Assembly: GCA_965207375.1 (NCBI GenBank)
Contig: OZ242274.1
Coordinates: 192,001 to 256,000, forward strand
Reading direction: 5' to 3'
From: Nitrosopumilaceae archaeon
Lineage (GTDB): Archaea > Thermoproteota > Nitrososphaeria > Nitrososphaerales > Nitrosopumilaceae
Length of the DNA stretch: 64,000 nucleotides
The position numbers and the translations under genes were made by a program. Under the pieces are notes generated by a model. That model was not told the origin of the DNA and did no database searches. It saw only the letters and a program-made list of their open reading frames with translations. Below are positions 1 through 64,000 of the stretch, in pieces; position 1 is the first letter of the stretch; each line of letters begins with the position of its first letter.

Positions 1-2609
1 TAAGTGCCGTCAGTATTTTTCATGGCAAGTTTTTCTATCAATTTATCAAGTCCCTCTTGATTATATTCAAGAATCACGATTGCGGTTCTTGAATCAAGTG
101 GATTTTGCAATAAACCATTAGAAGTTGCTTTTAGAACACTGTCAAACTCGGTAGATATGTTCTTTGCGTCAGCATCGTATGGAATAACTCTGTGTTCGTT
201 ACCGTATACTCCGGTTAATGCAGTGACATAATCATGACTCCATGCATCATCAAGATGTATGGAGATGATTTGGTCATAATCATTATCTGGAATCAGTTTT
301 GTTACTATATCGGTCACCTGACGAGAGCTATCAACGGTAAGTCTGAAGATGCCATCATCTTGTACAGCAAATGATTTTGCTGCTGAAGAGTAACTTAACA
401 AGACAATGTCTCCATTATCTGTACCGATCTTGCCGGTGTTGTTAAGAGTCCTCAACTGTTCTGAGGTGTAAGTACCTACTGCTCCTTTAGCGCCTGTATT
501 TAGTACATCCTGTATAGCGGTTGTTCCCAAAGTTATTCTCTTTGGAGCATAGTCATTATCGGTAACAACATCGGTAACAGCTTTATCAAATGCTGTTCCA
601 AAGTGTTGCGATTCGTAATCACGACCGTCGTATAGTAATGGAATTGGTGTTGGTTGTACTTGTGGTTCTGGTGCTGGCTTTACGGTTATAACAACAGTGT
701 GTGTATCAGAGGTTGCTTCATATTCGTCAGTTGCTGTAAACTCTATGGCTACAGAACCTGCTGTTTTTGGAGTGAATACAAAGACATCATCATTGTTTGG
801 TGATGTTGTTTCTGTATTGTTTGCACTGTACTTCATAATGTTACCAGTAGTGTCAACTGCATTAACAGTCAGTCTCAATGATTGACCTACTGTTGCATTT
901 GCTACACCACTAACCGATGATATGACTGGAGCTGCGTTATCACTTAGTTCTTTACAAGAAGAAGGATTAGTACCATTCAATAATACTAGACCACTGCCTG
1001 ATGTGTTACAATGTAAAGCAACATCGACTGATGTACCGTTATCGGTATTCACCAATGATATGTTTACAGTACCTTCAGGTAATGAACTAATGTCATAATT
1101 GAATAGATTATATCCATAGTTTCCATCGTTGGTATTGACCAAAGAGGCTTGTAGTTCCTCGCCGGTAATACCAAGGTCAATTAGTACGGTGCTTACTGTG
1201 TTACCACTTTTAGCATCGTCAAGAATTGCTCTGTCGCTGAATGCATTCACATTTGTTTTGTTATCTTCTGTACCATCATAAGACACTGTGATTTGTCCGT
1301 CGCTATTTGCTCCACTACCTAAGGTAATTGGGCTTCCAGTCCTAAGACTTGGAATTATTTTGTAGCTAGGGTCACTTAATGAAATGTCCTCGTCTGCTCT
1401 GGTATTTTTGTTAATATCAGCATCGACAAGAACGACCGGTATTAGTTCACCGCTGTTCCAAGTGGCAGATGCGGGTTGAATGTCAATTGTAGCAAATGCG
1501 TGAGTTACTAGGACAGATGCTGGACCGTCATTGTAATCTACAGTAGCTGACGTGCCTCTATCTGCATCATCGATGATTTTGAGTACAGATTTGTCAGACT
1601 CGTCATAAGTACCAAAGATTCCACTGTTAGGTCCTTGTTCTGTGACAGTTATTGCAGCCGGAACTCCGTCGACAGGATTAGAATCGCTGTTATCCTGAAT
1701 TTCAATGATGTCGTTACCCTGTGTACCTTTGTTTAGTAACAATTTACAATCAGAGCACATCAAATCAGGATCAGACGGATCTATGCTGTCACGTGCTGTG
1801 TTAGTTCCTTCACCGCCATTATCATCAAAGAGATGGTAATAGGCTTCACCGTCGCCTTCTGGATCTGAGTTGAACGTCCAAACATCCTCGTCAGTTGGGT
1901 CAATGTTTAACCATGCATCAGTAATAGTTGCATGAACTTGTGCTCCTTGTGGATAAGAAGTTCTGTCCAGCATTATACCTGCAAAGTCGTCAACAGTATC
2001 AAAGGTTAATGTGGTGCTTTGTGCACCGCCACCTTTGTTATACTGTACTACAACATTGCCACCTTGACTGAATGTGTAGAGTTGGATGAATGGCCATGCA
2101 TTGGCATCAACGCCAATTTGACCACTACCAAAACTGTTTATGTTCTTCTCTTCTCTTACAACATTGACATTATCGCCATTATTGTAAAAGAGTCCATCAG
2201 CTTCAAATTCAGTAAGATCAATATCACTAGCAGAACCAGATGTACCAAAGTCCAATCCATTATCAGTACCATCAGCTAACTCTGCCATTTCTTTATCAGC
2301 AAAGTAACCATACCAGTTACCGTCAGTTGCTTGAACCATTCTCAGGTTGTTGCCATTAACAGTAACGTCAGGTTCTCCCTCGCCTTCATTAGTATCAGAG
2401 ATAGATGAATCAATTATTGTCACCTCAATTACTTGAGGTCCGGACATGTAATTGTCAAATTTTGAGTTTTCTGCGGAGACGAACAAGTTCGCGTTGGCAG
2501 CATAGGCCTCTGGTACCATTCCTGGTACTGCAAAGGTCATTCCACCAGCGACCATAATTGTCATTAGTGTTAGACTAGTTAATTTTCGTTGTATTTGTTG
2601 TTGTTTCAT
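1..2609 (-). CDS. S-layer protein (SlaA-like N-terminus) fused to Ig-like and periplasmic-binding-protein type 1-like domains; runs off the left edge
   Basis: Absent from the ORF track because it has no stop in the window. ATG at 2609 reads MKQQQIQRKLTSLTLMTIMVAGGMTFAVPGMVPEAYAANANLFVSAENSKFDNYMSGPQVIEV...GEPDVTVNGNNLRMVQATDGNWYGYFAD, the typical Nitrosopumilus S-layer start. After a KPAPEPQVQPTP linker come SYSSAAKSFAVQDDGIFRL and IISIHLDDAW, which are LivJ-like motifs. Confidence 0.85.
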   Translation of the reverse strand, partial: MKQQQIQRKLTSLTLMTIMVAGGMTFAVPGMVPEAYAANANLFVSAENSKFDNYMSGPQVIEVTIIDSSISDTNEGEGEPDVTVNGNNLRMVQATDGNWYGYFADKEMAELADGTDNGLDFGTSGSASDIDLTEFEADGLFYNNGDNVNVVREEKNINSFGSGQIGVDANAWPFIQLYTFSQGGNVVVQYNKGGGAQSTTLTFDTVDDFAGIMLDRTSYPQGAQVHATITDAWLNIDPTDEDVWTFNSDPEGDGEAYYHLFDDNGGEGTNTARDSIDPSDPDLMCSDCKLLLNKGTQGNDIIEIQDNSDSNPVDGVPAAITVTEQGPNSGIFGTYDESDKSVLKIIDDADRGTSATVDYNDGPASVLVTHAFATIDIQPASATWNSGELIPVVLVDADINKNTRADEDISLSDPSYKIIPSLRTGSPITLGSGANSDGQITVSYDGTEDNKTNVNAFSDRAILDDAKSGNTVSTVLIDLGITGEELQASLVNTNDGNYGYNLFNYDISSLPEGTVNISLVNTDNGTSVDVALHCNTSGSGLVLLNGTNPSSCKELSDNAAPVISSVSGVANATVGQSLRLTVNAVDTTGNIMKYSANNTETTSPNNDDVFVFTPKTAGSVAIEFTATDEYEATSDTHTVVITVKPAPEPQVQPTPIPLLYDGRDYESQHFGTAFDKAVTDVVTDNDYAPKRITLGTTAIQDVLNTGAKGAVGTYTSEQLRTLNNTGKIGTDNGDIVLLSYSSAAKSFAVQDDGIFRLTVDSSRQVTDIVTKLIPDNDYDQIISIHLDDAWSHDYVTALTGVYGNEHRVIPYDADAKNISTEFDSVLKATSNGLLQNPLDSRTAIVILEYNQEGLDKLIEKLAMKNTDGT

Positions 2610-2826
2610 GTTATTGGTTTTTATCTGAAAACTAAGCAATTTTCCCTAGTTTTGACCTGTATCATAACCACTGGGCGTGATTTTTTGCCATTTTAGGCGA
2701 TAAAGCCACAAAATGATTAACCACTAACCTGTTAACACCCTCTCAAGTGACGAACCAATAGTCCATTTGTCTTATATCCTACGTATTGTATCATTAATCT
2801 TGGATAACTTGCTTCTCAAAAGATGG

Positions 2827-2926
2827 GTAACACTTCGACTTTCTGAAGTTATGTGCGTAAAAAACGCCAAACTCTTGATTTTTACATTTGATTCAGGCAT
2901 AGTACTTCATAAAGTCGATCTGTTAC
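2827..2926. mobile_element. 100-bp MITE (IS66-derived), copy 1
   Basis: Imperfect TIRs GTAACACTTCGACTTTCTGAAGT / ACTTCATAAAGTCGATCTGTTAC; 8-bp TSD AAAGATGG (2819-2826, 2927-2934); identical to 4222-4321. Confidence 0.9.
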
Positions 2927-3078
2927 AAAGATGGATCATTTGTCCATTTGTCTTATATAGTTAGTTTTCAGATAGAAATTAATCATTTTTCATTCATAAA
3001 TCTGATTGAGCGTAAAGCCTGCGGTTATAGGAACAGTGTTTTGATGGTCCCAGAGGCTAGGACGCAGGCACGATACAG

Positions 3079-3969
3079 TCAATCGGTAAAATAGTCATCA
3101 TCGACCTTTTTTACCTCAAAGGTGTCCCTTACATTCACGCCTAGATTATACTCGTACATGTATTCAGTCAGCATATTGCCGTTGATTAGGATGATTTTTG
3201 CATCGATGTTTTTTACAAAGTCGTATGTGTCACTTGAAAAGGTAGAGGATGTTATGAATATGCCTTTTTTTGATTTTTTACTTGACAGAGCCCCTACAAA
3301 ATCCCTTACCTGGTGTATTGGTACTGTATTTTGCCATCTTTTTGCCTGAAAGTATATCTCATCTAAGCCTAATTTGTCCTCCTTTACTACACCGTCTATT
3401 CCACCATCACCTGTTCTCCCTAGCACCTTATGATCAATTCCATATCCCATTTTTCTAATCAAATCTAGCACGAGTCTCTCAAAAAATTCCGGAGTGTTTT
3501 CGTTAATCTTTTCAAGTAGTTCGTTCTCAACTTCACTTCTAATGATTCCATGACCTGTACTTAGCATCTCCTCTGGAGTATATTCAACGGAGAGCGAAGA
3601 TTCTTCCTTGTGTTCCTTTCTTTTAGCTAACATGTTGGAGTGATATTGGTGATATTTTGGAATTGTCAGTAGGTATTTGCGGTCTATGCGTGCAGGTTTT
3701 CTTTTTAAGGTGTTCTGACCGTCCTCGGTTATAGAAATAATGTTTTTTGTCTTATCTACCAAACCTGCTTTTTTTAGATCAGCTATGACCCATCTAACTT
3801 TGTTTTGGAATAATGTTTCACGACCACGTTTTGTGAGTTGATTACGTTCCGCATCTGTCAGATCAAATTTTTCTTCAAGGGGTTTGATTAATTCACGTAG
3901 ATGAATGCTTTTTTTATTATCACAAATACTCAAAATTGATAATCCTAACTCCCAATATTTTGGACGCAT
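3079..3969 (-). CDS. mrr: Mrr-family type IV restriction endonuclease
   Basis: Mrr_N wHTH (FQNKVRW..ADLKKAGLV) and catalytic motifs FFERLVLDLIRKMGY, GDGGIDG, QAKRW, VRDFVGAL, KGIFITSSTFS. Confidence 0.93.
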   Translation of the reverse strand: MRPKYWELGLSILSICDNKKSIHLRELIKPLEEKFDLTDAERNQLTKRGRETLFQNKVRWVIADLKKAGLVDKTKNIISITEDGQNTLKRKPARIDRKYLLTIPKYHQYHSNMLAKRKEHKEESSLSVEYTPEEMLSTGHGIIRSEVENELLEKINENTPEFFERLVLDLIRKMGYGIDHKVLGRTGDGGIDGVVKEDKLGLDEIYFQAKRWQNTVPIHQVRDFVGALSSKKSKKGIFITSSTFSSDTYDFVKNIDAKIILINGNMLTEYMYEYNLGVNVRDTFEVKKVDDDYFTD

Positions 3970-4221
3970 GAAAATGGCATGGTTCAGTACTATAATTTGG
4001 TATCGAACCAGTCAAGATTTCAGATGAATTGTAGGTACATGTGTTATCGTGTTAATACTTTTTGTAGGATTTAGTCATTTGTATGAAGGAAATTAGAATC
4101 TGACTAGAGTTAGTTCTCTTTGGGGAAGGTCAGAATCTGGAAAGTGTTGGGTGTTAGTCATGCTTTTTTTCTCTCAAATGCTATGAAAATCACTGTAGAC
4201 CCGTCAAATTGGTAAATTATT

Positions 4222-4321
4222 GTAACACTTCGACTTTCTGAAGTTATGTGCGTAAAAAACGCCAAACTCTTGATTTTTACATTTGATTCAGGCATAGTAC
4301 TTCATAAAGTCGATCTGTTAC
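4222..4321. mobile_element. 100-bp MITE (IS66-derived), copy 2
   Basis: Identical to 2827-2926; own 8-bp TSD AAATTATT (4214-4221, 4322-4329). Confidence 0.9.
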
Positions 4322-4778
4322 AAATTATTATCCAACCAGTATTAAATTCTAATTTTTTATAATCACCCTCAGAACATGTTGCACATCCTCCAATATTATT
4401 TGGAGTCGGATGATTTGCAATTTGTATCGTGTAATTATTTATATCATATTTGTCCTTCGTGTCCCGAAGTATTGAATGTTTAACATAAAATCTTGGTTTG
4501 TATTTACGATTCCATTGTGTTTGTGTTTTCTTATACATCCAATTCGTCCTTGCTTTCCAACCCCAACTCATCATCAATTTTGGACTGGACTATGTGATCA
4601 TTATCACTGTCTTCCCAGGTGGTAGGCACAATATCCTTTTCAAATTTGGATAAATTAGTCATTAGTCATACAAATTAATTGCTAGTTAAAAACATTCCTT
4701 ACACTTTTTCGGCATTATGAATTATCGTCTTCCAATCAAGAGATAGCTGGTCGAATTTCGTTATCTGAGTCATCTTGT

Positions 4779-4913
4779 TCATGTCTGATACTTCCTGCAA
4801 TCTCTATTACCACATCTAGCGATTTTCATTTTTGTAATGATATTATTACCACAATACTTGCATTTTATCTCCCTAAGTTTACCCTTCTCTGTGTATTTTT
4901 TTGGAAGACCCAT
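4779..4913 (-). CDS. small Zn-finger protein (44 aa)
   Basis: Manual translation MGLPKKYTEKGKLREIKCKYCGNNIITKMKIARCGNRDCRKYQT; GAGGTGA SD-like sequence upstream. Confidence 0.5.
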   Translation of the reverse strand: MGLPKKYTEKGKLREIKCKYCGNNIITKMKIARCGNRDCRKYQT

Positions 4914-4974
4914 AGTAATGATCACCTCTGCTGGTTATTATAGGTAATGCCCTAATGTATAGGCAATATCCTAT

Positions 4975-5316
4975 ATGTTAAAATATAGGATGTGGACTAT
5001 ACAAAGTATGAATGTTTACGCAGGAATACACACAAAAAATCCCAAGGTAACCATCACCTGTAGGAACTGCAAGGTTCAAAAAATCATGAAATACAATGAG
5101 ATGATTGCAGGCGAGATCAAATGCGATTGTCCGGATAACAAAAAGCCGGTAATGTCAACGTATGAGATTTTTGAACAAATCCACAAAGAGTATGCAGAGG
5201 CCGTCAAGTCCGGCCCATCTGCAATACAAGAGTGTCCAATATGCAAATACAAATCATGTCTCCCAACAAGGTTTGAATTTCACATAAAGGCACATCAACA
5301 CAGAGGTGAGGCATAA
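4975..5316 (+). CDS. Cys/His-rich Zn-finger protein
   Basis: CRNC, CDC and CPIC...HIKAH (C2H2-like) motifs; true start may be the downstream Met near 5008. Confidence 0.55.
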   Translation: MLKYRMWTIQSMNVYAGIHTKNPKVTITCRNCKVQKIMKYNEMIAGEIKCDCPDNKKPVMSTYEIFEQIHKEYAEAVKSGPSAIQECPICKYKSCLPTRFEFHIKAHQHRGEA

Positions 5317-5512
5317 TATGCCTTTACACAAATTTGATTTTGAGTGCAAGTTTTGCGGTTATGTCAAGTATTGCACTCTGGCTGATGCACAAGAGCATGT
5401 CAGAGAGTGTCAGGGCATAGACGAATGTGCACAGGAAAACTATGACTGGACTGAGCAAGGCAGAGAGAATCACGCATTGCATACCTACAATTCTAGAAGA
5501 TGGGTTGAATGA
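5306..5512 (+). CDS. small C2HC Zn-finger protein
   Basis: CKFC...HVREC; overlaps the previous gene; followed by a T-rich tract at ~5534-5550. Confidence 0.5.
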   Translation: MRHNMPLHKFDFECKFCGYVKYCTLADAQEHVRECQGIDECAQENYDWTEQGRENHALHTYNSRRWVE

Positions 5513-5630
5513 AGGCTAAATGCCTAACCCCCTTTTTTATTTTAAATTTCGAATTTAGTGACAATCCACTAAAGGCCGTCAAACTGCATGTTATCAAGCC
5601 ACGTTCTTAATTTTTATTTTTTTAAAGTCA

Positions 5631-7097
5631 CTATGGGCATGCTATGGGAACACCAGTATTATTAATGAAAGTAAAACATTCACTATTTATTTCACTTCCA
5701 TCTGGGTTTAGGTTCATGCGATGATAGATTCCATTCTTATCATGGTACACATGCCACCATAACTGTCCAGTATCGGGATCCCATGATTTACTTACATTAT
5801 TTCCATTCTCATCAGTGTAATGATGGACTGATAACAGTCCATTTGTATAATACTCTTTTTGTACTATTCCATTCTCATCACCATAAAGATGCTTCTTTAA
5901 CTGTCCAGTTTCATACCATTCTTTCACCCACGCACCATCAACTTTCCACCAGCCATCAGTATTTGTATAGTTATACCCATGAATATATAATTGACCGTTT
6001 TCATACCATTGTTTTTCTACTTGAACCCCGTCTGCATCTGTCCATTTGTGGTGTGTTATGGTTTGGGTTCCATTATCTTTTTGAAGATCATAAAAAGATA
6101 TTCGTAAATTATATTTACCATCTATTTCATCTACTGATTCAGATTCAACAACTGATTCAGATTCAACAACTGGTGGTAATGGTTCGTGTATCTGGCCTAT
6201 TGCGCCTGATATAGATTTATGTACAAATGGTTGTCCTTGCCACCAGTGATGTTCTGGTTCCTTAGTCTCTCGTGCTGTTCCAGTAGGCAATATAGGCAAC
6301 ATTTCCCACATTTGGATTTTATCAAAGCCTTGCGGATGTTGTTCTACAATCAATAATAAAGAGTCATTACAATAACGTTCGTAACTATCACATATTGGAT
6401 GGCTCCAAGATTGTTCTATGTTAAATTGTATCTCATAAAACCCTGTCCGTTGATCAGGATAAACCGTCTGATTTACAACTATGCCAAGTCCACGATTCAT
6501 CGGAGCCGATTTGCTGTCCGTATATGATGTAAAACCGTAATTAGTACTATCCAACCGGTAATCATCTGTTACAATTATTGTAACCGGTGCATTTGATGTT
6601 GACGAGCCGTTTATGACCACTAATGATTCACCTGCTATTGTATTGATTGTTGTATTCAATAGATGTACTCTTCTATCAGATTCAATACTGGCGTCCTTGA
6701 TTTGTAGTTTCTCTTTCTTATTGTCAATGTTAGTATCTTTTCTGTCAATCTTGCTATTCTTTCTGTCAATTGCTTCCTCGAGTTTTACAATCTTGTTTTC
6801 TAATTTGTCAATCTTTGCATTTTTGTTGTCTAATTTAGATTCTAGTTTTTCAATTTTATTTTCAGTTTGGTTGTTTTTAGCTTTTAGTTTATCTCTTAAT
6901 TCTGCAATCTTTACATTTTTGTTCTGTTTATCTTCTTTTAGTTCTGTAATCTTAGTTTCTAGTCCTGTAATCGTTGCCTCTAGTTCTGCAATTTTAGCCT
7001 CTAACTCTGCAATAAGATCTGGATTTGCATAGACTACAGAACTTGATAATAGAGTAATTGAAAGTAATGCTATAATGGTAATGTGTAAAGTCTGCAC
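5631..7097 (-). CDS. secreted coiled-coil protein with C-terminal MORN2/YwqK-like repeats (paralog 1)
   Basis: Signal peptide MQTLHITIIALL...VVYA; K/E/N heptad coiled coil; repeats WYENGQL, WYETGQL, YYTNGLL. Confidence 0.8.
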   Translation of the reverse strand: MQTLHITIIALLSITLLSSSVVYANPDLIAELEAKIAELEATITGLETKITELKEDKQNKNVKIAELRDKLKAKNNQTENKIEKLESKLDNKNAKIDKLENKIVKLEEAIDRKNSKIDRKDTNIDNKKEKLQIKDASIESDRRVHLLNTTINTIAGESLVVINGSSTSNAPVTIIVTDDYRLDSTNYGFTSYTDSKSAPMNRGLGIVVNQTVYPDQRTGFYEIQFNIEQSWSHPICDSYERYCNDSLLLIVEQHPQGFDKIQMWEMLPILPTGTARETKEPEHHWWQGQPFVHKSISGAIGQIHEPLPPVVESESVVESESVDEIDGKYNLRISFYDLQKDNGTQTITHHKWTDADGVQVEKQWYENGQLYIHGYNYTNTDGWWKVDGAWVKEWYETGQLKKHLYGDENGIVQKEYYTNGLLSVHHYTDENGNNVSKSWDPDTGQLWWHVYHDKNGIYHRMNLNPDGSEINSECFTFINNTGVPIACP

Positions 7098-7146
7098 TGG
7101 CTTTAGGCAGGATTGTGAGTTATTAAATCAATCTGTCTGGTTCTTA

Positions 7147-7226
7147 CCTGCATGATATTTCATACATTCACAAATTACGGATATTGACTTTTGATTAGAC
7201 TTGGTATGTTAAAAAATTTGTTGATT
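7147..7226. repeat. 80-bp conserved 3' element, copy 1
   Basis: 79/80 identical to 8896-8975; its right ~40 bp recur at 42961-43002; lies just after the stop of 7229..8530. Confidence 0.85.
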
Positions 7227-7228
7227 TA

Positions 7229-8530
7229 TCAAGTTGTGTTGTGTTGTAATATTTGTCCGTCTTGATTCCATGCTATGTTATATGTTCTAAATCCAATATC
7301 ATACAATACATCATGTGTTAATCCATAAATATTGTGACTTGCCAGCTGCCCGTTTTCATGCCAATGATAATACATTTGCATATGAGGCAAGTCTGCTTGA
7401 GTGTATCCATCCCTAACGCCACCATGTTCGTCATACCAACTCATTTGCATTTGATATTCGCCCTCTATGTACCAATAATCTCGTATCTGTCCATTTTCAT
7501 ACCAAGTATAACTCACTTGATGTCCATTTTCATCAAAATGGGTGAGACTCTGCATTTGTCTATTTTCAAACCACATTTTCTTCACCCAATGTTCATTTGT
7601 ATCATAATAACTGTAACTAAATACAGTACCGTTGGTATGGTAATAGCATTCGTATGTATCGGCAGGACATTGAGTAGGTCTTGGTTCTCCTAGCATATTT
7701 GTTGGTATGCCGTTATGTTGTATGTATACGGTACTATTCATGGTTATTTGTTGTGGGTTTGTTGTTGTTGGTATGATTTGTTGTGGGTTTGTTGTTGGGT
7801 TAACATCACGTTTAGGTATTGGTTTAGGTTCTGGATTCAATTGTGTTTTCATCTCGTCTATTATTTTTTGTTTATTCTCAACTTTCTCTTGTTTATTGGC
7901 AATCTTTCTATCCACCTTTTCTTTCAGATGATCAATCTTTGCATTTTTTTTGTCAAGTGCAGCTTCTAGTTCTGCAATCTTTGTATTTTTCTTTTCTAAT
8001 TTAGCTTCTAGTTTTACATCTTGATTTTCAGTTTGGTTGTTTTTAGCTTTTAGTTTATCTCTTAACTCGTCAATCTTTGTATTTTTGTTTTGTTTATCTT
8101 CTTTTAGTTCTGCAATCTTTGCCTCTTGTTCTGTTACCTGTGATTCAAGTGTGGTAATCTTTGAGGTTAACTCACTTGTATCAGTTGTACTTTTTTGTGA
8201 TTCAAGATATTTTACCCTAGTTTCAAGAGTTAAAATTTGATTATTCTGAACTGAAATTATATCACTTAATTTGGCTGCATTATCAACATACCTCTGAATA
8301 GATTCTTGTAGCTGAGTATTTCGGTGTTCAAATTGTGCTACGGTGTTATTCATTGTTGTAAGATCAGATTTTGCCTTGTTAAAATCTTGAACTAGAGCCT
8401 GATATTGCGCCATTACTGAATCATAGTTTACCTTCCAATCAATATCAGGAACTACATCATGTGCATAAGCTGTACCTGTTGATATTCCAATTGCTAGAAC
8501 TGCAATTATAGTATAGTGTAAAGTCTTCAC
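7229..8530 (-). CDS. secreted coiled-coil protein with MORN2/YwqK-like repeats (paralog 2)
   Basis: MKTLHYTIIAVLAIGISTGTAYA signal; shares ELKEDKQNKN.KI.ELRDKLKAKNNQTEN with paralog 1; WYENGQ and WHENGQ repeats. Confidence 0.8.
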   Translation of the reverse strand: MKTLHYTIIAVLAIGISTGTAYAHDVVPDIDWKVNYDSVMAQYQALVQDFNKAKSDLTTMNNTVAQFEHRNTQLQESIQRYVDNAAKLSDIISVQNNQILTLETRVKYLESQKSTTDTSELTSKITTLESQVTEQEAKIAELKEDKQNKNTKIDELRDKLKAKNNQTENQDVKLEAKLEKKNTKIAELEAALDKKNAKIDHLKEKVDRKIANKQEKVENKQKIIDEMKTQLNPEPKPIPKRDVNPTTNPQQIIPTTTNPQQITMNSTVYIQHNGIPTNMLGEPRPTQCPADTYECYYHTNGTVFSYSYYDTNEHWVKKMWFENRQMQSLTHFDENGHQVSYTWYENGQIRDYWYIEGEYQMQMSWYDEHGGVRDGYTQADLPHMQMYYHWHENGQLASHNIYGLTHDVLYDIGFRTYNIAWNQDGQILQHNTT

Positions 8531-8895
8531 TAGCTACGAACAAATTTCAGGATTATTAAATCAGTCGATCAAATAGCATTCCCACTTTTCATGCATCTTG
8601 AGCAGTTTCTTATCTAGGATATGCTTTTCATGCGTGATACAATATGCCATGATTATAGTTACTACAAAATGACATAAAAAATTAATGTTTTAGTCTCAAA
8701 TTTGATAATTCTAACTTATCCCATCTTTGACCATATAGTTAACCAGACTGCAAAGCAAAGCATTCCAGCAGTATTTAGTATCATTTGTATTTTTATGGCC
8801 TTGTTTGGGTCTATCATTGTTTTACCTCTAGTTTTAGTTTTGGGCTAACCTGACGATCTATCCTTGGTTCAGAAGGATTGTATGGTTTCTGCTTG

Positions 8896-8975
8896 CCTGC
8901 ATGATATTCCATACATTCACAAATTACGGATATTGACTTTTGATTAGACTTGGTATGTTAAAAAATTTGTTGATT
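8896..8975. repeat. 80-bp conserved 3' element, copy 2
   Basis: 79/80 identical to 7147-7226; overlaps the TAA of 8974..9510. Confidence 0.85.
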
Positions 8976-9510
8976 AGGGATCAACTAGGTCAGGTAACTC
9001 ATTACATACACCATTAGACAAACGGTATGGTTTATCTGTAGGACAATTAGGATCAATGTCCCAATTAAGCCTAAGAGGTTCAGGACTTGTCCAGCAATCG
9101 CCATCAGATCGAAGATATGGATAACCAGCAAAACATCCATCAATTAAAGTAAAATCCTCATGATAAAACATGGCATAATCGTAATAATCTGAACGCTGTG
9201 CAATTGACTCAATTTCTGCCCTTATGTCATAATATTGACTATATGTAGAATGTGTTATAAAATCCACACATGTTTCCTCTGTAATATATTCAGAAAGAGT
9301 TTGAGATTTAATTCCTACTGGACTAAGTGCAAATTCAAAAGGACTTTCATAGGCCAAGTCTGTCATTGTATGCAAAGCCTCAATATGATCCTTGACTTTT
9401 TCTTCACATTCCCAATCGACATGCGAATATGTGTTAATAATAAAACTACTCAAAAATCCTGCACCTGCAATCGCAAAAAGAATGATACTGATTTTAATGG
9501 TTATGTGCAT
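8974..9510 (-). CDS. membrane-anchored hypothetical protein with two C-terminal Cys repeats
   Basis: N-terminal TM; C...PYLRSDGDC and C...PYRLSNGVC repeats; 15 bp downstream of 9526..10569. Confidence 0.65.
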   Translation of the reverse strand: MHITIKISIILFAIAGAGFLSSFIINTYSHVDWECEEKVKDHIEALHTMTDLAYESPFEFALSPVGIKSQTLSEYITEETCVDFITHSTYSQYYDIRAEIESIAQRSDYYDYAMFYHEDFTLIDGCFAGYPYLRSDGDCWTSPEPLRLNWDIDPNCPTDKPYRLSNGVCNELPDLVDP

Positions 9511-9525
9511 TAGTTAGAACGCTCA

Positions 9526-10569
9526 TTAACAGAAATATTGTTTTTCATTTTCATCATAACAAAAATGTGAACGGACAGAACCATCATCAAAATAAGTTGT
9601 GTGTGTTGTAGGTTTACCGTGTTGATCATACATAGTCATAGCCCACGCATACCTATTTGAAGGACCGTCATAATGTGATTTTTTAGGTTCACATGAACCA
9701 CTGTATGGGTAATAACATTCAGTAGTAGCTTGGCCAGGTTGGTCATAGAATGTATTCTGTTTATATACAGTACCGCCCGTTGTCCATTTGGTAACTGATT
9801 CCCATCTTCCACTTTCATAATACACTATTGTTATAGTAGGTGATTGTGTAGGGTCATGACTGCCCCAATAAGTCGATTTAGATTTTGTTTTACCACTATC
9901 ATAATAGGAATAACAGATCATTCCCCAATCACGAGCGCCGCCTGTAAACTTATCACCGTAAGGGACACATTTTTCATCTGGATTTGGCGGGATCCATTTT
10001 GTTGGTATTTGAACCGTCTGGTTTTTTGATTCAATCTCACTCATTTGAGCCTTCATATTGTTAATCTTGTTATTTTTCCTATCAACTTTCTTTTCTAATT
10101 TTTCAATGGTCTCTTTTTGTTCTGCAATAGTGTTTTTCAATTTGGCAATCTTTTCATTCTTGTTATCCACTTTGGTGTTCTTAGCCTCTAGTTTCTCTTT
10201 TAATTTCTCCAGATAAGATACATCTGAAAAACTGCTATGACTTAGTAAGGGCAATCCTAACATCTTTTCAATCTCGGTCTCAATGTACAAGTGCCTATTT
10301 TCATAGGCTACAAAGTCCAAAATTCCCTCTTTATACTCTAAAGCCAGTTCTGTATATGCTGCCTTTTTGGCCTCATCTGTAGTTAAACCATCAAAATGAT
10401 CTGCATATTGTTGATAAATTGAGTTACGATAAACCTCATCAGAGGCAAAACGATCCCGTTCATTTAATGCAGATTGAAGATTTGCATAATAATCCGTAGT
10501 AGCATAAACTGTGCCTGTTGATATTCCAATTGCCAAAACTACAATAATTGTAATGTGTAAAGTCTTCAC
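9526..10569 (-). CDS. secreted coiled-coil protein with MORN2/YwqK-like repeats (paralog 3)
   Basis: MKTLHITIIVVLAIGISTGTVYA signal; coiled coil; YYDSGK, YYESGR, YFDDGS repeats. Confidence 0.8.
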   Translation of the reverse strand: MKTLHITIIVVLAIGISTGTVYATTDYYANLQSALNERDRFASDEVYRNSIYQQYADHFDGLTTDEAKKAAYTELALEYKEGILDFVAYENRHLYIETEIEKMLGLPLLSHSSFSDVSYLEKLKEKLEAKNTKVDNKNEKIAKLKNTIAEQKETIEKLEKKVDRKNNKINNMKAQMSEIESKNQTVQIPTKWIPPNPDEKCVPYGDKFTGGARDWGMICYSYYDSGKTKSKSTYWGSHDPTQSPTITIVYYESGRWESVTKWTTGGTVYKQNTFYDQPGQATTECYYPYSGSCEPKKSHYDGPSNRYAWAMTMYDQHGKPTTHTTYFDDGSVRSHFCYDENEKQYFC

Positions 10570-10927
10570 TAGATTTTGATAAAAAAGAGTATAATTAAAC
10601 GGTTCTATGATCCTTCTGTGGTCCAGGATAGATTATGTACTGCCTGCATCCTGCCTACAGTTTCCCATTTTACTGTCATACAAACATGTCTTGGATTTTT
10701 AATACCATGATAGGTATAGGTTTGTGCCTTGTTTACGGCCATGTATATCCTTAATGAGGATTATTAATAAGACTGCCGTATATCGCACAATTTGTAGGGC
10801 ATTGCAGGCACTTGTCAAGTATTAGACTTGGATTGTCTTGTAAAAATATGCTTGCCCATCAAAAGAATATTTCTCCCATTACATCATGATGTGTCGACTT
10901 TATCATGATATATTAAAACTAAACTGT

Positions 10928-11020
10928 AGGCTAAGTCTATACGCTTGGGTCATTTGGGTCCGTAAACCAAAATTCATGGTTAGCAGGGTTATCGTCATCT
11001 GTTTCGACATGCAGTGCAGT
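10928..11020 (-). pseudogene. orphan 3' end of a second terminase large-subunit gene
   Basis: Reads TALHVETDDDNPANHEFWFTDPNDPSV* versus TerL VAIKVQTDEDNPANHEFWFTDPNDPSV*; 10928-10972 is identical to 11848-11892 (45 bp). Confidence 0.85.
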
Positions 11021-11043
11021 ATGTACGTGCAGTCAGATCTTGG

Positions 11044-11109
11044 TTACTTGTTCATCTCGTACTTAATTTTTCAATCATTACACCTGGGCACAAATTAACT
11101 CTATTACGT
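11044..11109. mobile_element. degenerate, truncated copy of the 82-bp MITE (inverted relative to 17412-17493)
   Basis: TACTTGTTCATCTCGTACTTAATTTTTCAATCATTAC...CACAAATTAACTCTATTACGT aligns with the reverse complement of 17412-17493; followed by a 15-bp tandem duplication (11105-11134). Confidence 0.7.
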
Positions 11110-11160
11110 TAAAGCTAAATACGTTAAAGCTAAATTAGGTCATGACAACCTGCAAACAAG

Positions 11161-11511
11161 TTGGCACTTGAATTACCTAAATCACCTGATGTTCCTGAAT
11201 TACACCGTGAACCAATTAAACAACAAGCATGGTACTTACAGATTAAAGATGAAATTCCTAACAGTAAAAGACCAATAGATAAAATGTCTATTGCTGAAAT
11301 TTTAGAAATGTATCAAAACAATGACTTTGTTTGTGACGATTGCGGTTCCAAAATGGGAAAAATGAACTGCACATTAAAGGAGCATATTGCACATGTGATT
11401 AATCCTATAGTTCATTGGAGTTGTGAGGACTGTATTATACAAGCCATACGAAATGGTAGAGTAATAGCATCCACTGCAACCACAGACAAATGGAAATTAT
11501 CCAATCGTTGA
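11161..11511 (+). CDS. Zn-binding hypothetical protein
   Basis: CDDC...CEDC motifs; TTG start. Confidence 0.6.
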   Translation: MALELPKSPDVPELHREPIKQQAWYLQIKDEIPNSKRPIDKMSIAEILEMYQNNDFVCDDCGSKMGKMNCTLKEHIAHVINPIVHWSCEDCIIQAIRNGRVIASTATTDKWKLSNR

Positions 11512-11555
11512 AATTTTGATCTACGTATATAACGTGTAGATGCAGTGTATGTTAC

Positions 11556-11810
11556 ATGATTGAATATGAAATAACATGTGTCAGAAAAGATGATGAAAAA
11601 ATAACTCATGTGAAATTTGACGACAAAGTTCGTGAGGTTAGAGAAGCAGTTGAAGGGCTGCAGGCTAAAAAATATTCCCTCTACACATACAAAGATAAAC
11701 AAAAAGTATCTGTTGAGCCACAACGGTCAAAAGTAAATGGTACTTGGTTTTTGACCACAGAACCAGACAATACTAAAGAAAACAACTTGGGCTTTTTACC
11801 TAATTGTTAA
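11556..11810 (+). CDS. DUF3892-family protein
   Basis: ITCVRK...ITHV...FLTTEPDNTKENNLGFLP pattern typical of DUF3892. Confidence 0.75.
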   Translation: MIEYEITCVRKDDEKITHVKFDDKVREVREAVEGLQAKKYSLYTYKDKQKVSVEPQRSKVNGTWFLTTEPDNTKENNLGFLPNC

Positions 11811-11856
11811 TTTTTTTTCTTTTACATTTGCCAGTCATAAATCAAACAGGCTAAGT

Positions 11857-13413
11857 CTATACGCTTGGGTCATTTGGGTCCGTAAACCAAAACTCGTGAT
11901 TTGCAGGATTATCTTCGTCTGTTTGAACCTTTATCGCTACGGCAAGGAAAACTAGAGACATTAGGAAATCATCATTTCTGTTTGGCATTAAGGAAAAGCG
12001 TAATACTGTATTGCCTCCGGACTTTGTTACTATATGGGATTCCTCTGCCGTTAGATGTTCTATACTCCATTCTGTATCTGCGTTCAATGGTATAGTTATT
12101 TTAGAATTTTGCCAATCCTCAAACCAGGATATTACCTTTTGAACAAAATTGGATTTATCAACTGAAACTTGGTCTTGTTCCTCAATCTTGCTATAGTTTA
12201 TGATATTGGCAGGGTTTTCGCCTAAAGACACTTTGATTACCTTGTTGGCAGATTCTAGGATTTGTAATGCTCCTGTATTTCCTCCTATATCCGCATAGGT
12301 ATAATCAGGTTTGTAATAGTCTATTATCGTTTTTACCTTATCGCCTAGTTCCTGCACGTTTGAATCATTGTACCTGTGGATTGAAACAATTTTGATTTTA
12401 TAATCTTGTTGTTTGATTTGTTCTTCTGTACCTATTACCTGCGCTAATGTAACTACCGTAAAAGCGTCGCCTCCGCTTGCCCAATCAATGCAGGCGTATA
12501 GTTTGGATTCTTCTGATTTTTCTATTTCGGCAGGCTGTAATAATCTTATATCGTCTTTGTAAGATTCTTTTACTAAACTATAAGGCAATGGGATTTTAGC
12601 ACCTACCGAAAATCTTCCCAATACTTCAAAATCAAATTTAGATTGCAGGTAGGTCTTGCGTTTATGCTCTATTTCTTCTTTGGTAATATTGGGCATCATT
12701 AGTTGGTTTATTGCATATCCGTGGTTTATGCCCGTTGGATTTTGGTTTACCCACTGTTTCCCATTCCATTCGGCTTGAGTGGTACTTTGATAATATCTGT
12801 GCCAAGCCGATCCTTCGTATGCTCCGGTTCCTGTGACGATTAGTTTGCCATGTTTAGATTGTGCCATTGCTTCTATAAGGTTGGGCAAACCGTCTAAATC
12901 CGTGTCTTGGCATTCGTCTAAATAGCAAAAGTCCGCGTCTATTGAACGGGCTTGCTTGAACTCCGAATATCCGGATAAAATGTATAATGTTGAGCCATTG
13001 GGAAAGTAATACCTTGAGATAATCTTATCCTTTGTATCTGTCGGTAAGGGGGTTTTATCCAATATATGATTGAGTTTATCCTGTGAAAATATCCTAACCT
13101 TATCAATACTAGAAGTTACGTAAATATGATTAGTATATGGATAAAGTAGGGCATTATGGACTATTTTGGCGATAATATAGGTAGTCATCCCGACCTGCCG
13201 CCCTTTTCGGATTACTATAATTTTTGATTCGTCTTGGCATATATCGTGTAACCATTCCCTACCTTCAAACGAATATTGGCCGTTGCGTAGGGTGATAAAC
13301 TCCTTTAGGAATTTTGTAAAAACCCGTGATATTTCTATTTGATTACCGCTTGCAGGGATTGATTTCTCAATCTCTGATAACAACGGGGTTTGTCGCGTCT
13401 TGATTTTTGCCAT
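11857..13413 (-). CDS. terL: terminase large subunit (ATPase + RNase H-like nuclease)
   Basis: Walker A-like IRKGRQVGMTT, Walker B FCYLDECQD, motif III TGTG, nuclease ACIDWASGGD and C-terminal NDDFLMSL. Confidence 0.85.
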   Translation of the reverse strand: MAKIKTRQTPLLSEIEKSIPASGNQIEISRVFTKFLKEFITLRNGQYSFEGREWLHDICQDESKIIVIRKGRQVGMTTYIIAKIVHNALLYPYTNHIYVTSSIDKVRIFSQDKLNHILDKTPLPTDTKDKIISRYYFPNGSTLYILSGYSEFKQARSIDADFCYLDECQDTDLDGLPNLIEAMAQSKHGKLIVTGTGAYEGSAWHRYYQSTTQAEWNGKQWVNQNPTGINHGYAINQLMMPNITKEEIEHKRKTYLQSKFDFEVLGRFSVGAKIPLPYSLVKESYKDDIRLLQPAEIEKSEESKLYACIDWASGGDAFTVVTLAQVIGTEEQIKQQDYKIKIVSIHRYNDSNVQELGDKVKTIIDYYKPDYTYADIGGNTGALQILESANKVIKVSLGENPANIINYSKIEEQDQVSVDKSNFVQKVISWFEDWQNSKITIPLNADTEWSIEHLTAEESHIVTKSGGNTVLRFSLMPNRNDDFLMSLVFLAVAIKVQTDEDNPANHEFWFTDPNDPSV

Positions 13414-13807
13414 TGATCGTATCCCTGAATACCATTAGTAACGGTAATGATTCCATTAAGAATCTTAGTGAATCTTCTGTATTGTTGATTGTGTCTGCTA
13501 TTGCCGCTTTGGTTCTAGGTTGTGGACATTCCCTTAATGTTTCTTCTAGGTGCTGAATCCGTTGTTTCTTCTGCAAAGCCATTGTCCTAATCGTTTCTAA
13601 ATAGCCTGCCTTGGCTTGGTCATTAATCCATTCGTCGTTAGTTTCTCTTAGCCTTTTCAAATATCGATATATGGCATTCCTTGATATTTTCGTACCCTTT
13701 GATCTTAGTATTTTTTGAATCTCTGTAGGGGATAACGTTCCCTGAGTATAAACTACATCCCGCACGGCATTAAATTTTTCAACTGTTGTCTTTCTCATGC
13801 TTGACAT
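13367..13807 (-). CDS. putative terminase small subunit (HTH + coiled coil)
   Basis: HTH SPTEIQKIL...ISRNAIYRYLK followed by a coiled coil; immediately upstream of and overlapping terL. Confidence 0.65.
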   Translation of the reverse strand: MSSMRKTTVEKFNAVRDVVYTQGTLSPTEIQKILRSKGTKISRNAIYRYLKRLRETNDEWINDQAKAGYLETIRTMALQKKQRIQHLEETLRECPQPRTKAAIADTINNTEDSLRFLMESLPLLMVFRDTINGKNQDATNPVVIRD

Positions 13808-14059
13808 GATACAATTAATATTGACACGATATATAACAACTAACTTTTGTGTTCCAAAAAGGCATTAATGGTGTTCCAAAAACGATTAAAAATTGTTGAA
13901 AAGTGATAAAAAAAGGTTCAAGGTAGATTGGTAGGCGTATATCCGCGTCCAGACCACAGAATGCCTGTTTGTTGTAGTGTGATGAGGGCTGCAATGTCAG
14001 GGTCAGACGAGATATTGCCAAATTCGTTGAAAAAAGACGGAGCATCATTGGAAATACAT

Positions 14060-15141
14060 AGAGGTGATCCGTAATTATTTTTTATGCGTGCCTACTGCCA
14101 TCCAGATGCCCTGTTTCAGTCAGGCCATCTGATCTAACCGCCACAATATGCTGCGGTTTACCAAACCGCACACAATATCATTGATCCGGTCGTATTTTAT
14201 GAGTGGATTCCTGTATACGTTTCCCATAATACGCCATGTTTTGACCCTGCGTATTGCATGTTCTACATATACACGAATCTTTGAGTGGATTTTGTTGTAT
14301 TCTTTTTGCCCTTCTGTGAGCTTTGCACCCTTTTTCTTTTTGATTGGGGTGCACAGTGTCCCTCCGGGAACCTCAGGTGCCCCTTGGTATCCTCTGTCTG
14401 CATATATGGTGACCTGTGCTTCATCAGGTATTTTCTCTGGAAATGTTGGAGGTTTTTTCTTGTATACTGTAACGTCATGTACTTTTCCGGGTGAATGACG
14501 TGTCTTGTGCACGATTAGTCCATGCGTGTTAGTCGTATATTGTATCTTAGAGGTGTGCGCTCCTGCCTTGCCAGAATAGTGAGATTTTTCCATGTCTTTG
14601 CGTTCGGGCCTTTGTATTTCCTGTTCTGAGGCATCAACAAGACATCTGAGACCTGGAAGAATCTCTTCTAATTCCTCAATGGAGGAAATTCTCTTCATCT
14701 GGTCGTGTATCTTGGTAGGTATTGGAATGCATAGTTTGAGGATGGGCTCTATATGTGTAATAGAGCGCGATACTGATGCTTGTCCTATTTCAAACATGAC
14801 TGCTGCTACATCTTGTGTGCAGTATGTACGATAGTAAAACAAAAGTAGCATCACCTGGTCTCGTACATTTAATGCGAATCTGCGGCCTGCACCTATTGCG
14901 CGCACTCTGTTTTCTCTAGAGAGTCTCTTTTTTTCTGCTCTTGGATACTTTTTTTCCACCTTAGATACTAACAAATCAAATTCTTTGGCAGACATGCCTG
15001 TTATGGCACGAAATCTTCTGGTATTTTTTACCAGTTTTTCATAGGACATCATGAGTTGTGGTAGATTCGGGTGATATTTGGATCTTTTTGGTATTGCTAG
15101 GCGTGAAATTTAGGGAAATTTGCTAATTACGAATCACATCT
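14060..15141 (-). mobile_element. IS5-family (DDE_Tnp_4-type) insertion sequence, 1082 bp
   Basis: TIRs AGAGGTGATCCGTAATTA / reverse complement AGATGTGATTCGTAATTA (16/18); 3-bp TSD CAT (14057-14059, 15142-15144). Confidence 0.85.
14120..15052 (-). CDS. IS5-family transposase
   Basis: FRAITGMS.KEF, LVDASEQ, YSGK, ADRGYQG, R.YVEHAIRRVK motifs. Confidence 0.9.
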   Translation of the reverse strand: MMSYEKLVKNTRRFRAITGMSAKEFDLLVSKVEKKYPRAEKKRLSRENRVRAIGAGRRFALNVRDQVMLLLFYYRTYCTQDVAAVMFEIGQASVSRSITHIEPILKLCIPIPTKIHDQMKRISSIEELEEILPGLRCLVDASEQEIQRPERKDMEKSHYSGKAGAHTSKIQYTTNTHGLIVHKTRHSPGKVHDVTVYKKKPPTFPEKIPDEAQVTIYADRGYQGAPEVPGGTLCTPIKKKKGAKLTEGQKEYNKIHSKIRVYVEHAIRRVKTWRIMGNVYRNPLIKYDRINDIVCGLVNRSILWRLDQMA

Positions 15142-15224
15142 CATTATTATCTCTAGTCATAATCGGAAAGCCTAGGTCCAAGGTAGGGAAAAGTCTGGTA
15201 AAAAGGTTCAAAGGCGGCAAAACA

Positions 15225-16127
15225 TTATAGTTTTGCATCGTCTGAGAACAGTGATTCTGCAAACTCTTGTTTAACTGTCTTTTTTGTGGTTTTAATCTTC
15301 TCGAACCTGTCCACTGTAGTTCCGTTAGGCATAGGCTTGGTATAATATCTCAGCATCGTATCATTAAACTCTTCAATCTCCAACTCTACGTCTTTCTTTG
15401 AGAATTTTGTTCGTATCTTGTCGATATGCAGGTGATAGTGATACAATATCCATCTTTTAACGTCAGGCAGTAGATAATGTCCAGACGTAACGGAAAGATG
15501 ATCTGAAATTTTACCCAAAATGACGCATAAACCAAGTATTCCATAATAATCATGAATTATGGGATGACGGCTGTTTGTAATGTGGATTTGGATAGTTTTT
15601 GGATATATGACTGCCTTTACAGGTACATCAAGGTCACTTACCGGTATTTGTATCTGGATGGAACTGTTTTCAGGATGTGGTTCTCTCCCTCTTTCAACTA
15701 GCATCCGGTGCAGATTAGGATCATGGAAGCGTACTGCAATGTCATGAATCTTCAAGGCGTAGCCATGCAAGCCTTCTAGGTATTGATGTAACGGATTAGA
15801 CCCTACCCCCGTGGGCTCATGTGTTACGGGTTTTTGATAATATGGCATGTCAATTCCCTTGAGTTTGTACCAAGTAGGCTTACCTTTTTGCTCGATTTCA
15901 ATATAGTTTATGCATTTATGTACCCTTTGCCTGAATAGAGGGGCAGAATAGCCAAGTTCTTTAAAAACAATGGAGGTAAATGCACACTTTTCTCGCTTGA
16001 CAAAATCATAACAGTGACGCAAAAATTCCCTGTTTTTCTTTGTAAGTTTACCATGTGGGCAACTGTTAAGCCAATCTGTGAATCCAAGTGTTACAAAATC
16101 ATCTGGTTCAGGTCGCTTGGCACTCAA
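15225..16127 (-). CDS. putative replication initiator (N-terminal wHTH, Rep_trans-like C-terminus)
   Basis: YHYHLHID and LRYYTK...RFE resemble the Rep_trans RxDxAxD and IRIYNK...RxE motifs; located in a virus-like operon. Inferred from motifs only. Confidence 0.45.
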   Translation of the reverse strand: MSAKRPEPDDFVTLGFTDWLNSCPHGKLTKKNREFLRHCYDFVKREKCAFTSIVFKELGYSAPLFRQRVHKCINYIEIEQKGKPTWYKLKGIDMPYYQKPVTHEPTGVGSNPLHQYLEGLHGYALKIHDIAVRFHDPNLHRMLVERGREPHPENSSIQIQIPVSDLDVPVKAVIYPKTIQIHITNSRHPIIHDYYGILGLCVILGKISDHLSVTSGHYLLPDVKRWILYHYHLHIDKIRTKFSKKDVELEIEEFNDTMLRYYTKPMPNGTTVDRFEKIKTTKKTVKQEFAESLFSDDAKL

Positions 16128-16202
16128 TTTAGAAAACCTCGCTTTTGAAAAATTTGAAGATGTTTAGAATACTATAGGAATGGTTGTTTTGTGTAGCGCA
16201 GA

Positions 16203-16352
16203 TCATGATAACTTAACCTCTGTAATTACGTGGCGTAATGGGTTATCTGCATAACATTTCTTACATAGTTCGAGTTCGTAATTGCCTCCAGACCCACCGT
16301 CTAGAATAACCTTGACAAATTTTTTTGTTTTGCACTTACAATGGTAATTCAA
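16203..16352 (-). CDS. small Zn-finger protein (49 aa)
   Basis: TTG start overlaps the upstream stop; NYHCKCKTKK...LELCKKCY. Confidence 0.55.
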   Translation of the reverse strand: MNYHCKCKTKKFVKVILDGGSGGNYELELCKKCYADNPLRHVITEVKLS

Positions 16353-16480
16353 TGTTTTTGTGCCTCCCAACATTCAAGTAATCGAAGTAGAATCTGTTCA
16401 AAACTATCGCCTTTTGCACCTAACAGAGCGATCTTGTCTTTGGTTTCTTTTGATAAAGACATTGTAGTAATTTTTGCCAT
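16349..16480 (-). CDS. ribbon-helix-helix DNA-binding protein (43 aa)
   Basis: MAKITTMSLSKETKDKIALLGAKGDSFEQILLRLLE matches the archaeal plasmid/virus RHH pattern TTIx(I/L)SxETKxxL...GES(Y/F)xx(I/V)IxRL. Confidence 0.7.
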   Translation of the reverse strand: MAKITTMSLSKETKDKIALLGAKGDSFEQILLRLLECWEAQKH

Positions 16481-16508
16481 ATGGATAATTACACGAATTA
16501 ATCATATA

Positions 16509-16533
16509 TAGTGTAGTGAACTACACTAGTGTA
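16509..16533. promoter_or_regulatory. overlapping palindromes between divergent genes (candidate operator)
   Basis: TAGTGTAGT-GA-ACTACACTA (16509-16528) and TACACTAGTGTA (16522-16533), directly after a TATATA box. Confidence 0.55.
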
Positions 16534-17327
16534 TGATCAATAGACGAAAAATAATAAGAGATAATTATGGTAAAGAAAAAAACCCCAAGGAATTGATAAC
16601 AAGTTTTCTTGGACGTAATGAAAAGATGACATTTGGAGAAATAAAAAAAGAATTAAAGAACATGGACATCAGTTATGCAGACAATAAAGGATTGGATCTA
16701 GTTCTAAAGGCATTGATTGAAGACCATGTAATCAAAAAGCGTCCAGCAAAACCGTATCCACTATACTATCTGACCAACAAAGCAATCACAAACATTGACT
16801 GGATTGCAGATGAGTTTAAGCGAGAAATAGCAGGTAGGATTCTAAATCACCCTCATCAGCCAATGCTTATAACAGAAACAGAAGAGAGTCATAAAATACG
16901 AGACTTGATTCTGATTTATGGAGTGTACATGATGTATGTTCAGATTCAAAGCTGGAATATCGTAAATCCAAAGAAGAGTTCAAAATACAATCATGATGCT
17001 AGACGCTCATGGTTCATACATACAATTCTACATAACAACGAATCGCTCTTATTTGAAAAGATGATTACTAGGCTTTGTAATTGGGGTTTGGATCTTAGCG
17101 ATGAGGAATATGATGAGAAGAGGGCAATGATATATGAAAGTAAGAAGAAATTAAAAAAATTCAAAGAGATAGAAAAGACTTTCAAATTACAATACAAGCC
17201 ATATTATGATTTTTTTGATAAAGTGTACCAAAAGGCTCCAAAAGGTGCTAGAGGAGCACGAGACTGGATAAAAGAAATGCAAAGAAAAGAACGCACAAAG
17301 AAAAGACGTGAAGGTAAAAGGAAATAA
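16533..17327 (+). CDS. winged-helix protein (putative regulator)
   Basis: N-terminal wHTH (MTFGEIKKEL...LDLVLKALIEDHVIKK...PLYYLT); divergent from the RHH-rep operon. Confidence 0.6.
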   Translation: MINRRKIIRDNYGKEKNPKELITSFLGRNEKMTFGEIKKELKNMDISYADNKGLDLVLKALIEDHVIKKRPAKPYPLYYLTNKAITNIDWIADEFKREIAGRILNHPHQPMLITETEESHKIRDLILIYGVYMMYVQIQSWNIVNPKKSSKYNHDARRSWFIHTILHNNESLLFEKMITRLCNWGLDLSDEEYDEKRAMIYESKKKLKKFKEIEKTFKLQYKPYYDFFDKVYQKAPKGARGARDWIKEMQRKERTKKRREGKRK

Positions 17328-17411
17328 TATTGTAGATATGTATTAGATACTATACGTTATTGAATAATCTCAAATCTTATGATTCTAGACTAGACCAGAA
17401 ATAGGTATTTG

Positions 17412-17493
17412 GTACTTGTTCACGTAATCGAGTTAATTTGTGGCCAGATTGTGATGTAATGATTGACAAATTAGGTACGAGGTGAACAAGTAC
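17412..17493. mobile_element. 82-bp MITE with the termini of the IS66 at 62038-63532
   Basis: Ends GTACTTGTTCACGT and AGGTGAACAAGTAC match the two 14-bp ends of that IS exactly; no TSD. Confidence 0.8.
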
Positions 17494-17808
17494 ACTATTC
17501 TTTTTACATTTGTATTGACACAAGACCTAGACTCTACTAGGCGTGAATCTGAGCCATATCTGACTAAAATCCTCCCTTTTACCCCAAGACACACTTCATT
17601 TTTGACAGGAATCCCACTAGACCCGCTTGATCTTTCCAAAAAGTCCGAAAAACTCGCTACAAAAAAGACACCTGGAGAGATTAATTCAGAATCAACCCGC
17701 ACTCTGAAGAAAAACCAAAAAGACGCTGCCAAAAAGCCAGTACAAAATGGCACCGTCAATGTGGCTAAAAATCCAAAAGATACAAAAGCAAATTATGCTG
17801 TAATTGAA

Positions 17809-17880
17809 GAAATTTTAGGCACGGGCAATCCAGAGAAAATTTGCATATTGACTTTGTCCAACAGATAAAGCAGAAGAATC
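17809..17880. repeat. 72-bp inverted repeat, left arm
   Basis: Reverse complement matches 23840-23911 at 68/72. Confidence 0.85.
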
Positions 17881-17994
17881 CGCAAAACAATTTATTTTTA
17901 TAATACTCTGTTGCATTATAACCATCGTCTATACTTGAATCCTTAGTGTGAGCAGTTTGCCGACTTCTAAGGCTCATGTGAGTATAGGCGTTTT

Positions 17995-18578
17995 TCATTT
18001 AAAATCATGTAATAGTGAAGATTTTACATCACTACTAATATCTAGTGTTGTTACTCCCTTGGGTTCTAGCCCACGATTATTGCACCATGCAACAACATCT
18101 GACAAATCATATGCTGAACCCTTGTAAACATATCTGAGGTTAGTATCTTTTGCAAACCTTATGCAATCACTATCACATTGAAAAAGTACATCTTCTAATC
18201 TTTGACTATGATCTAGGGTAAACCGTTGAAGTCTTTCTGCAATGTGTTGGAATACAGTTCGGTAATATGCACGAAAAATTTTTTCGGTAGGTATATTTTT
18301 TTCTTAATGCGTCTTAATGTTAGAATTTGATTTGTAATTATGTTCCTGTCAATTCGGATACAGAATGCAATATTGTTCTTGCCGTCAAATCTTAATCTAG
18401 ATACGATTGTATTTTGTTTATCACTATGTATATTTCGCATGTGTATGTGATCATATCCAAGGGTATCAAAAATTGCAGATATACTTTCTTCGGTTCCAAT
18501 CACAATTGCAATAAATTTGTCAAGAGAACCAGCATTTCCTGAAAAGTCCATCCCTCCAACAAGCATTATTGACCTCAC
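17995..18578 (-). pseudogene. frameshifted paralog of 20127..20702 (DUF3800-like)
   Basis: MDFSG...FCIRIDR in one frame and FQCDSDC...LSDVVAWCNN in another; the shift is at an A7 run (18296-18302). Confidence 0.75.
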
Positions 18579-18630
18579 CTAATATCAAACGATTCTAGAT
18601 TTGAAAACGTAAACAAAATCTCGATAACTG

Positions 18631-19815
18631 TCATCTCAAACTCTCCGTAATTGCATCTTCCTTTTCCCGTACAAACTCTGCTGCCTGTGCAATGTCTGCA
18701 ACTGCAGTGTCAATGTCTTGTGGAGCAGTGTATCTTCCAAGAGATATTCTAATGGATTCGTCTGCTGCTGTTCTGTCTAGACCCATTGCTGTTAGAACAT
18801 GTGAGGGCTCCATGGTATTAGACGTACATGCACTTCCAGAAGATATCTCAATGTCTTTCGTATTAACTAGTACGGCATCTGCCTGTGCACCATGTATTCG
18901 TATATTTGATGTGTTAGGTAACCGCTCTGCTGTATCTCCATTCACTGTAACATTTGGAATTACATTCTTTATCTTTGACTCAAAATTATCTCGTAAAACA
19001 AGCATTTTTACTGATTCTTCTGGCATCTTTTTGTACGATACTGCACAGGCTACACCAAATCCTATGATTCCTGGCACATTTTGTGTTCCGCTACGCAAGC
19101 CGTTTTCCTGACCTCCGCCATAAATCAGCGGAGTGAGGTTTTTGCGCATATGACGTGATGCAACAAGTGCGCCTACTCCCTTGGGACCATACATCTTGTG
19201 ACTGCTCAGTGTAGCAATATCTATTCCAAGATCATGAATATCTACTGGAATCTTGCCTGCAGCCTGCGTAATGTCGCTGTGTAGTATGGCACCTGCATCA
19301 TGAACAATTTTGGAGATCTCCTTGATTGGGTTTATCACGCCTGTCTCACTGTTTGCAAGCATTACTGAAACTAAATCAGTCTCATATTCTAGTGCCGTGT
19401 TTAATTCGTCAAAATTGATTGTACCATTAGGATTTACCGGAACAGGTAATGTCTCTAATCCAAATCGTCCCATGTGTATGCATGGTTCTATTACTGACTT
19501 GTGTTCTGTGGTCCCATACAAGACTCTATGATTATTTTCAAGATCTAATCCAAGTGATGATATTATCATATTGTTGGCCTCTGTAGCCCCTGATGTGAAA
19601 ATAACATCACCTGAATTTGCGCCAATCAAAATGGCTACATTCTCTCGTGCATCATCTATCATATCTGTGGCAAACATTCCTGATTCATGTGGACTAGAAG
19701 GATTTGCAAAGTCTTTATCAAAGGCAGACATCATAGAATCAATTACTGTTTTGTCTACTGGGGTTGTGGCGTTGTAATCAAGATATACCATGAGTATATT
19801 CGGAGAAGATTCCAT
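18631..19815 (-). CDS. iscS: cysteine desulfurase (IscS/DndA/SspA type)
   Basis: YLDYNATTP, FTSGATEANN, SSHKMYGPKGVG (PLP lysine), RSGT, SSGSACTS. Confidence 0.92.
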   Translation of the reverse strand: MESSPNILMVYLDYNATTPVDKTVIDSMMSAFDKDFANPSSPHESGMFATDMIDDARENVAILIGANSGDVIFTSGATEANNMIISSLGLDLENNHRVLYGTTEHKSVIEPCIHMGRFGLETLPVPVNPNGTINFDELNTALEYETDLVSVMLANSETGVINPIKEISKIVHDAGAILHSDITQAAGKIPVDIHDLGIDIATLSSHKMYGPKGVGALVASRHMRKNLTPLIYGGGQENGLRSGTQNVPGIIGFGVACAVSYKKMPEESVKMLVLRDNFESKIKNVIPNVTVNGDTAERLPNTSNIRIHGAQADAVLVNTKDIEISSGSACTSNTMEPSHVLTAMGLDRTAADESIRISLGRYTAPQDIDTAVADIAQAAEFVREKEDAITESLR

Positions 19816-20126
19816 TAAAGCATTTACTACATGTTAAAAGTTGACAACGATCAGATATTGTATCTAGCTTGGGTTTTTCTAAATTAACTGCTGGTGGTAG
19901 AGATCAAATATCTGAGTTGCACCTGTCTAGTTTACAACAGGTGCAGACAAATCAATTACAGTAAGCAGAGTATCAAATTTTACCAACATTTAATGCAGAA
20001 GAACCAAACAAACAATGATTTAATATATGAGAATAATGTTTTATTATTTGCACGTAATCGAATCCTGCGGGCCAACATTGCGTTGGCGAACCGTGGGCTC
20101 ATGTGATTATTGTGCATTTGATTTAT

Positions 20127-20702
20127 TCATATGTTTTTCAATATGGTGGAAATTTTATTTCTAAGATCAAGTTGTATTACGCCATCTGATTCGATGTTTT
20201 TATTGTTAGCCCATGCAACAATATCCGATATCATGTGAATCTTTCCTTTGTTAGTAAATGGTAAACTGACATCCTTGGCAAAATTTACACAATCACTATC
20301 ACATTCAAAAATAATATCAGATATTGTATAATCATATTTGCTTAGAAATTCTAAAATTGGATTTCGTAATTGTTTGAATAATGCCCGATTAAATAGATAA
20401 TAAATTCGGCCTTTGGAAATATTTTTCTGTTTAGTTTTTCGTAATTGATTTATTTTGTTAACTATCACATATCTGTCTATTCTGATACAAAATGCAATAT
20501 TATTTTCACTATCAAACGACAATTTAGAAATAATCTGAGATTGTTTTTTCTTATTGAAATTGCTCATGTGAATATGATTATGGCCTAATTTTTTAAAAAT
20601 TGATGAAATACTTTCGTCGGTACCTATAACAATTGCTAAAAATTTGTCATTTCCAAATGTAGGATCTCCTGAGGAATCCATTGCAGCTACGAGTTTATTC
20701 AT
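20127..20702 (-). CDS. DUF3800-like RNase H-fold protein
   Basis: N-terminal MDSSGD and C-terminal ISDIVAWAN resemble the DUF3800 DESG...AD motifs. Confidence 0.5.
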   Translation of the reverse strand: MNKLVAAMDSSGDPTFGNDKFLAIVIGTDESISSIFKKLGHNHIHMSNFNKKKQSQIISKLSFDSENNIAFCIRIDRYVIVNKINQLRKTKQKNISKGRIYYLFNRALFKQLRNPILEFLSKYDYTISDIIFECDSDCVNFAKDVSLPFTNKGKIHMISDIVAWANNKNIESDGVIQLDLRNKISTILKNI

Positions 20703-20707
20703 GTTTT

Positions 20708-22222
20708 TTATTTTGCCATAGCACTCAGCATAGCAATTAAGGCCTCCGTATCCTTTTTTGTAAATCTTTTTGTTTTCACATCTTTGATTATTTTAGTTGC
20801 AACATCTTTGATCCTTTTCTCTTGTTCTGGTTTTACAGATATTATATTATGATACTCACTTCCATCTGCATGTGTTACAGTTACCTGATATGACGGTTTT
20901 GCAAAATTATCAGATACATCTGCAAAGTGCATAGATGCGAGTCGGTTGAATTTACCAGACATTTCTGCCAAATTATTCTCAAATAGTTCCAGCTGATCAT
21001 CATTCCATGACATCGGAGGCACATCAGTAAGGCTCAAAGCTACATAGCTTATCCAGTCTTCATCTCGGTCTATAGTATCTGCAGACACAGCAGTTAGAAA
21101 CACCTTCATTTTATGATCAGTTACACCTTGCAACATAGTTGATGCTGTCTTGGAGAGTTTTTCTCTATCCTCAATTCCGGTAACATCAAACAATGTTTTT
21201 TTCATATTGTACAGCATATCAGAGAATGTATTTTGCAGTGTTACCTTGGATTTTGTGAGGGTTTTTGAAAACTTTGCAATCTCTGATTCAGACATCTTTG
21301 AGCCAAATGCAAGTACCTTTGGAAGCGACTCAAACAGTAATGTGTCAGGTTCTGTTGCTGCAAGAACTGCTTCACGCACGGCAATAGCATTTTTGTCTAG
21401 CTTTTTTGTCTGCTTTGCATATGGTACCAAAGCAGAAACAGTTCGAACTAAATGAGATACTACATCTAACACACTGCCTTTTGAATTTATATCAAAATCT
21501 TTGATTACTGTGCCAAGTAACTGCTTTTTTGAAACAGTACTTTTGAAATATTTTAGCTCAAAATGTGCAGGATTTTTTATCATTCGCTCAACTGTCTCTA
21601 TTGCAAGCTTTGGAGAATATGTCCCATGCTCATACAGTGCAATGTTATTTTTGTATATCAGCAAAATTGTGACAATTATAATATCAATTACTCCTGTCTT
21701 CACGCCGTATGGTGGCATCTTGCACATCTGGTGTATCAAATACAATGGTACACGTTTTTTGGAGTTTTTTAACATGGCCAATATGTTTTCCCAAACAGGA
21801 TACAACGTGTTATCCTTTTTGGGTGGTAATAGATTCCATTCAAGATTTGAATTTACAATATGAATTTTATTTTTTATGAAAATTGCCTCGTATACTGCAC
21901 GCTCTGGTCCATACCCCTGTATTCCAAAACGTACCTTGTTAGTATTAGATATCATTTCTTCTAGTAATTTTCGCTTTGCAGCAGAACCCTGTGTTGATAG
22001 AACTGTACGGTTTATCATCTCGTTGTGTATCATTGGTGTTTTCAGATATACCTCATCACTTACTATAGACGCAATAGTGCTAGGTGTTCCTTCTAGTTTT
22101 TTATTATTATATGACCACTTTGCAGAATCGCCATACGTTTTTCCATCACATAGTATTGAATTTCCTATGACAATTGTTCCCCAAGGTCTGATTTGTACAA
22201 TATCGTTTATGTTTAGAGTCAT
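20708..22222 (-). CDS. C-terminal half of an SspC-like ATPase (no P-loop)
   Basis: NEMINR..LSTQGSAAKRKLLEEM...FGIQGYGPERAVY and PPYGVK.G resemble the large ATPase of DUF4007/PAPS-reductase (Ssp) loci; no Walker A present. Confidence 0.55.
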   Translation of the reverse strand: MTLNINDIVQIRPWGTIVIGNSILCDGKTYGDSAKWSYNNKKLEGTPSTIASIVSDEVYLKTPMIHNEMINRTVLSTQGSAAKRKLLEEMISNTNKVRFGIQGYGPERAVYEAIFIKNKIHIVNSNLEWNLLPPKKDNTLYPVWENILAMLKNSKKRVPLYLIHQMCKMPPYGVKTGVIDIIIVTILLIYKNNIALYEHGTYSPKLAIETVERMIKNPAHFELKYFKSTVSKKQLLGTVIKDFDINSKGSVLDVVSHLVRTVSALVPYAKQTKKLDKNAIAVREAVLAATEPDTLLFESLPKVLAFGSKMSESEIAKFSKTLTKSKVTLQNTFSDMLYNMKKTLFDVTGIEDREKLSKTASTMLQGVTDHKMKVFLTAVSADTIDRDEDWISYVALSLTDVPPMSWNDDQLELFENNLAEMSGKFNRLASMHFADVSDNFAKPSYQVTVTHADGSEYHNIISVKPEQEKRIKDVATKIIKDVKTKRFTKKDTEALIAMLSAMAK

Positions 22223-22235
22223 TTTACAGAATTGC

Positions 22236-22952
22236 TTATTTGATTATATATTCAGTTATTTTGTCATATTCCAATCCTAATGCTAAAATTTTTTGTTTGT
22301 ATTTTTTATATTCTGATTCCTTAAATACAATTCCTATGTTATTGCCCCTTTGATGAATTTTTTCAACATGTGTAATTCCAAGTCTGTCTCTTAGATTTTT
22401 TTCTAATATTCTCAAAGAATTTGTTTGTAGCAAGTATGCATCTTGTTCCAACTTTATTTGCATCTGTGGAGAAATAGAAATTACAACAAGATATTCATTT
22501 ATGATTTGTGGTCTCGCATTAGTTGTTTTTTGAATTACCTCTTTTAATGATATGTCATGTTTCTTATAAAACGATATTATGTGCAGTACGTCTTTTTCAG
22601 AAATACTTTGTTTTGAGGTCTCTGAAAACAGTAACATTTGATCCTCTTTTTTATCTAGAGTGGATATGTGACTTGCAGCAGAAAAACCAACGCCTAAATC
22701 ATTAGATTCTCCCCATGTTATAGCATCATGATATTTTTCTGGTAATTTCAAGAGGCGCGTAAAAGTGCTAATATTGCCTTTTGTCAGAGGCAAAATGTCA
22801 GGGATGACTTGTTCTCCTTCTTCACTTATTAATCTTTGAATTTGATGTGCAACTTCAATGGTAGATAAAACGCGTTTGAGATTGGTATTTGCAATTTTAA
22901 TACTAGATAATAATTTTGCATATTCTTTATTATCGGTAATTAATCGCGACAA
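22236..22952 (-). CDS. ParB C-terminal-like helical protein
   Basis: LSTIEVAHQI...FTRLLKLPE...GFSAASHI resembles the ParB HTH region; starts 1 bp after the upstream parB-like gene ends. Confidence 0.55.
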   Translation of the reverse strand: MSRLITDNKEYAKLLSSIKIANTNLKRVLSTIEVAHQIQRLISEEGEQVIPDILPLTKGNISTFTRLLKLPEKYHDAITWGESNDLGVGFSAASHISTLDKKEDQMLLFSETSKQSISEKDVLHIISFYKKHDISLKEVIQKTTNARPQIINEYLVVISISPQMQIKLEQDAYLLQTNSLRILEKNLRDRLGITHVEKIHQRGNNIGIVFKESEYKKYKQKILALGLEYDKITEYIIK

Positions 22953-22953
22953 T

Positions 22954-23745
22954 TTAATCTCCTGACTCTCTCAAGCCGTCTAGGATTAAATTTACAGCAG
23001 CAGAAGATCTAGTTTCTTCATTATTTTTTGCGTATTTGTCTAGTCTTTCCATATCTGATGATTGTAAATCTATAGTGAGTTGTTGGCTAGTATTTACTAT
23101 TCCATCCTTTAACAATTCGTCATTTGTTGCATTAGGATTGTTCTCTCCATATTGTTGTATATTGTCGATCTGTTTGTATGTCAAGTTATTTTGATGGATT
23201 TGTTTTGCAAGATCCAAAATATCATTTCCATTATCTTCTGATGTTGCACCTTTTACAAACATCTTGGCATCAGTTGCCCTCATTGCAAGCTCTATTGGTA
23301 TTTCACCACGTTCTACTGCTTCTCGTACAACATCTGGAGTACGTGGTAATTTAATACATGCCTTTACCTCTTTGTGTGAAATTCCTAACTCTGTTGCGAT
23401 CTCTTTTTGGCTATATTTTTGAGAATGCATGTTAACCACATGTCTTATTTTGTCTTTGTTTTGCATCTTTTGCCTTGCTTCGTTTTCAAGCCAAGAAATT
23501 GTTGTTGCTATCATGTTATCTTTAGGTTTTTCAATAATTATAGCAAGAATTTCATTCCATTGTAATATATTTTTGTATGCTAGATATCTTCTTTGTCCAA
23601 CAATTAATTCATAATCGTTTCCATCTGAATATACTACAATAGGTTGAATTAAACCAACTTTACGTATCTGTTCTGCAAAACGTTCTAGACCTTTTGTTAC
23701 TTGAAATTGCCTTGCTTGAATACTTCCCATCTTGATTTTATCCAC
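22954..23745 (-). CDS. ParB/Srx-domain protein
   Basis: GLIQPIVV...YELIVGQRRYLA, ENEAR, then an HTH; probable native start ATG 23792 lies across an A7 frameshift. Confidence 0.85.
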   Translation of the reverse strand: MDKIKMGSIQARQFQVTKGLERFAEQIRKVGLIQPIVVYSDGNDYELIVGQRRYLAYKNILQWNEILAIIIEKPKDNMIATTISWLENEARQKMQNKDKIRHVVNMHSQKYSQKEIATELGISHKEVKACIKLPRTPDVVREAVERGEIPIELAMRATDAKMFVKGATSEDNGNDILDLAKQIHQNNLTYKQIDNIQQYGENNPNATNDELLKDGIVNTSQQLTIDLQSSDMERLDKYAKNNEETRSSAAVNLILDGLRESGD

Positions 23746-23839
23746 TGGTATTTTTTTGTTTCAATAACTTTGATTATTACATCTTCAGGCATATAGTGTC
23801 ATGTAATACACACCAACATAATTAATTTATCTCTCAATT

Positions 23840-23911
23840 GATTCTTCTGCTTTATCTGTTGGTCAAAGTCAATATGCAAATTTTCTCCGAATTGCCTGTG
23901 CCTAAAATTTC
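23840..23911. repeat. 72-bp inverted repeat, right arm, cut by IS66
   Basis: 68/72 match to the reverse complement of 17809-17880; ends exactly at the IS66 terminus. Confidence 0.85.
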
Positions 23912-25605
23912 GTAACAGATCGACCTTCTGAAGTTACTCTGGTTTTTAGATGATCCATGAAACTGCATGCAAAACCCTAGTGCAGTTTACGACAATGAAC
24001 CGGCACAGAACATATCCAGACTATAGAAATGATCATACAGCATCAAATTTTGTGTATTATACACTGTACATTTGATTATATCATGCAGCAACTGTGACTT
24101 TTGGCATGGGGATTTCTTTGATATTGCCACGCAGATACTCCTTGACGAAATGATACGGATTTACATCGCGCCTTTCACATGTGGCAAATATGCTTTGACG
24201 TATCTCTGTGGTTTTGAGGCCTTTCTCTGAGCGACTACCGTAGAATACTTTTCGCATTATGGCAAATATGCGCATTGCCTGCTCGCTTGCGTTGTTGTGG
24301 TACGGCACGCCATCATATTTTAGAAATGTCAGCAAAGAGTTACCCTCACGCTTTAGTCGCTTTACATATATGAGACAATCTTCATCCTCATATGTTCCTG
24401 TAGCAAGTGCATTGATTCTTTTTTGCAGTTTGGTTATACTGCCCTTTGCAATGTCCTGTACTGTGTCATGTTTTTTGCCAAGCTTTATTGCAGATTTTAG
24501 TATCTTGTATAGTTCATCAAAGAAGCTCTGAAATTCTTTTTTGTCATTTTTTTCAAGCGTTCTGTACATGTCCCTGAAATAGTGTAGCAGGCATTTTTGA
24601 AGTATGTCTGCAACACTCCATCCAGGATGAGAGTCACCCATTAGTATGCCCTCAAAATCCTTTAGAAACGTCTCAGATACCATTTTGCTTCTAGATTGTG
24701 AGATGTGATATACTACCGTGTATATCGAATGAAACACCCATGCCCAGCATAGTTTGCCGTTTAGATACCATCCTGTTTCATCACCTCCTACGATTTTTGC
24801 CTTGGTAATCTCATCAAGAAGCGAATAGTAGAGCGGTTCTAGGCATTTTGAGGCTTGCGCATCAAGTCTTTCTAGTGTAGAGATTGCCATATTTTTGCCG
24901 TAAAACATCTGCAAGAGTTTCTGTATTTTGCCATACGATATAGTCAGGTGTCTCATTGTAGAAATTCTTGCCATTATAGTGATGCTAAATTTTTCATTGG
25001 ACAAAAAGTCAACAGGTTTTGCATATTGCATTTGTGCACATTTTTTGCAGTATCTGCCTACAATGGTCATATTGACGTTAGACCATTTGCCGTCTATTAT
25101 TGATTCACCGTTTCTGGTGTATTTGCTTGATGAATCTGCAAGAGCATTACCACATTGTGGACAAAACTTGTGATCTATGGTTAGATTGTTAGTCTCAGAT
25201 TCTTGCTGTGTATATTTTGGCTGTGTCTTTTGTTTTTTGATCTTTGGGTATCCCTTGTACTCTCTGGTGTTATAGCTACTGACATGACTGGATCTTGTTT
25301 TTTTCTTTTGCAGCTTTGCTATGAGTTTTTTTAGTTGAACCATTTCTTCTTTTAGCTGTTTATTTTCTGCAATCACTTGTTCACTTTTTACATCTTTTAG
25401 ATGATTGTCTTTTTGTAGATCTTTAATTTGTTTATCCATTTGATCAAATTTTTCAGTAAGAACCTCGAAAAGCCTGTTGACATCGGGATTCTTCCAATCT
25501 ATTCCCTCAAGATCAAATCCTGGCAGCATATTTTATGCTGATAGTGGTGATCCTTATGCTTTACTGCCTGACTATATAAGGAACTTTAGAAAGTGGGAAT
25601 GTTAC
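23912..25605 (-). mobile_element. single-ORF IS66-family element A, 1694 bp
   Basis: Ends GTAACAGATCGACCTTCTGAAGTT and AACTTTAGAAAGTGGGAATGTTAC; no TSD. Confidence 0.85.
24081..25529 (-). CDS. IS66-family transposase
   Basis: Coiled coil, CPQCG...CKKC zinc finger, GDETGW, QKCLLHYFR, NNASEQAMR. Confidence 0.9.
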   Translation of the reverse strand: MLPGFDLEGIDWKNPDVNRLFEVLTEKFDQMDKQIKDLQKDNHLKDVKSEQVIAENKQLKEEMVQLKKLIAKLQKKKTRSSHVSSYNTREYKGYPKIKKQKTQPKYTQQESETNNLTIDHKFCPQCGNALADSSSKYTRNGESIIDGKWSNVNMTIVGRYCKKCAQMQYAKPVDFLSNEKFSITIMARISTMRHLTISYGKIQKLLQMFYGKNMAISTLERLDAQASKCLEPLYYSLLDEITKAKIVGGDETGWYLNGKLCWAWVFHSIYTVVYHISQSRSKMVSETFLKDFEGILMGDSHPGWSVADILQKCLLHYFRDMYRTLEKNDKKEFQSFFDELYKILKSAIKLGKKHDTVQDIAKGSITKLQKRINALATGTYEDEDCLIYVKRLKREGNSLLTFLKYDGVPYHNNASEQAMRIFAIMRKVFYGSRSEKGLKTTEIRQSIFATCERRDVNPYHFVKEYLRGNIKEIPMPKVTVAA

Positions 25606-25713
25606 GAGAAATCTGGCTAGTGCAAACTTGTACGTATTATTCTTATGTGGAGTTTTTAATACCTCCATAAATTTGGCTTGAAATTCTGAATCATCTACAA
25701 GTCTGAACTTCAT
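25606..25713 (-). pseudogene. 5' stub of a probable HNH-endonuclease gene cut at the IS66 end
   Basis: MKFRLVDDSEFQAKFMEVLKTPHKNNTYKFALARFL runs directly into the IS terminus. Confidence 0.5.
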
Positions 25714-26075
25714 TGTATCATATCGATGTTATCTCTTTTTAAATTATTTTACTTTTGATGTGACATGTTCAAAAATATGACACCTTGCAAATACAATCTA
25801 AATTAGTCCAAAAAAATTTTTTTTGTGACAGCTGATCCTTTTGGATACCTATAATGGTTTTCAATCACAATACAAAGACAGCAATCATTGAAACAAATCT
25901 CTACAATGACATCCAAACATCTAGGGCATCTGATTGTACGTAGAGCTTGTCTGCAAAGTTTGGATCAAACACACATCCCTTACAGAAAACTTTAATCAAA
26001 AACCACATGTTTTGTATAATATTGAATATCAAAATACTGCTCAATAAGATAAAGTTGCGGGGTCCAAAGACAAGC

Positions 26076-26825
26076 ATGAATACAATAGAATCCCTCCTAG
26101 AATCAAGAGAAGAGTCATTTTTCCACTTGGCCCAATTTGTGACTTGCCGTGAAAGCTGGAATAATCCCAACATTCATGGCTGGTCGCCGTATTGTGCACT
26201 TAGTATACTAGCAAAGATGCATAGCTATGGCGCACTGCTTGCAATAAACACAGCCATGATTTACTATACAAAACATGCACATGATTGGATAATTATAGAT
26301 GCGCCTAACATATTGGCACACTTTGGACCAGATTTCATACGACCCATAACTGCACTTATGTGGCACACAGGTGCAGACATATTGATACGAACTCGTGCCG
26401 AGATTGCACTGCTTGTTATTGCTAAAAGCCATCCAGAAACCAAACATCAGATAGTCGAATCCATAAAGGCATGCGCAATGGCAGAATCTAACATCAAGAA
26501 CAGAGATCAAATCCTAGGTTACATGCTTTACATAGATGAGCCTGAAATGCACAAATATCTACATGAATTAATGGATGAGGGCCATGCAACAGACGACTGT
26601 TATAATCTGTATCATTTCAACGATGGCAGTGGTCATGACTTTAAGATACATTTGGAAAGAGCAAAGGATCCGTTACTGTTTTTTGAGGTTGGCAAGCATA
26701 TGCCTCCCAACAATCCCAAATCTACTGTATCTCTACAGGAAGGAACTAAGCGCAAGGTGGGTAGAAACGATCCATGTGCGTGTGGCTCTGGTATAAAATA
26801 CAAGAAATGCTGTCTACGCAATTAG
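26076..26825 (+). CDS. SEC-C motif protein (DUF1186-like, helical repeats)
   Basis: C-terminal KVGRNDPCACGSGIKYKKCC; ATG at 26076 preferred. Confidence 0.8.
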   Translation: MNTIESLLESREESFFHLAQFVTCRESWNNPNIHGWSPYCALSILAKMHSYGALLAINTAMIYYTKHAHDWIIIDAPNILAHFGPDFIRPITALMWHTGADILIRTRAEIALLVIAKSHPETKHQIVESIKACAMAESNIKNRDQILGYMLYIDEPEMHKYLHELMDEGHATDDCYNLYHFNDGSGHDFKIHLERAKDPLLFFEVGKHMPPNNPKSTVSLQEGTKRKVGRNDPCACGSGIKYKKCCLRN

Positions 26826-27049
26826 TTTCAGTGTGGTCTACTCCAAAATCATGGTGTTACCTCAGCATAATTCTGAGAGGTGATTCATAATTAGAAAACC
26901 ACGCCTAATAAGAGCAAAAATCCGTGCCTAGATCTAAATACGAATCATATTTCTGATACAAACACGTACTGTTATCAAAATGCAATCTCTTTTTTGTACA
27001 AGAACTACAAACACAAAATATAACAAGCTTATATTACAATCTTTTATTT

Positions 27050-27970
27050 ATGGCAAAAAATTCAAGATATATTATCGCCTTTGCAGCAAGTGACGGAAAT
27101 GTCTTGTGCACTAGTGTCCTAATGGACATTTACAGTGCAGAAGCCATCAGAGAGATACGCAGCATATTTGCTGAGAGAATGATGGCAGACTATGCATTAA
27201 TCTGGAGGTATGACGGTACTCCAATCACCAAAACCGAACAGACCAAAGTTGCAAAATGCATGCGCGAAGCTGTAACGCCTGGTTGGACTCTTAAATCTGA
27301 TACCAGTGTAATACGCGGAGGCAAATTCGGGAGAAAGTACGTTGATTCTGAATTATGCATGGTTGTACAGTGGAACGGACTGTTGCTACCTTACAAATAT
27401 TCTCACTGGAGCGACTTTATGTACCAGTGCCGTATAGATGCACAGCAAATGATACAATCCAACATGATAGGTCTAGAAAACATGAAAGACTTGTCGTCTT
27501 ATGATGCCCAAACTCAACGAGAGGCTGATCCTGGATACCTAACACAGGTAGAGGACCATGTAACCCGGAACGGCACAGCTACTGAGTCACAGCTTCCTTA
27601 CTTTGATGATAAAGTGATGCGTCAATGCACCAAGCTCATACAAAAAGGCAACAGCAGGGACATATTTGTGATCCTAGCAGATGCCTGTGACATACCACTT
27701 CCCAAGATTAGTACAGACATAGGCAAACATCCCCTAGCTTATGCGTTTTATGACACTACACAGCGTACCATAGTATATGCTCCAGAAACTGTTGTAAGCA
27801 TGGAGCAGGCAATATTGGGTGTCATGGCGGGGTTTTTCAGATACATGGCACAATACTATGGGTGGAGGTTCTATGATGACCCTACTAGCAGTCTGAATTA
27901 TGAGCTAGATATATCATCAGACTTTGCAACGTCGATTACAGACGCACTATTGTCTTCTATCAAAGGATGA
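27050..27970 (+). CDS. hypothetical protein
   Basis: 306-aa ORF; no recognised motif. Confidence 0.65.
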   Translation: MAKNSRYIIAFAASDGNVLCTSVLMDIYSAEAIREIRSIFAERMMADYALIWRYDGTPITKTEQTKVAKCMREAVTPGWTLKSDTSVIRGGKFGRKYVDSELCMVVQWNGLLLPYKYSHWSDFMYQCRIDAQQMIQSNMIGLENMKDLSSYDAQTQREADPGYLTQVEDHVTRNGTATESQLPYFDDKVMRQCTKLIQKGNSRDIFVILADACDIPLPKISTDIGKHPLAYAFYDTTQRTIVYAPETVVSMEQAILGVMAGFFRYMAQYYGWRFYDDPTSSLNYELDISSDFATSITDALLSSIKG

Positions 27971-28126
27971 TTCCTAGATATATCTGTACAATACGCGCAA
28001 TCTCTGTAAATCTGAGATATGGCTCTGATACATTGCAATATTTCTAGTGACCTCTGATACGCCTGCAAAGCCCGGCAAAAATTATAAATTTTCTTCCTTG
28101 TAGATTCTAAAATGTAGGTACAAACT

Positions 28127-29113
28127 ATGAACCAAGAAATCAACGAATTAACCGACACTGCAGCCAACTTTTCAAGCTCCCTACAAAAATTATCTGCAGA
28201 AATTAAAACTGTAATTGTAGGCCAGGACAAAATTGTTGAAAAATTACTTGTTGCCTTGCTATCACAAGGCCATGTCCTACTAGAGGGTGTTCCAGGACTT
28301 GCAAAAACCCTGTTAATTAGAACAGTATCTGGATGCATTGATTCAAAATTTGTAAGACTGCAATTTACCCCAGATCTACTTCCTGCCGATATTCTTGGAA
28401 CAAAAATCTATGATCATAATTCTTCTTCCTTTACTACAATCAAGGGCCCAATCTTTTCAAATTTCATACTAGCCGATGAGATAAACAGAGCTCCTCCAAA
28501 GGTTCAATCTGCACTACTTGAGGCAATGCAGGAACACCAAGTTAGCATTCAAGGTGATACACACATTTTACAAAAACCATTCTTTGTAATGGCCACTCAA
28601 AATCCAATAGAATCCGAAGGCACCTATAAACTGCCTGAAGCACAAATAGACAGATTCATGTTCAAACTCTTAATCTCATACCCTACCAAAAAACAAGAAT
28701 TCGAAATTATTCACAGGTTCACATCTGGCATGTCCCATAACACATCAAAAATTCTTTCAACATCTGACCTGTTACAAATGCAAAACTTTGTGCCAAAAAT
28801 TTATGCAGACGAAAAGATCCACTATTATATTGCAGATATTGTTGATGCGACGCGAAATCCTGCCTCCTATGACCTTGCAATATCAGACAAAATAGAGTTT
28901 GGTGCATCTCCTAGAGCATCAATATGGCTAACCATCGGGGCCAAGGCAAACGCCCTTTTGAATGGACGAGGATACGTAATACCACAAGATGTCCAAGATA
29001 CAGTACATGATGTTTTAAGACACAGAATCTTACTTACCTATGAGGCCGAATCCGAAGATATCACCTCTGACGATCTTCTTACGCAAATTCTTGACAAAAT
29101 AACGATTCCATAA
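28127..29113 (+). CDS. moxR: MoxR-family AAA+ ATPase
   Basis: GHVLLEGVPGLAKT, QFTPDLLPADI, ADEINRAPPKVQSALLEAM, ATQNPIE, GASPRA. Confidence 0.95.
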   Translation: MNQEINELTDTAANFSSSLQKLSAEIKTVIVGQDKIVEKLLVALLSQGHVLLEGVPGLAKTLLIRTVSGCIDSKFVRLQFTPDLLPADILGTKIYDHNSSSFTTIKGPIFSNFILADEINRAPPKVQSALLEAMQEHQVSIQGDTHILQKPFFVMATQNPIESEGTYKLPEAQIDRFMFKLLISYPTKKQEFEIIHRFTSGMSHNTSKILSTSDLLQMQNFVPKIYADEKIHYYIADIVDATRNPASYDLAISDKIEFGASPRASIWLTIGAKANALLNGRGYVIPQDVQDTVHDVLRHRILLTYEAESEDITSDDLLTQILDKITIP

Positions 29114-29126
29114 ATTCTGGTGATAC

Positions 29127-29993
29127 ATTATAAACAAAGAAATCCTACAACAGGTAAAAAAATTAGAAATCTCAACACGGCATCTTGTTGACGGACTGTT
29201 GTCTGGAAATTACAACTCTATCTTTAAGGGAGCAGGAATTGATTTTTCTGAAATCCGCGATTATAGGCCAGGTGATGACATTCGGGCAATTGACTGGAAG
29301 GTCACTGCTCGATTTAATCATCCTTATATCAGGGAGTTTATAGAGGAGCGTGATTTACACGTCTATTTTGTAATTGACCTGTCTGCATCATCTAGTTTTG
29401 GTACAAACACTTCAAAACAAAACACATCACTATACCTTGTTGCAAGCCTGATGTTTGCCGCCCTGAGAAATCATGATAAGATAGGTTCGTTTTTAGTTAC
29501 TGATTCGGTTGAAAAATTCATTCCTGCTCGTATCGGAAGACGGCATCTGCTATACTCTTTGAGTACTATTGCCTCTTTTACCCCTAGTTGTGCACACACC
29601 AATCTTGAAGCTGCACTAGTTACCGTCTTTAAAACAATAAAGTCAAAAAGTGTCATCTTTGTAATTTCAGATTTTATCGATGACAGCCGATTTCTCAAAC
29701 CCCTCAAAATCTTGAGAAAAAAACACGACGTAATTGCTATAAAAATATCTGATTATAGAGAAAGGCACATACCTGATGTAGGTCTAATTGAGCTAGAAGA
29801 CGAAGAAACCGGAGAGCAGGTCCTTGTTGATACCTCCAATGAACAATTTCGCAATTCCTATTATACCCTAATTGACAACAACGAGAAGAAACTAGTATCT
29901 GATTTTAAAAAAATTAAAATCAGTACCGTCTCAATATCGACCGAAGCAGACTATGGAATCATACTGAAAAAATTTTTCAAACAAAGGCGGTAA
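29127..29993 (+). CDS. DUF58-domain protein
   Basis: G.DFSEIRDYRPGDDIRAIDWKVTAR; the frame is open from ATT/ATA at 29127-29132 after a GGTGA SD. Confidence 0.9.
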   Translation: MINKEILQQVKKLEISTRHLVDGLLSGNYNSIFKGAGIDFSEIRDYRPGDDIRAIDWKVTARFNHPYIREFIEERDLHVYFVIDLSASSSFGTNTSKQNTSLYLVASLMFAALRNHDKIGSFLVTDSVEKFIPARIGRRHLLYSLSTIASFTPSCAHTNLEAALVTVFKTIKSKSVIFVISDFIDDSRFLKPLKILRKKHDVIAIKISDYRERHIPDVGLIELEDEETGEQVLVDTSNEQFRNSYYTLIDNNEKKLVSDFKKIKISTVSISTEADYGIILKKFFKQRR

Positions 29994-29999
29994 TGTGTA

Positions 30000-30944
30000 A
30001 TGGCAGGATTTAACAACGAAATTGTTTTATTTTTTCTTTTACTAGTGCCGGGTTTGTTTTTGCTATACCGTACAGTCTTGAGTAAAAGAAAAAAGGCTGC
30101 AATAAAATTCAGCAATGTATCCTATGTCAAATCAGTAATTGGAGGCAAAACCAAAAGAGATTCAGCACTGTTCTATATGTCAATAGGGGTCATAGCTTTG
30201 ATGATACTAGGATTTGCTGATCCATTTGTTCCATTAGAACAAACTAAACAGGGAGTAAATGTGATTTTAGTTCTTGATGTATCAGGCTCGATGCAGGCAA
30301 CTGATTATACTCCAAACAGACTTGAATCTGCAAAAAACTCTGCTAAAATATTGCTAGAGTCATTACACCCAAAGGACAATGCGGGAATAGTCACATTTGA
30401 GACAGGGGCCACCACTGCAGCGTATCTTAGTCCATACAAAGACAGGGTAATAGACAAACTCGAAAACATCTCTCCTAGGGATGGACAGACTGCAATTGGT
30501 GACGGTCTGAGTCTAGGAATAGATATGGCAACCTCTGTTCCAAACAAAAAAAAGGTGGTAATTTTATTAAGTGATGGCGTCAACAATGCAGGCGTAATTA
30601 CACCTAGTGAGGCAATTGCATTTGCAAAATCTAGTGACATTCAAGTGTATACCATCGGATTAGGTTCAGAAGATAGGGTTGTCTTGGGATATGATTTTTT
30701 CGGGCGACCCCAGTATGCAGAACTTGACGAGGCCACTTTGAATACCATAGCTGCACAAACCGGAGGAAAATATTTCAAATCAATAGATTCGCAAACACTT
30801 GATGAGATACACAGAAACATTAGCGATGACATAGAACGCCAAACAGAGAACACCAGTATTCAAGAGTGGCTGTTTGCTGCAGCACTAGGACTATTTTCTG
30901 TGCAGTTGTACATGCGATACGGAAGGGGAAGAATAATCCAATGA
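30000..30944 (+). CDS. BatA-like VWA-domain protein
   Basis: MIDAS DVSGSM, TAIGDGL, LLSDGVNNAG; N- and C-terminal TMs. Confidence 0.92.
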   Translation: MAGFNNEIVLFFLLLVPGLFLLYRTVLSKRKKAAIKFSNVSYVKSVIGGKTKRDSALFYMSIGVIALMILGFADPFVPLEQTKQGVNVILVLDVSGSMQATDYTPNRLESAKNSAKILLESLHPKDNAGIVTFETGATTAAYLSPYKDRVIDKLENISPRDGQTAIGDGLSLGIDMATSVPNKKKVVILLSDGVNNAGVITPSEAIAFAKSSDIQVYTIGLGSEDRVVLGYDFFGRPQYAELDEATLNTIAAQTGGKYFKSIDSQTLDEIHRNISDDIERQTENTSIQEWLFAAALGLFSVQLYMRYGRGRIIQ

Positions 30945-32407
30945 GGCATATTCTTGTTTTTGTATTGTTTTTATCATTTGTTCCTTTTGCTTTTGCCGAA
31001 CAAATCACTCTGTCTGTAGAGCAATCAGTATATTATTTTACGGTTGGGGAAACTGCTGCAATTCCACTTGAAGTTGATAACAGATACAGCAAATCAATTA
31101 CTGCAATACTACAATATTCAATAACTCAACAAATAACGCAAGGCGGCACACAGATTTCTAGCTCAAACACACAATCATCCACCCTCTTAATTGATGGTGG
31201 CAACAATGTATTGACACTTGATTTTGGAATATCTGATGTTCCTACTAGTTTTACTGTAGATTTGGATCTGTTTTATACTGAAAATGGCGAATTTACAGTA
31301 AGCCTAGATCCTATTACCATACACTTTGTCTTGACAGAATCACAAAAAAATAACCAACAAAACAAAATACAAAGTACGACCATACAAAACCCAAATACAT
31401 CATCGTCCCTAGGGCAGTCTACACCTGACAATTCCTTAGATCCCACGCAGCGTCTGCAAAACAACCAAATTTCTCAAGACAGCTCTGCATTAAGACAGCA
31501 AATTTATGAGCAGTTAGAGCAAGACAACCAGCTAAATCAGCAATTTCAAAATCAGCTTGCAGCAGATGAGAAATTTCAAGAATCTCATCAAAACCTCCTA
31601 GATCAAGGATATGAGATCACCGGCGGCAATCTAAATCCGACATCTGCCTCTACTGGTTCCTTTGAGATTGACTATACCAATGAACAAGGACAATGGGCAA
31701 AAATCCAGGGTCACATGACAAATGGCACATCAAAAATTCAAACCCAGACACAAAGTGATCTAGAACGCATGCTAGATCAACTCAAAGCAGATCCTGCCTA
31801 TACAAAATATCAAGAGCAGCTTTTATCTGAAGGGTTTTTTGAGAATAAAGTCGAATTTGTTCCAGATTTTAACCACACAACTATCGAGGTGCACTATACA
31901 CAAGGCAACCAGTCAGCAATCATCTTTGGTACATTTGAGAACAATGATCTAGTCAGGGTGCATCTGGATAGGGATTCAGATCTGAATTGGCTAGTCTGGA
32001 TGGCTGTATTTGCATTGGCAGCCTTTGGACTGTACATGTTTAAAAGATCAAAAAAACAAACCGTACAAACCATCACGATACAGCCCTCCTTTGATCATGT
32101 GACTGTAGCAAAAAATATGATAAAACAAGGAAAAGAAAAATTCAACGAAAAAAAATACAAGGACGCATACGGTACGGTCAATCAGGCACTTCGATTATTT
32201 TTAACACACGAGCTGCACCTAGATAGACAAATCACAAATGAGAATCTACTGGTGCATATATCTGGATCAGCTTATCCGGTGACTGACATTCAAAAATGTT
32301 TTAGAATTGCAAGCCTAGTTGAATTTGCAAAATATTCTCCAAACTCAGAGGACTTTGATACTATGACTGTAATTTCAGAAAATATTGTGTCCGAATCTGT
32401 AAAATAG
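30941..32407 (+). CDS. secreted/membrane protein of the MoxR-VWA operon (BatD-like)
   Basis: Signal peptide from ATG 30941, late TM, C-terminal VEFAKY motif. Confidence 0.7.
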   Translation: MRHILVFVLFLSFVPFAFAEQITLSVEQSVYYFTVGETAAIPLEVDNRYSKSITAILQYSITQQITQGGTQISSSNTQSSTLLIDGGNNVLTLDFGISDVPTSFTVDLDLFYTENGEFTVSLDPITIHFVLTESQKNNQQNKIQSTTIQNPNTSSSLGQSTPDNSLDPTQRLQNNQISQDSSALRQQIYEQLEQDNQLNQQFQNQLAADEKFQESHQNLLDQGYEITGGNLNPTSASTGSFEIDYTNEQGQWAKIQGHMTNGTSKIQTQTQSDLERMLDQLKADPAYTKYQEQLLSEGFFENKVEFVPDFNHTTIEVHYTQGNQSAIIFGTFENNDLVRVHLDRDSDLNWLVWMAVFALAAFGLYMFKRSKKQTVQTITIQPSFDHVTVAKNMIKQGKEKFNEKKYKDAYGTVNQALRLFLTHELHLDRQITNENLLVHISGSAYPVTDIQKCFRIASLVEFAKYSPNSEDFDTMTVISENIVSESVK

Positions 32408-32425
32408 ACACCTGCAAATTTAACT

Positions 32426-32911
32426 CTATATTGAACAACAACTAGGCTTTTGAAGCCCCTTTGCTATCCAATAGATTGAAAATATCAAGACTCCAACTGA
32501 GATCAATTTTAATTCCAATCCCTGCATCGGAAAAATAGACAGGCCACCTATGGCCCCTAAAATAACTGCAAGTGGAGCAGTACATGCAGGACATCCTGGT
32601 GTAAAGGCTGCAAATATTCCAACAAATGCAGAACCGTTTGATTTTGCAGAGTTTATCATTTTCATTCTTTTTATCTTAAATGCAATCATTGCAATATTGA
32701 TTCCACCCAATACAGAAATTATTCCAGTCAAAGCAATTGATGATACAATGTACATGCCGTACTGTTCTGATACTATATCTATATGGCCCGGCAGCATTGC
32801 CATTGTCAAAAAAAAGTACAATACTCCTAGTATTGTACAAGAAATTGCTGCAATTGCTGCGTATTTTTTAATTGTTAACACATTGGAGACAAGCTGTAAT
32901 TTACTAACCAC
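32426..32911 (-). CDS. membrane protein with CPAC motif
   Basis: Several TMs, GCPACTAP, C-terminal SCC. Confidence 0.75.
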   Translation of the reverse strand: MVSKLQLVSNVLTIKKYAAIAAISCTILGVLYFFLTMAMLPGHIDIVSEQYGMYIVSSIALTGIISVLGGINIAMIAFKIKRMKMINSAKSNGSAFVGIFAAFTPGCPACTAPLAVILGAIGGLSIFPMQGLELKLISVGVLIFSIYWIAKGLQKPSCCSI

Positions 32912-32992
32912 GTACTTGTTATCTGTTTCTGCTATTTTAATTATTTTTCAGATGATAACTGTTATTACTATAATCGTGCCAACTTTTCACTA

Positions 32993-33241
32993 ATGGAATT
33001 GAGCCACGACGAGAAATTTACACTTGTACAACATGCAATTCAAAAGTATGAAAATGAACAGGAATTATTTGACAAACTCAAAACCGTTTTAGATGAAAAA
33101 ACAGCCCAACGAATCATTGATACTTTGATTGGAACTCAAAAGGTTAAAAGAATTGGGTCTGAAATTCTACAAAACAATCAAAGCCATACAGAATTGCCAA
33201 AACTACCTGACCATCTAAAGCCAATTATTGACCGACTTTAA
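32993..33241 (+). CDS. small hypothetical protein
   Basis: 82-aa ORF converging on the radical SAM gene. Confidence 0.7.
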   Translation: MELSHDEKFTLVQHAIQKYENEQELFDKLKTVLDEKTAQRIIDTLIGTQKVKRIGSEILQNNQSHTELPKLPDHLKPIIDRL

Positions 33242-34122
33242 AATCCGCGCAATCCTTGTGGCCTGACAGTTTCGGGATGCTGCTGTAGCCAATCTAGCTG
33301 TTTTAACATGCCTTGCTTGTCCTGTGGAAACGTACCCTTGATGTTGTATGCATTAGAGCCGTGATTTGCCCTAAATATTACCTCGTCTTTTACATCTATT
33401 TGCTCAATTAAATTATGTAGCTCCTCTAGTGCATCATCGTCATTAATTCTGACAAATTCTCCCTCATATTTTTCTATAAATTCCTCTTTGATTCCATTTT
33501 CTAAATATAGAGTTAATGCTCCTACATAGTTTGGGGCACACGCATTAATTACTTGGGCTGTTCCATTGATGTGTTCCTTTGAATATTTTTGTCCGCCCAA
33601 ACCCAAAATTACCATACAGGAAATTGTATATCCTGCATCCTTTGCCTTTTTTACTGATTTTATGATGGTTTTGCCAATTGCTCCCTTTGTAACCTTTTTT
33701 AAGACAATATCTGATCCGCTTTCAATTCCCAGATACAGCATGTCTAATCCTGCTGATTTCATCATGTGCAGTTCATCATTTGTTTTTTTTAATAGATTCA
33801 TCGGCATTGCATAGCAAGAAATTCTTTCAATTGCAGAAAATTTCTCCCTGATATATTTGACTATCTGTACCATGTAATCTGTTTCCAAGTTCAATGCGTC
33901 GCCGTCTGCCAAAAATACTCTTTTTGTTTGCGGTGCATATTTTGCCATCATGTCAATTTCTGCTTTTACCTCATCCCAGGGCCTTTCTGAATATTGCTTT
34001 GATCTATACATGTCACAAAAGGAGCATTCGTTAAAGGAGCATCCAAGTGTAACTTGAAAAATCAAAGATTTAGCTTCTGATGGTGGTCTGTACAGCGGAT
34101 AGTCATAATTTAGCTCCATCAT
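33238..34122 (-). CDS. radical SAM protein
   Basis: YRPPSEA, CSFNECSFC (CxxxCxxC), RANHGSN. Confidence 0.92.
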   Translation of the reverse strand: MMELNYDYPLYRPPSEAKSLIFQVTLGCSFNECSFCDMYRSKQYSERPWDEVKAEIDMMAKYAPQTKRVFLADGDALNLETDYMVQIVKYIREKFSAIERISCYAMPMNLLKKTNDELHMMKSAGLDMLYLGIESGSDIVLKKVTKGAIGKTIIKSVKKAKDAGYTISCMVILGLGGQKYSKEHINGTAQVINACAPNYVGALTLYLENGIKEEFIEKYEGEFVRINDDDALEELHNLIEQIDVKDEVIFRANHGSNAYNIKGTFPQDKQGMLKQLDWLQQHPETVRPQGLRGF

Positions 34123-34205
34123 ATATTGGAGACATTTGTTGGGATTTTTATGTTTATTCGTATTTTATGCAAATACCTTTAGTCTTTTGTATATATACAT
34201 CACAC

Positions 34206-34508
34206 ATGGCCAATGATCCGCATGCAAAACGATTACTATGGTTTGTTTTTGCAGGTTCAAGGGGAGGAGTTAACCGATTGCGTATTATTTTTGCGTTGCA
34301 GCAAAATCCATCAAACACAAACCAACTGTCCAAAAAACTAGGTCTAGATTACAAGGCCATCCAGCATCATATTGGGGTTTTGGAAAAAAACAACCTGATT
34401 GACAGGGCAGGCCAGAAATACGGTGTAACTTATTTTGTATCTGACTTTTTACAAGTAAATATGGAGGCATTTGAAGAAATTGCAAAGAAATTGGATAAAA
34501 GTAAATAA
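34206..34508 (+). CDS. ArsR-like wHTH regulator
   Basis: LLWFVFAGSRGG.NRLRII...NTNQLSKKLGLDYKAIQHHI. Confidence 0.85.
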   Translation: MANDPHAKRLLWFVFAGSRGGVNRLRIIFALQQNPSNTNQLSKKLGLDYKAIQHHIGVLEKNNLIDRAGQKYGVTYFVSDFLQVNMEAFEEIAKKLDKSK

Positions 34509-34533
34509 GCTTAGAATAGAGGTTGAACTTTAA

Positions 34534-34818
34534 ATGGAATCTACATCTGCAATTTTGTCTATAGTTTCAATTGCCAATATTATCGTTTTGGGCATACTGA
34601 TTGGAACCTTTGGAAAAATGTACGCCAAAACAAGAGCCCAGCTTCCCTTGGGAATGATAGTTGTTGCAGGTATGCTGATACTTCACAATGTAATTGGAGC
34701 TGCTGCGTACTTTTCAATGCATGAACTTTTCTCGCACGACATATTCCCATACATGTTAGGTGTGGGCATTGCAGAACTAGCCGGATTGCTTATCTTTTTG
34801 AAAATAACTTTGGATTAA
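34534..34818 (+). CDS. small membrane protein
   Basis: Three TMs; follows the regulator. Confidence 0.75.
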   Translation: MESTSAILSIVSIANIIVLGILIGTFGKMYAKTRAQLPLGMIVVAGMLILHNVIGAAAYFSMHELFSHDIFPYMLGVGIAELAGLLIFLKITLD

Positions 34819-34843
34819 GTTCTAGTTTATTTGTGGCAGGCAA

Positions 34844-35299
34844 ATGTGTCATACTGTGAATTCAAAGTCAAAACAGTACGTACTGCTTAACAAAAATATA
34901 CTAGTTGCAATTACAGCCTCCATTATTATTTCTGCAATTGCAGCACAGCTTTTGGCAGATCAAGAAGACTATCTTAACACAACTTATACGTTAATTGTGG
35001 ATTATGTTGTATATTTTGGAGTATTTTCTATACTGTTTTATTTTGATAACAGACACAAATACAGACAAAATTCTGATAATGTCTATCTGAGACAGGATTT
35101 GATTAAGATTATCACATCTCTGGGAATAGGTGAAATAATATACACTATATCTCGATGGTTCTTTCAGTACTATTTTTTGACCATACAGTATGACCCGTAT
35201 CTTGCATCAATTATTGGCCATGTTATATCTGCTGCACTATACCTGATAGTGATAAATTTAAGTGTCAAAATTACAAGACTGTTCAAAGATGACAATTAG
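34844..35299 (+). CDS. GtrA-like membrane protein
   Basis: Four TMs. Confidence 0.6.
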   Translation: MCHTVNSKSKQYVLLNKNILVAITASIIISAIAAQLLADQEDYLNTTYTLIVDYVVYFGVFSILFYFDNRHKYRQNSDNVYLRQDLIKIITSLGIGEIIYTISRWFFQYYFLTIQYDPYLASIIGHVISAALYLIVINLSVKITRLFKDDN

Positions 35300-35645
35300 T
35301 GTTTATACGGACGGTTCGGGAGGCTCAAATTCAGGCTTTGGCTTTTTTGTAAAAGAATCTGGAAAATCCTCTTACAAAAAAGTCGACGGCTTGACAAACA
35401 ATCAGGCAGAGTATCTGGCCATAATTTTGGCGTTAAAGGAATTTGAAGATACAGATGATGATGTTATCATTTACAGTGATTCAAAAAATACCATATGCCA
35501 GCTTAATCATGAATTTGCAATCAACAACGATGCATTGCGCGAATTTGCCCGTCAGGCCTGGGAAATCATTGCAAGATATTCTAGTCTTAAACTGCAATGG
35601 GTTCCTCGCAGGCAGAATCTTGCAGGAAAAATGCTTGGAAGCTAA
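35289..35645 (+). CDS. rnhA: ribonuclease HI
   Basis: VYTDGS, TNNQAEY, YSDS, WVPR..NLA. Confidence 0.9.
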   Translation: MTISVYTDGSGGSNSGFGFFVKESGKSSYKKVDGLTNNQAEYLAIILALKEFEDTDDDVIIYSDSKNTICQLNHEFAINNDALREFARQAWEIIARYSSLKLQWVPRRQNLAGKMLGS

Positions 35646-35729
35646 ATGTTACCTTGTGTATTTTATGGTGTATCATCCTAGGGCTTGTATAAACCACAGG
35701 TATCATTTGATTATAGCATCAAATTTGAT

Positions 35730-37061
35730 CTACTTTAACTGTCTTTGTATTTTTTTGCCTTTTTCAGTAATTTGGTAATATTGTTTTTGTCCAATTTTTT
35801 TACAAAGTTTGACATATTCCAAATCAAAAAGAATGTCTATGCAGGCCTTTAGACCTTGACGATTTTCAATCCCTGTCTGTATCGCCTCTAGATTAGCTTT
35901 GATAAATTCTGTGGCAGGTAAATGTGTCAAAACATTATACAGTGTCGAGTCAGAGTTTGAAACAGAGCCAAGATTCAACCGCCAATGTTTGCCACCTGCC
36001 CCCATAATGAAACAAAGATATGATGTGTCCTTTTTATAATAGATGTATGTATCTTTTTTTCCTTTGATGCTTTTATCTGACTCGGTCTTGAAGGCAAGTT
36101 TGTATCCATTTGGAATGTTAGCTGACAAATCAACAAAGTCTGTTTCAAAGAATCCGTCTTGCAGTTTTTCAGACCATGATTCTTTGTGATAAACAGGAAT
36201 CAGATAATCTCCAACCCTAAGTTTGTGTTTAACGCGTTTTTTAGCCTCAGTTACATACTCTTTTCGTATGTCTAGACCAATGTATTTTCTCCCCATGTTA
36301 CATGCAACCTTGGTGGTTTGACCGCTACCGTTCATTGGATCTAATACGACATCTCCTTTTTGCGTCAACAGCGTTATTAATCTCCATGGAATTTGTTCGG
36401 GAAATGGCACCGGATGGTTAGTAATGCCGGGTGGAACAGGGGCAATATTCCAAATCGAATTTGCCAATTCACGCTTTAGGATTCTGTTTAGCGGAATTTT
36501 GTTTTGGTTATTTTTTATAATGCCGTTGCGGCCCTTTCCTTTCTGTAAAATCAAGATGCTTTCATGCATGATATTTGCACGAAAATAACCTGGATAGGGA
36601 AACTGGACAAATATTCCAAATCTATTGCCGGATCCATTTCTACCTGATGTAACCTTGTGCCAAATAATCATGTCTCTGAATCGCCATTTGGAGTCATCAT
36701 CGTCATTTTCTAAATTGACTAGTCTGGATAGCAATAATGAAGGAAGTGGAATTAATTTCCCGTTAACTACTTCATCACCTACAACTATACAGCAGAATCC
36801 TCCCTCCTTGGTAACCTTAAAGACCTGCTCGTAGATTTCTTGCATTGTATCAAGATAAGCCTCAGTAGTCTGACTGCCTGTACCCCTCATCCAGACATCG
36901 TCATTATTTTTTACATTATTGACATGTTGGGAATAATCTATTGCATTTCTGTATGGTGGGGAGGTAACAGTAAGAGACACACTGTTAGGCTCGATATATT
37001 TTGTCAACTCACGGGCATCTGCCTGAAAAATATCATTTAATCGATATTTGTGTACAAGCAT
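35730..37061 (-). CDS. beta-class N4-C/N6-A DNA methyltransferase with C-terminal extension
   Basis: TSPPY precedes HPVPFP and VLDPMNGSGQTT. Confidence 0.9.
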   Translation of the reverse strand: MLVHKYRLNDIFQADARELTKYIEPNSVSLTVTSPPYRNAIDYSQHVNNVKNNDDVWMRGTGSQTTEAYLDTMQEIYEQVFKVTKEGGFCCIVVGDEVVNGKLIPLPSLLLSRLVNLENDDDDSKWRFRDMIIWHKVTSGRNGSGNRFGIFVQFPYPGYFRANIMHESILILQKGKGRNGIIKNNQNKIPLNRILKRELANSIWNIAPVPPGITNHPVPFPEQIPWRLITLLTQKGDVVLDPMNGSGQTTKVACNMGRKYIGLDIRKEYVTEAKKRVKHKLRVGDYLIPVYHKESWSEKLQDGFFETDFVDLSANIPNGYKLAFKTESDKSIKGKKDTYIYYKKDTSYLCFIMGAGGKHWRLNLGSVSNSDSTLYNVLTHLPATEFIKANLEAIQTGIENRQGLKACIDILFDLEYVKLCKKIGQKQYYQITEKGKKIQRQLK

Positions 37062-37303
37062 TACAATTTACGCATCTTGCGTATTCAAAAACTTTCCTAA
37101 AAGCATTCAAAATATTTCTGTATCTTTTTGTATATTAGATCTGTGCATGTCTTAGATACCAAATTATACTACAAAATTTCATACTGCGAGCAAAAAACTG
37201 TAAATTAGCATTTCTGCCAATATCTTACAGGTTCATTTCAGATCCGTATCGTGCAACTACCAAAGGCTTATAATGCATTTTAAAACTTTTGATAAAGGTC
37301 TCG

Positions 37304-38737
37304 TTGGAATTTAAAGAAGGATTAACTTTTGATGACGTTCTTCTCATGCCCAAATATTCAGATATTACAAGCAGATCTCAGACCAACCTTCAAACTAAAC
37401 TCTCAAAAAACATTTCATTAAATATTCCTCTTGTCAGTGCCAATATGGACACTGTCACCGAATCCTCGATGGCAACAGTCATGGCCCAGCAGGGCGGCAT
37501 TGGCATAATTCACCGCTTTTTGACCATTAAAGAGCAAGTAAATGAGGTTCTCAAAGTAAAACGTTCAGGCAGTGTAATGATTGAGAATCCTTATACGATT
37601 AGTTCTGAACAAACCGTTCAAAATGCACTTGATTATACCGATGAAAAGGGGACCTCAGGACTGCTTGTAGTTGATTCGGATTTAAAACTAGCAGGAATTG
37701 TTACTGCAAGAGACCTACTCTTTGAATCAGACGTTTCAAAACCGATAAAAGCTGTTATGACAAAAGATGTTGTTACTGCCAAGCTAGGAATCAGCCTAGA
37801 GGATGCAAAATCCATTTTACACAAAAACAAAATTGAAAAACTCCCCCTAGTTGATGAATCATCAAAAGTAAGGGGATTAATTACAAGCAAAGATATTACT
37901 GACATTGAGGATTTTCCGGCAGCAGTAAAGGACAAAAAAGGAAGACCGCTTGTAGGTGCTGCAGTGGGTGTAAAGGGAGACTTTATGGAAAGAACAGAAT
38001 CACTGCTAGAGGCTGACGCAGATGCAATTGTTGTCGATATTGCACACGGACACAGTGAAAATGCAATAAGCACCATCAAAAATATCAAAAAGGCATTTCC
38101 TGATTGTGAGCTTATTGCAGGCAATGTAGCTACGGGGGCAGGTACTGCAGATCTTATTCGGGCAGGAGTGGATTCTGTCAAGGTGGGTGTAGGCTCTGGC
38201 TCGATTTGTATTACACGTGTAATTACAGGTTCAGGTGTTCCACAACTTACAGCCGTACTCGAATGTGCAAAAATTGGACGAGACTATGGAGTTCCAATTA
38301 TTTCAGATGGTGGCACTAGAACCTCTGGTGATGCAACCAAGGCACTAGCTGCAGGTGCGTCAGCGGTCATGGTTGGAAGCATGCTTGGGGGAACCGATGA
38401 ATCTCCTGGAACGGTACTGACAAAAAATGGTAAACGCTTCAAGGTGTATCGTGGAATGGCATCTTTGGCAGCATCTTTGGGTAGAAAATCAAAGGAAACA
38501 GGCAATACTGCCTTAGACGATGATCTCAATGACTATGTTGCTGAAGGAGTAGAGGCCATGGTTCCATACAAGGGCACCGTAGTTGATATTCTCAAACAAC
38601 TAACCGGCGGGCTTCGTTCTGGTCTTAGTTATTGTGGTGCACATACCATACCTCAAATGCAGCAAAATGCAGAATTTATCAAAATGTCAGGGGCAGGATT
38701 TGCAGAAAGTCAGCCTCATGACGTGTCTTTGATGTAA
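37304..38737 (+). CDS. guaB: IMP dehydrogenase
   Basis: [20 protein letters not shown] pair, [22 protein letters not shown]. Confidence 0.97.
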
Positions 38738-39177
38738 GATTTATCCAAAATAAAATCATGTCACATATGCCGACGATCTTAAAATGTTGGTTTTATTGTA
38801 CGATGTATCAAAATTATGCAATTGCTAGAGTCTGAGCAGGCTGCAATCTAGATTCGAAACGACAGTTTGTTTTTGCAAATTGTGATGCTGTATAGTATAG
38901 ACATGGCGACATAATTTGTCAATCAGGTGTTAGGGGTTTTCTTGACACTATAACTTGTGTAATTGAACAGTATAGTTAGAATGTATCTTTTTGCCAAGAT
39001 ATTATCGTGCAAAATTTCACCGTAAACTGCAAAATTCACTTGACCTAGTCACTTGATATAATCCGAATTAATCTTAGATTTTTCTTATACTGTTGCCAAG
39101 TCTTTAATCAAATCTTGTGTTTGATTAATGCCTGCATTTACGGCAAAATCTCAGAACACATTTGCCATGTATTTATC

Positions 39178-39582
39178 TTACCACAAATCCACCTTATCAT
39201 TTTGCCATATTTTGGGAGTACTACGTCTAGAACTTTCGTAGCTGTCACCATTCCATATCCGGTTTAGTTCCTTGCCTAAATCCTGTCTTTTTCTGCGCCT
39301 TTTTCTACCTGATGATTTTTTACTTCTGTCCTTCATTAGTTCTTTACCCATTAGTCTTAATGCAATTATGGTGTTTTTGCCGTATTCTTTGAGTTTTGCA
39401 CGTCTTTCCTTTTTCTTTTCTTCCCCTGTTTTATAGCCCTCTAAAATGACATCATACTTGGATGATATCTTTTCTTGATCTTCCATACTGTATTTCCTCC
39501 ATGCTTTGTACTTCATTTTTATCTTCTTTTTGGCCAGTCTTTTCTTGTACCTATTACGATACGCTTTATCCCTGTATGTCAT
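39178..39582 (-). CDS. basic hypothetical protein
   Basis: 134-aa K/R-rich ORF. Confidence 0.55.
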   Translation of the reverse strand: MTYRDKAYRNRYKKRLAKKKIKMKYKAWRKYSMEDQEKISSKYDVILEGYKTGEEKKKERRAKLKEYGKNTIIALRLMGKELMKDRSKKSSGRKRRRKRQDLGKELNRIWNGDSYESSRRSTPKIWQNDKVDLW

Positions 39583-39677
39583 AATGCCTTACATCCTGCT
39601 AGTTTTGTACTGCATTTTATTTCCATAATTATATCGTATACAAACTATGTTAAAAATAGATCTGATATATTGCGGTA

Positions 39678-39720
39678 AGAGTTGATTCGTAATTGGCAAA
39701 TCTTGCCAAAATTTACACTT
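39678..39720. mobile_element. solo degenerate end of the IS5 element
   Basis: AGAGTTGATTCGTAATTGGCAAAT resembles the reverse complement of 15118-15141. Confidence 0.5.
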
Positions 39721-39813
39721 GAGATTCACAACATATGCTGACTTGTGTTTTATCAAATACTAGCAAAAACTGTTAGACAGCCAAGGATTTTTCATATGGG
39801 AGTTAAGCAGTGC

Positions 39814-48903: not shown

Positions 48904-50220
48904 TTGACACACGATTGTATCTTACACATTGGATTTGACGATACTGATTCTCCTAAAGGCATGTGCACCACTTATCTGGCATACAAGATTACTGATGCAA
49001 TCAAAAATGATGCTAAATTCTTAGATTATCCAAGACTCATTAGACTCAATCCCAATATTCCGTGGAAAACGCGTGGAAACGGCGCAGTATCTATGAAAAT
49101 TAAGACAAAAAATCCCCAAATAATAAAAGAAAAAATCAAAAAAATGATAAAGCAATACTCTGATGTTGCAAACGGAGCAAATCCGGGCCTCGTTTTTTAT
49201 CAGGGCTCCAAGGTTCCTGTACCGTATGGGGATTTTAGCAGGCAGGCACTGTGGAGGTTAATTCCTAGAAATATCGCTAAAAAATTTGCAAATAAAAACA
49301 ATTTAGAAACATTTTATCTAGGAAACGGGCAGGGATTAGTAGGTGCAATTGGCGCCATCGGTTATGAGTTTGAGGATTCAACTGTGGAGCTTCTCAGTTA
49401 CAGAAAAAAACCCATGTTTGGAAGAATACGAAAGATTTCTGCCCAAAGTGTAAAACAAATGCAGGATGCATACCCTGATACCTTTAACAGCTATGATAAT
49501 GACAGGAAAAAAATCCTGATGGCACCACACGGCCCAGATCCAGTCTTTTATGGACTGCGCGGTGAAGATCCGGCCGTACTGTATCATGCATCACAATCCA
49601 TCGAATTTGAGGAAAAACTTGACGGACACATGGTTTTTAGATCAAATCAGGCAACCGGAGATCATCTAAAAAACAAAATAGATGTAAACGAGCTTGCACC
49701 ATACACATCTGGTACTATACAAGGTGTTATCAGCAAATCTTCTGTCATGCATGCAGGAGGATACGTAATGTTTTGCTTGCGTTGCGGGGATACAGATGTC
49801 AACTGTATCGTGTACAAACCTACCGGTCTGTCGTGGGTGACACAAGAGTTGATTTTAGGCGATAAAATTAGAGTCGGTGGCAGTATAAGAAAATCTACTC
49901 CGAGATATCCCAGAGTTCTCAATGTAGAGTTTATCGATGTGATATCTCTTGAGACAAAAATTATTTTACAAAATCCGTCGTGTCCCAAATGCGGCAAAAA
50001 CATGAAATCAAAGGGCAAAAATCAGGGATTTTCATGCTCTAAATGCAAAACATACAACACACACAAAACCTACCAAAATGTATCTCGTAATATCAAAAAA
50101 CAAAAATACATACCCATAGTCTCTGCACATCGACATTTGACACGGCCCATGCAGCGAATGGGTAAATCCAATAAGGAAATAATTTTTGACGATACAATTC
50201 CATGGTTTGTAGTATACTAA
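48904..50220 (+). CDS. tiaS: tRNA(Ile2) agmatinylcytidine synthetase
   Basis: IGFDDTDS..GMCTTY, RLNPNIPWKTRGNG, PHGPDPVFYGLRG, CPKC...CSKC, HLTRP. Confidence 0.95.
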   Translation: MTHDCILHIGFDDTDSPKGMCTTYLAYKITDAIKNDAKFLDYPRLIRLNPNIPWKTRGNGAVSMKIKTKNPQIIKEKIKKMIKQYSDVANGANPGLVFYQGSKVPVPYGDFSRQALWRLIPRNIAKKFANKNNLETFYLGNGQGLVGAIGAIGYEFEDSTVELLSYRKKPMFGRIRKISAQSVKQMQDAYPDTFNSYDNDRKKILMAPHGPDPVFYGLRGEDPAVLYHASQSIEFEEKLDGHMVFRSNQATGDHLKNKIDVNELAPYTSGTIQGVISKSSVMHAGGYVMFCLRCGDTDVNCIVYKPTGLSWVTQELILGDKIRVGGSIRKSTPRYPRVLNVEFIDVISLETKIILQNPSCPKCGKNMKSKGKNQGFSCSKCKTYNTHKTYQNVSRNIKKQKYIPIVSAHRHLTRPMQRMGKSNKEIIFDDTIPWFVVY

Positions 50221-50222
50221 AA

Positions 50223-50312
50223 TAGCGGGGAGTAGATTTGAACTACTGATTTGCGGGTTATGAGCCCGCCGGGATGACCTAGCCCAAATGAGTCTGACTT
50301 CCCCACCCCGCT
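50223..50312 (-). tRNA. initiator tRNA-Met(CAT) with ~15-nt D-loop intron
   Basis: A1:U72, GCGGG-CTCATAA-CCCGC anticodon arm, TTCAAAT T-loop; 90 nt, about 75 plus a 15-nt insert (ACTCATTTGGGCTAG region). Confidence 0.9.
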
Positions 50313-50521
50313 GAATCAATAATTCATTTGGGCCGTATATTACGCTTTATCAAATGTATAATCAAAAGGCATCTCAGATTTGATATAGGTTAGGTAAGTA
50401 TTCTTCAAACAGATCATTTGAAGGACATAAAATTTAGGCTAGCTGCCTTTTTCTGAGATTTTTGTGCTCAATCAAATGTTTATTCTCAAGTAATTAATAT
50501 GCAAATTTTAAAGCAAAAAAC

Positions 50522-51616
50522 ATGGATAAAAAATTCAGAATCGCAGGAATTGCAGCAGCAATTGCAATATCTGTTGTAATTATGAGTTCTCCCGGAGCTC
50601 CACCACCACTTCCGGACCCTACAACTACAAATCAAGGAAACGAATCTGTGGAGGTTTTAGCTAGTAATTTGGACAAACCACGATCTCTTGCCCTTGCAGA
50701 TAATCGAATCTTTATCACAGAGAAATCAGGCAGGATTTTAGTTTTAGAAAATAACACATTGCTTCAAAAACCACTTGCAACATTTCGTGTTCCAGATGTT
50801 TTTGATGGGGGATTGCTAGGAATACAGACTCATCCAGACTTTGCAAATAATCATTATCTATACATATATCATACTTATGTACAAGATGGCTCGTTGTACA
50901 ACAAAATTACAAGAATTACTGAAAATAAGAGCCAGCTAGTACATGCCAAAACCATTTTAGATAAAATCCCAGGCTCCCCTTTTAGTAATGGAGGAGTCAT
51001 TAAATTCGGACCTGACGGGCATCTTTATGCGGCCACGGGTTCTGTTTCTGATTCCTTACATCTTGCACAGGATCCTGATTCGTTGGCAGGAAAAATTCTA
51101 AGATTAAACGATGATGGAAGTATTCCAGATACCAATCCCATTCACGACTCTGCAGTTTATGCCATGGGATTTAGAAATCCACAGGGAATGGCATGGGATG
51201 CAGTTGGGAATTTCTATATGACAGACATGGGACCTACAAAAAGTGATGAAATCAATTTGGTATTGCCTGGACAAAACTATGGGTGGCCAGAACAAGAGTG
51301 TGCAGGAAAACCATATGAGGACTCGATTTTATGTTATGATCCTGCAATAGAGCCGGGTGGGATTTTAGTTTATGACGGGGATTTGCTTGACATACAAGGA
51401 AAACTAGTAATGACTGCACTTCGTGCATCTAATCTTTATACTGTTGACCTGCAAAATCCCGGTCTTCAAACCCAAGACATTATACTAAGTGGTATAGGAC
51501 GCATTCGTGATGTAGCCCAGGCACCTGATGGCAGTCTATACATCTTGACCTCAAATACGGACGGCAAAGGTTTTCCAACAGATGATGACGACAGATTGTT
51601 GAGGATAGTTAATTAA
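50522..51616 (+). CDS. PQQ-dependent glucose/sorbosone dehydrogenase family
   Basis: GGLLGI..HPDF, FGPDGHLY, GKILRL, GFRNPQG, GRIRDV. Confidence 0.9.
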   Translation: MDKKFRIAGIAAAIAISVVIMSSPGAPPPLPDPTTTNQGNESVEVLASNLDKPRSLALADNRIFITEKSGRILVLENNTLLQKPLATFRVPDVFDGGLLGIQTHPDFANNHYLYIYHTYVQDGSLYNKITRITENKSQLVHAKTILDKIPGSPFSNGGVIKFGPDGHLYAATGSVSDSLHLAQDPDSLAGKILRLNDDGSIPDTNPIHDSAVYAMGFRNPQGMAWDAVGNFYMTDMGPTKSDEINLVLPGQNYGWPEQECAGKPYEDSILCYDPAIEPGGILVYDGDLLDIQGKLVMTALRASNLYTVDLQNPGLQTQDIILSGIGRIRDVAQAPDGSLYILTSNTDGKGFPTDDDDRLLRIVN

Positions 51617-52866
51617 TGCCTGATTCATCTATTTCAAAATTCTTTGAAAAAACCAGACAGCAAAGATTAGAAATAATTAAAAATTTTGCCAATCTTTTAG
51701 ATGATGATATAAAGTTATTAGAGAATCCTGATGGTGGAATCACATTTGATGCAGCCGATAAGATGGTTGAGAATGCCTTTGCAACGTTTTCACTCCCCCT
51801 AGGTGTGGCAACTAACTTTTGTATAAATAAAAAGGATTATCTTATTCCAATGGCAATTGAGGAGCCTTCTGTAATTGCTGCTGCCTCAAAAGCTGCAAAA
51901 CTTGCAAGAGTTTTAGGAGGCTTTACTGTAACTGCTGATGAATCTTACAGCATAGGACAGATTCAGGTCTTGGGTGCAGATACAGATGCGATTTTAAAAA
52001 TAAAACAAAACACCCAACAGATTCTAGATCTTGCAAATTCAAAAAGCAGTACCCTGTCTGGTCTGGGCAAAGGTGCCAAACAAATTACCTGCAAACAACT
52101 TGCTACAGATTCAGAATCAATGCTAATAGTTGAGCTGCTAATTGATGTGGGAGACGCAATGGGTGCCAATGTAACTAATACAATGTGCGAAGGTGTGGCG
52201 CCGCTAGTTGAAAAATTGACTGGAGGAAGGACACTGCTTAGAATACTTTCAAACTATTCTACTAGTCGTATGGTAAAGGCTGTTGCAATCTTTGACAAGG
52301 AATCAATAGGTGGAGAAAAGGTGATACATGACATGATTGCTGCATATCAATTTGCAAAACATGATGTGTACAGGGCAGTGACGCACAACAAAGGAATAAT
52401 GAATGGAATAATTGCAGTGTCCAATGCAACAGGACAAGACAGTAGAGCAATTGAGGCTGCAGCCAATGCATATGCTGCGCGTTCAGGACAGTATACATCA
52501 TTGACATCATGGAATACAGATTATACAGGCAATCTTGTAGGTACTCTTGAGATGCCACTTGCAGTTGGAATTGTTGGCGGCATCATCGGCGTTCATCCGG
52601 TTGCAAAAATATGTGCAAAGATTTTGGGTGTAGAATCTGCAAAACAGCTTGCTTGTATAATTGCTGCTGTGGGATTAGCTCAAAACTTTAGTGCAATGAG
52701 GGCACTTGTCACCGATGGAATCCAAAAGGGTCACATGAGACTGCACGCCAGAAATCTGGCCTTGGCAGCAGGTGCCACTGCCAATCAGATTGACAAGATA
52801 GCCTCTAAAATGATTGAACAAAACAATATTACGTTAAACAGGGCTCGGGAGCTTCTTGAAAATTAA
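51616..52866 (+). CDS. hmgA: HMG-CoA reductase, class II
   Basis: EEPSVIAA, DAMGAN, HNKGIMNG, GIQKGHMRLH. Confidence 0.93.
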   Translation: MPDSSISKFFEKTRQQRLEIIKNFANLLDDDIKLLENPDGGITFDAADKMVENAFATFSLPLGVATNFCINKKDYLIPMAIEEPSVIAAASKAAKLARVLGGFTVTADESYSIGQIQVLGADTDAILKIKQNTQQILDLANSKSSTLSGLGKGAKQITCKQLATDSESMLIVELLIDVGDAMGANVTNTMCEGVAPLVEKLTGGRTLLRILSNYSTSRMVKAVAIFDKESIGGEKVIHDMIAAYQFAKHDVYRAVTHNKGIMNGIIAVSNATGQDSRAIEAAANAYAARSGQYTSLTSWNTDYTGNLVGTLEMPLAVGIVGGIIGVHPVAKICAKILGVESAKQLACIIAAVGLAQNFSAMRALVTDGIQKGHMRLHARNLALAAGATANQIDKIASKMIEQNNITLNRARELLEN

Positions 52867-53311
52867 TTGCAACAGGTAGAATTTATGACGTGTTTCTCAG
52901 GTGGTACAAAAACTAGTGATTTTTCTATTTCTTCAAAATCGCTTGTTCATCTTTAGTATCATATTTCCTGTATATTTTGCTTATATTTTTCTAGGGCAAA
53001 ATTTCATAGTTTTAACATTAAGGTACTGTAGGATTTATTTTGTTTCAGGCAAACATTTCATCAGTGTCTGAGACAATTGTTAAGATAGGGTGTATTGATT
53101 TTGCTAGTATTTGCAATGATAGTAATAGTAGGCTTTGCGCTCAATCAAATTTTGAATTAAAAATGATTAATTTTTTGATATATGATTCTGAAACAAATGG
53201 CACATTGAAAGAATTTCAGGCGCGAGGGCAGTCTAGAGAATTTTACCAACAGTCAATTCAGGAACACCTGAATTAATGACGTTATTATATAGATACAAAC
53301 AAGATACACCC

Positions 53312-54289
53312 ATGTCCAAAATAAGATTTGCCATACCAAAGGGAAGCTTAGAAGAGGCCACCTTTAAGATCCTAGAGAGAGCTTGGACCAAGGTAAATCG
53401 CAAGAGCAGAACCTACCGGGTATATCTAGATGATCCCAAAATTGTAGTCAAGATGCTACGACCCCAAGAGATCCCGACTCTGGTCAGTGAAGGGTTATAC
53501 GATGTGGGAATTACCGGCAAAGACTGGGTGGGCGAAACAAAATCCGACGTAGAACCAATTTTAGATTTAGAGTACGGAAAGATCAGACTAGTTGTCGCAT
53601 TTCCGGACAGTTACAGATACAAGAATCTCGATGCCATGATTGCAGATTATGCTAAAAAGAAAAAGACACTAAGAATATCATCTGAATATCTTACAACTGC
53701 ATCTGGATTCATCAAGGGGTGTCCGTCTTACAAAAAATACTTTGGTAATGCAGATCCGCAGATAGTCACTCCCTGGCTACGCACCGGAACCAACAAATCA
53801 CTTCAGATTCACCTGTCCTTTGGTGCAACAGAGGCAAAGCCACCTGAAGATGTAGATGCAATCATTGACGTAACTGAAACAGGAACGACACTAAAACAAA
53901 ACAAGCTTAAAATTGTCGAGGAGATTCTCACCTCAACTGCTCACCTAATAGCAAACAAAAAATCACTCAAAGACAAGACAAAGCGAGAAAAGATATTTGA
54001 TATAGTTACATTGATGAGGGGTGCAGTACATGCAAAAAAACATCTACACATCTATCTAAACGTCGAAGAAAAGAATCTCTCAAAACTATTAAAACAGATA
54101 TCCTCATTGAAAAAGCCGACAATTAGTCCCCTGAGTCAAAACGGCTGGTACGGGGTAAATACTATAATTACAAAGTCAGAATTTCACAAAATAATTCCGC
54201 AATTACGCAAAATCGCACAGGGACTAGTAGTACACGAACCACGACAAATCCTCGAACTTGAGGAGATCAAACGTGATGAAGAAAATTGA
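53312..54289 (+). CDS. hisG: ATP phosphoribosyltransferase
   Basis: FAIPKGSL, DVGITGKD, GATE, DVTETGTTL. Confidence 0.95.
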   Translation: MSKIRFAIPKGSLEEATFKILERAWTKVNRKSRTYRVYLDDPKIVVKMLRPQEIPTLVSEGLYDVGITGKDWVGETKSDVEPILDLEYGKIRLVVAFPDSYRYKNLDAMIADYAKKKKTLRISSEYLTTASGFIKGCPSYKKYFGNADPQIVTPWLRTGTNKSLQIHLSFGATEAKPPEDVDAIIDVTETGTTLKQNKLKIVEEILTSTAHLIANKKSLKDKTKREKIFDIVTLMRGAVHAKKHLHIYLNVEEKNLSKLLKQISSLKKPTISPLSQNGWYGVNTIITKSEFHKIIPQLRKIAQGLVVHEPRQILELEEIKRDEEN

Positions 54290-55554
54290 TGAAAATCATT
54301 CCAGTCAACAACATACCGCAGTTTTTAAAGAAAATAGACACAAAAAACTCTCCCAAAAATCACAAGATTGTCGAATCCATCCTCAAAGATGTAAAAAATA
54401 ACGGTGATACTGCCCTTAAAAAATATGAAAAAAGATTCAGTACGCCAAAAATTACATCACTCAAAGTTTCAAGGCGCCAAATTACAGCTGCGTATAGTAA
54501 AGTTTCAGCAGCCGATGTTGCTGCAATCCGACTCGCAAAATCCAGACTATACAGAGCAGAATCTGCCATACTGCGTCAGCTAAAGAGTATCACAATAAAA
54601 TATGACACTGCAAAGCTGTCAAAATCATTTGTTCCAATAGACAGTGTCGGGTGTTATGTGCCGGGTGGTTCTGCAAGATATCCAAGCTCTGCTATAATGT
54701 CAGTTACTCCTGCCAAAATTGCAGGCGTAAAACGAATTGTTGTAGTTTCTCCCCCTGATAAGACCGGAAATATGGATCCTCTAACTATAGTGGCTGCTGA
54801 CATTTGTGGTGCTACTGAAATTTACAAGACAGGTGGCGCACAGGCTATTGCCGCCCTTGCCTATGGTACACGCAGCATACCAAAGGTAGACAAGATTGTA
54901 GGACCCGGAGGTGCATTTGTAACTTTGGCAAAATGGCTTGTCAGCAATGTTGTACCAATTGACATGATGGCAGGCCCCACCGAACTAGGAATTGTAATTG
55001 ACTCTGTACAGGATACAGATCTTGCAGTATTGGATCTTATTTCTCAGGCAGAGCACTCTCCTGACACCGTTTGCTATGTGCTGACCACCTCTGCTGTAAT
55101 TGCCAAAAAAATCCAATCCGGCATAAACTCTAAACTAAACAGCATACCTCGCTCAAAGATTGTAAGGCACAGTCTTGATACAAACGGATTTATCGCAATA
55201 TGCAAAAATGCAGATATTACACGGATTGCAAATGAGCTTGCACCAGAACACCTCGAAATTATAAGCAAAAGGCCAAAAAGTTACAACAAGATCAAAAATC
55301 CGGGGCTGATTCTTTTGGGCAAAAACACTCCATCTTCTGCTAGTGACTATCTGTTGGGTTCAAATCACATCCTGCCCACAAACGGATTTGGAAAAACTAG
55401 AGGCTCCTTATCTGTACTAGATTTTCTCAAGATGCTTGCCAAAATCAGTACCTGCACAAAAGATTTACAGAAAATATCAAAACCCCTAAGACGGCTAACT
55501 TTGGCAGAAGGATTGCCAAATCATTATGAAGCAGTAAGAGGCAGATTGCAATGA
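54286..55554 (+). CDS. hisD: histidinol dehydrogenase
   Basis: GCYVPGG, KIVGPG, AGPTE, QAEH, APEHL, GSNHILPT. Confidence 0.95.
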   Translation: MMKIIPVNNIPQFLKKIDTKNSPKNHKIVESILKDVKNNGDTALKKYEKRFSTPKITSLKVSRRQITAAYSKVSAADVAAIRLAKSRLYRAESAILRQLKSITIKYDTAKLSKSFVPIDSVGCYVPGGSARYPSSAIMSVTPAKIAGVKRIVVVSPPDKTGNMDPLTIVAADICGATEIYKTGGAQAIAALAYGTRSIPKVDKIVGPGGAFVTLAKWLVSNVVPIDMMAGPTELGIVIDSVQDTDLAVLDLISQAEHSPDTVCYVLTTSAVIAKKIQSGINSKLNSIPRSKIVRHSLDTNGFIAICKNADITRIANELAPEHLEIISKRPKSYNKIKNPGLILLGKNTPSSASDYLLGSNHILPTNGFGKTRGSLSVLDFLKMLAKISTCTKDLQKISKPLRRLTLAEGLPNHYEAVRGRLQ

Positions 55555-56618
55555 GTATATGGTATGAAAAAAAATTGGAGCAAATTTCAAGACTTGGAGG
55601 ATACAAAAAGCCTGAAAAGTTAGACGGTGCACTAAAGCTTGACTCTAATGAGAATTTTGTAATAAACAAAAAGTTCCAACACGATGTTATATCTTTTGCC
55701 AAGACAAATTCTGATGTTAGACAATACCCGTTAGGCGGTATTGAAAGACTCGTATCAAAGTTGGCCAAACACCTTCGAGTTTCTACAAACATGGTAGGTG
55801 TTGGCAACGGCTCTGATCAAATTCTGGATCTGTTTTTGGCAAATCTGGCATCAAAAAAGACCCGAATCTTGACCTCGGATCCAACATTTGGATTTTTTGA
55901 GGAGCGCTGTAAACTGTACGGCATTCCTTGTACAAAGATTCCGTTTTCCAAAGACATGAAACTTGACATTGAGAAATTTCACGAAAATCTAAAAAAGTGC
56001 CAAATTCTGTATCTGGATTCTCCAAACAATCCGACCGGATTCTGCTTTTCAAAGAATCAGATAGAGTCACTAGTCAAAAAATTTGGCGGACTAGTAATTG
56101 TAGATGAGGCATATGGCGAGTTTGCTAGCTCATCTACAGTATCACTTGCAAAAAGATACGACAACTTGATTGTTGTAAAGACCTTTTCAAAGGCATTTGG
56201 CCTTGCAGGTCTGCGTCTGGGCTATTTTGTTGCAAACGCAAAAATTACAGATACGTTCAACCGAGTTTTACAATATCCTTATCCTCTAAGTACACTTGCA
56301 ATTGAGGCAGGCATTGCCTCTTTAGACAGAACACACCTTATACAGGAGGCAGCAAAAACAATAAAATCAGAACGCAAAAGAATAATTCAAAATCTGCGTA
56401 AATATGACACATTTACCGTCTTTGATTCAGATGCTAATTTTGTGTTGTTTGATGCAAAGGGTGCAGACAAGCGTGTATACACTGCACTAGTAGAGCAGGG
56501 AATCTCCATACGCAAGCTAGGCAGGATTGGAATTCATCCGGGGTGCCTGCGTGTTACGGTTGGCACAAAGGAGATGAACTCTAAATTCCTTTTGGCAATA
56601 CGTGATCTGTTGGGATAA
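55551..56618 (+). CDS. hisC: histidinol-phosphate aminotransferase
   Basis: LDSNEN, PNNPTG, DEAY, TFSKAFGLAGLRLGY. Confidence 0.95.
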   Translation: MSIWYEKKLEQISRLGGYKKPEKLDGALKLDSNENFVINKKFQHDVISFAKTNSDVRQYPLGGIERLVSKLAKHLRVSTNMVGVGNGSDQILDLFLANLASKKTRILTSDPTFGFFEERCKLYGIPCTKIPFSKDMKLDIEKFHENLKKCQILYLDSPNNPTGFCFSKNQIESLVKKFGGLVIVDEAYGEFASSSTVSLAKRYDNLIVVKTFSKAFGLAGLRLGYFVANAKITDTFNRVLQYPYPLSTLAIEAGIASLDRTHLIQEAAKTIKSERKRIIQNLRKYDTFTVFDSDANFVLFDAKGADKRVYTALVEQGISIRKLGRIGIHPGCLRVTVGTKEMNSKFLLAIRDLLG

Positions 56619-56619
56619 A

Positions 56620-57537
56620 ATGAGTAACCAAAAATTTGACTGCATAGTCTTTGATTGTGATGGAGTGCTAGTTGACATAAAACAGTCTTATGATAAGACA
56701 ATACAGAAAACATGCAGTTATGTACTGTATCAGATAGGAATTGACTCGATACTAGTTGATCACAAAATAATAGACGGATTCAAGGCAACAGGTGGATTCA
56801 ATGACGAGGTGGACCTGACATATGCGGCAATACTGTCCCTTTATGCAGCAGACAAACTAAACCAGAAACCTTATGACTTTTTATGCGAGGTCATCTCACA
56901 TGCTGATAAAACCGGAATACGCTCCGTTGTGGCATATATTGAATCAGTATGTGATGTATCTGAAATTTTATCAAAACTAGGCTCACTACACGATAGACAC
57001 TGCAATCCTGTGTATGCAGTCTTTGATCAGCTCTTCTTTGGACCGCAGCTATACAAGAAATTATTTGGCAAGCCATCAAAGTTTTCCCAACCTGGAATGA
57101 TTTTAAATGATATGGTAATTTTGTCTGAATCATTGTTAAAGTTACTACAAAAAGAGTTTGGTACACGACTTGCACTAGTTACCGGACGGGGAATCGAATC
57201 GGTTCGCTATACCCTAAAGGAGATGCTTGACTATTTTGATGTAAAAAGTTCTGCATTTTTAGAAGATGAGCCAAGGGATCTTGCAAAGCCTAATCCTGCA
57301 AGTCTGATTTCTGCCATGATTTCAATGGGGTCAAAAAATTGCCTTTATGTGGGAGATTCCCTAGAGGATTACATAATGGCAAAGGAGGCAGCTCTTGCAG
57401 GCAAAGATGTCACATTTTGTGCAATTGTAGGCACAAGTGCCAATCCACAAGACAGGCGTAAAATGTTTGAGGATTCTGGTGTACAGATGATCCTAGACTC
57501 AATTGATGATCTTCCGAAGGCATTAAATTTAGATTGA
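56620..57537 (+). CDS. HAD-family hydrolase (candidate histidinol-phosphate phosphatase)
   Basis: FDCDGVL, KPNP, YVGDS; inside the his operon. Confidence 0.85.
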
Positions 57538-57559
57538 TGTAACATGTGTATTTATTAGG

Positions 57560-58147
57560 ATGAAAAAGCGATCAAGCAAACAAAAACGTGAGACAAAGGA
57601 GACTGCCGTTTCAGTAATTGTCAATATTGACGGTACCGGCAAAACTAGCGTATCTACAGGTACAAGCTTTGTTGATCACTTGATTATAGCGTTTGCAAAA
57701 CACGCAATGCTAGACTGTACTATACAGGCAAAATCAAAGGACAACATCGTACATCACTTAATTGAGGATACTGCAATTACAATTGGAAATGCAATTGATG
57801 CTGCATTGGGAGACCGAAAAGGCATTACGCGCTTTGGCCATGCATCTGTTCCGATGGATGAATCACTAGCTGAGGCCTCAGTTGATTTGGTAAAAAGACC
57901 GTTTTATAATCTGACTTTGCGTATTAAAAGGACAAATATTGAGGACGTATCAAAGGAGGATCTTGAACATTTTTTCCAGTCTTTACTACAGAATTTAAAC
58001 TGCTGCGTACACCTTGCTGTAAAATACGGCGACAATGATCACCACAAAGTAGAGGCTGCAATAAAATCTCTAGCCGTGGCATTTAGGTCTGCATGCAGTC
58101 CTGATTCTGCGCAAAAAGGAATTCCAAGTACAAAAGGCGCAATGTAA
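57560..58147 (+). CDS. hisB: imidazoleglycerol-phosphate dehydratase
   Basis: [29 protein letters not shown]. Confidence 0.95.
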
Positions 58148-58749
58148 TGAGTAATATTGCAATATTTGATTACGGGGCAGGAAATATCTTTAGTCTCAAA
58201 AACGCGTTGGAAAAACAAAATGCAACAGTGACGGTACAGACTAGAGTAGACAAGCTGTCCGGATATGACGGAATTTTTCTGCCCGGAGTAGGCAACTTTG
58301 ATCCTGCAATACAAAGCATAAGCTGCGGCCCGGCAGATTTTTGCCAAATTGTAGGAGATACTCCAGTCTTTGGAATATGTCTGGGCATGGAGATGTTCTT
58401 TGAGAAAAGCCAGGAAGGTACACAAAAAGGCCTAGGAGTCATTGCAGGCGACGTAATTGTGTTGCCTGACACACTAAAGGTTCCACACATGGGATGGAAC
58501 GAACTCAAAATAAAACAGGAAAATAAAATCCTCGATGGAGTACCTGACGGCTCTTGGGTTTACTTTGTACACTCGTACAGGGCAAATCCTATATCGTCTG
58601 ATGTTATAGTTGCAGAATCCGACTATGCCATTAAGGTTCCTGCCATAGTTTGCAAGGATAACTATTTTGGAACCCAGTTTCACCCAGAAAAATCAGGTGA
58701 TATAGGCGCCCAGATGCTGAGGAATTTTCTGCGAGAGTGCTCCAAATGA
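58147..58749 (+). CDS. hisH: imidazole glycerol phosphate synthase glutaminase subunit
   Basis: DYGAGN, PGVGNF, GICLGM, PHMGWN, QFHPEKS. Confidence 0.95.
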   Translation: MSNIAIFDYGAGNIFSLKNALEKQNATVTVQTRVDKLSGYDGIFLPGVGNFDPAIQSISCGPADFCQIVGDTPVFGICLGMEMFFEKSQEGTQKGLGVIAGDVIVLPDTLKVPHMGWNELKIKQENKILDGVPDGSWVYFVHSYRANPISSDVIVAESDYAIKVPAIVCKDNYFGTQFHPEKSGDIGAQMLRNFLRECSK

Positions 58750-59456
58750 AGATAATCCCTGCCATTGATTTGATGGATGGCGCAGTAGTTAGACTGTACA
58801 AGGGGGATCCTTTACAAAAAACGGTATACAGCGATAATCCCACACATGTTGCCAAAAGATACCAGTCAGCAGGTGCTGACATGTTGCACATTGTAGATTT
58901 GGATGCGACCCTTGGAACCGGCAGCAATTTGGATTTGATTGAAAAAATCACCAAAGAGCTGCATGTTCCGGTGCAGGTAGCAGGAGGCCTACGCAATGAA
59001 TCAATAATTGATAGAGTAATTTGCTTTGCTGCAAGAATCGTAGTTGGAACCCTAGCATTTACTGATAAAAAACTCTTGGCAGACATTGCTAAACGGCACG
59101 GGTTTTCCAAAATTGTAATTTCAGTTGATCATGCAAATGGATATATCGTCACACACGGATGGCAAAAAAGTACCAAGGTGCCGCTGCTTTGTGCAATAAA
59201 CGAGTTTATGGCAATGGGTTTTACAGAATTTTTATTAACCAACGTGCACAAAGATGGCACACTACAGGGGCCTGACCTGGAATTTCTAGAAAAGGCATGC
59301 AGTATAAAAAACGCAAATGTGATTGCAAGCGGCGGAATATCTGGCATTGAAGACGTATCTGATGTATACAAACAAGACGCATATGCGGTAATCTTGGGCA
59401 AGGCACTATACGAAAACAAGATATCAATCCAGGAGGCAAAAAAAATTGTTAACTAG
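58746..59456 (+). CDS. hisA: ProFAR isomerase
   Basis: IIPAIDL.DG.VVRL.KG, HIVDLD, DGTLQG, IASGG. Confidence 0.95.
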
Positions 59457-60246
59457 GAGAATCATACCGTGTCTAGATGTCAAAAACGGCAGAGTTGTAA
59501 AGGGACTCAACTTTGCATCCATAAAGGACGCAGGAGATCCGGTACAGCTTGCAGCCAAATACAGCAAAGAGGGTGCAGACGAGCTTGTCTTTTTGGATAT
59601 CACTGCATCGCAAGAAAAGCGCAAGACAGTGCGGCAACTAGTATCTGGTATAGCTCAAGTAATTGATATTCCATTTACTGTGGGCGGCGGTGTAAACAGT
59701 ATGGAGGATGCAAGAAATATCCTGCTTAGCGGGGCTGACAAAGTCGGCGTAAACACAGGTGCTGTAAAAAATCCACATTTACTGGCAGAATTAATGTCAA
59801 TATTTGGCAAGCAGTGTGTTGTAATTGCAATAGATGCAAAACGCAATTATGTGCAAGACTCTACTAAGACAATGTTTGAAGAGGGAGGCAAAAAATTCTG
59901 GTTTGAGGTTTTCATATATGGCGGTAAAAAACCAACAGGCCTTGATGCAATACAGTGGGCAAGGCAGGCAACTACACTAGGTGCAGGAGAGGTCCTTCTT
60001 ACTAGCATAGACCGGGATGGGACAAAGGACGGATACGACGTGTCCCTTACGCGGGCAATAGTTGATTCAGTATCTGTGCCTGTAATTGCATCTGGCGGAT
60101 GCGGCAGGCCCGAAGACATGTGCGAGATTTTTGAAAAATCAAATGTAGATGCTGCACTTGCAGCATCAATATTTCACTATGAGGGCAGCTCAGTTAATGC
60201 AGTCAAAAAAATACTCAAAGATAAAAACATCCCTGTACGATTATAA
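59446..60246 (+). CDS. hisF: imidazole glycerol phosphate synthase cyclase subunit
   Basis: [30 protein letters not shown]. Confidence 0.96.
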
Positions 60247-60269
60247 GGAAATTATACCATGATACATCA

Positions 60270-60596
60270 ATGAACAAAACGGTCAAAGAGATTGATTTTG
60301 CAAAGGGCGGAGGTCTAGTTCCGGTTATAGTTCAAGATGCAGATACAAAACAGGTTTTGACATTGGCCTATGCCAACAAAGAGTCTCTAGAGCTTGCCAA
60401 AAAAACGGGCAACTCTTGGTTTTGGAGCAGATCACGAAACAAACTGTGGATGAAGGGCGAAGAATCTGGTAACGTTCAAAAAATAAAAGACATTCTTGTT
60501 GATTGTGATTCTGATGCACTCATTTATCTGGTAGAGCCGTCTGGTCCTGCATGTCATACTGGACAAAAGGTCTGTTTTCATCATACGCTGGATTAA
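60270..60596 (+). CDS. hisI: phosphoribosyl-AMP cyclohydrolase
   Basis: WSRSR..LW.KGE.SG, DCD.D, ACHTG..CF. Confidence 0.95.

Positions 60597-64000: not shown

What the first reader, a model, noticed from the sequence alone, without database searches (positions are those of the whole stretch)
10928..17493. Capsid-less mini-element: TerS + TerL + Rep_trans-like protein + switch (candidate archaeal virus satellite)
Seen: one leftward module, RHH (16349-16480) > Zn-finger > 300-aa protein with LRYYTK...RFE > non-coding gap with IS5 > HTH TerS > intact TerL, plus a divergent wHTH gene. No portal, capsid, tail or integrase gene lies in or next to it; TerL is followed by oppositely oriented small genes. 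Known: in tailed viruses terL is normally followed by the portal gene; bacterial satellites such as PICIs often carry terS and borrow helper virions; Rep_trans proteins use the Tyr of an IRIYNK motif for rolling-circle initiation. Inference: a ~5.5-kb (IS removed) replicon that makes concatemers and brings its own packaging motor to hijack a helper head-tail virus.
Basis: partly seen in the sequence, partly recalled or inferred. Interest (0 to 1): 0.75.

Follow-up and report, generated by a model that had tools for sequence, protein, structure and literature searches.

The report
Terminase-carrying, capsid-less archaeal integrative element
A sponge-associated ammonia-oxidising archaeon carries a 36.6-kb mobile element in a tRNA-Lys gene that has its own DNA-packaging motor and a rolling-circle-type replication starter but no recognisable virus shell genes, so it may borrow another virus's capsids or be a decaying virus remnant.

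Summary
The genes are there as described: RHH, Zn-ribbon, 300-aa protein, IS5, TerS candidate, intact TerL and a divergent 264-aa gene. TerL is certain (phrog_675, E 2.9e-51).

The 300-aa protein has a winged-helix domain plus a TBP-like domain. It keeps the Rep_trans pattern D…D…R-x-Y-x-K…E across its family, so the Rep_trans-like guess is supported by fold and motifs. It matches neither the Rep_trans nor the DUF7845 Pfam profile.

The proposed 5.5-kb replicon is not supported. Its flanking inverted repeat is a dispersed genomic repeat. The module is the right end of a 36.6-kb island in tRNA-Lys. A 20-nt tRNA 3' core occurs only twice in the genome, and a tyrosine-type integrase sits at the far end. 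The rest is defence and adhesin-like cargo, with no virion gene found by Pfam or PHROGs.

TerS–TerL pairs without virion genes recur in Nitrosopumilaceae: 16 of 18 loci examined, one with the same Rep–small ORF–TerL order. One published case exists (NitKor-E1, called enigmatic).

A satellite-like lifestyle is plausible (about 0.4), and a relic is nearly as likely. The closest relatives lie on 27–42-kb contigs I could not read.

The parts
1..2639 (-). 3' part of a 2949-aa secreted adhesin-like gene (whole gene G000 C1:185790-194639). Island cargo.
   Evidence: ORF map. fn3, Big_9, He_PIG, PKD and ANF_receptor domains in the part that was scanned.
3079..3969 (-). Mrr-type restriction endonuclease. 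Island cargo.
   Evidence: Mrr_cat E 6.5e-33, Mrr_N E 1.5e-17.
5631..10569 (-). Three paralogous secreted coiled-coil genes (5631-7097, 7229-8530, 9526-10569) and a 178-aa secreted ORF (8974-9510). Island cargo, not virion genes.
   Evidence: Only coiled-coil-type hits in Pfam and PHROGs. Paralogs exist elsewhere on C1.
10928..11020 (-). Fragment of a second terL: the last 27 codons, the stop and a few bases beyond.
   Evidence: 77-nt direct repeat of 11848-11924 at 91% identity. tblastn gives 81% over 27 aa. The nucleotide differences leave an 18-residue stretch unchanged.
11045..11112 (.). Copy of a dispersed ~80-nt genomic repeat. This is the left arm of the apparent inverted repeat.
   Evidence: About 25 further copies, all on C1. 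No Rfam match.
11161..11511 (+). 116-aa Zn-ribbon-like ORF, convergent with terL.
   Evidence: Weak Zn-ribbon Pfam hits only. Contigs about 95% alike exist in another study's run.
11556..11810 (+). DUF3892 gene (84 aa), convergent with terL.
   Evidence: PF13031 E 2.6e-10. phrog_8224 E 7e-8.
11857..13413 (-). Large terminase subunit (TerL), 518 aa, intact.
   Evidence: phrog_675 E 2.9e-51. The Walker A, Walker B and nuclease Asp positions are invariant in alignment A1 and kept in 15-16 of 16 family sequences.
13367..13807 (-). Small terminase (TerS) candidate, 146 aa.
   Evidence: Lies directly upstream of TerL and overlaps it. The AF2 model shows an N-terminal three-helix HTH-like unit plus a long helical hairpin. 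The best full-length Foldseek rows are phage G20c and P74-26 TerS, but with E 0.44-0.8. PHROG TerS families at E 0.015-0.055. A homolog lies on a contig of the same length (19816) as a TerL homolog's contig.
14057..15144 (-). IS5-family insertion sequence in the Rep-TerS spacer.
   Evidence: DDE_Tnp_4 and HTH_Tnp_4. Eight further full-length copies at 95.5-98.2% identity. Contigs of other copies break off at 14060 and 15141.
15225..16127 (-). p300: predicted rolling-circle replication initiator. N-terminal winged helix (about residues 12-93) plus C-terminal TBP-like, Rep_trans-like catalytic domain (about 115-290).
   Evidence: AF2 pLDDT 82.5. Foldseek: TBP E 2.6e-4, RepSTK1 4cij E 2.4e-3. VIA-align: TBP Z 7.7, RepDE 4cwc Z 6.3. 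Conserved D129, D236, R260-x-Y262-x-K264 and E276. Atlas neighbours carry Rep_trans.
16203..16373 (-). 56-aa ORF with four Cys (Zn-ribbon-like).
   Evidence: Sequence only. No family hit.
16349..16480 (-). 43-aa RHH-like first gene of the leftward operon.
   Evidence: DUF7557 E 0.009. Homologs at 52-53% identity lie upstream of p300 relatives in 2 of 26 metagenome loci.
16509..16528 (.). Perfect 8+8 palindrome between the divergent genes. Candidate operator.
   Evidence: Hairpin scan of the 52-nt spacer. The function is inferred.
16533..17327 (+). Divergent 264-aa gene. Presumed regulator; its wHTH nature was not verified.
   Evidence: ORF. No Pfam or PHROG family.
17419..17492 (.). Second copy of the dispersed repeat, in the opposite orientation.
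   Evidence: 29 further hits on C1.
17594..17628 (+). attR: the 20-nt tRNA-Lys 3'-end core (17609-17628), preceded by a 14-nt stretch that follows the core at attL.
   Evidence: The 20-mer occurs exactly twice in the 4.3-Mb genome, at C1:173014 (in tRNA-Lys) and C1:209609. Partner features lie outside the window: tRNA-Lys at C1:172957-173031 and the integrase-like ORF at C1:173074-174393.

Best explanation
The finding is the regulation, replication and packaging end of one 36.6-kb integrative element (about 35.5 kb without the IS5) inserted in the 3' end of a tRNA-Lys gene. The element runs from G000 C1:173014 to window 17628.

Its far end encodes a tyrosine-type integrase. Its middle is cargo: a HaeIII-type restriction-modification pair, SNF2/NOV_C, Mrr, a 2949-aa adhesin-like protein and secreted coiled-coil proteins.

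Its right end encodes a switch (RHH and Zn-ribbon genes facing a divergent 264-aa gene across a palindrome), a Rep_trans-like rolling-circle initiator (p300), a small terminase candidate and an intact large terminase. No virion gene is recognisable.

Most likely way of working, all of it inferred:
1. The integrase excises the element.
2. p300 nicks an origin through Tyr262 and drives rolling-circle synthesis that yields concatemers.
3. TerS and TerL cut the concatemers and pump them into procapsids supplied by a head-tail helper virus.

That would make it a satellite-like element. The same class includes the published terminase-only element NitKor-E1 and many TerS-TerL loci in Nitrosopumilaceae. 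This copy carries an IS5 in the Rep-TerS spacer and may be impaired.
For: Shown:
- TerL is real and its catalytic positions are intact.
- att repeats: the 20-nt tRNA-Lys core occurs only twice in the genome, 36.6 kb apart and in direct orientation. The integrase-like ORF lies 43 nt after the tRNA.
- That integrase is 32% identical (E about 1e-56) to integrases that sit directly upstream of p300 relatives in two relatives' genomes and in 6 of 26 metagenome loci, two of them near-identical contigs. Integrase and p300 therefore belong to one element type.
- p300 has a wHTH plus a TBP-like fold with matches to RepSTK1 and RepDE.
- In the p300 family, Y262 is kept in 59/60, K264 in 57/60, R260 in 50/60, E276 in 59/60, D236 in 60/60 and D129 in 54/60. 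RepDE has D46, D142, R189, Y191, K193 and E214 in the same order (PMC4797284 passages).
- Atlas neighbours carry Rep_trans.
- No virion family was found in the island ORFs that were scanned. PF05065 and PF04860 gave no hit genome-wide.

Recurrence in the family:
- The TerL profile hits 50 of 401 Nitrosopumilaceae genomes.
- Of 18 loci mapped, all have a small co-directional ORF before TerL, and 15 have an intact TerL.
- 16 have host or defence genes rather than a morphogenetic train after TerL.
- One (G241) repeats the order p300 - small ORF - TerL, at 32% and 26% identity. One (G217) has MCM - small ORFs - TerL - RM.
- In G286 and G381 the cassette sits at the same site, with flanks 90-97% identical. 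TerL is 65% and TerS 39% identical there, which argues against inert relics.
Against: - No helper virus, excised circle or packaged form was seen.
- The element is about as large as the 34-40-kb contigs that carry the closest TerL and p300 relatives, unlike classical small satellites. Those contigs could be complete viruses from which this module is a leftover.
- An IS5 sits between rep and terS. A second terL 3' fragment and dispersed repeats show past rearrangement at the terL end.
- Virion proteins of this lineage escape Pfam and PHROGs even where a virion-like gene train exists (G088). Absence by HMM is therefore weak, although gene sizes, signal peptides and orientations of the island genes do not fit a head-tail module.
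- The TerS assignment rests on position and a non-significant fold match.
- The fold matches of p300 (Z 6-8) are in the range the tool warns can reflect a common arrangement.
- The island could be composite.
Confidence: 0.4

Rival explanations
1. Relic. A ~35-40-kb temperate head-tail virus integrated at tRNA-Lys. Its morphogenetic genes downstream of terL were later lost or replaced by host-like cargo through recombination. The switch-rep-terS-terL block and the integrase are what is left and have no present function.
For: - The closest TerL relatives (35-78% identity) lie on contigs of 27-42 kb, many of 38-40 kb. p300 relatives lie on contigs of the same lengths as TerL contigs (33919 and 39848).
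- The island has a similar length.
- Rearrangement scars lie exactly at the terL 3' end: a terL fragment and a dispersed repeat.
- An IS5 sits in the operon.
- The neighbourhood is rich in IS and defence genes.
- The published view of NitKor-E1 is 'likely a relic' (PMC6563490, section 10).
- 3 of 18 family TerL genes are split or truncated.
Against: - Every gene of the module and the integrase are open, and the att cores are identical.
- TerL keeps all catalytic positions.
- The same 'terminase without virion genes' state recurs in 16 of 18 loci, including an independent Rep-small ORF-TerL triad.
- Divergent cassettes occupy one chromosomal site in two genomes. Independent decay to the same end state is unlikely.
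Confidence: 0.3
2. Retained terminase. The TerS-TerL pair is kept because it benefits the element or the host without moving the element. Examples: interference with infecting tailed viruses by competing for procapsids or cutting their concatemers, or packaging DNA for a gene-transfer-agent-like system encoded elsewhere.
For: - In many family genomes TerS-TerL sits among housekeeping genes with no integrase or rep nearby: aldehyde dehydrogenase, FEN1, glycosyltransferase, EPSP synthase.
- Catalytic residues are conserved.
- Cassette variants are swapped at a fixed site, as in defence hot spots.
- The island is loaded with defence genes.
- GTA-like head-tail loci have been proposed for Thaumarchaeota (PMC6563490, section 10).
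Against: - No known defence family matched. The PADLOC library was not searched.
- In this window the pair is in an operon-like row with a replication initiator and a switch, next to an att site. That fits a mobile life cycle better.
- No capsid locus was found in this genome.
Confidence: 0.15
3. Nested mini-element. The ~5.5-6.5-kb block is an autonomous small satellite that happens to lie at the end of an unrelated tRNA-Lys island.
For: - In G241 the p300 - small ORF - TerL block with a divergent upstream ORF occupies only about 5-6 kb between host genes (EPSP synthase on one side).
- Zn116/DUF3892, p300 and the 264-aa gene have close relatives in another study's run that has almost no cover (bin depths up to 0.73) on the terS-terL stretch at 85% likeness or more.
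Against: - No repeats bound the block. The apparent terminal inverted repeat is a dispersed repeat.
- The only att-like repeat pairs the block's right side with the tRNA 36.6 kb away.
- The island integrase belongs to the family that accompanies p300 elsewhere.
Confidence: 0.1

Closest known systems
NitKor-E1 of Ca. Nitrosopumilus koreensis AR1, a cryptic integrated element (Krupovic et al. 2019, PMC6563490; section 10 read in full)
   Same: An integrated element in a Nitrosopumilaceae genome. TerS lies directly upstream of TerL and these are the only Caudovirales-like genes. It also has a tyrosine integrase and a restriction endonuclease.
   Different: - Here a predicted rolling-circle initiator and a switch precede terS-terL.
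- The att sites in tRNA-Lys are defined.
- The cargo differs (no VapBC seen).
- Whether the two TerL proteins are close relatives was not tested, because the genomes searched are unnamed.
- The paper's supporting annotation file could not be seen.
Phage-inducible chromosomal islands and related bacterial phage satellites (PICI, cf-PICI, P4; recalled knowledge, plus listings)
   Same: Integrase, switch, own replication initiator and own packaging specificity gene(s). They have few or no virion genes and often carry defence cargo.
   Different: - Classical PICIs carry terS but not terL and are much smaller than the helper genome.
- cf-PICIs carry terL together with capsid genes.
- This element has terS and terL without capsid genes and is about as large as the related 34-40-kb contigs.
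- It is in the archaeal domain, and no helper is known.
Rep_trans initiators RepD/RepDE and RepSTK1 (PF02486; PMC4797284, passages read)
   Same: TBP-like beta-sheet catalytic domain. R-x-Y-x-K around the tyrosine. Three conserved acidic residues in the same order along the chain. A separate DNA-binding domain.
   Different: - No sequence-profile match: PF02486 gave no hit at E up to 10.
- The winged helix is N-terminal.
- Spacing between the motifs is shorter.
- The hosts are archaeal elements.
Rep-Arvir / RepSNJ2 (DUF7845, PF25227; PMC13107129; abstract, sections 26 and 28 and passages read)
   Same: An archaeal initiator with a TBP-like, Rep_trans-like catalytic domain plus a wHTH. It is genetically linked to an integrase across the att site of a temperate element.
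   Different: - No PF25227 match at E up to 10, while the control genome was positive.
- The domain order is reversed: wHTH first, catalytic domain last.
- The protein is shorter (300 aa).
- The paper's text does not mention Nitrososphaeria or terminases. Its supplementary tables could not be seen.

Membership tests
Large terminase (TerL; Terminase_6N, phrog_675) | Significant profile match to TerL families | tested here: met
   phrog_675 E 2.9e-51, phrog_2 E 3.1e-22. PF03237 at 30.5 bits, above the 22-bit cut-off.
Large terminase (TerL; Terminase_6N, phrog_675) | Walker A and Walker B ATPase motifs and RNase H-like nuclease aspartates are present | tested here: met
   K70, R72, Q73, D166, E167, D310, D375, D481 and D482 are invariant in A1 and kept in 15-16 of 16 family sequences. 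Naming these positions as Walker or nuclease motifs is from general knowledge.
Small terminase (TerS) | Small gene directly upstream of, and coupled to, terL | tested here: met
   47-nt overlap with terL. A small co-directional ORF precedes TerL in 18 of 18 family loci.
Small terminase (TerS) | Significant sequence or fold similarity to known TerS (HTH plus oligomerisation helices) | tested here: inconclusive
   The AF2 model has an HTH-like N-terminus plus a helical hairpin (pLDDT 75.9). The top full-length Foldseek rows are TerS of phages G20c and P74-26, at E 0.44-0.8. PHROG TerS families at E 0.015-0.055.
Rep_trans (PF02486) | Match to the Pfam profile | tested here: not met
   No hit for p300 at E up to 1. 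0 of 60 family members hit it. No hit in the whole genome at E up to 10, with the control positive.
Rep_trans (PF02486) | Catalytic domain built on a TBP-like extended beta-sheet | tested here: met
   Foldseek: TBP E 2.6e-4, RepSTK1 4cij E 2.4e-3. VIA-align: TBP Z 7.7 (133 aligned), RepDE 4cwc Z 6.3 (142 aligned). These Z values are moderate.
Rep_trans (PF02486) | Catalytic Tyr flanked by Arg and Lys (R-x-Y-x-K), plus three metal-binding carboxylates on separate strands | tested here: met
   R260 in 50/60, Y262 in 59/60, K264 in 57/60, D129 in 54/60, D236 in 60/60, E276 in 59/60. They lie on different predicted strands.
Rep_trans (PF02486) | Nicking-joining activity with a covalent Tyr-DNA link | not testable with these tools
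   Needs biochemistry.
Rep-Arvir (DUF7845, PF25227) | Match to PF25227 | tested here: not met
   No hit in G000 at E up to 10. Haloferax control positive.
Rep-Arvir (DUF7845, PF25227) | N-terminal catalytic domain followed by a central wHTH | tested here: not met
   In p300 the wHTH is N-terminal (residues 12-93) and the TBP-like domain is C-terminal (115-290).
Phage/virus satellite (PICI-like) | Integrase and att sites | tested here: met
   Met at the scale of the 36.6-kb island, not of the 6.5-kb finding.
Phage/virus satellite (PICI-like) | Own replication initiator and own packaging gene(s), with no complete virion module | tested here: met
   p300, TerS candidate and TerL are present. No virion family in the island ORFs scanned. 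Absence by HMM is weak evidence in this lineage.
Phage/virus satellite (PICI-like) | Induction by, and packaging into particles of, a helper virus | not testable with these tools
   No helper identified. Needs particle-fraction sequencing or culture work.
Terminase-only integrated element (NitKor-E1 type) | TerS-TerL are the only Caudovirales-like genes in an integrase-bearing integrated element | tested here: met
   Definition from PMC6563490, section 10.
Terminase-only integrated element (NitKor-E1 type) | TerL orthologous to that of NitKor-E1 | not tested
Defective head-tail provirus | Remnants of portal, capsid or tail genes beside terL | tested here: not met
   None found by Pfam or PHROGs in the island. 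The proteins of the one virion-like train in the family (G088) have no tblastn match in G000.
IS5 family | DDE_Tnp_4 transposase, with multiple near-identical copies | tested here: met

The most novel reading that the evidence does not exclude
Nitrosopumilaceae host a whole class of capsid-less mobile elements that carry their own small and large terminase. Some also carry a replication initiator: here a new, third family of TBP-fold, Rep_trans-like rolling-circle proteins. They spread by loading themselves into the procapsids of head-tail helper viruses. This would be the first satellites of archaeal tailed viruses, and a satellite type (terS + terL, no capsid) not described in bacteria. The TerS-TerL cassettes swapped at fixed chromosomal sites would be the minimal form of the same parasite.
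Probability: 0.3. Interest if true: 0.85.

Novelty: new variant of a known kind. Interest (0 to 1): 0.62.

Why it matters
Terminases are regarded as hallmarks of complete tailed viruses. The one published thaumarchaeal element with terminase genes only was left as an enigma.

This window gives a better-defined case:
- exact att sites and an integrase;
- a switch;
- a predicted rolling-circle initiator directly ahead of terS-terL.

The family survey suggests the state is common and conserved rather than accidental. If these elements are packaged by helper viruses, marine and symbiotic ammonia oxidisers would have a satellite layer of gene transfer that carries defence and adhesin cargo.

Independently, p300 extends the Rep_trans-like, TBP-fold initiators to Nitrososphaeria, with a different domain order. 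That makes an unannotated family of 135 protein clusters (representatives at 50% identity) interpretable.

Tried and rejected
- Close TerL relatives were sought and not found in GTDB species genomes by pattern scan, in JGI metagenome contigs or in GenBank phages (best 26%). IMG/VR gave only 21-25% relatives.
- p300 gave nothing in GenBank phages or IMG/VR.
Only contig lengths were compared.
- PDB sequence-profile search with the p300 family gave nothing meaningful, best E 0.26.
- Empty-site comparison failed. Same-genus genomes are only about 65-70% identical in DNA, and the right flank is not syntenic.
- Reads: only assembled contigs were available. No joint linking the att sites or the module ends was seen. 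The two 'opposite strand' joints fall in dispersed repeats. This says nothing about rare excised forms.
- No RNA holder was listed among the sequencing runs.
- Rfam: no family in 10500-18300 at E up to 0.1.
- tRNA-Arg near the G241 triad: no att-like repeat found.
- dN/dS among family TerL genes: synonymous sites are saturated. Only 3 pairs were computable (0.10-0.20), so this is weak.
- Rejected: the 68-nt inverted repeat as element termini.
- Rejected: the coiled-coil genes as head proteins. The phrog_10 hit covers a coiled-coil stretch only.
- The PADLOC library and complex prediction were not used.

Full report
**What is in the stated interval**

- a 43-aa RHH-like ORF (16349-16480);
- a 56-aa four-Cys ORF (16203-16373);
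- a 300-aa ORF (15225-16127);
- an IS5-type transposase (14120-15052);
- a 146-aa ORF (13367-13807);
- a 518-aa ORF (11857-13413);
- a divergent 264-aa ORF (16533-17327).

The 518-aa protein is a large terminase: phrog_675 E 2.9e-51 and Terminase_6N above the Pfam cut-off. It is the only full copy in the 4.3-Mb genome. The positions I take, from general knowledge, to be Walker A, Walker B and the nuclease aspartates are invariant among its 13 closest relatives.

The IS is one of nine full-length copies in the genome, the others at 95.5-98.2% identity.

The 146-aa protein overlaps the terL start by 47 nt. Its model has an HTH-like N-terminus and a long helical hairpin. Its best full-length Foldseek rows are small terminases of phages G20c and P74-26, but at E 0.44-0.8. 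TerS is therefore an inference from position and architecture.

**The edges are not what they seemed**

- The 77-nt repeat at 10928-11004 copies the 3' end of terL at 91% identity. At protein level the match runs over 27 codons. The nucleotide differences leave 18 consecutive residues unchanged. It is therefore a piece of a second, related terL that diverged under selection, not a terminal repeat.
- The 68-nt 'inverted repeat' (11045-11112 and 17419-17492) belongs to a dispersed repeat with about 25-29 further copies, all on contig C1. It has no Rfam match.

**The real element**

A tRNA-Lys gene lies 19 kb left of the window (G000 C1:172957-173031). It is followed after 43 nt by a 439-aa ORF. 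That ORF is 32% identical to tyrosine integrases of relatives, and those relatives match Phage_integrase.

The last 18 nt of the tRNA plus two bases recur at window 17609-17628. This 20-mer, and even its first 14 nt, occurs nowhere else in the genome. A 14-nt stretch that follows the core at the tRNA lies just before the core at the right end.

The module therefore forms the right end of a 36.6-kb island integrated in tRNA-Lys. The finding's right edge falls 116 nt short of the att core.

Between integrase and module lie:
- a HaeIII-type endonuclease with a D12 methylase;
- SNF2 and NOV_C proteins;
- three small paralogous basic proteins;
- a 2949-aa protein with fn3, Ig-like and ANF_receptor domains;
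- Mrr;
- three secreted coiled-coil paralogs.

None of the island ORFs scanned matches a virion family. PF05065 and PF04860 find nothing in the genome.

Absence by HMM is weak evidence in this lineage. In the one family locus with a virion-like gene train (G088), those proteins also have no Pfam or PHROG match. Still, the sizes, signal peptides and orientations of the island genes do not fit a head-tail module.

**The 300-aa protein (p300)**

It has no Pfam or PHROG family. It belongs to a family of 135 clusters (representatives at 50% identity) at E up to 1e-3. Of the 60 members I aligned, none hits Rep_trans or any common family.

The AlphaFold model (pLDDT 82.5) has two domains:
- a winged helix at residues 12-93 (TFE-alpha Z 8.4);
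- a pseudo-twofold alpha/beta domain at 115-290.

The second domain matches TATA-binding proteins (Foldseek E 2.6e-4; VIA-align Z 7.7). It also matches the Rep_trans initiators RepSTK1 (4cij, E 2.4e-3) and RepDE (4cwc, Z 6.3 over 142 residues). These Z values are moderate.

The structure paper on Rep_trans notes the same likeness to TBP. It names D46, D142 and E214 as metal ligands and R189, Y191 and K193 at the active site (PMC4797284, passages).

The p300 family keeps D129 (54/60), D236 (60/60), R260 (50/60), Y262 (59/60), K264 (57/60) and E276 (59/60), in that same order. The ESM Atlas neighbours of residues 110-300 are clusters in which 22-34% of members carry Rep_trans.

A 2026 paper describes Rep-Arvir (DUF7845) as an archaeal TBP-fold relative of Rep_trans, linked to an integrase operon (PMC13107129; abstract, sections 26 and 28 and passages). 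p300 does not match PF25227 or PF02486 even at E 10, and its domain order is reversed. I read it as a further family of the same superfamily, not as a member of either.

**Context of p300 relatives**

- In G014 and G025 a p300 relative follows a tyrosine integrase directly.
- The same holds in 6 of 26 metagenome loci, two of them near-identical contigs. Many of the other loci are too short to tell.
- Cargo there includes type I and Eco57I-type restriction-modification genes.
- None of these loci has a TerL by the A1 profile or by tblastn with the window's TerL.
- An RHH homolog precedes p300 in 2 loci.

Integrase and p300 are thus the core of a family of integrative elements. In the circular form of the present island they would be neighbours across the att site.

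**Context of TerL relatives**

The closest relatives (35-78% identity) are known only from assemblies I could not read. Their contigs measure 27-42 kb, and many are 38-40 kb.

Two p300 relatives lie on contigs of exactly the lengths of two TerL contigs (33919 and 39848). One TerS relative lies on a contig of the length of another TerL contig (19816). These genes therefore travel together on replicons or fragments about the size of this island. Whether those carry virion genes is unknown.

In named-less species genomes of the family, the TerL profile hits 50 of 401 genomes, 24 of 63 in one genus. Five unpublished genomes are included in these counts.

I fetched 18 loci of the ~520-aa clade from 17 published genomes. 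I chose those on the longer contigs and left out the unpublished ones. Results:
- All 18 have a small co-directional ORF before TerL.
- 15 have an intact TerL. Three are split or truncated.
- One (G088) has a virion-like train after TerL.
- One is cut by the contig end.
- 16 have host genes (aldehyde dehydrogenase, FEN1, glycosyltransferase, EPSP synthase, MFS, metallo-beta-lactamase), surface-protein genes or defence genes instead.
- G241 repeats the order divergent ORF | p300 relative - 75-aa ORF - TerL, within about 5-6 kb.
- G217 has MCM - small ORFs - TerL - RM.

The catalytic positions are kept in 15-16 of 16 sequences.

In G286 and G381 the cassette occupies the same site, between genes that are 90-97% identical. 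Yet TerL is 65% and TerS 39% identical. The cassette is therefore exchanged or fast-evolving, not an inert fossil.

**Comparison with the literature**

The literature I could search has one such case, NitKor-E1. It is described as TerS and TerL only, with integrase, VapBC and an endonuclease, 'enigmatic' and 'likely a relic' (PMC6563490, section 10).

Searches for archaeal terminase-bearing satellites returned only that paper and work on satellites of spindle-shaped viruses (bioRxiv 10.1101/2025.02.15.638363, passages). Those of PMC6563490 and PMC13107129 may list relatives of p300 or of this TerL.

**Reading**

The anatomy is shown by the calls above. The mechanism below is inferred.
1. The integrase excises the element at the tRNA-Lys cores.
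2. The switch controls the operon. It consists of the RHH and Zn-ribbon genes facing the 264-aa gene, with a perfect 8+8 palindrome at 16509-16528 between them.
3. p300 nicks an origin and makes concatemers. The origin is perhaps among the direct repeats in the rep-terS spacer, now split by the IS5.
4. TerS and TerL load the concatemers into capsids made by a helper virus.

I give this 0.4. A relic of a 35-40-kb provirus is nearly as likely (0.3). It is favoured by the size match, the IS5 and the scars at the terL end. A retained terminase used for interference or gene transfer (0.15) and a nested mini-satellite (0.1) remain open.

Noticed in passing
window 11045-11112 and 17419-17492; about 25-29 further sites on G000 contig C1: A dispersed ~80-nt repeat found only on contig C1. 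It has no Rfam match, and its nature (MITE, regulatory or RNA element) is unknown.
   Followed up: partly
window 17782-17868: A second dispersed repeat. The last 28 codons of a doubtful 128-aa ORF recur at 13 other places on C1.
   Followed up: no
G000 contigs C1 versus C2-C4: All IS5 copies and both dispersed repeats hit C1 only. C1 has GC 0.382, against 0.367-0.369 for C2-C4. Yet the assembly is rated 99.95% complete with 0.06% contamination.
   Followed up: no
L127 (G286) and L138 (G381): A TerS-TerL cassette sits at the same chromosomal site in two genomes. Flanking host genes are 90-97% identical, TerL is 65% and TerS 39% identical. This suggests cassette exchange at a hot spot.
   Followed up: partly
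window 15619-16421, in sequencing runs X1, X3 and X4; related contigs also in X5: A variant about 88% identical to the p300-Zn56-RHH stretch is present at a depth similar to the host's, although the genome has one copy. It could be a second strain or a free element in the same samples.
   Followed up: no
window 18213-25529: Right of attR lie a truncated paralog of a multi-copy 191-aa gene family, a NifS-like cysteine desulfurase, 191-aa and 504-aa genes, two ParB-like genes and an IS66 transposase. This may be a DNA-modification or defence cluster.
   Followed up: no
L094 (G001:C50) 879-1440: A same-genus genome has an integrase fragment right after its tRNA-Lys. The site is therefore a recurrent integration target.
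   Followed up: no
window 50223-50312: ARAGORN reports a 90-nt tRNA with an undetermined identity and a four-base anticodon. It may be an intron-bearing tRNA.
   Followed up: no
window 13849-13921 and 15188-15211: Short direct repeats lie in the rep-terS spacer on both sides of the IS5 insertion. They are candidate origin or pac repeats.
   Followed up: no
L139 (G088:C201) 8070-16929: This is the only family locus with a co-directional gene train after TerL (462, 115, 754 ... 604 aa). It looks like a genuine provirus, yet its proteins have no Pfam or PHROG match.
   Followed up: partly
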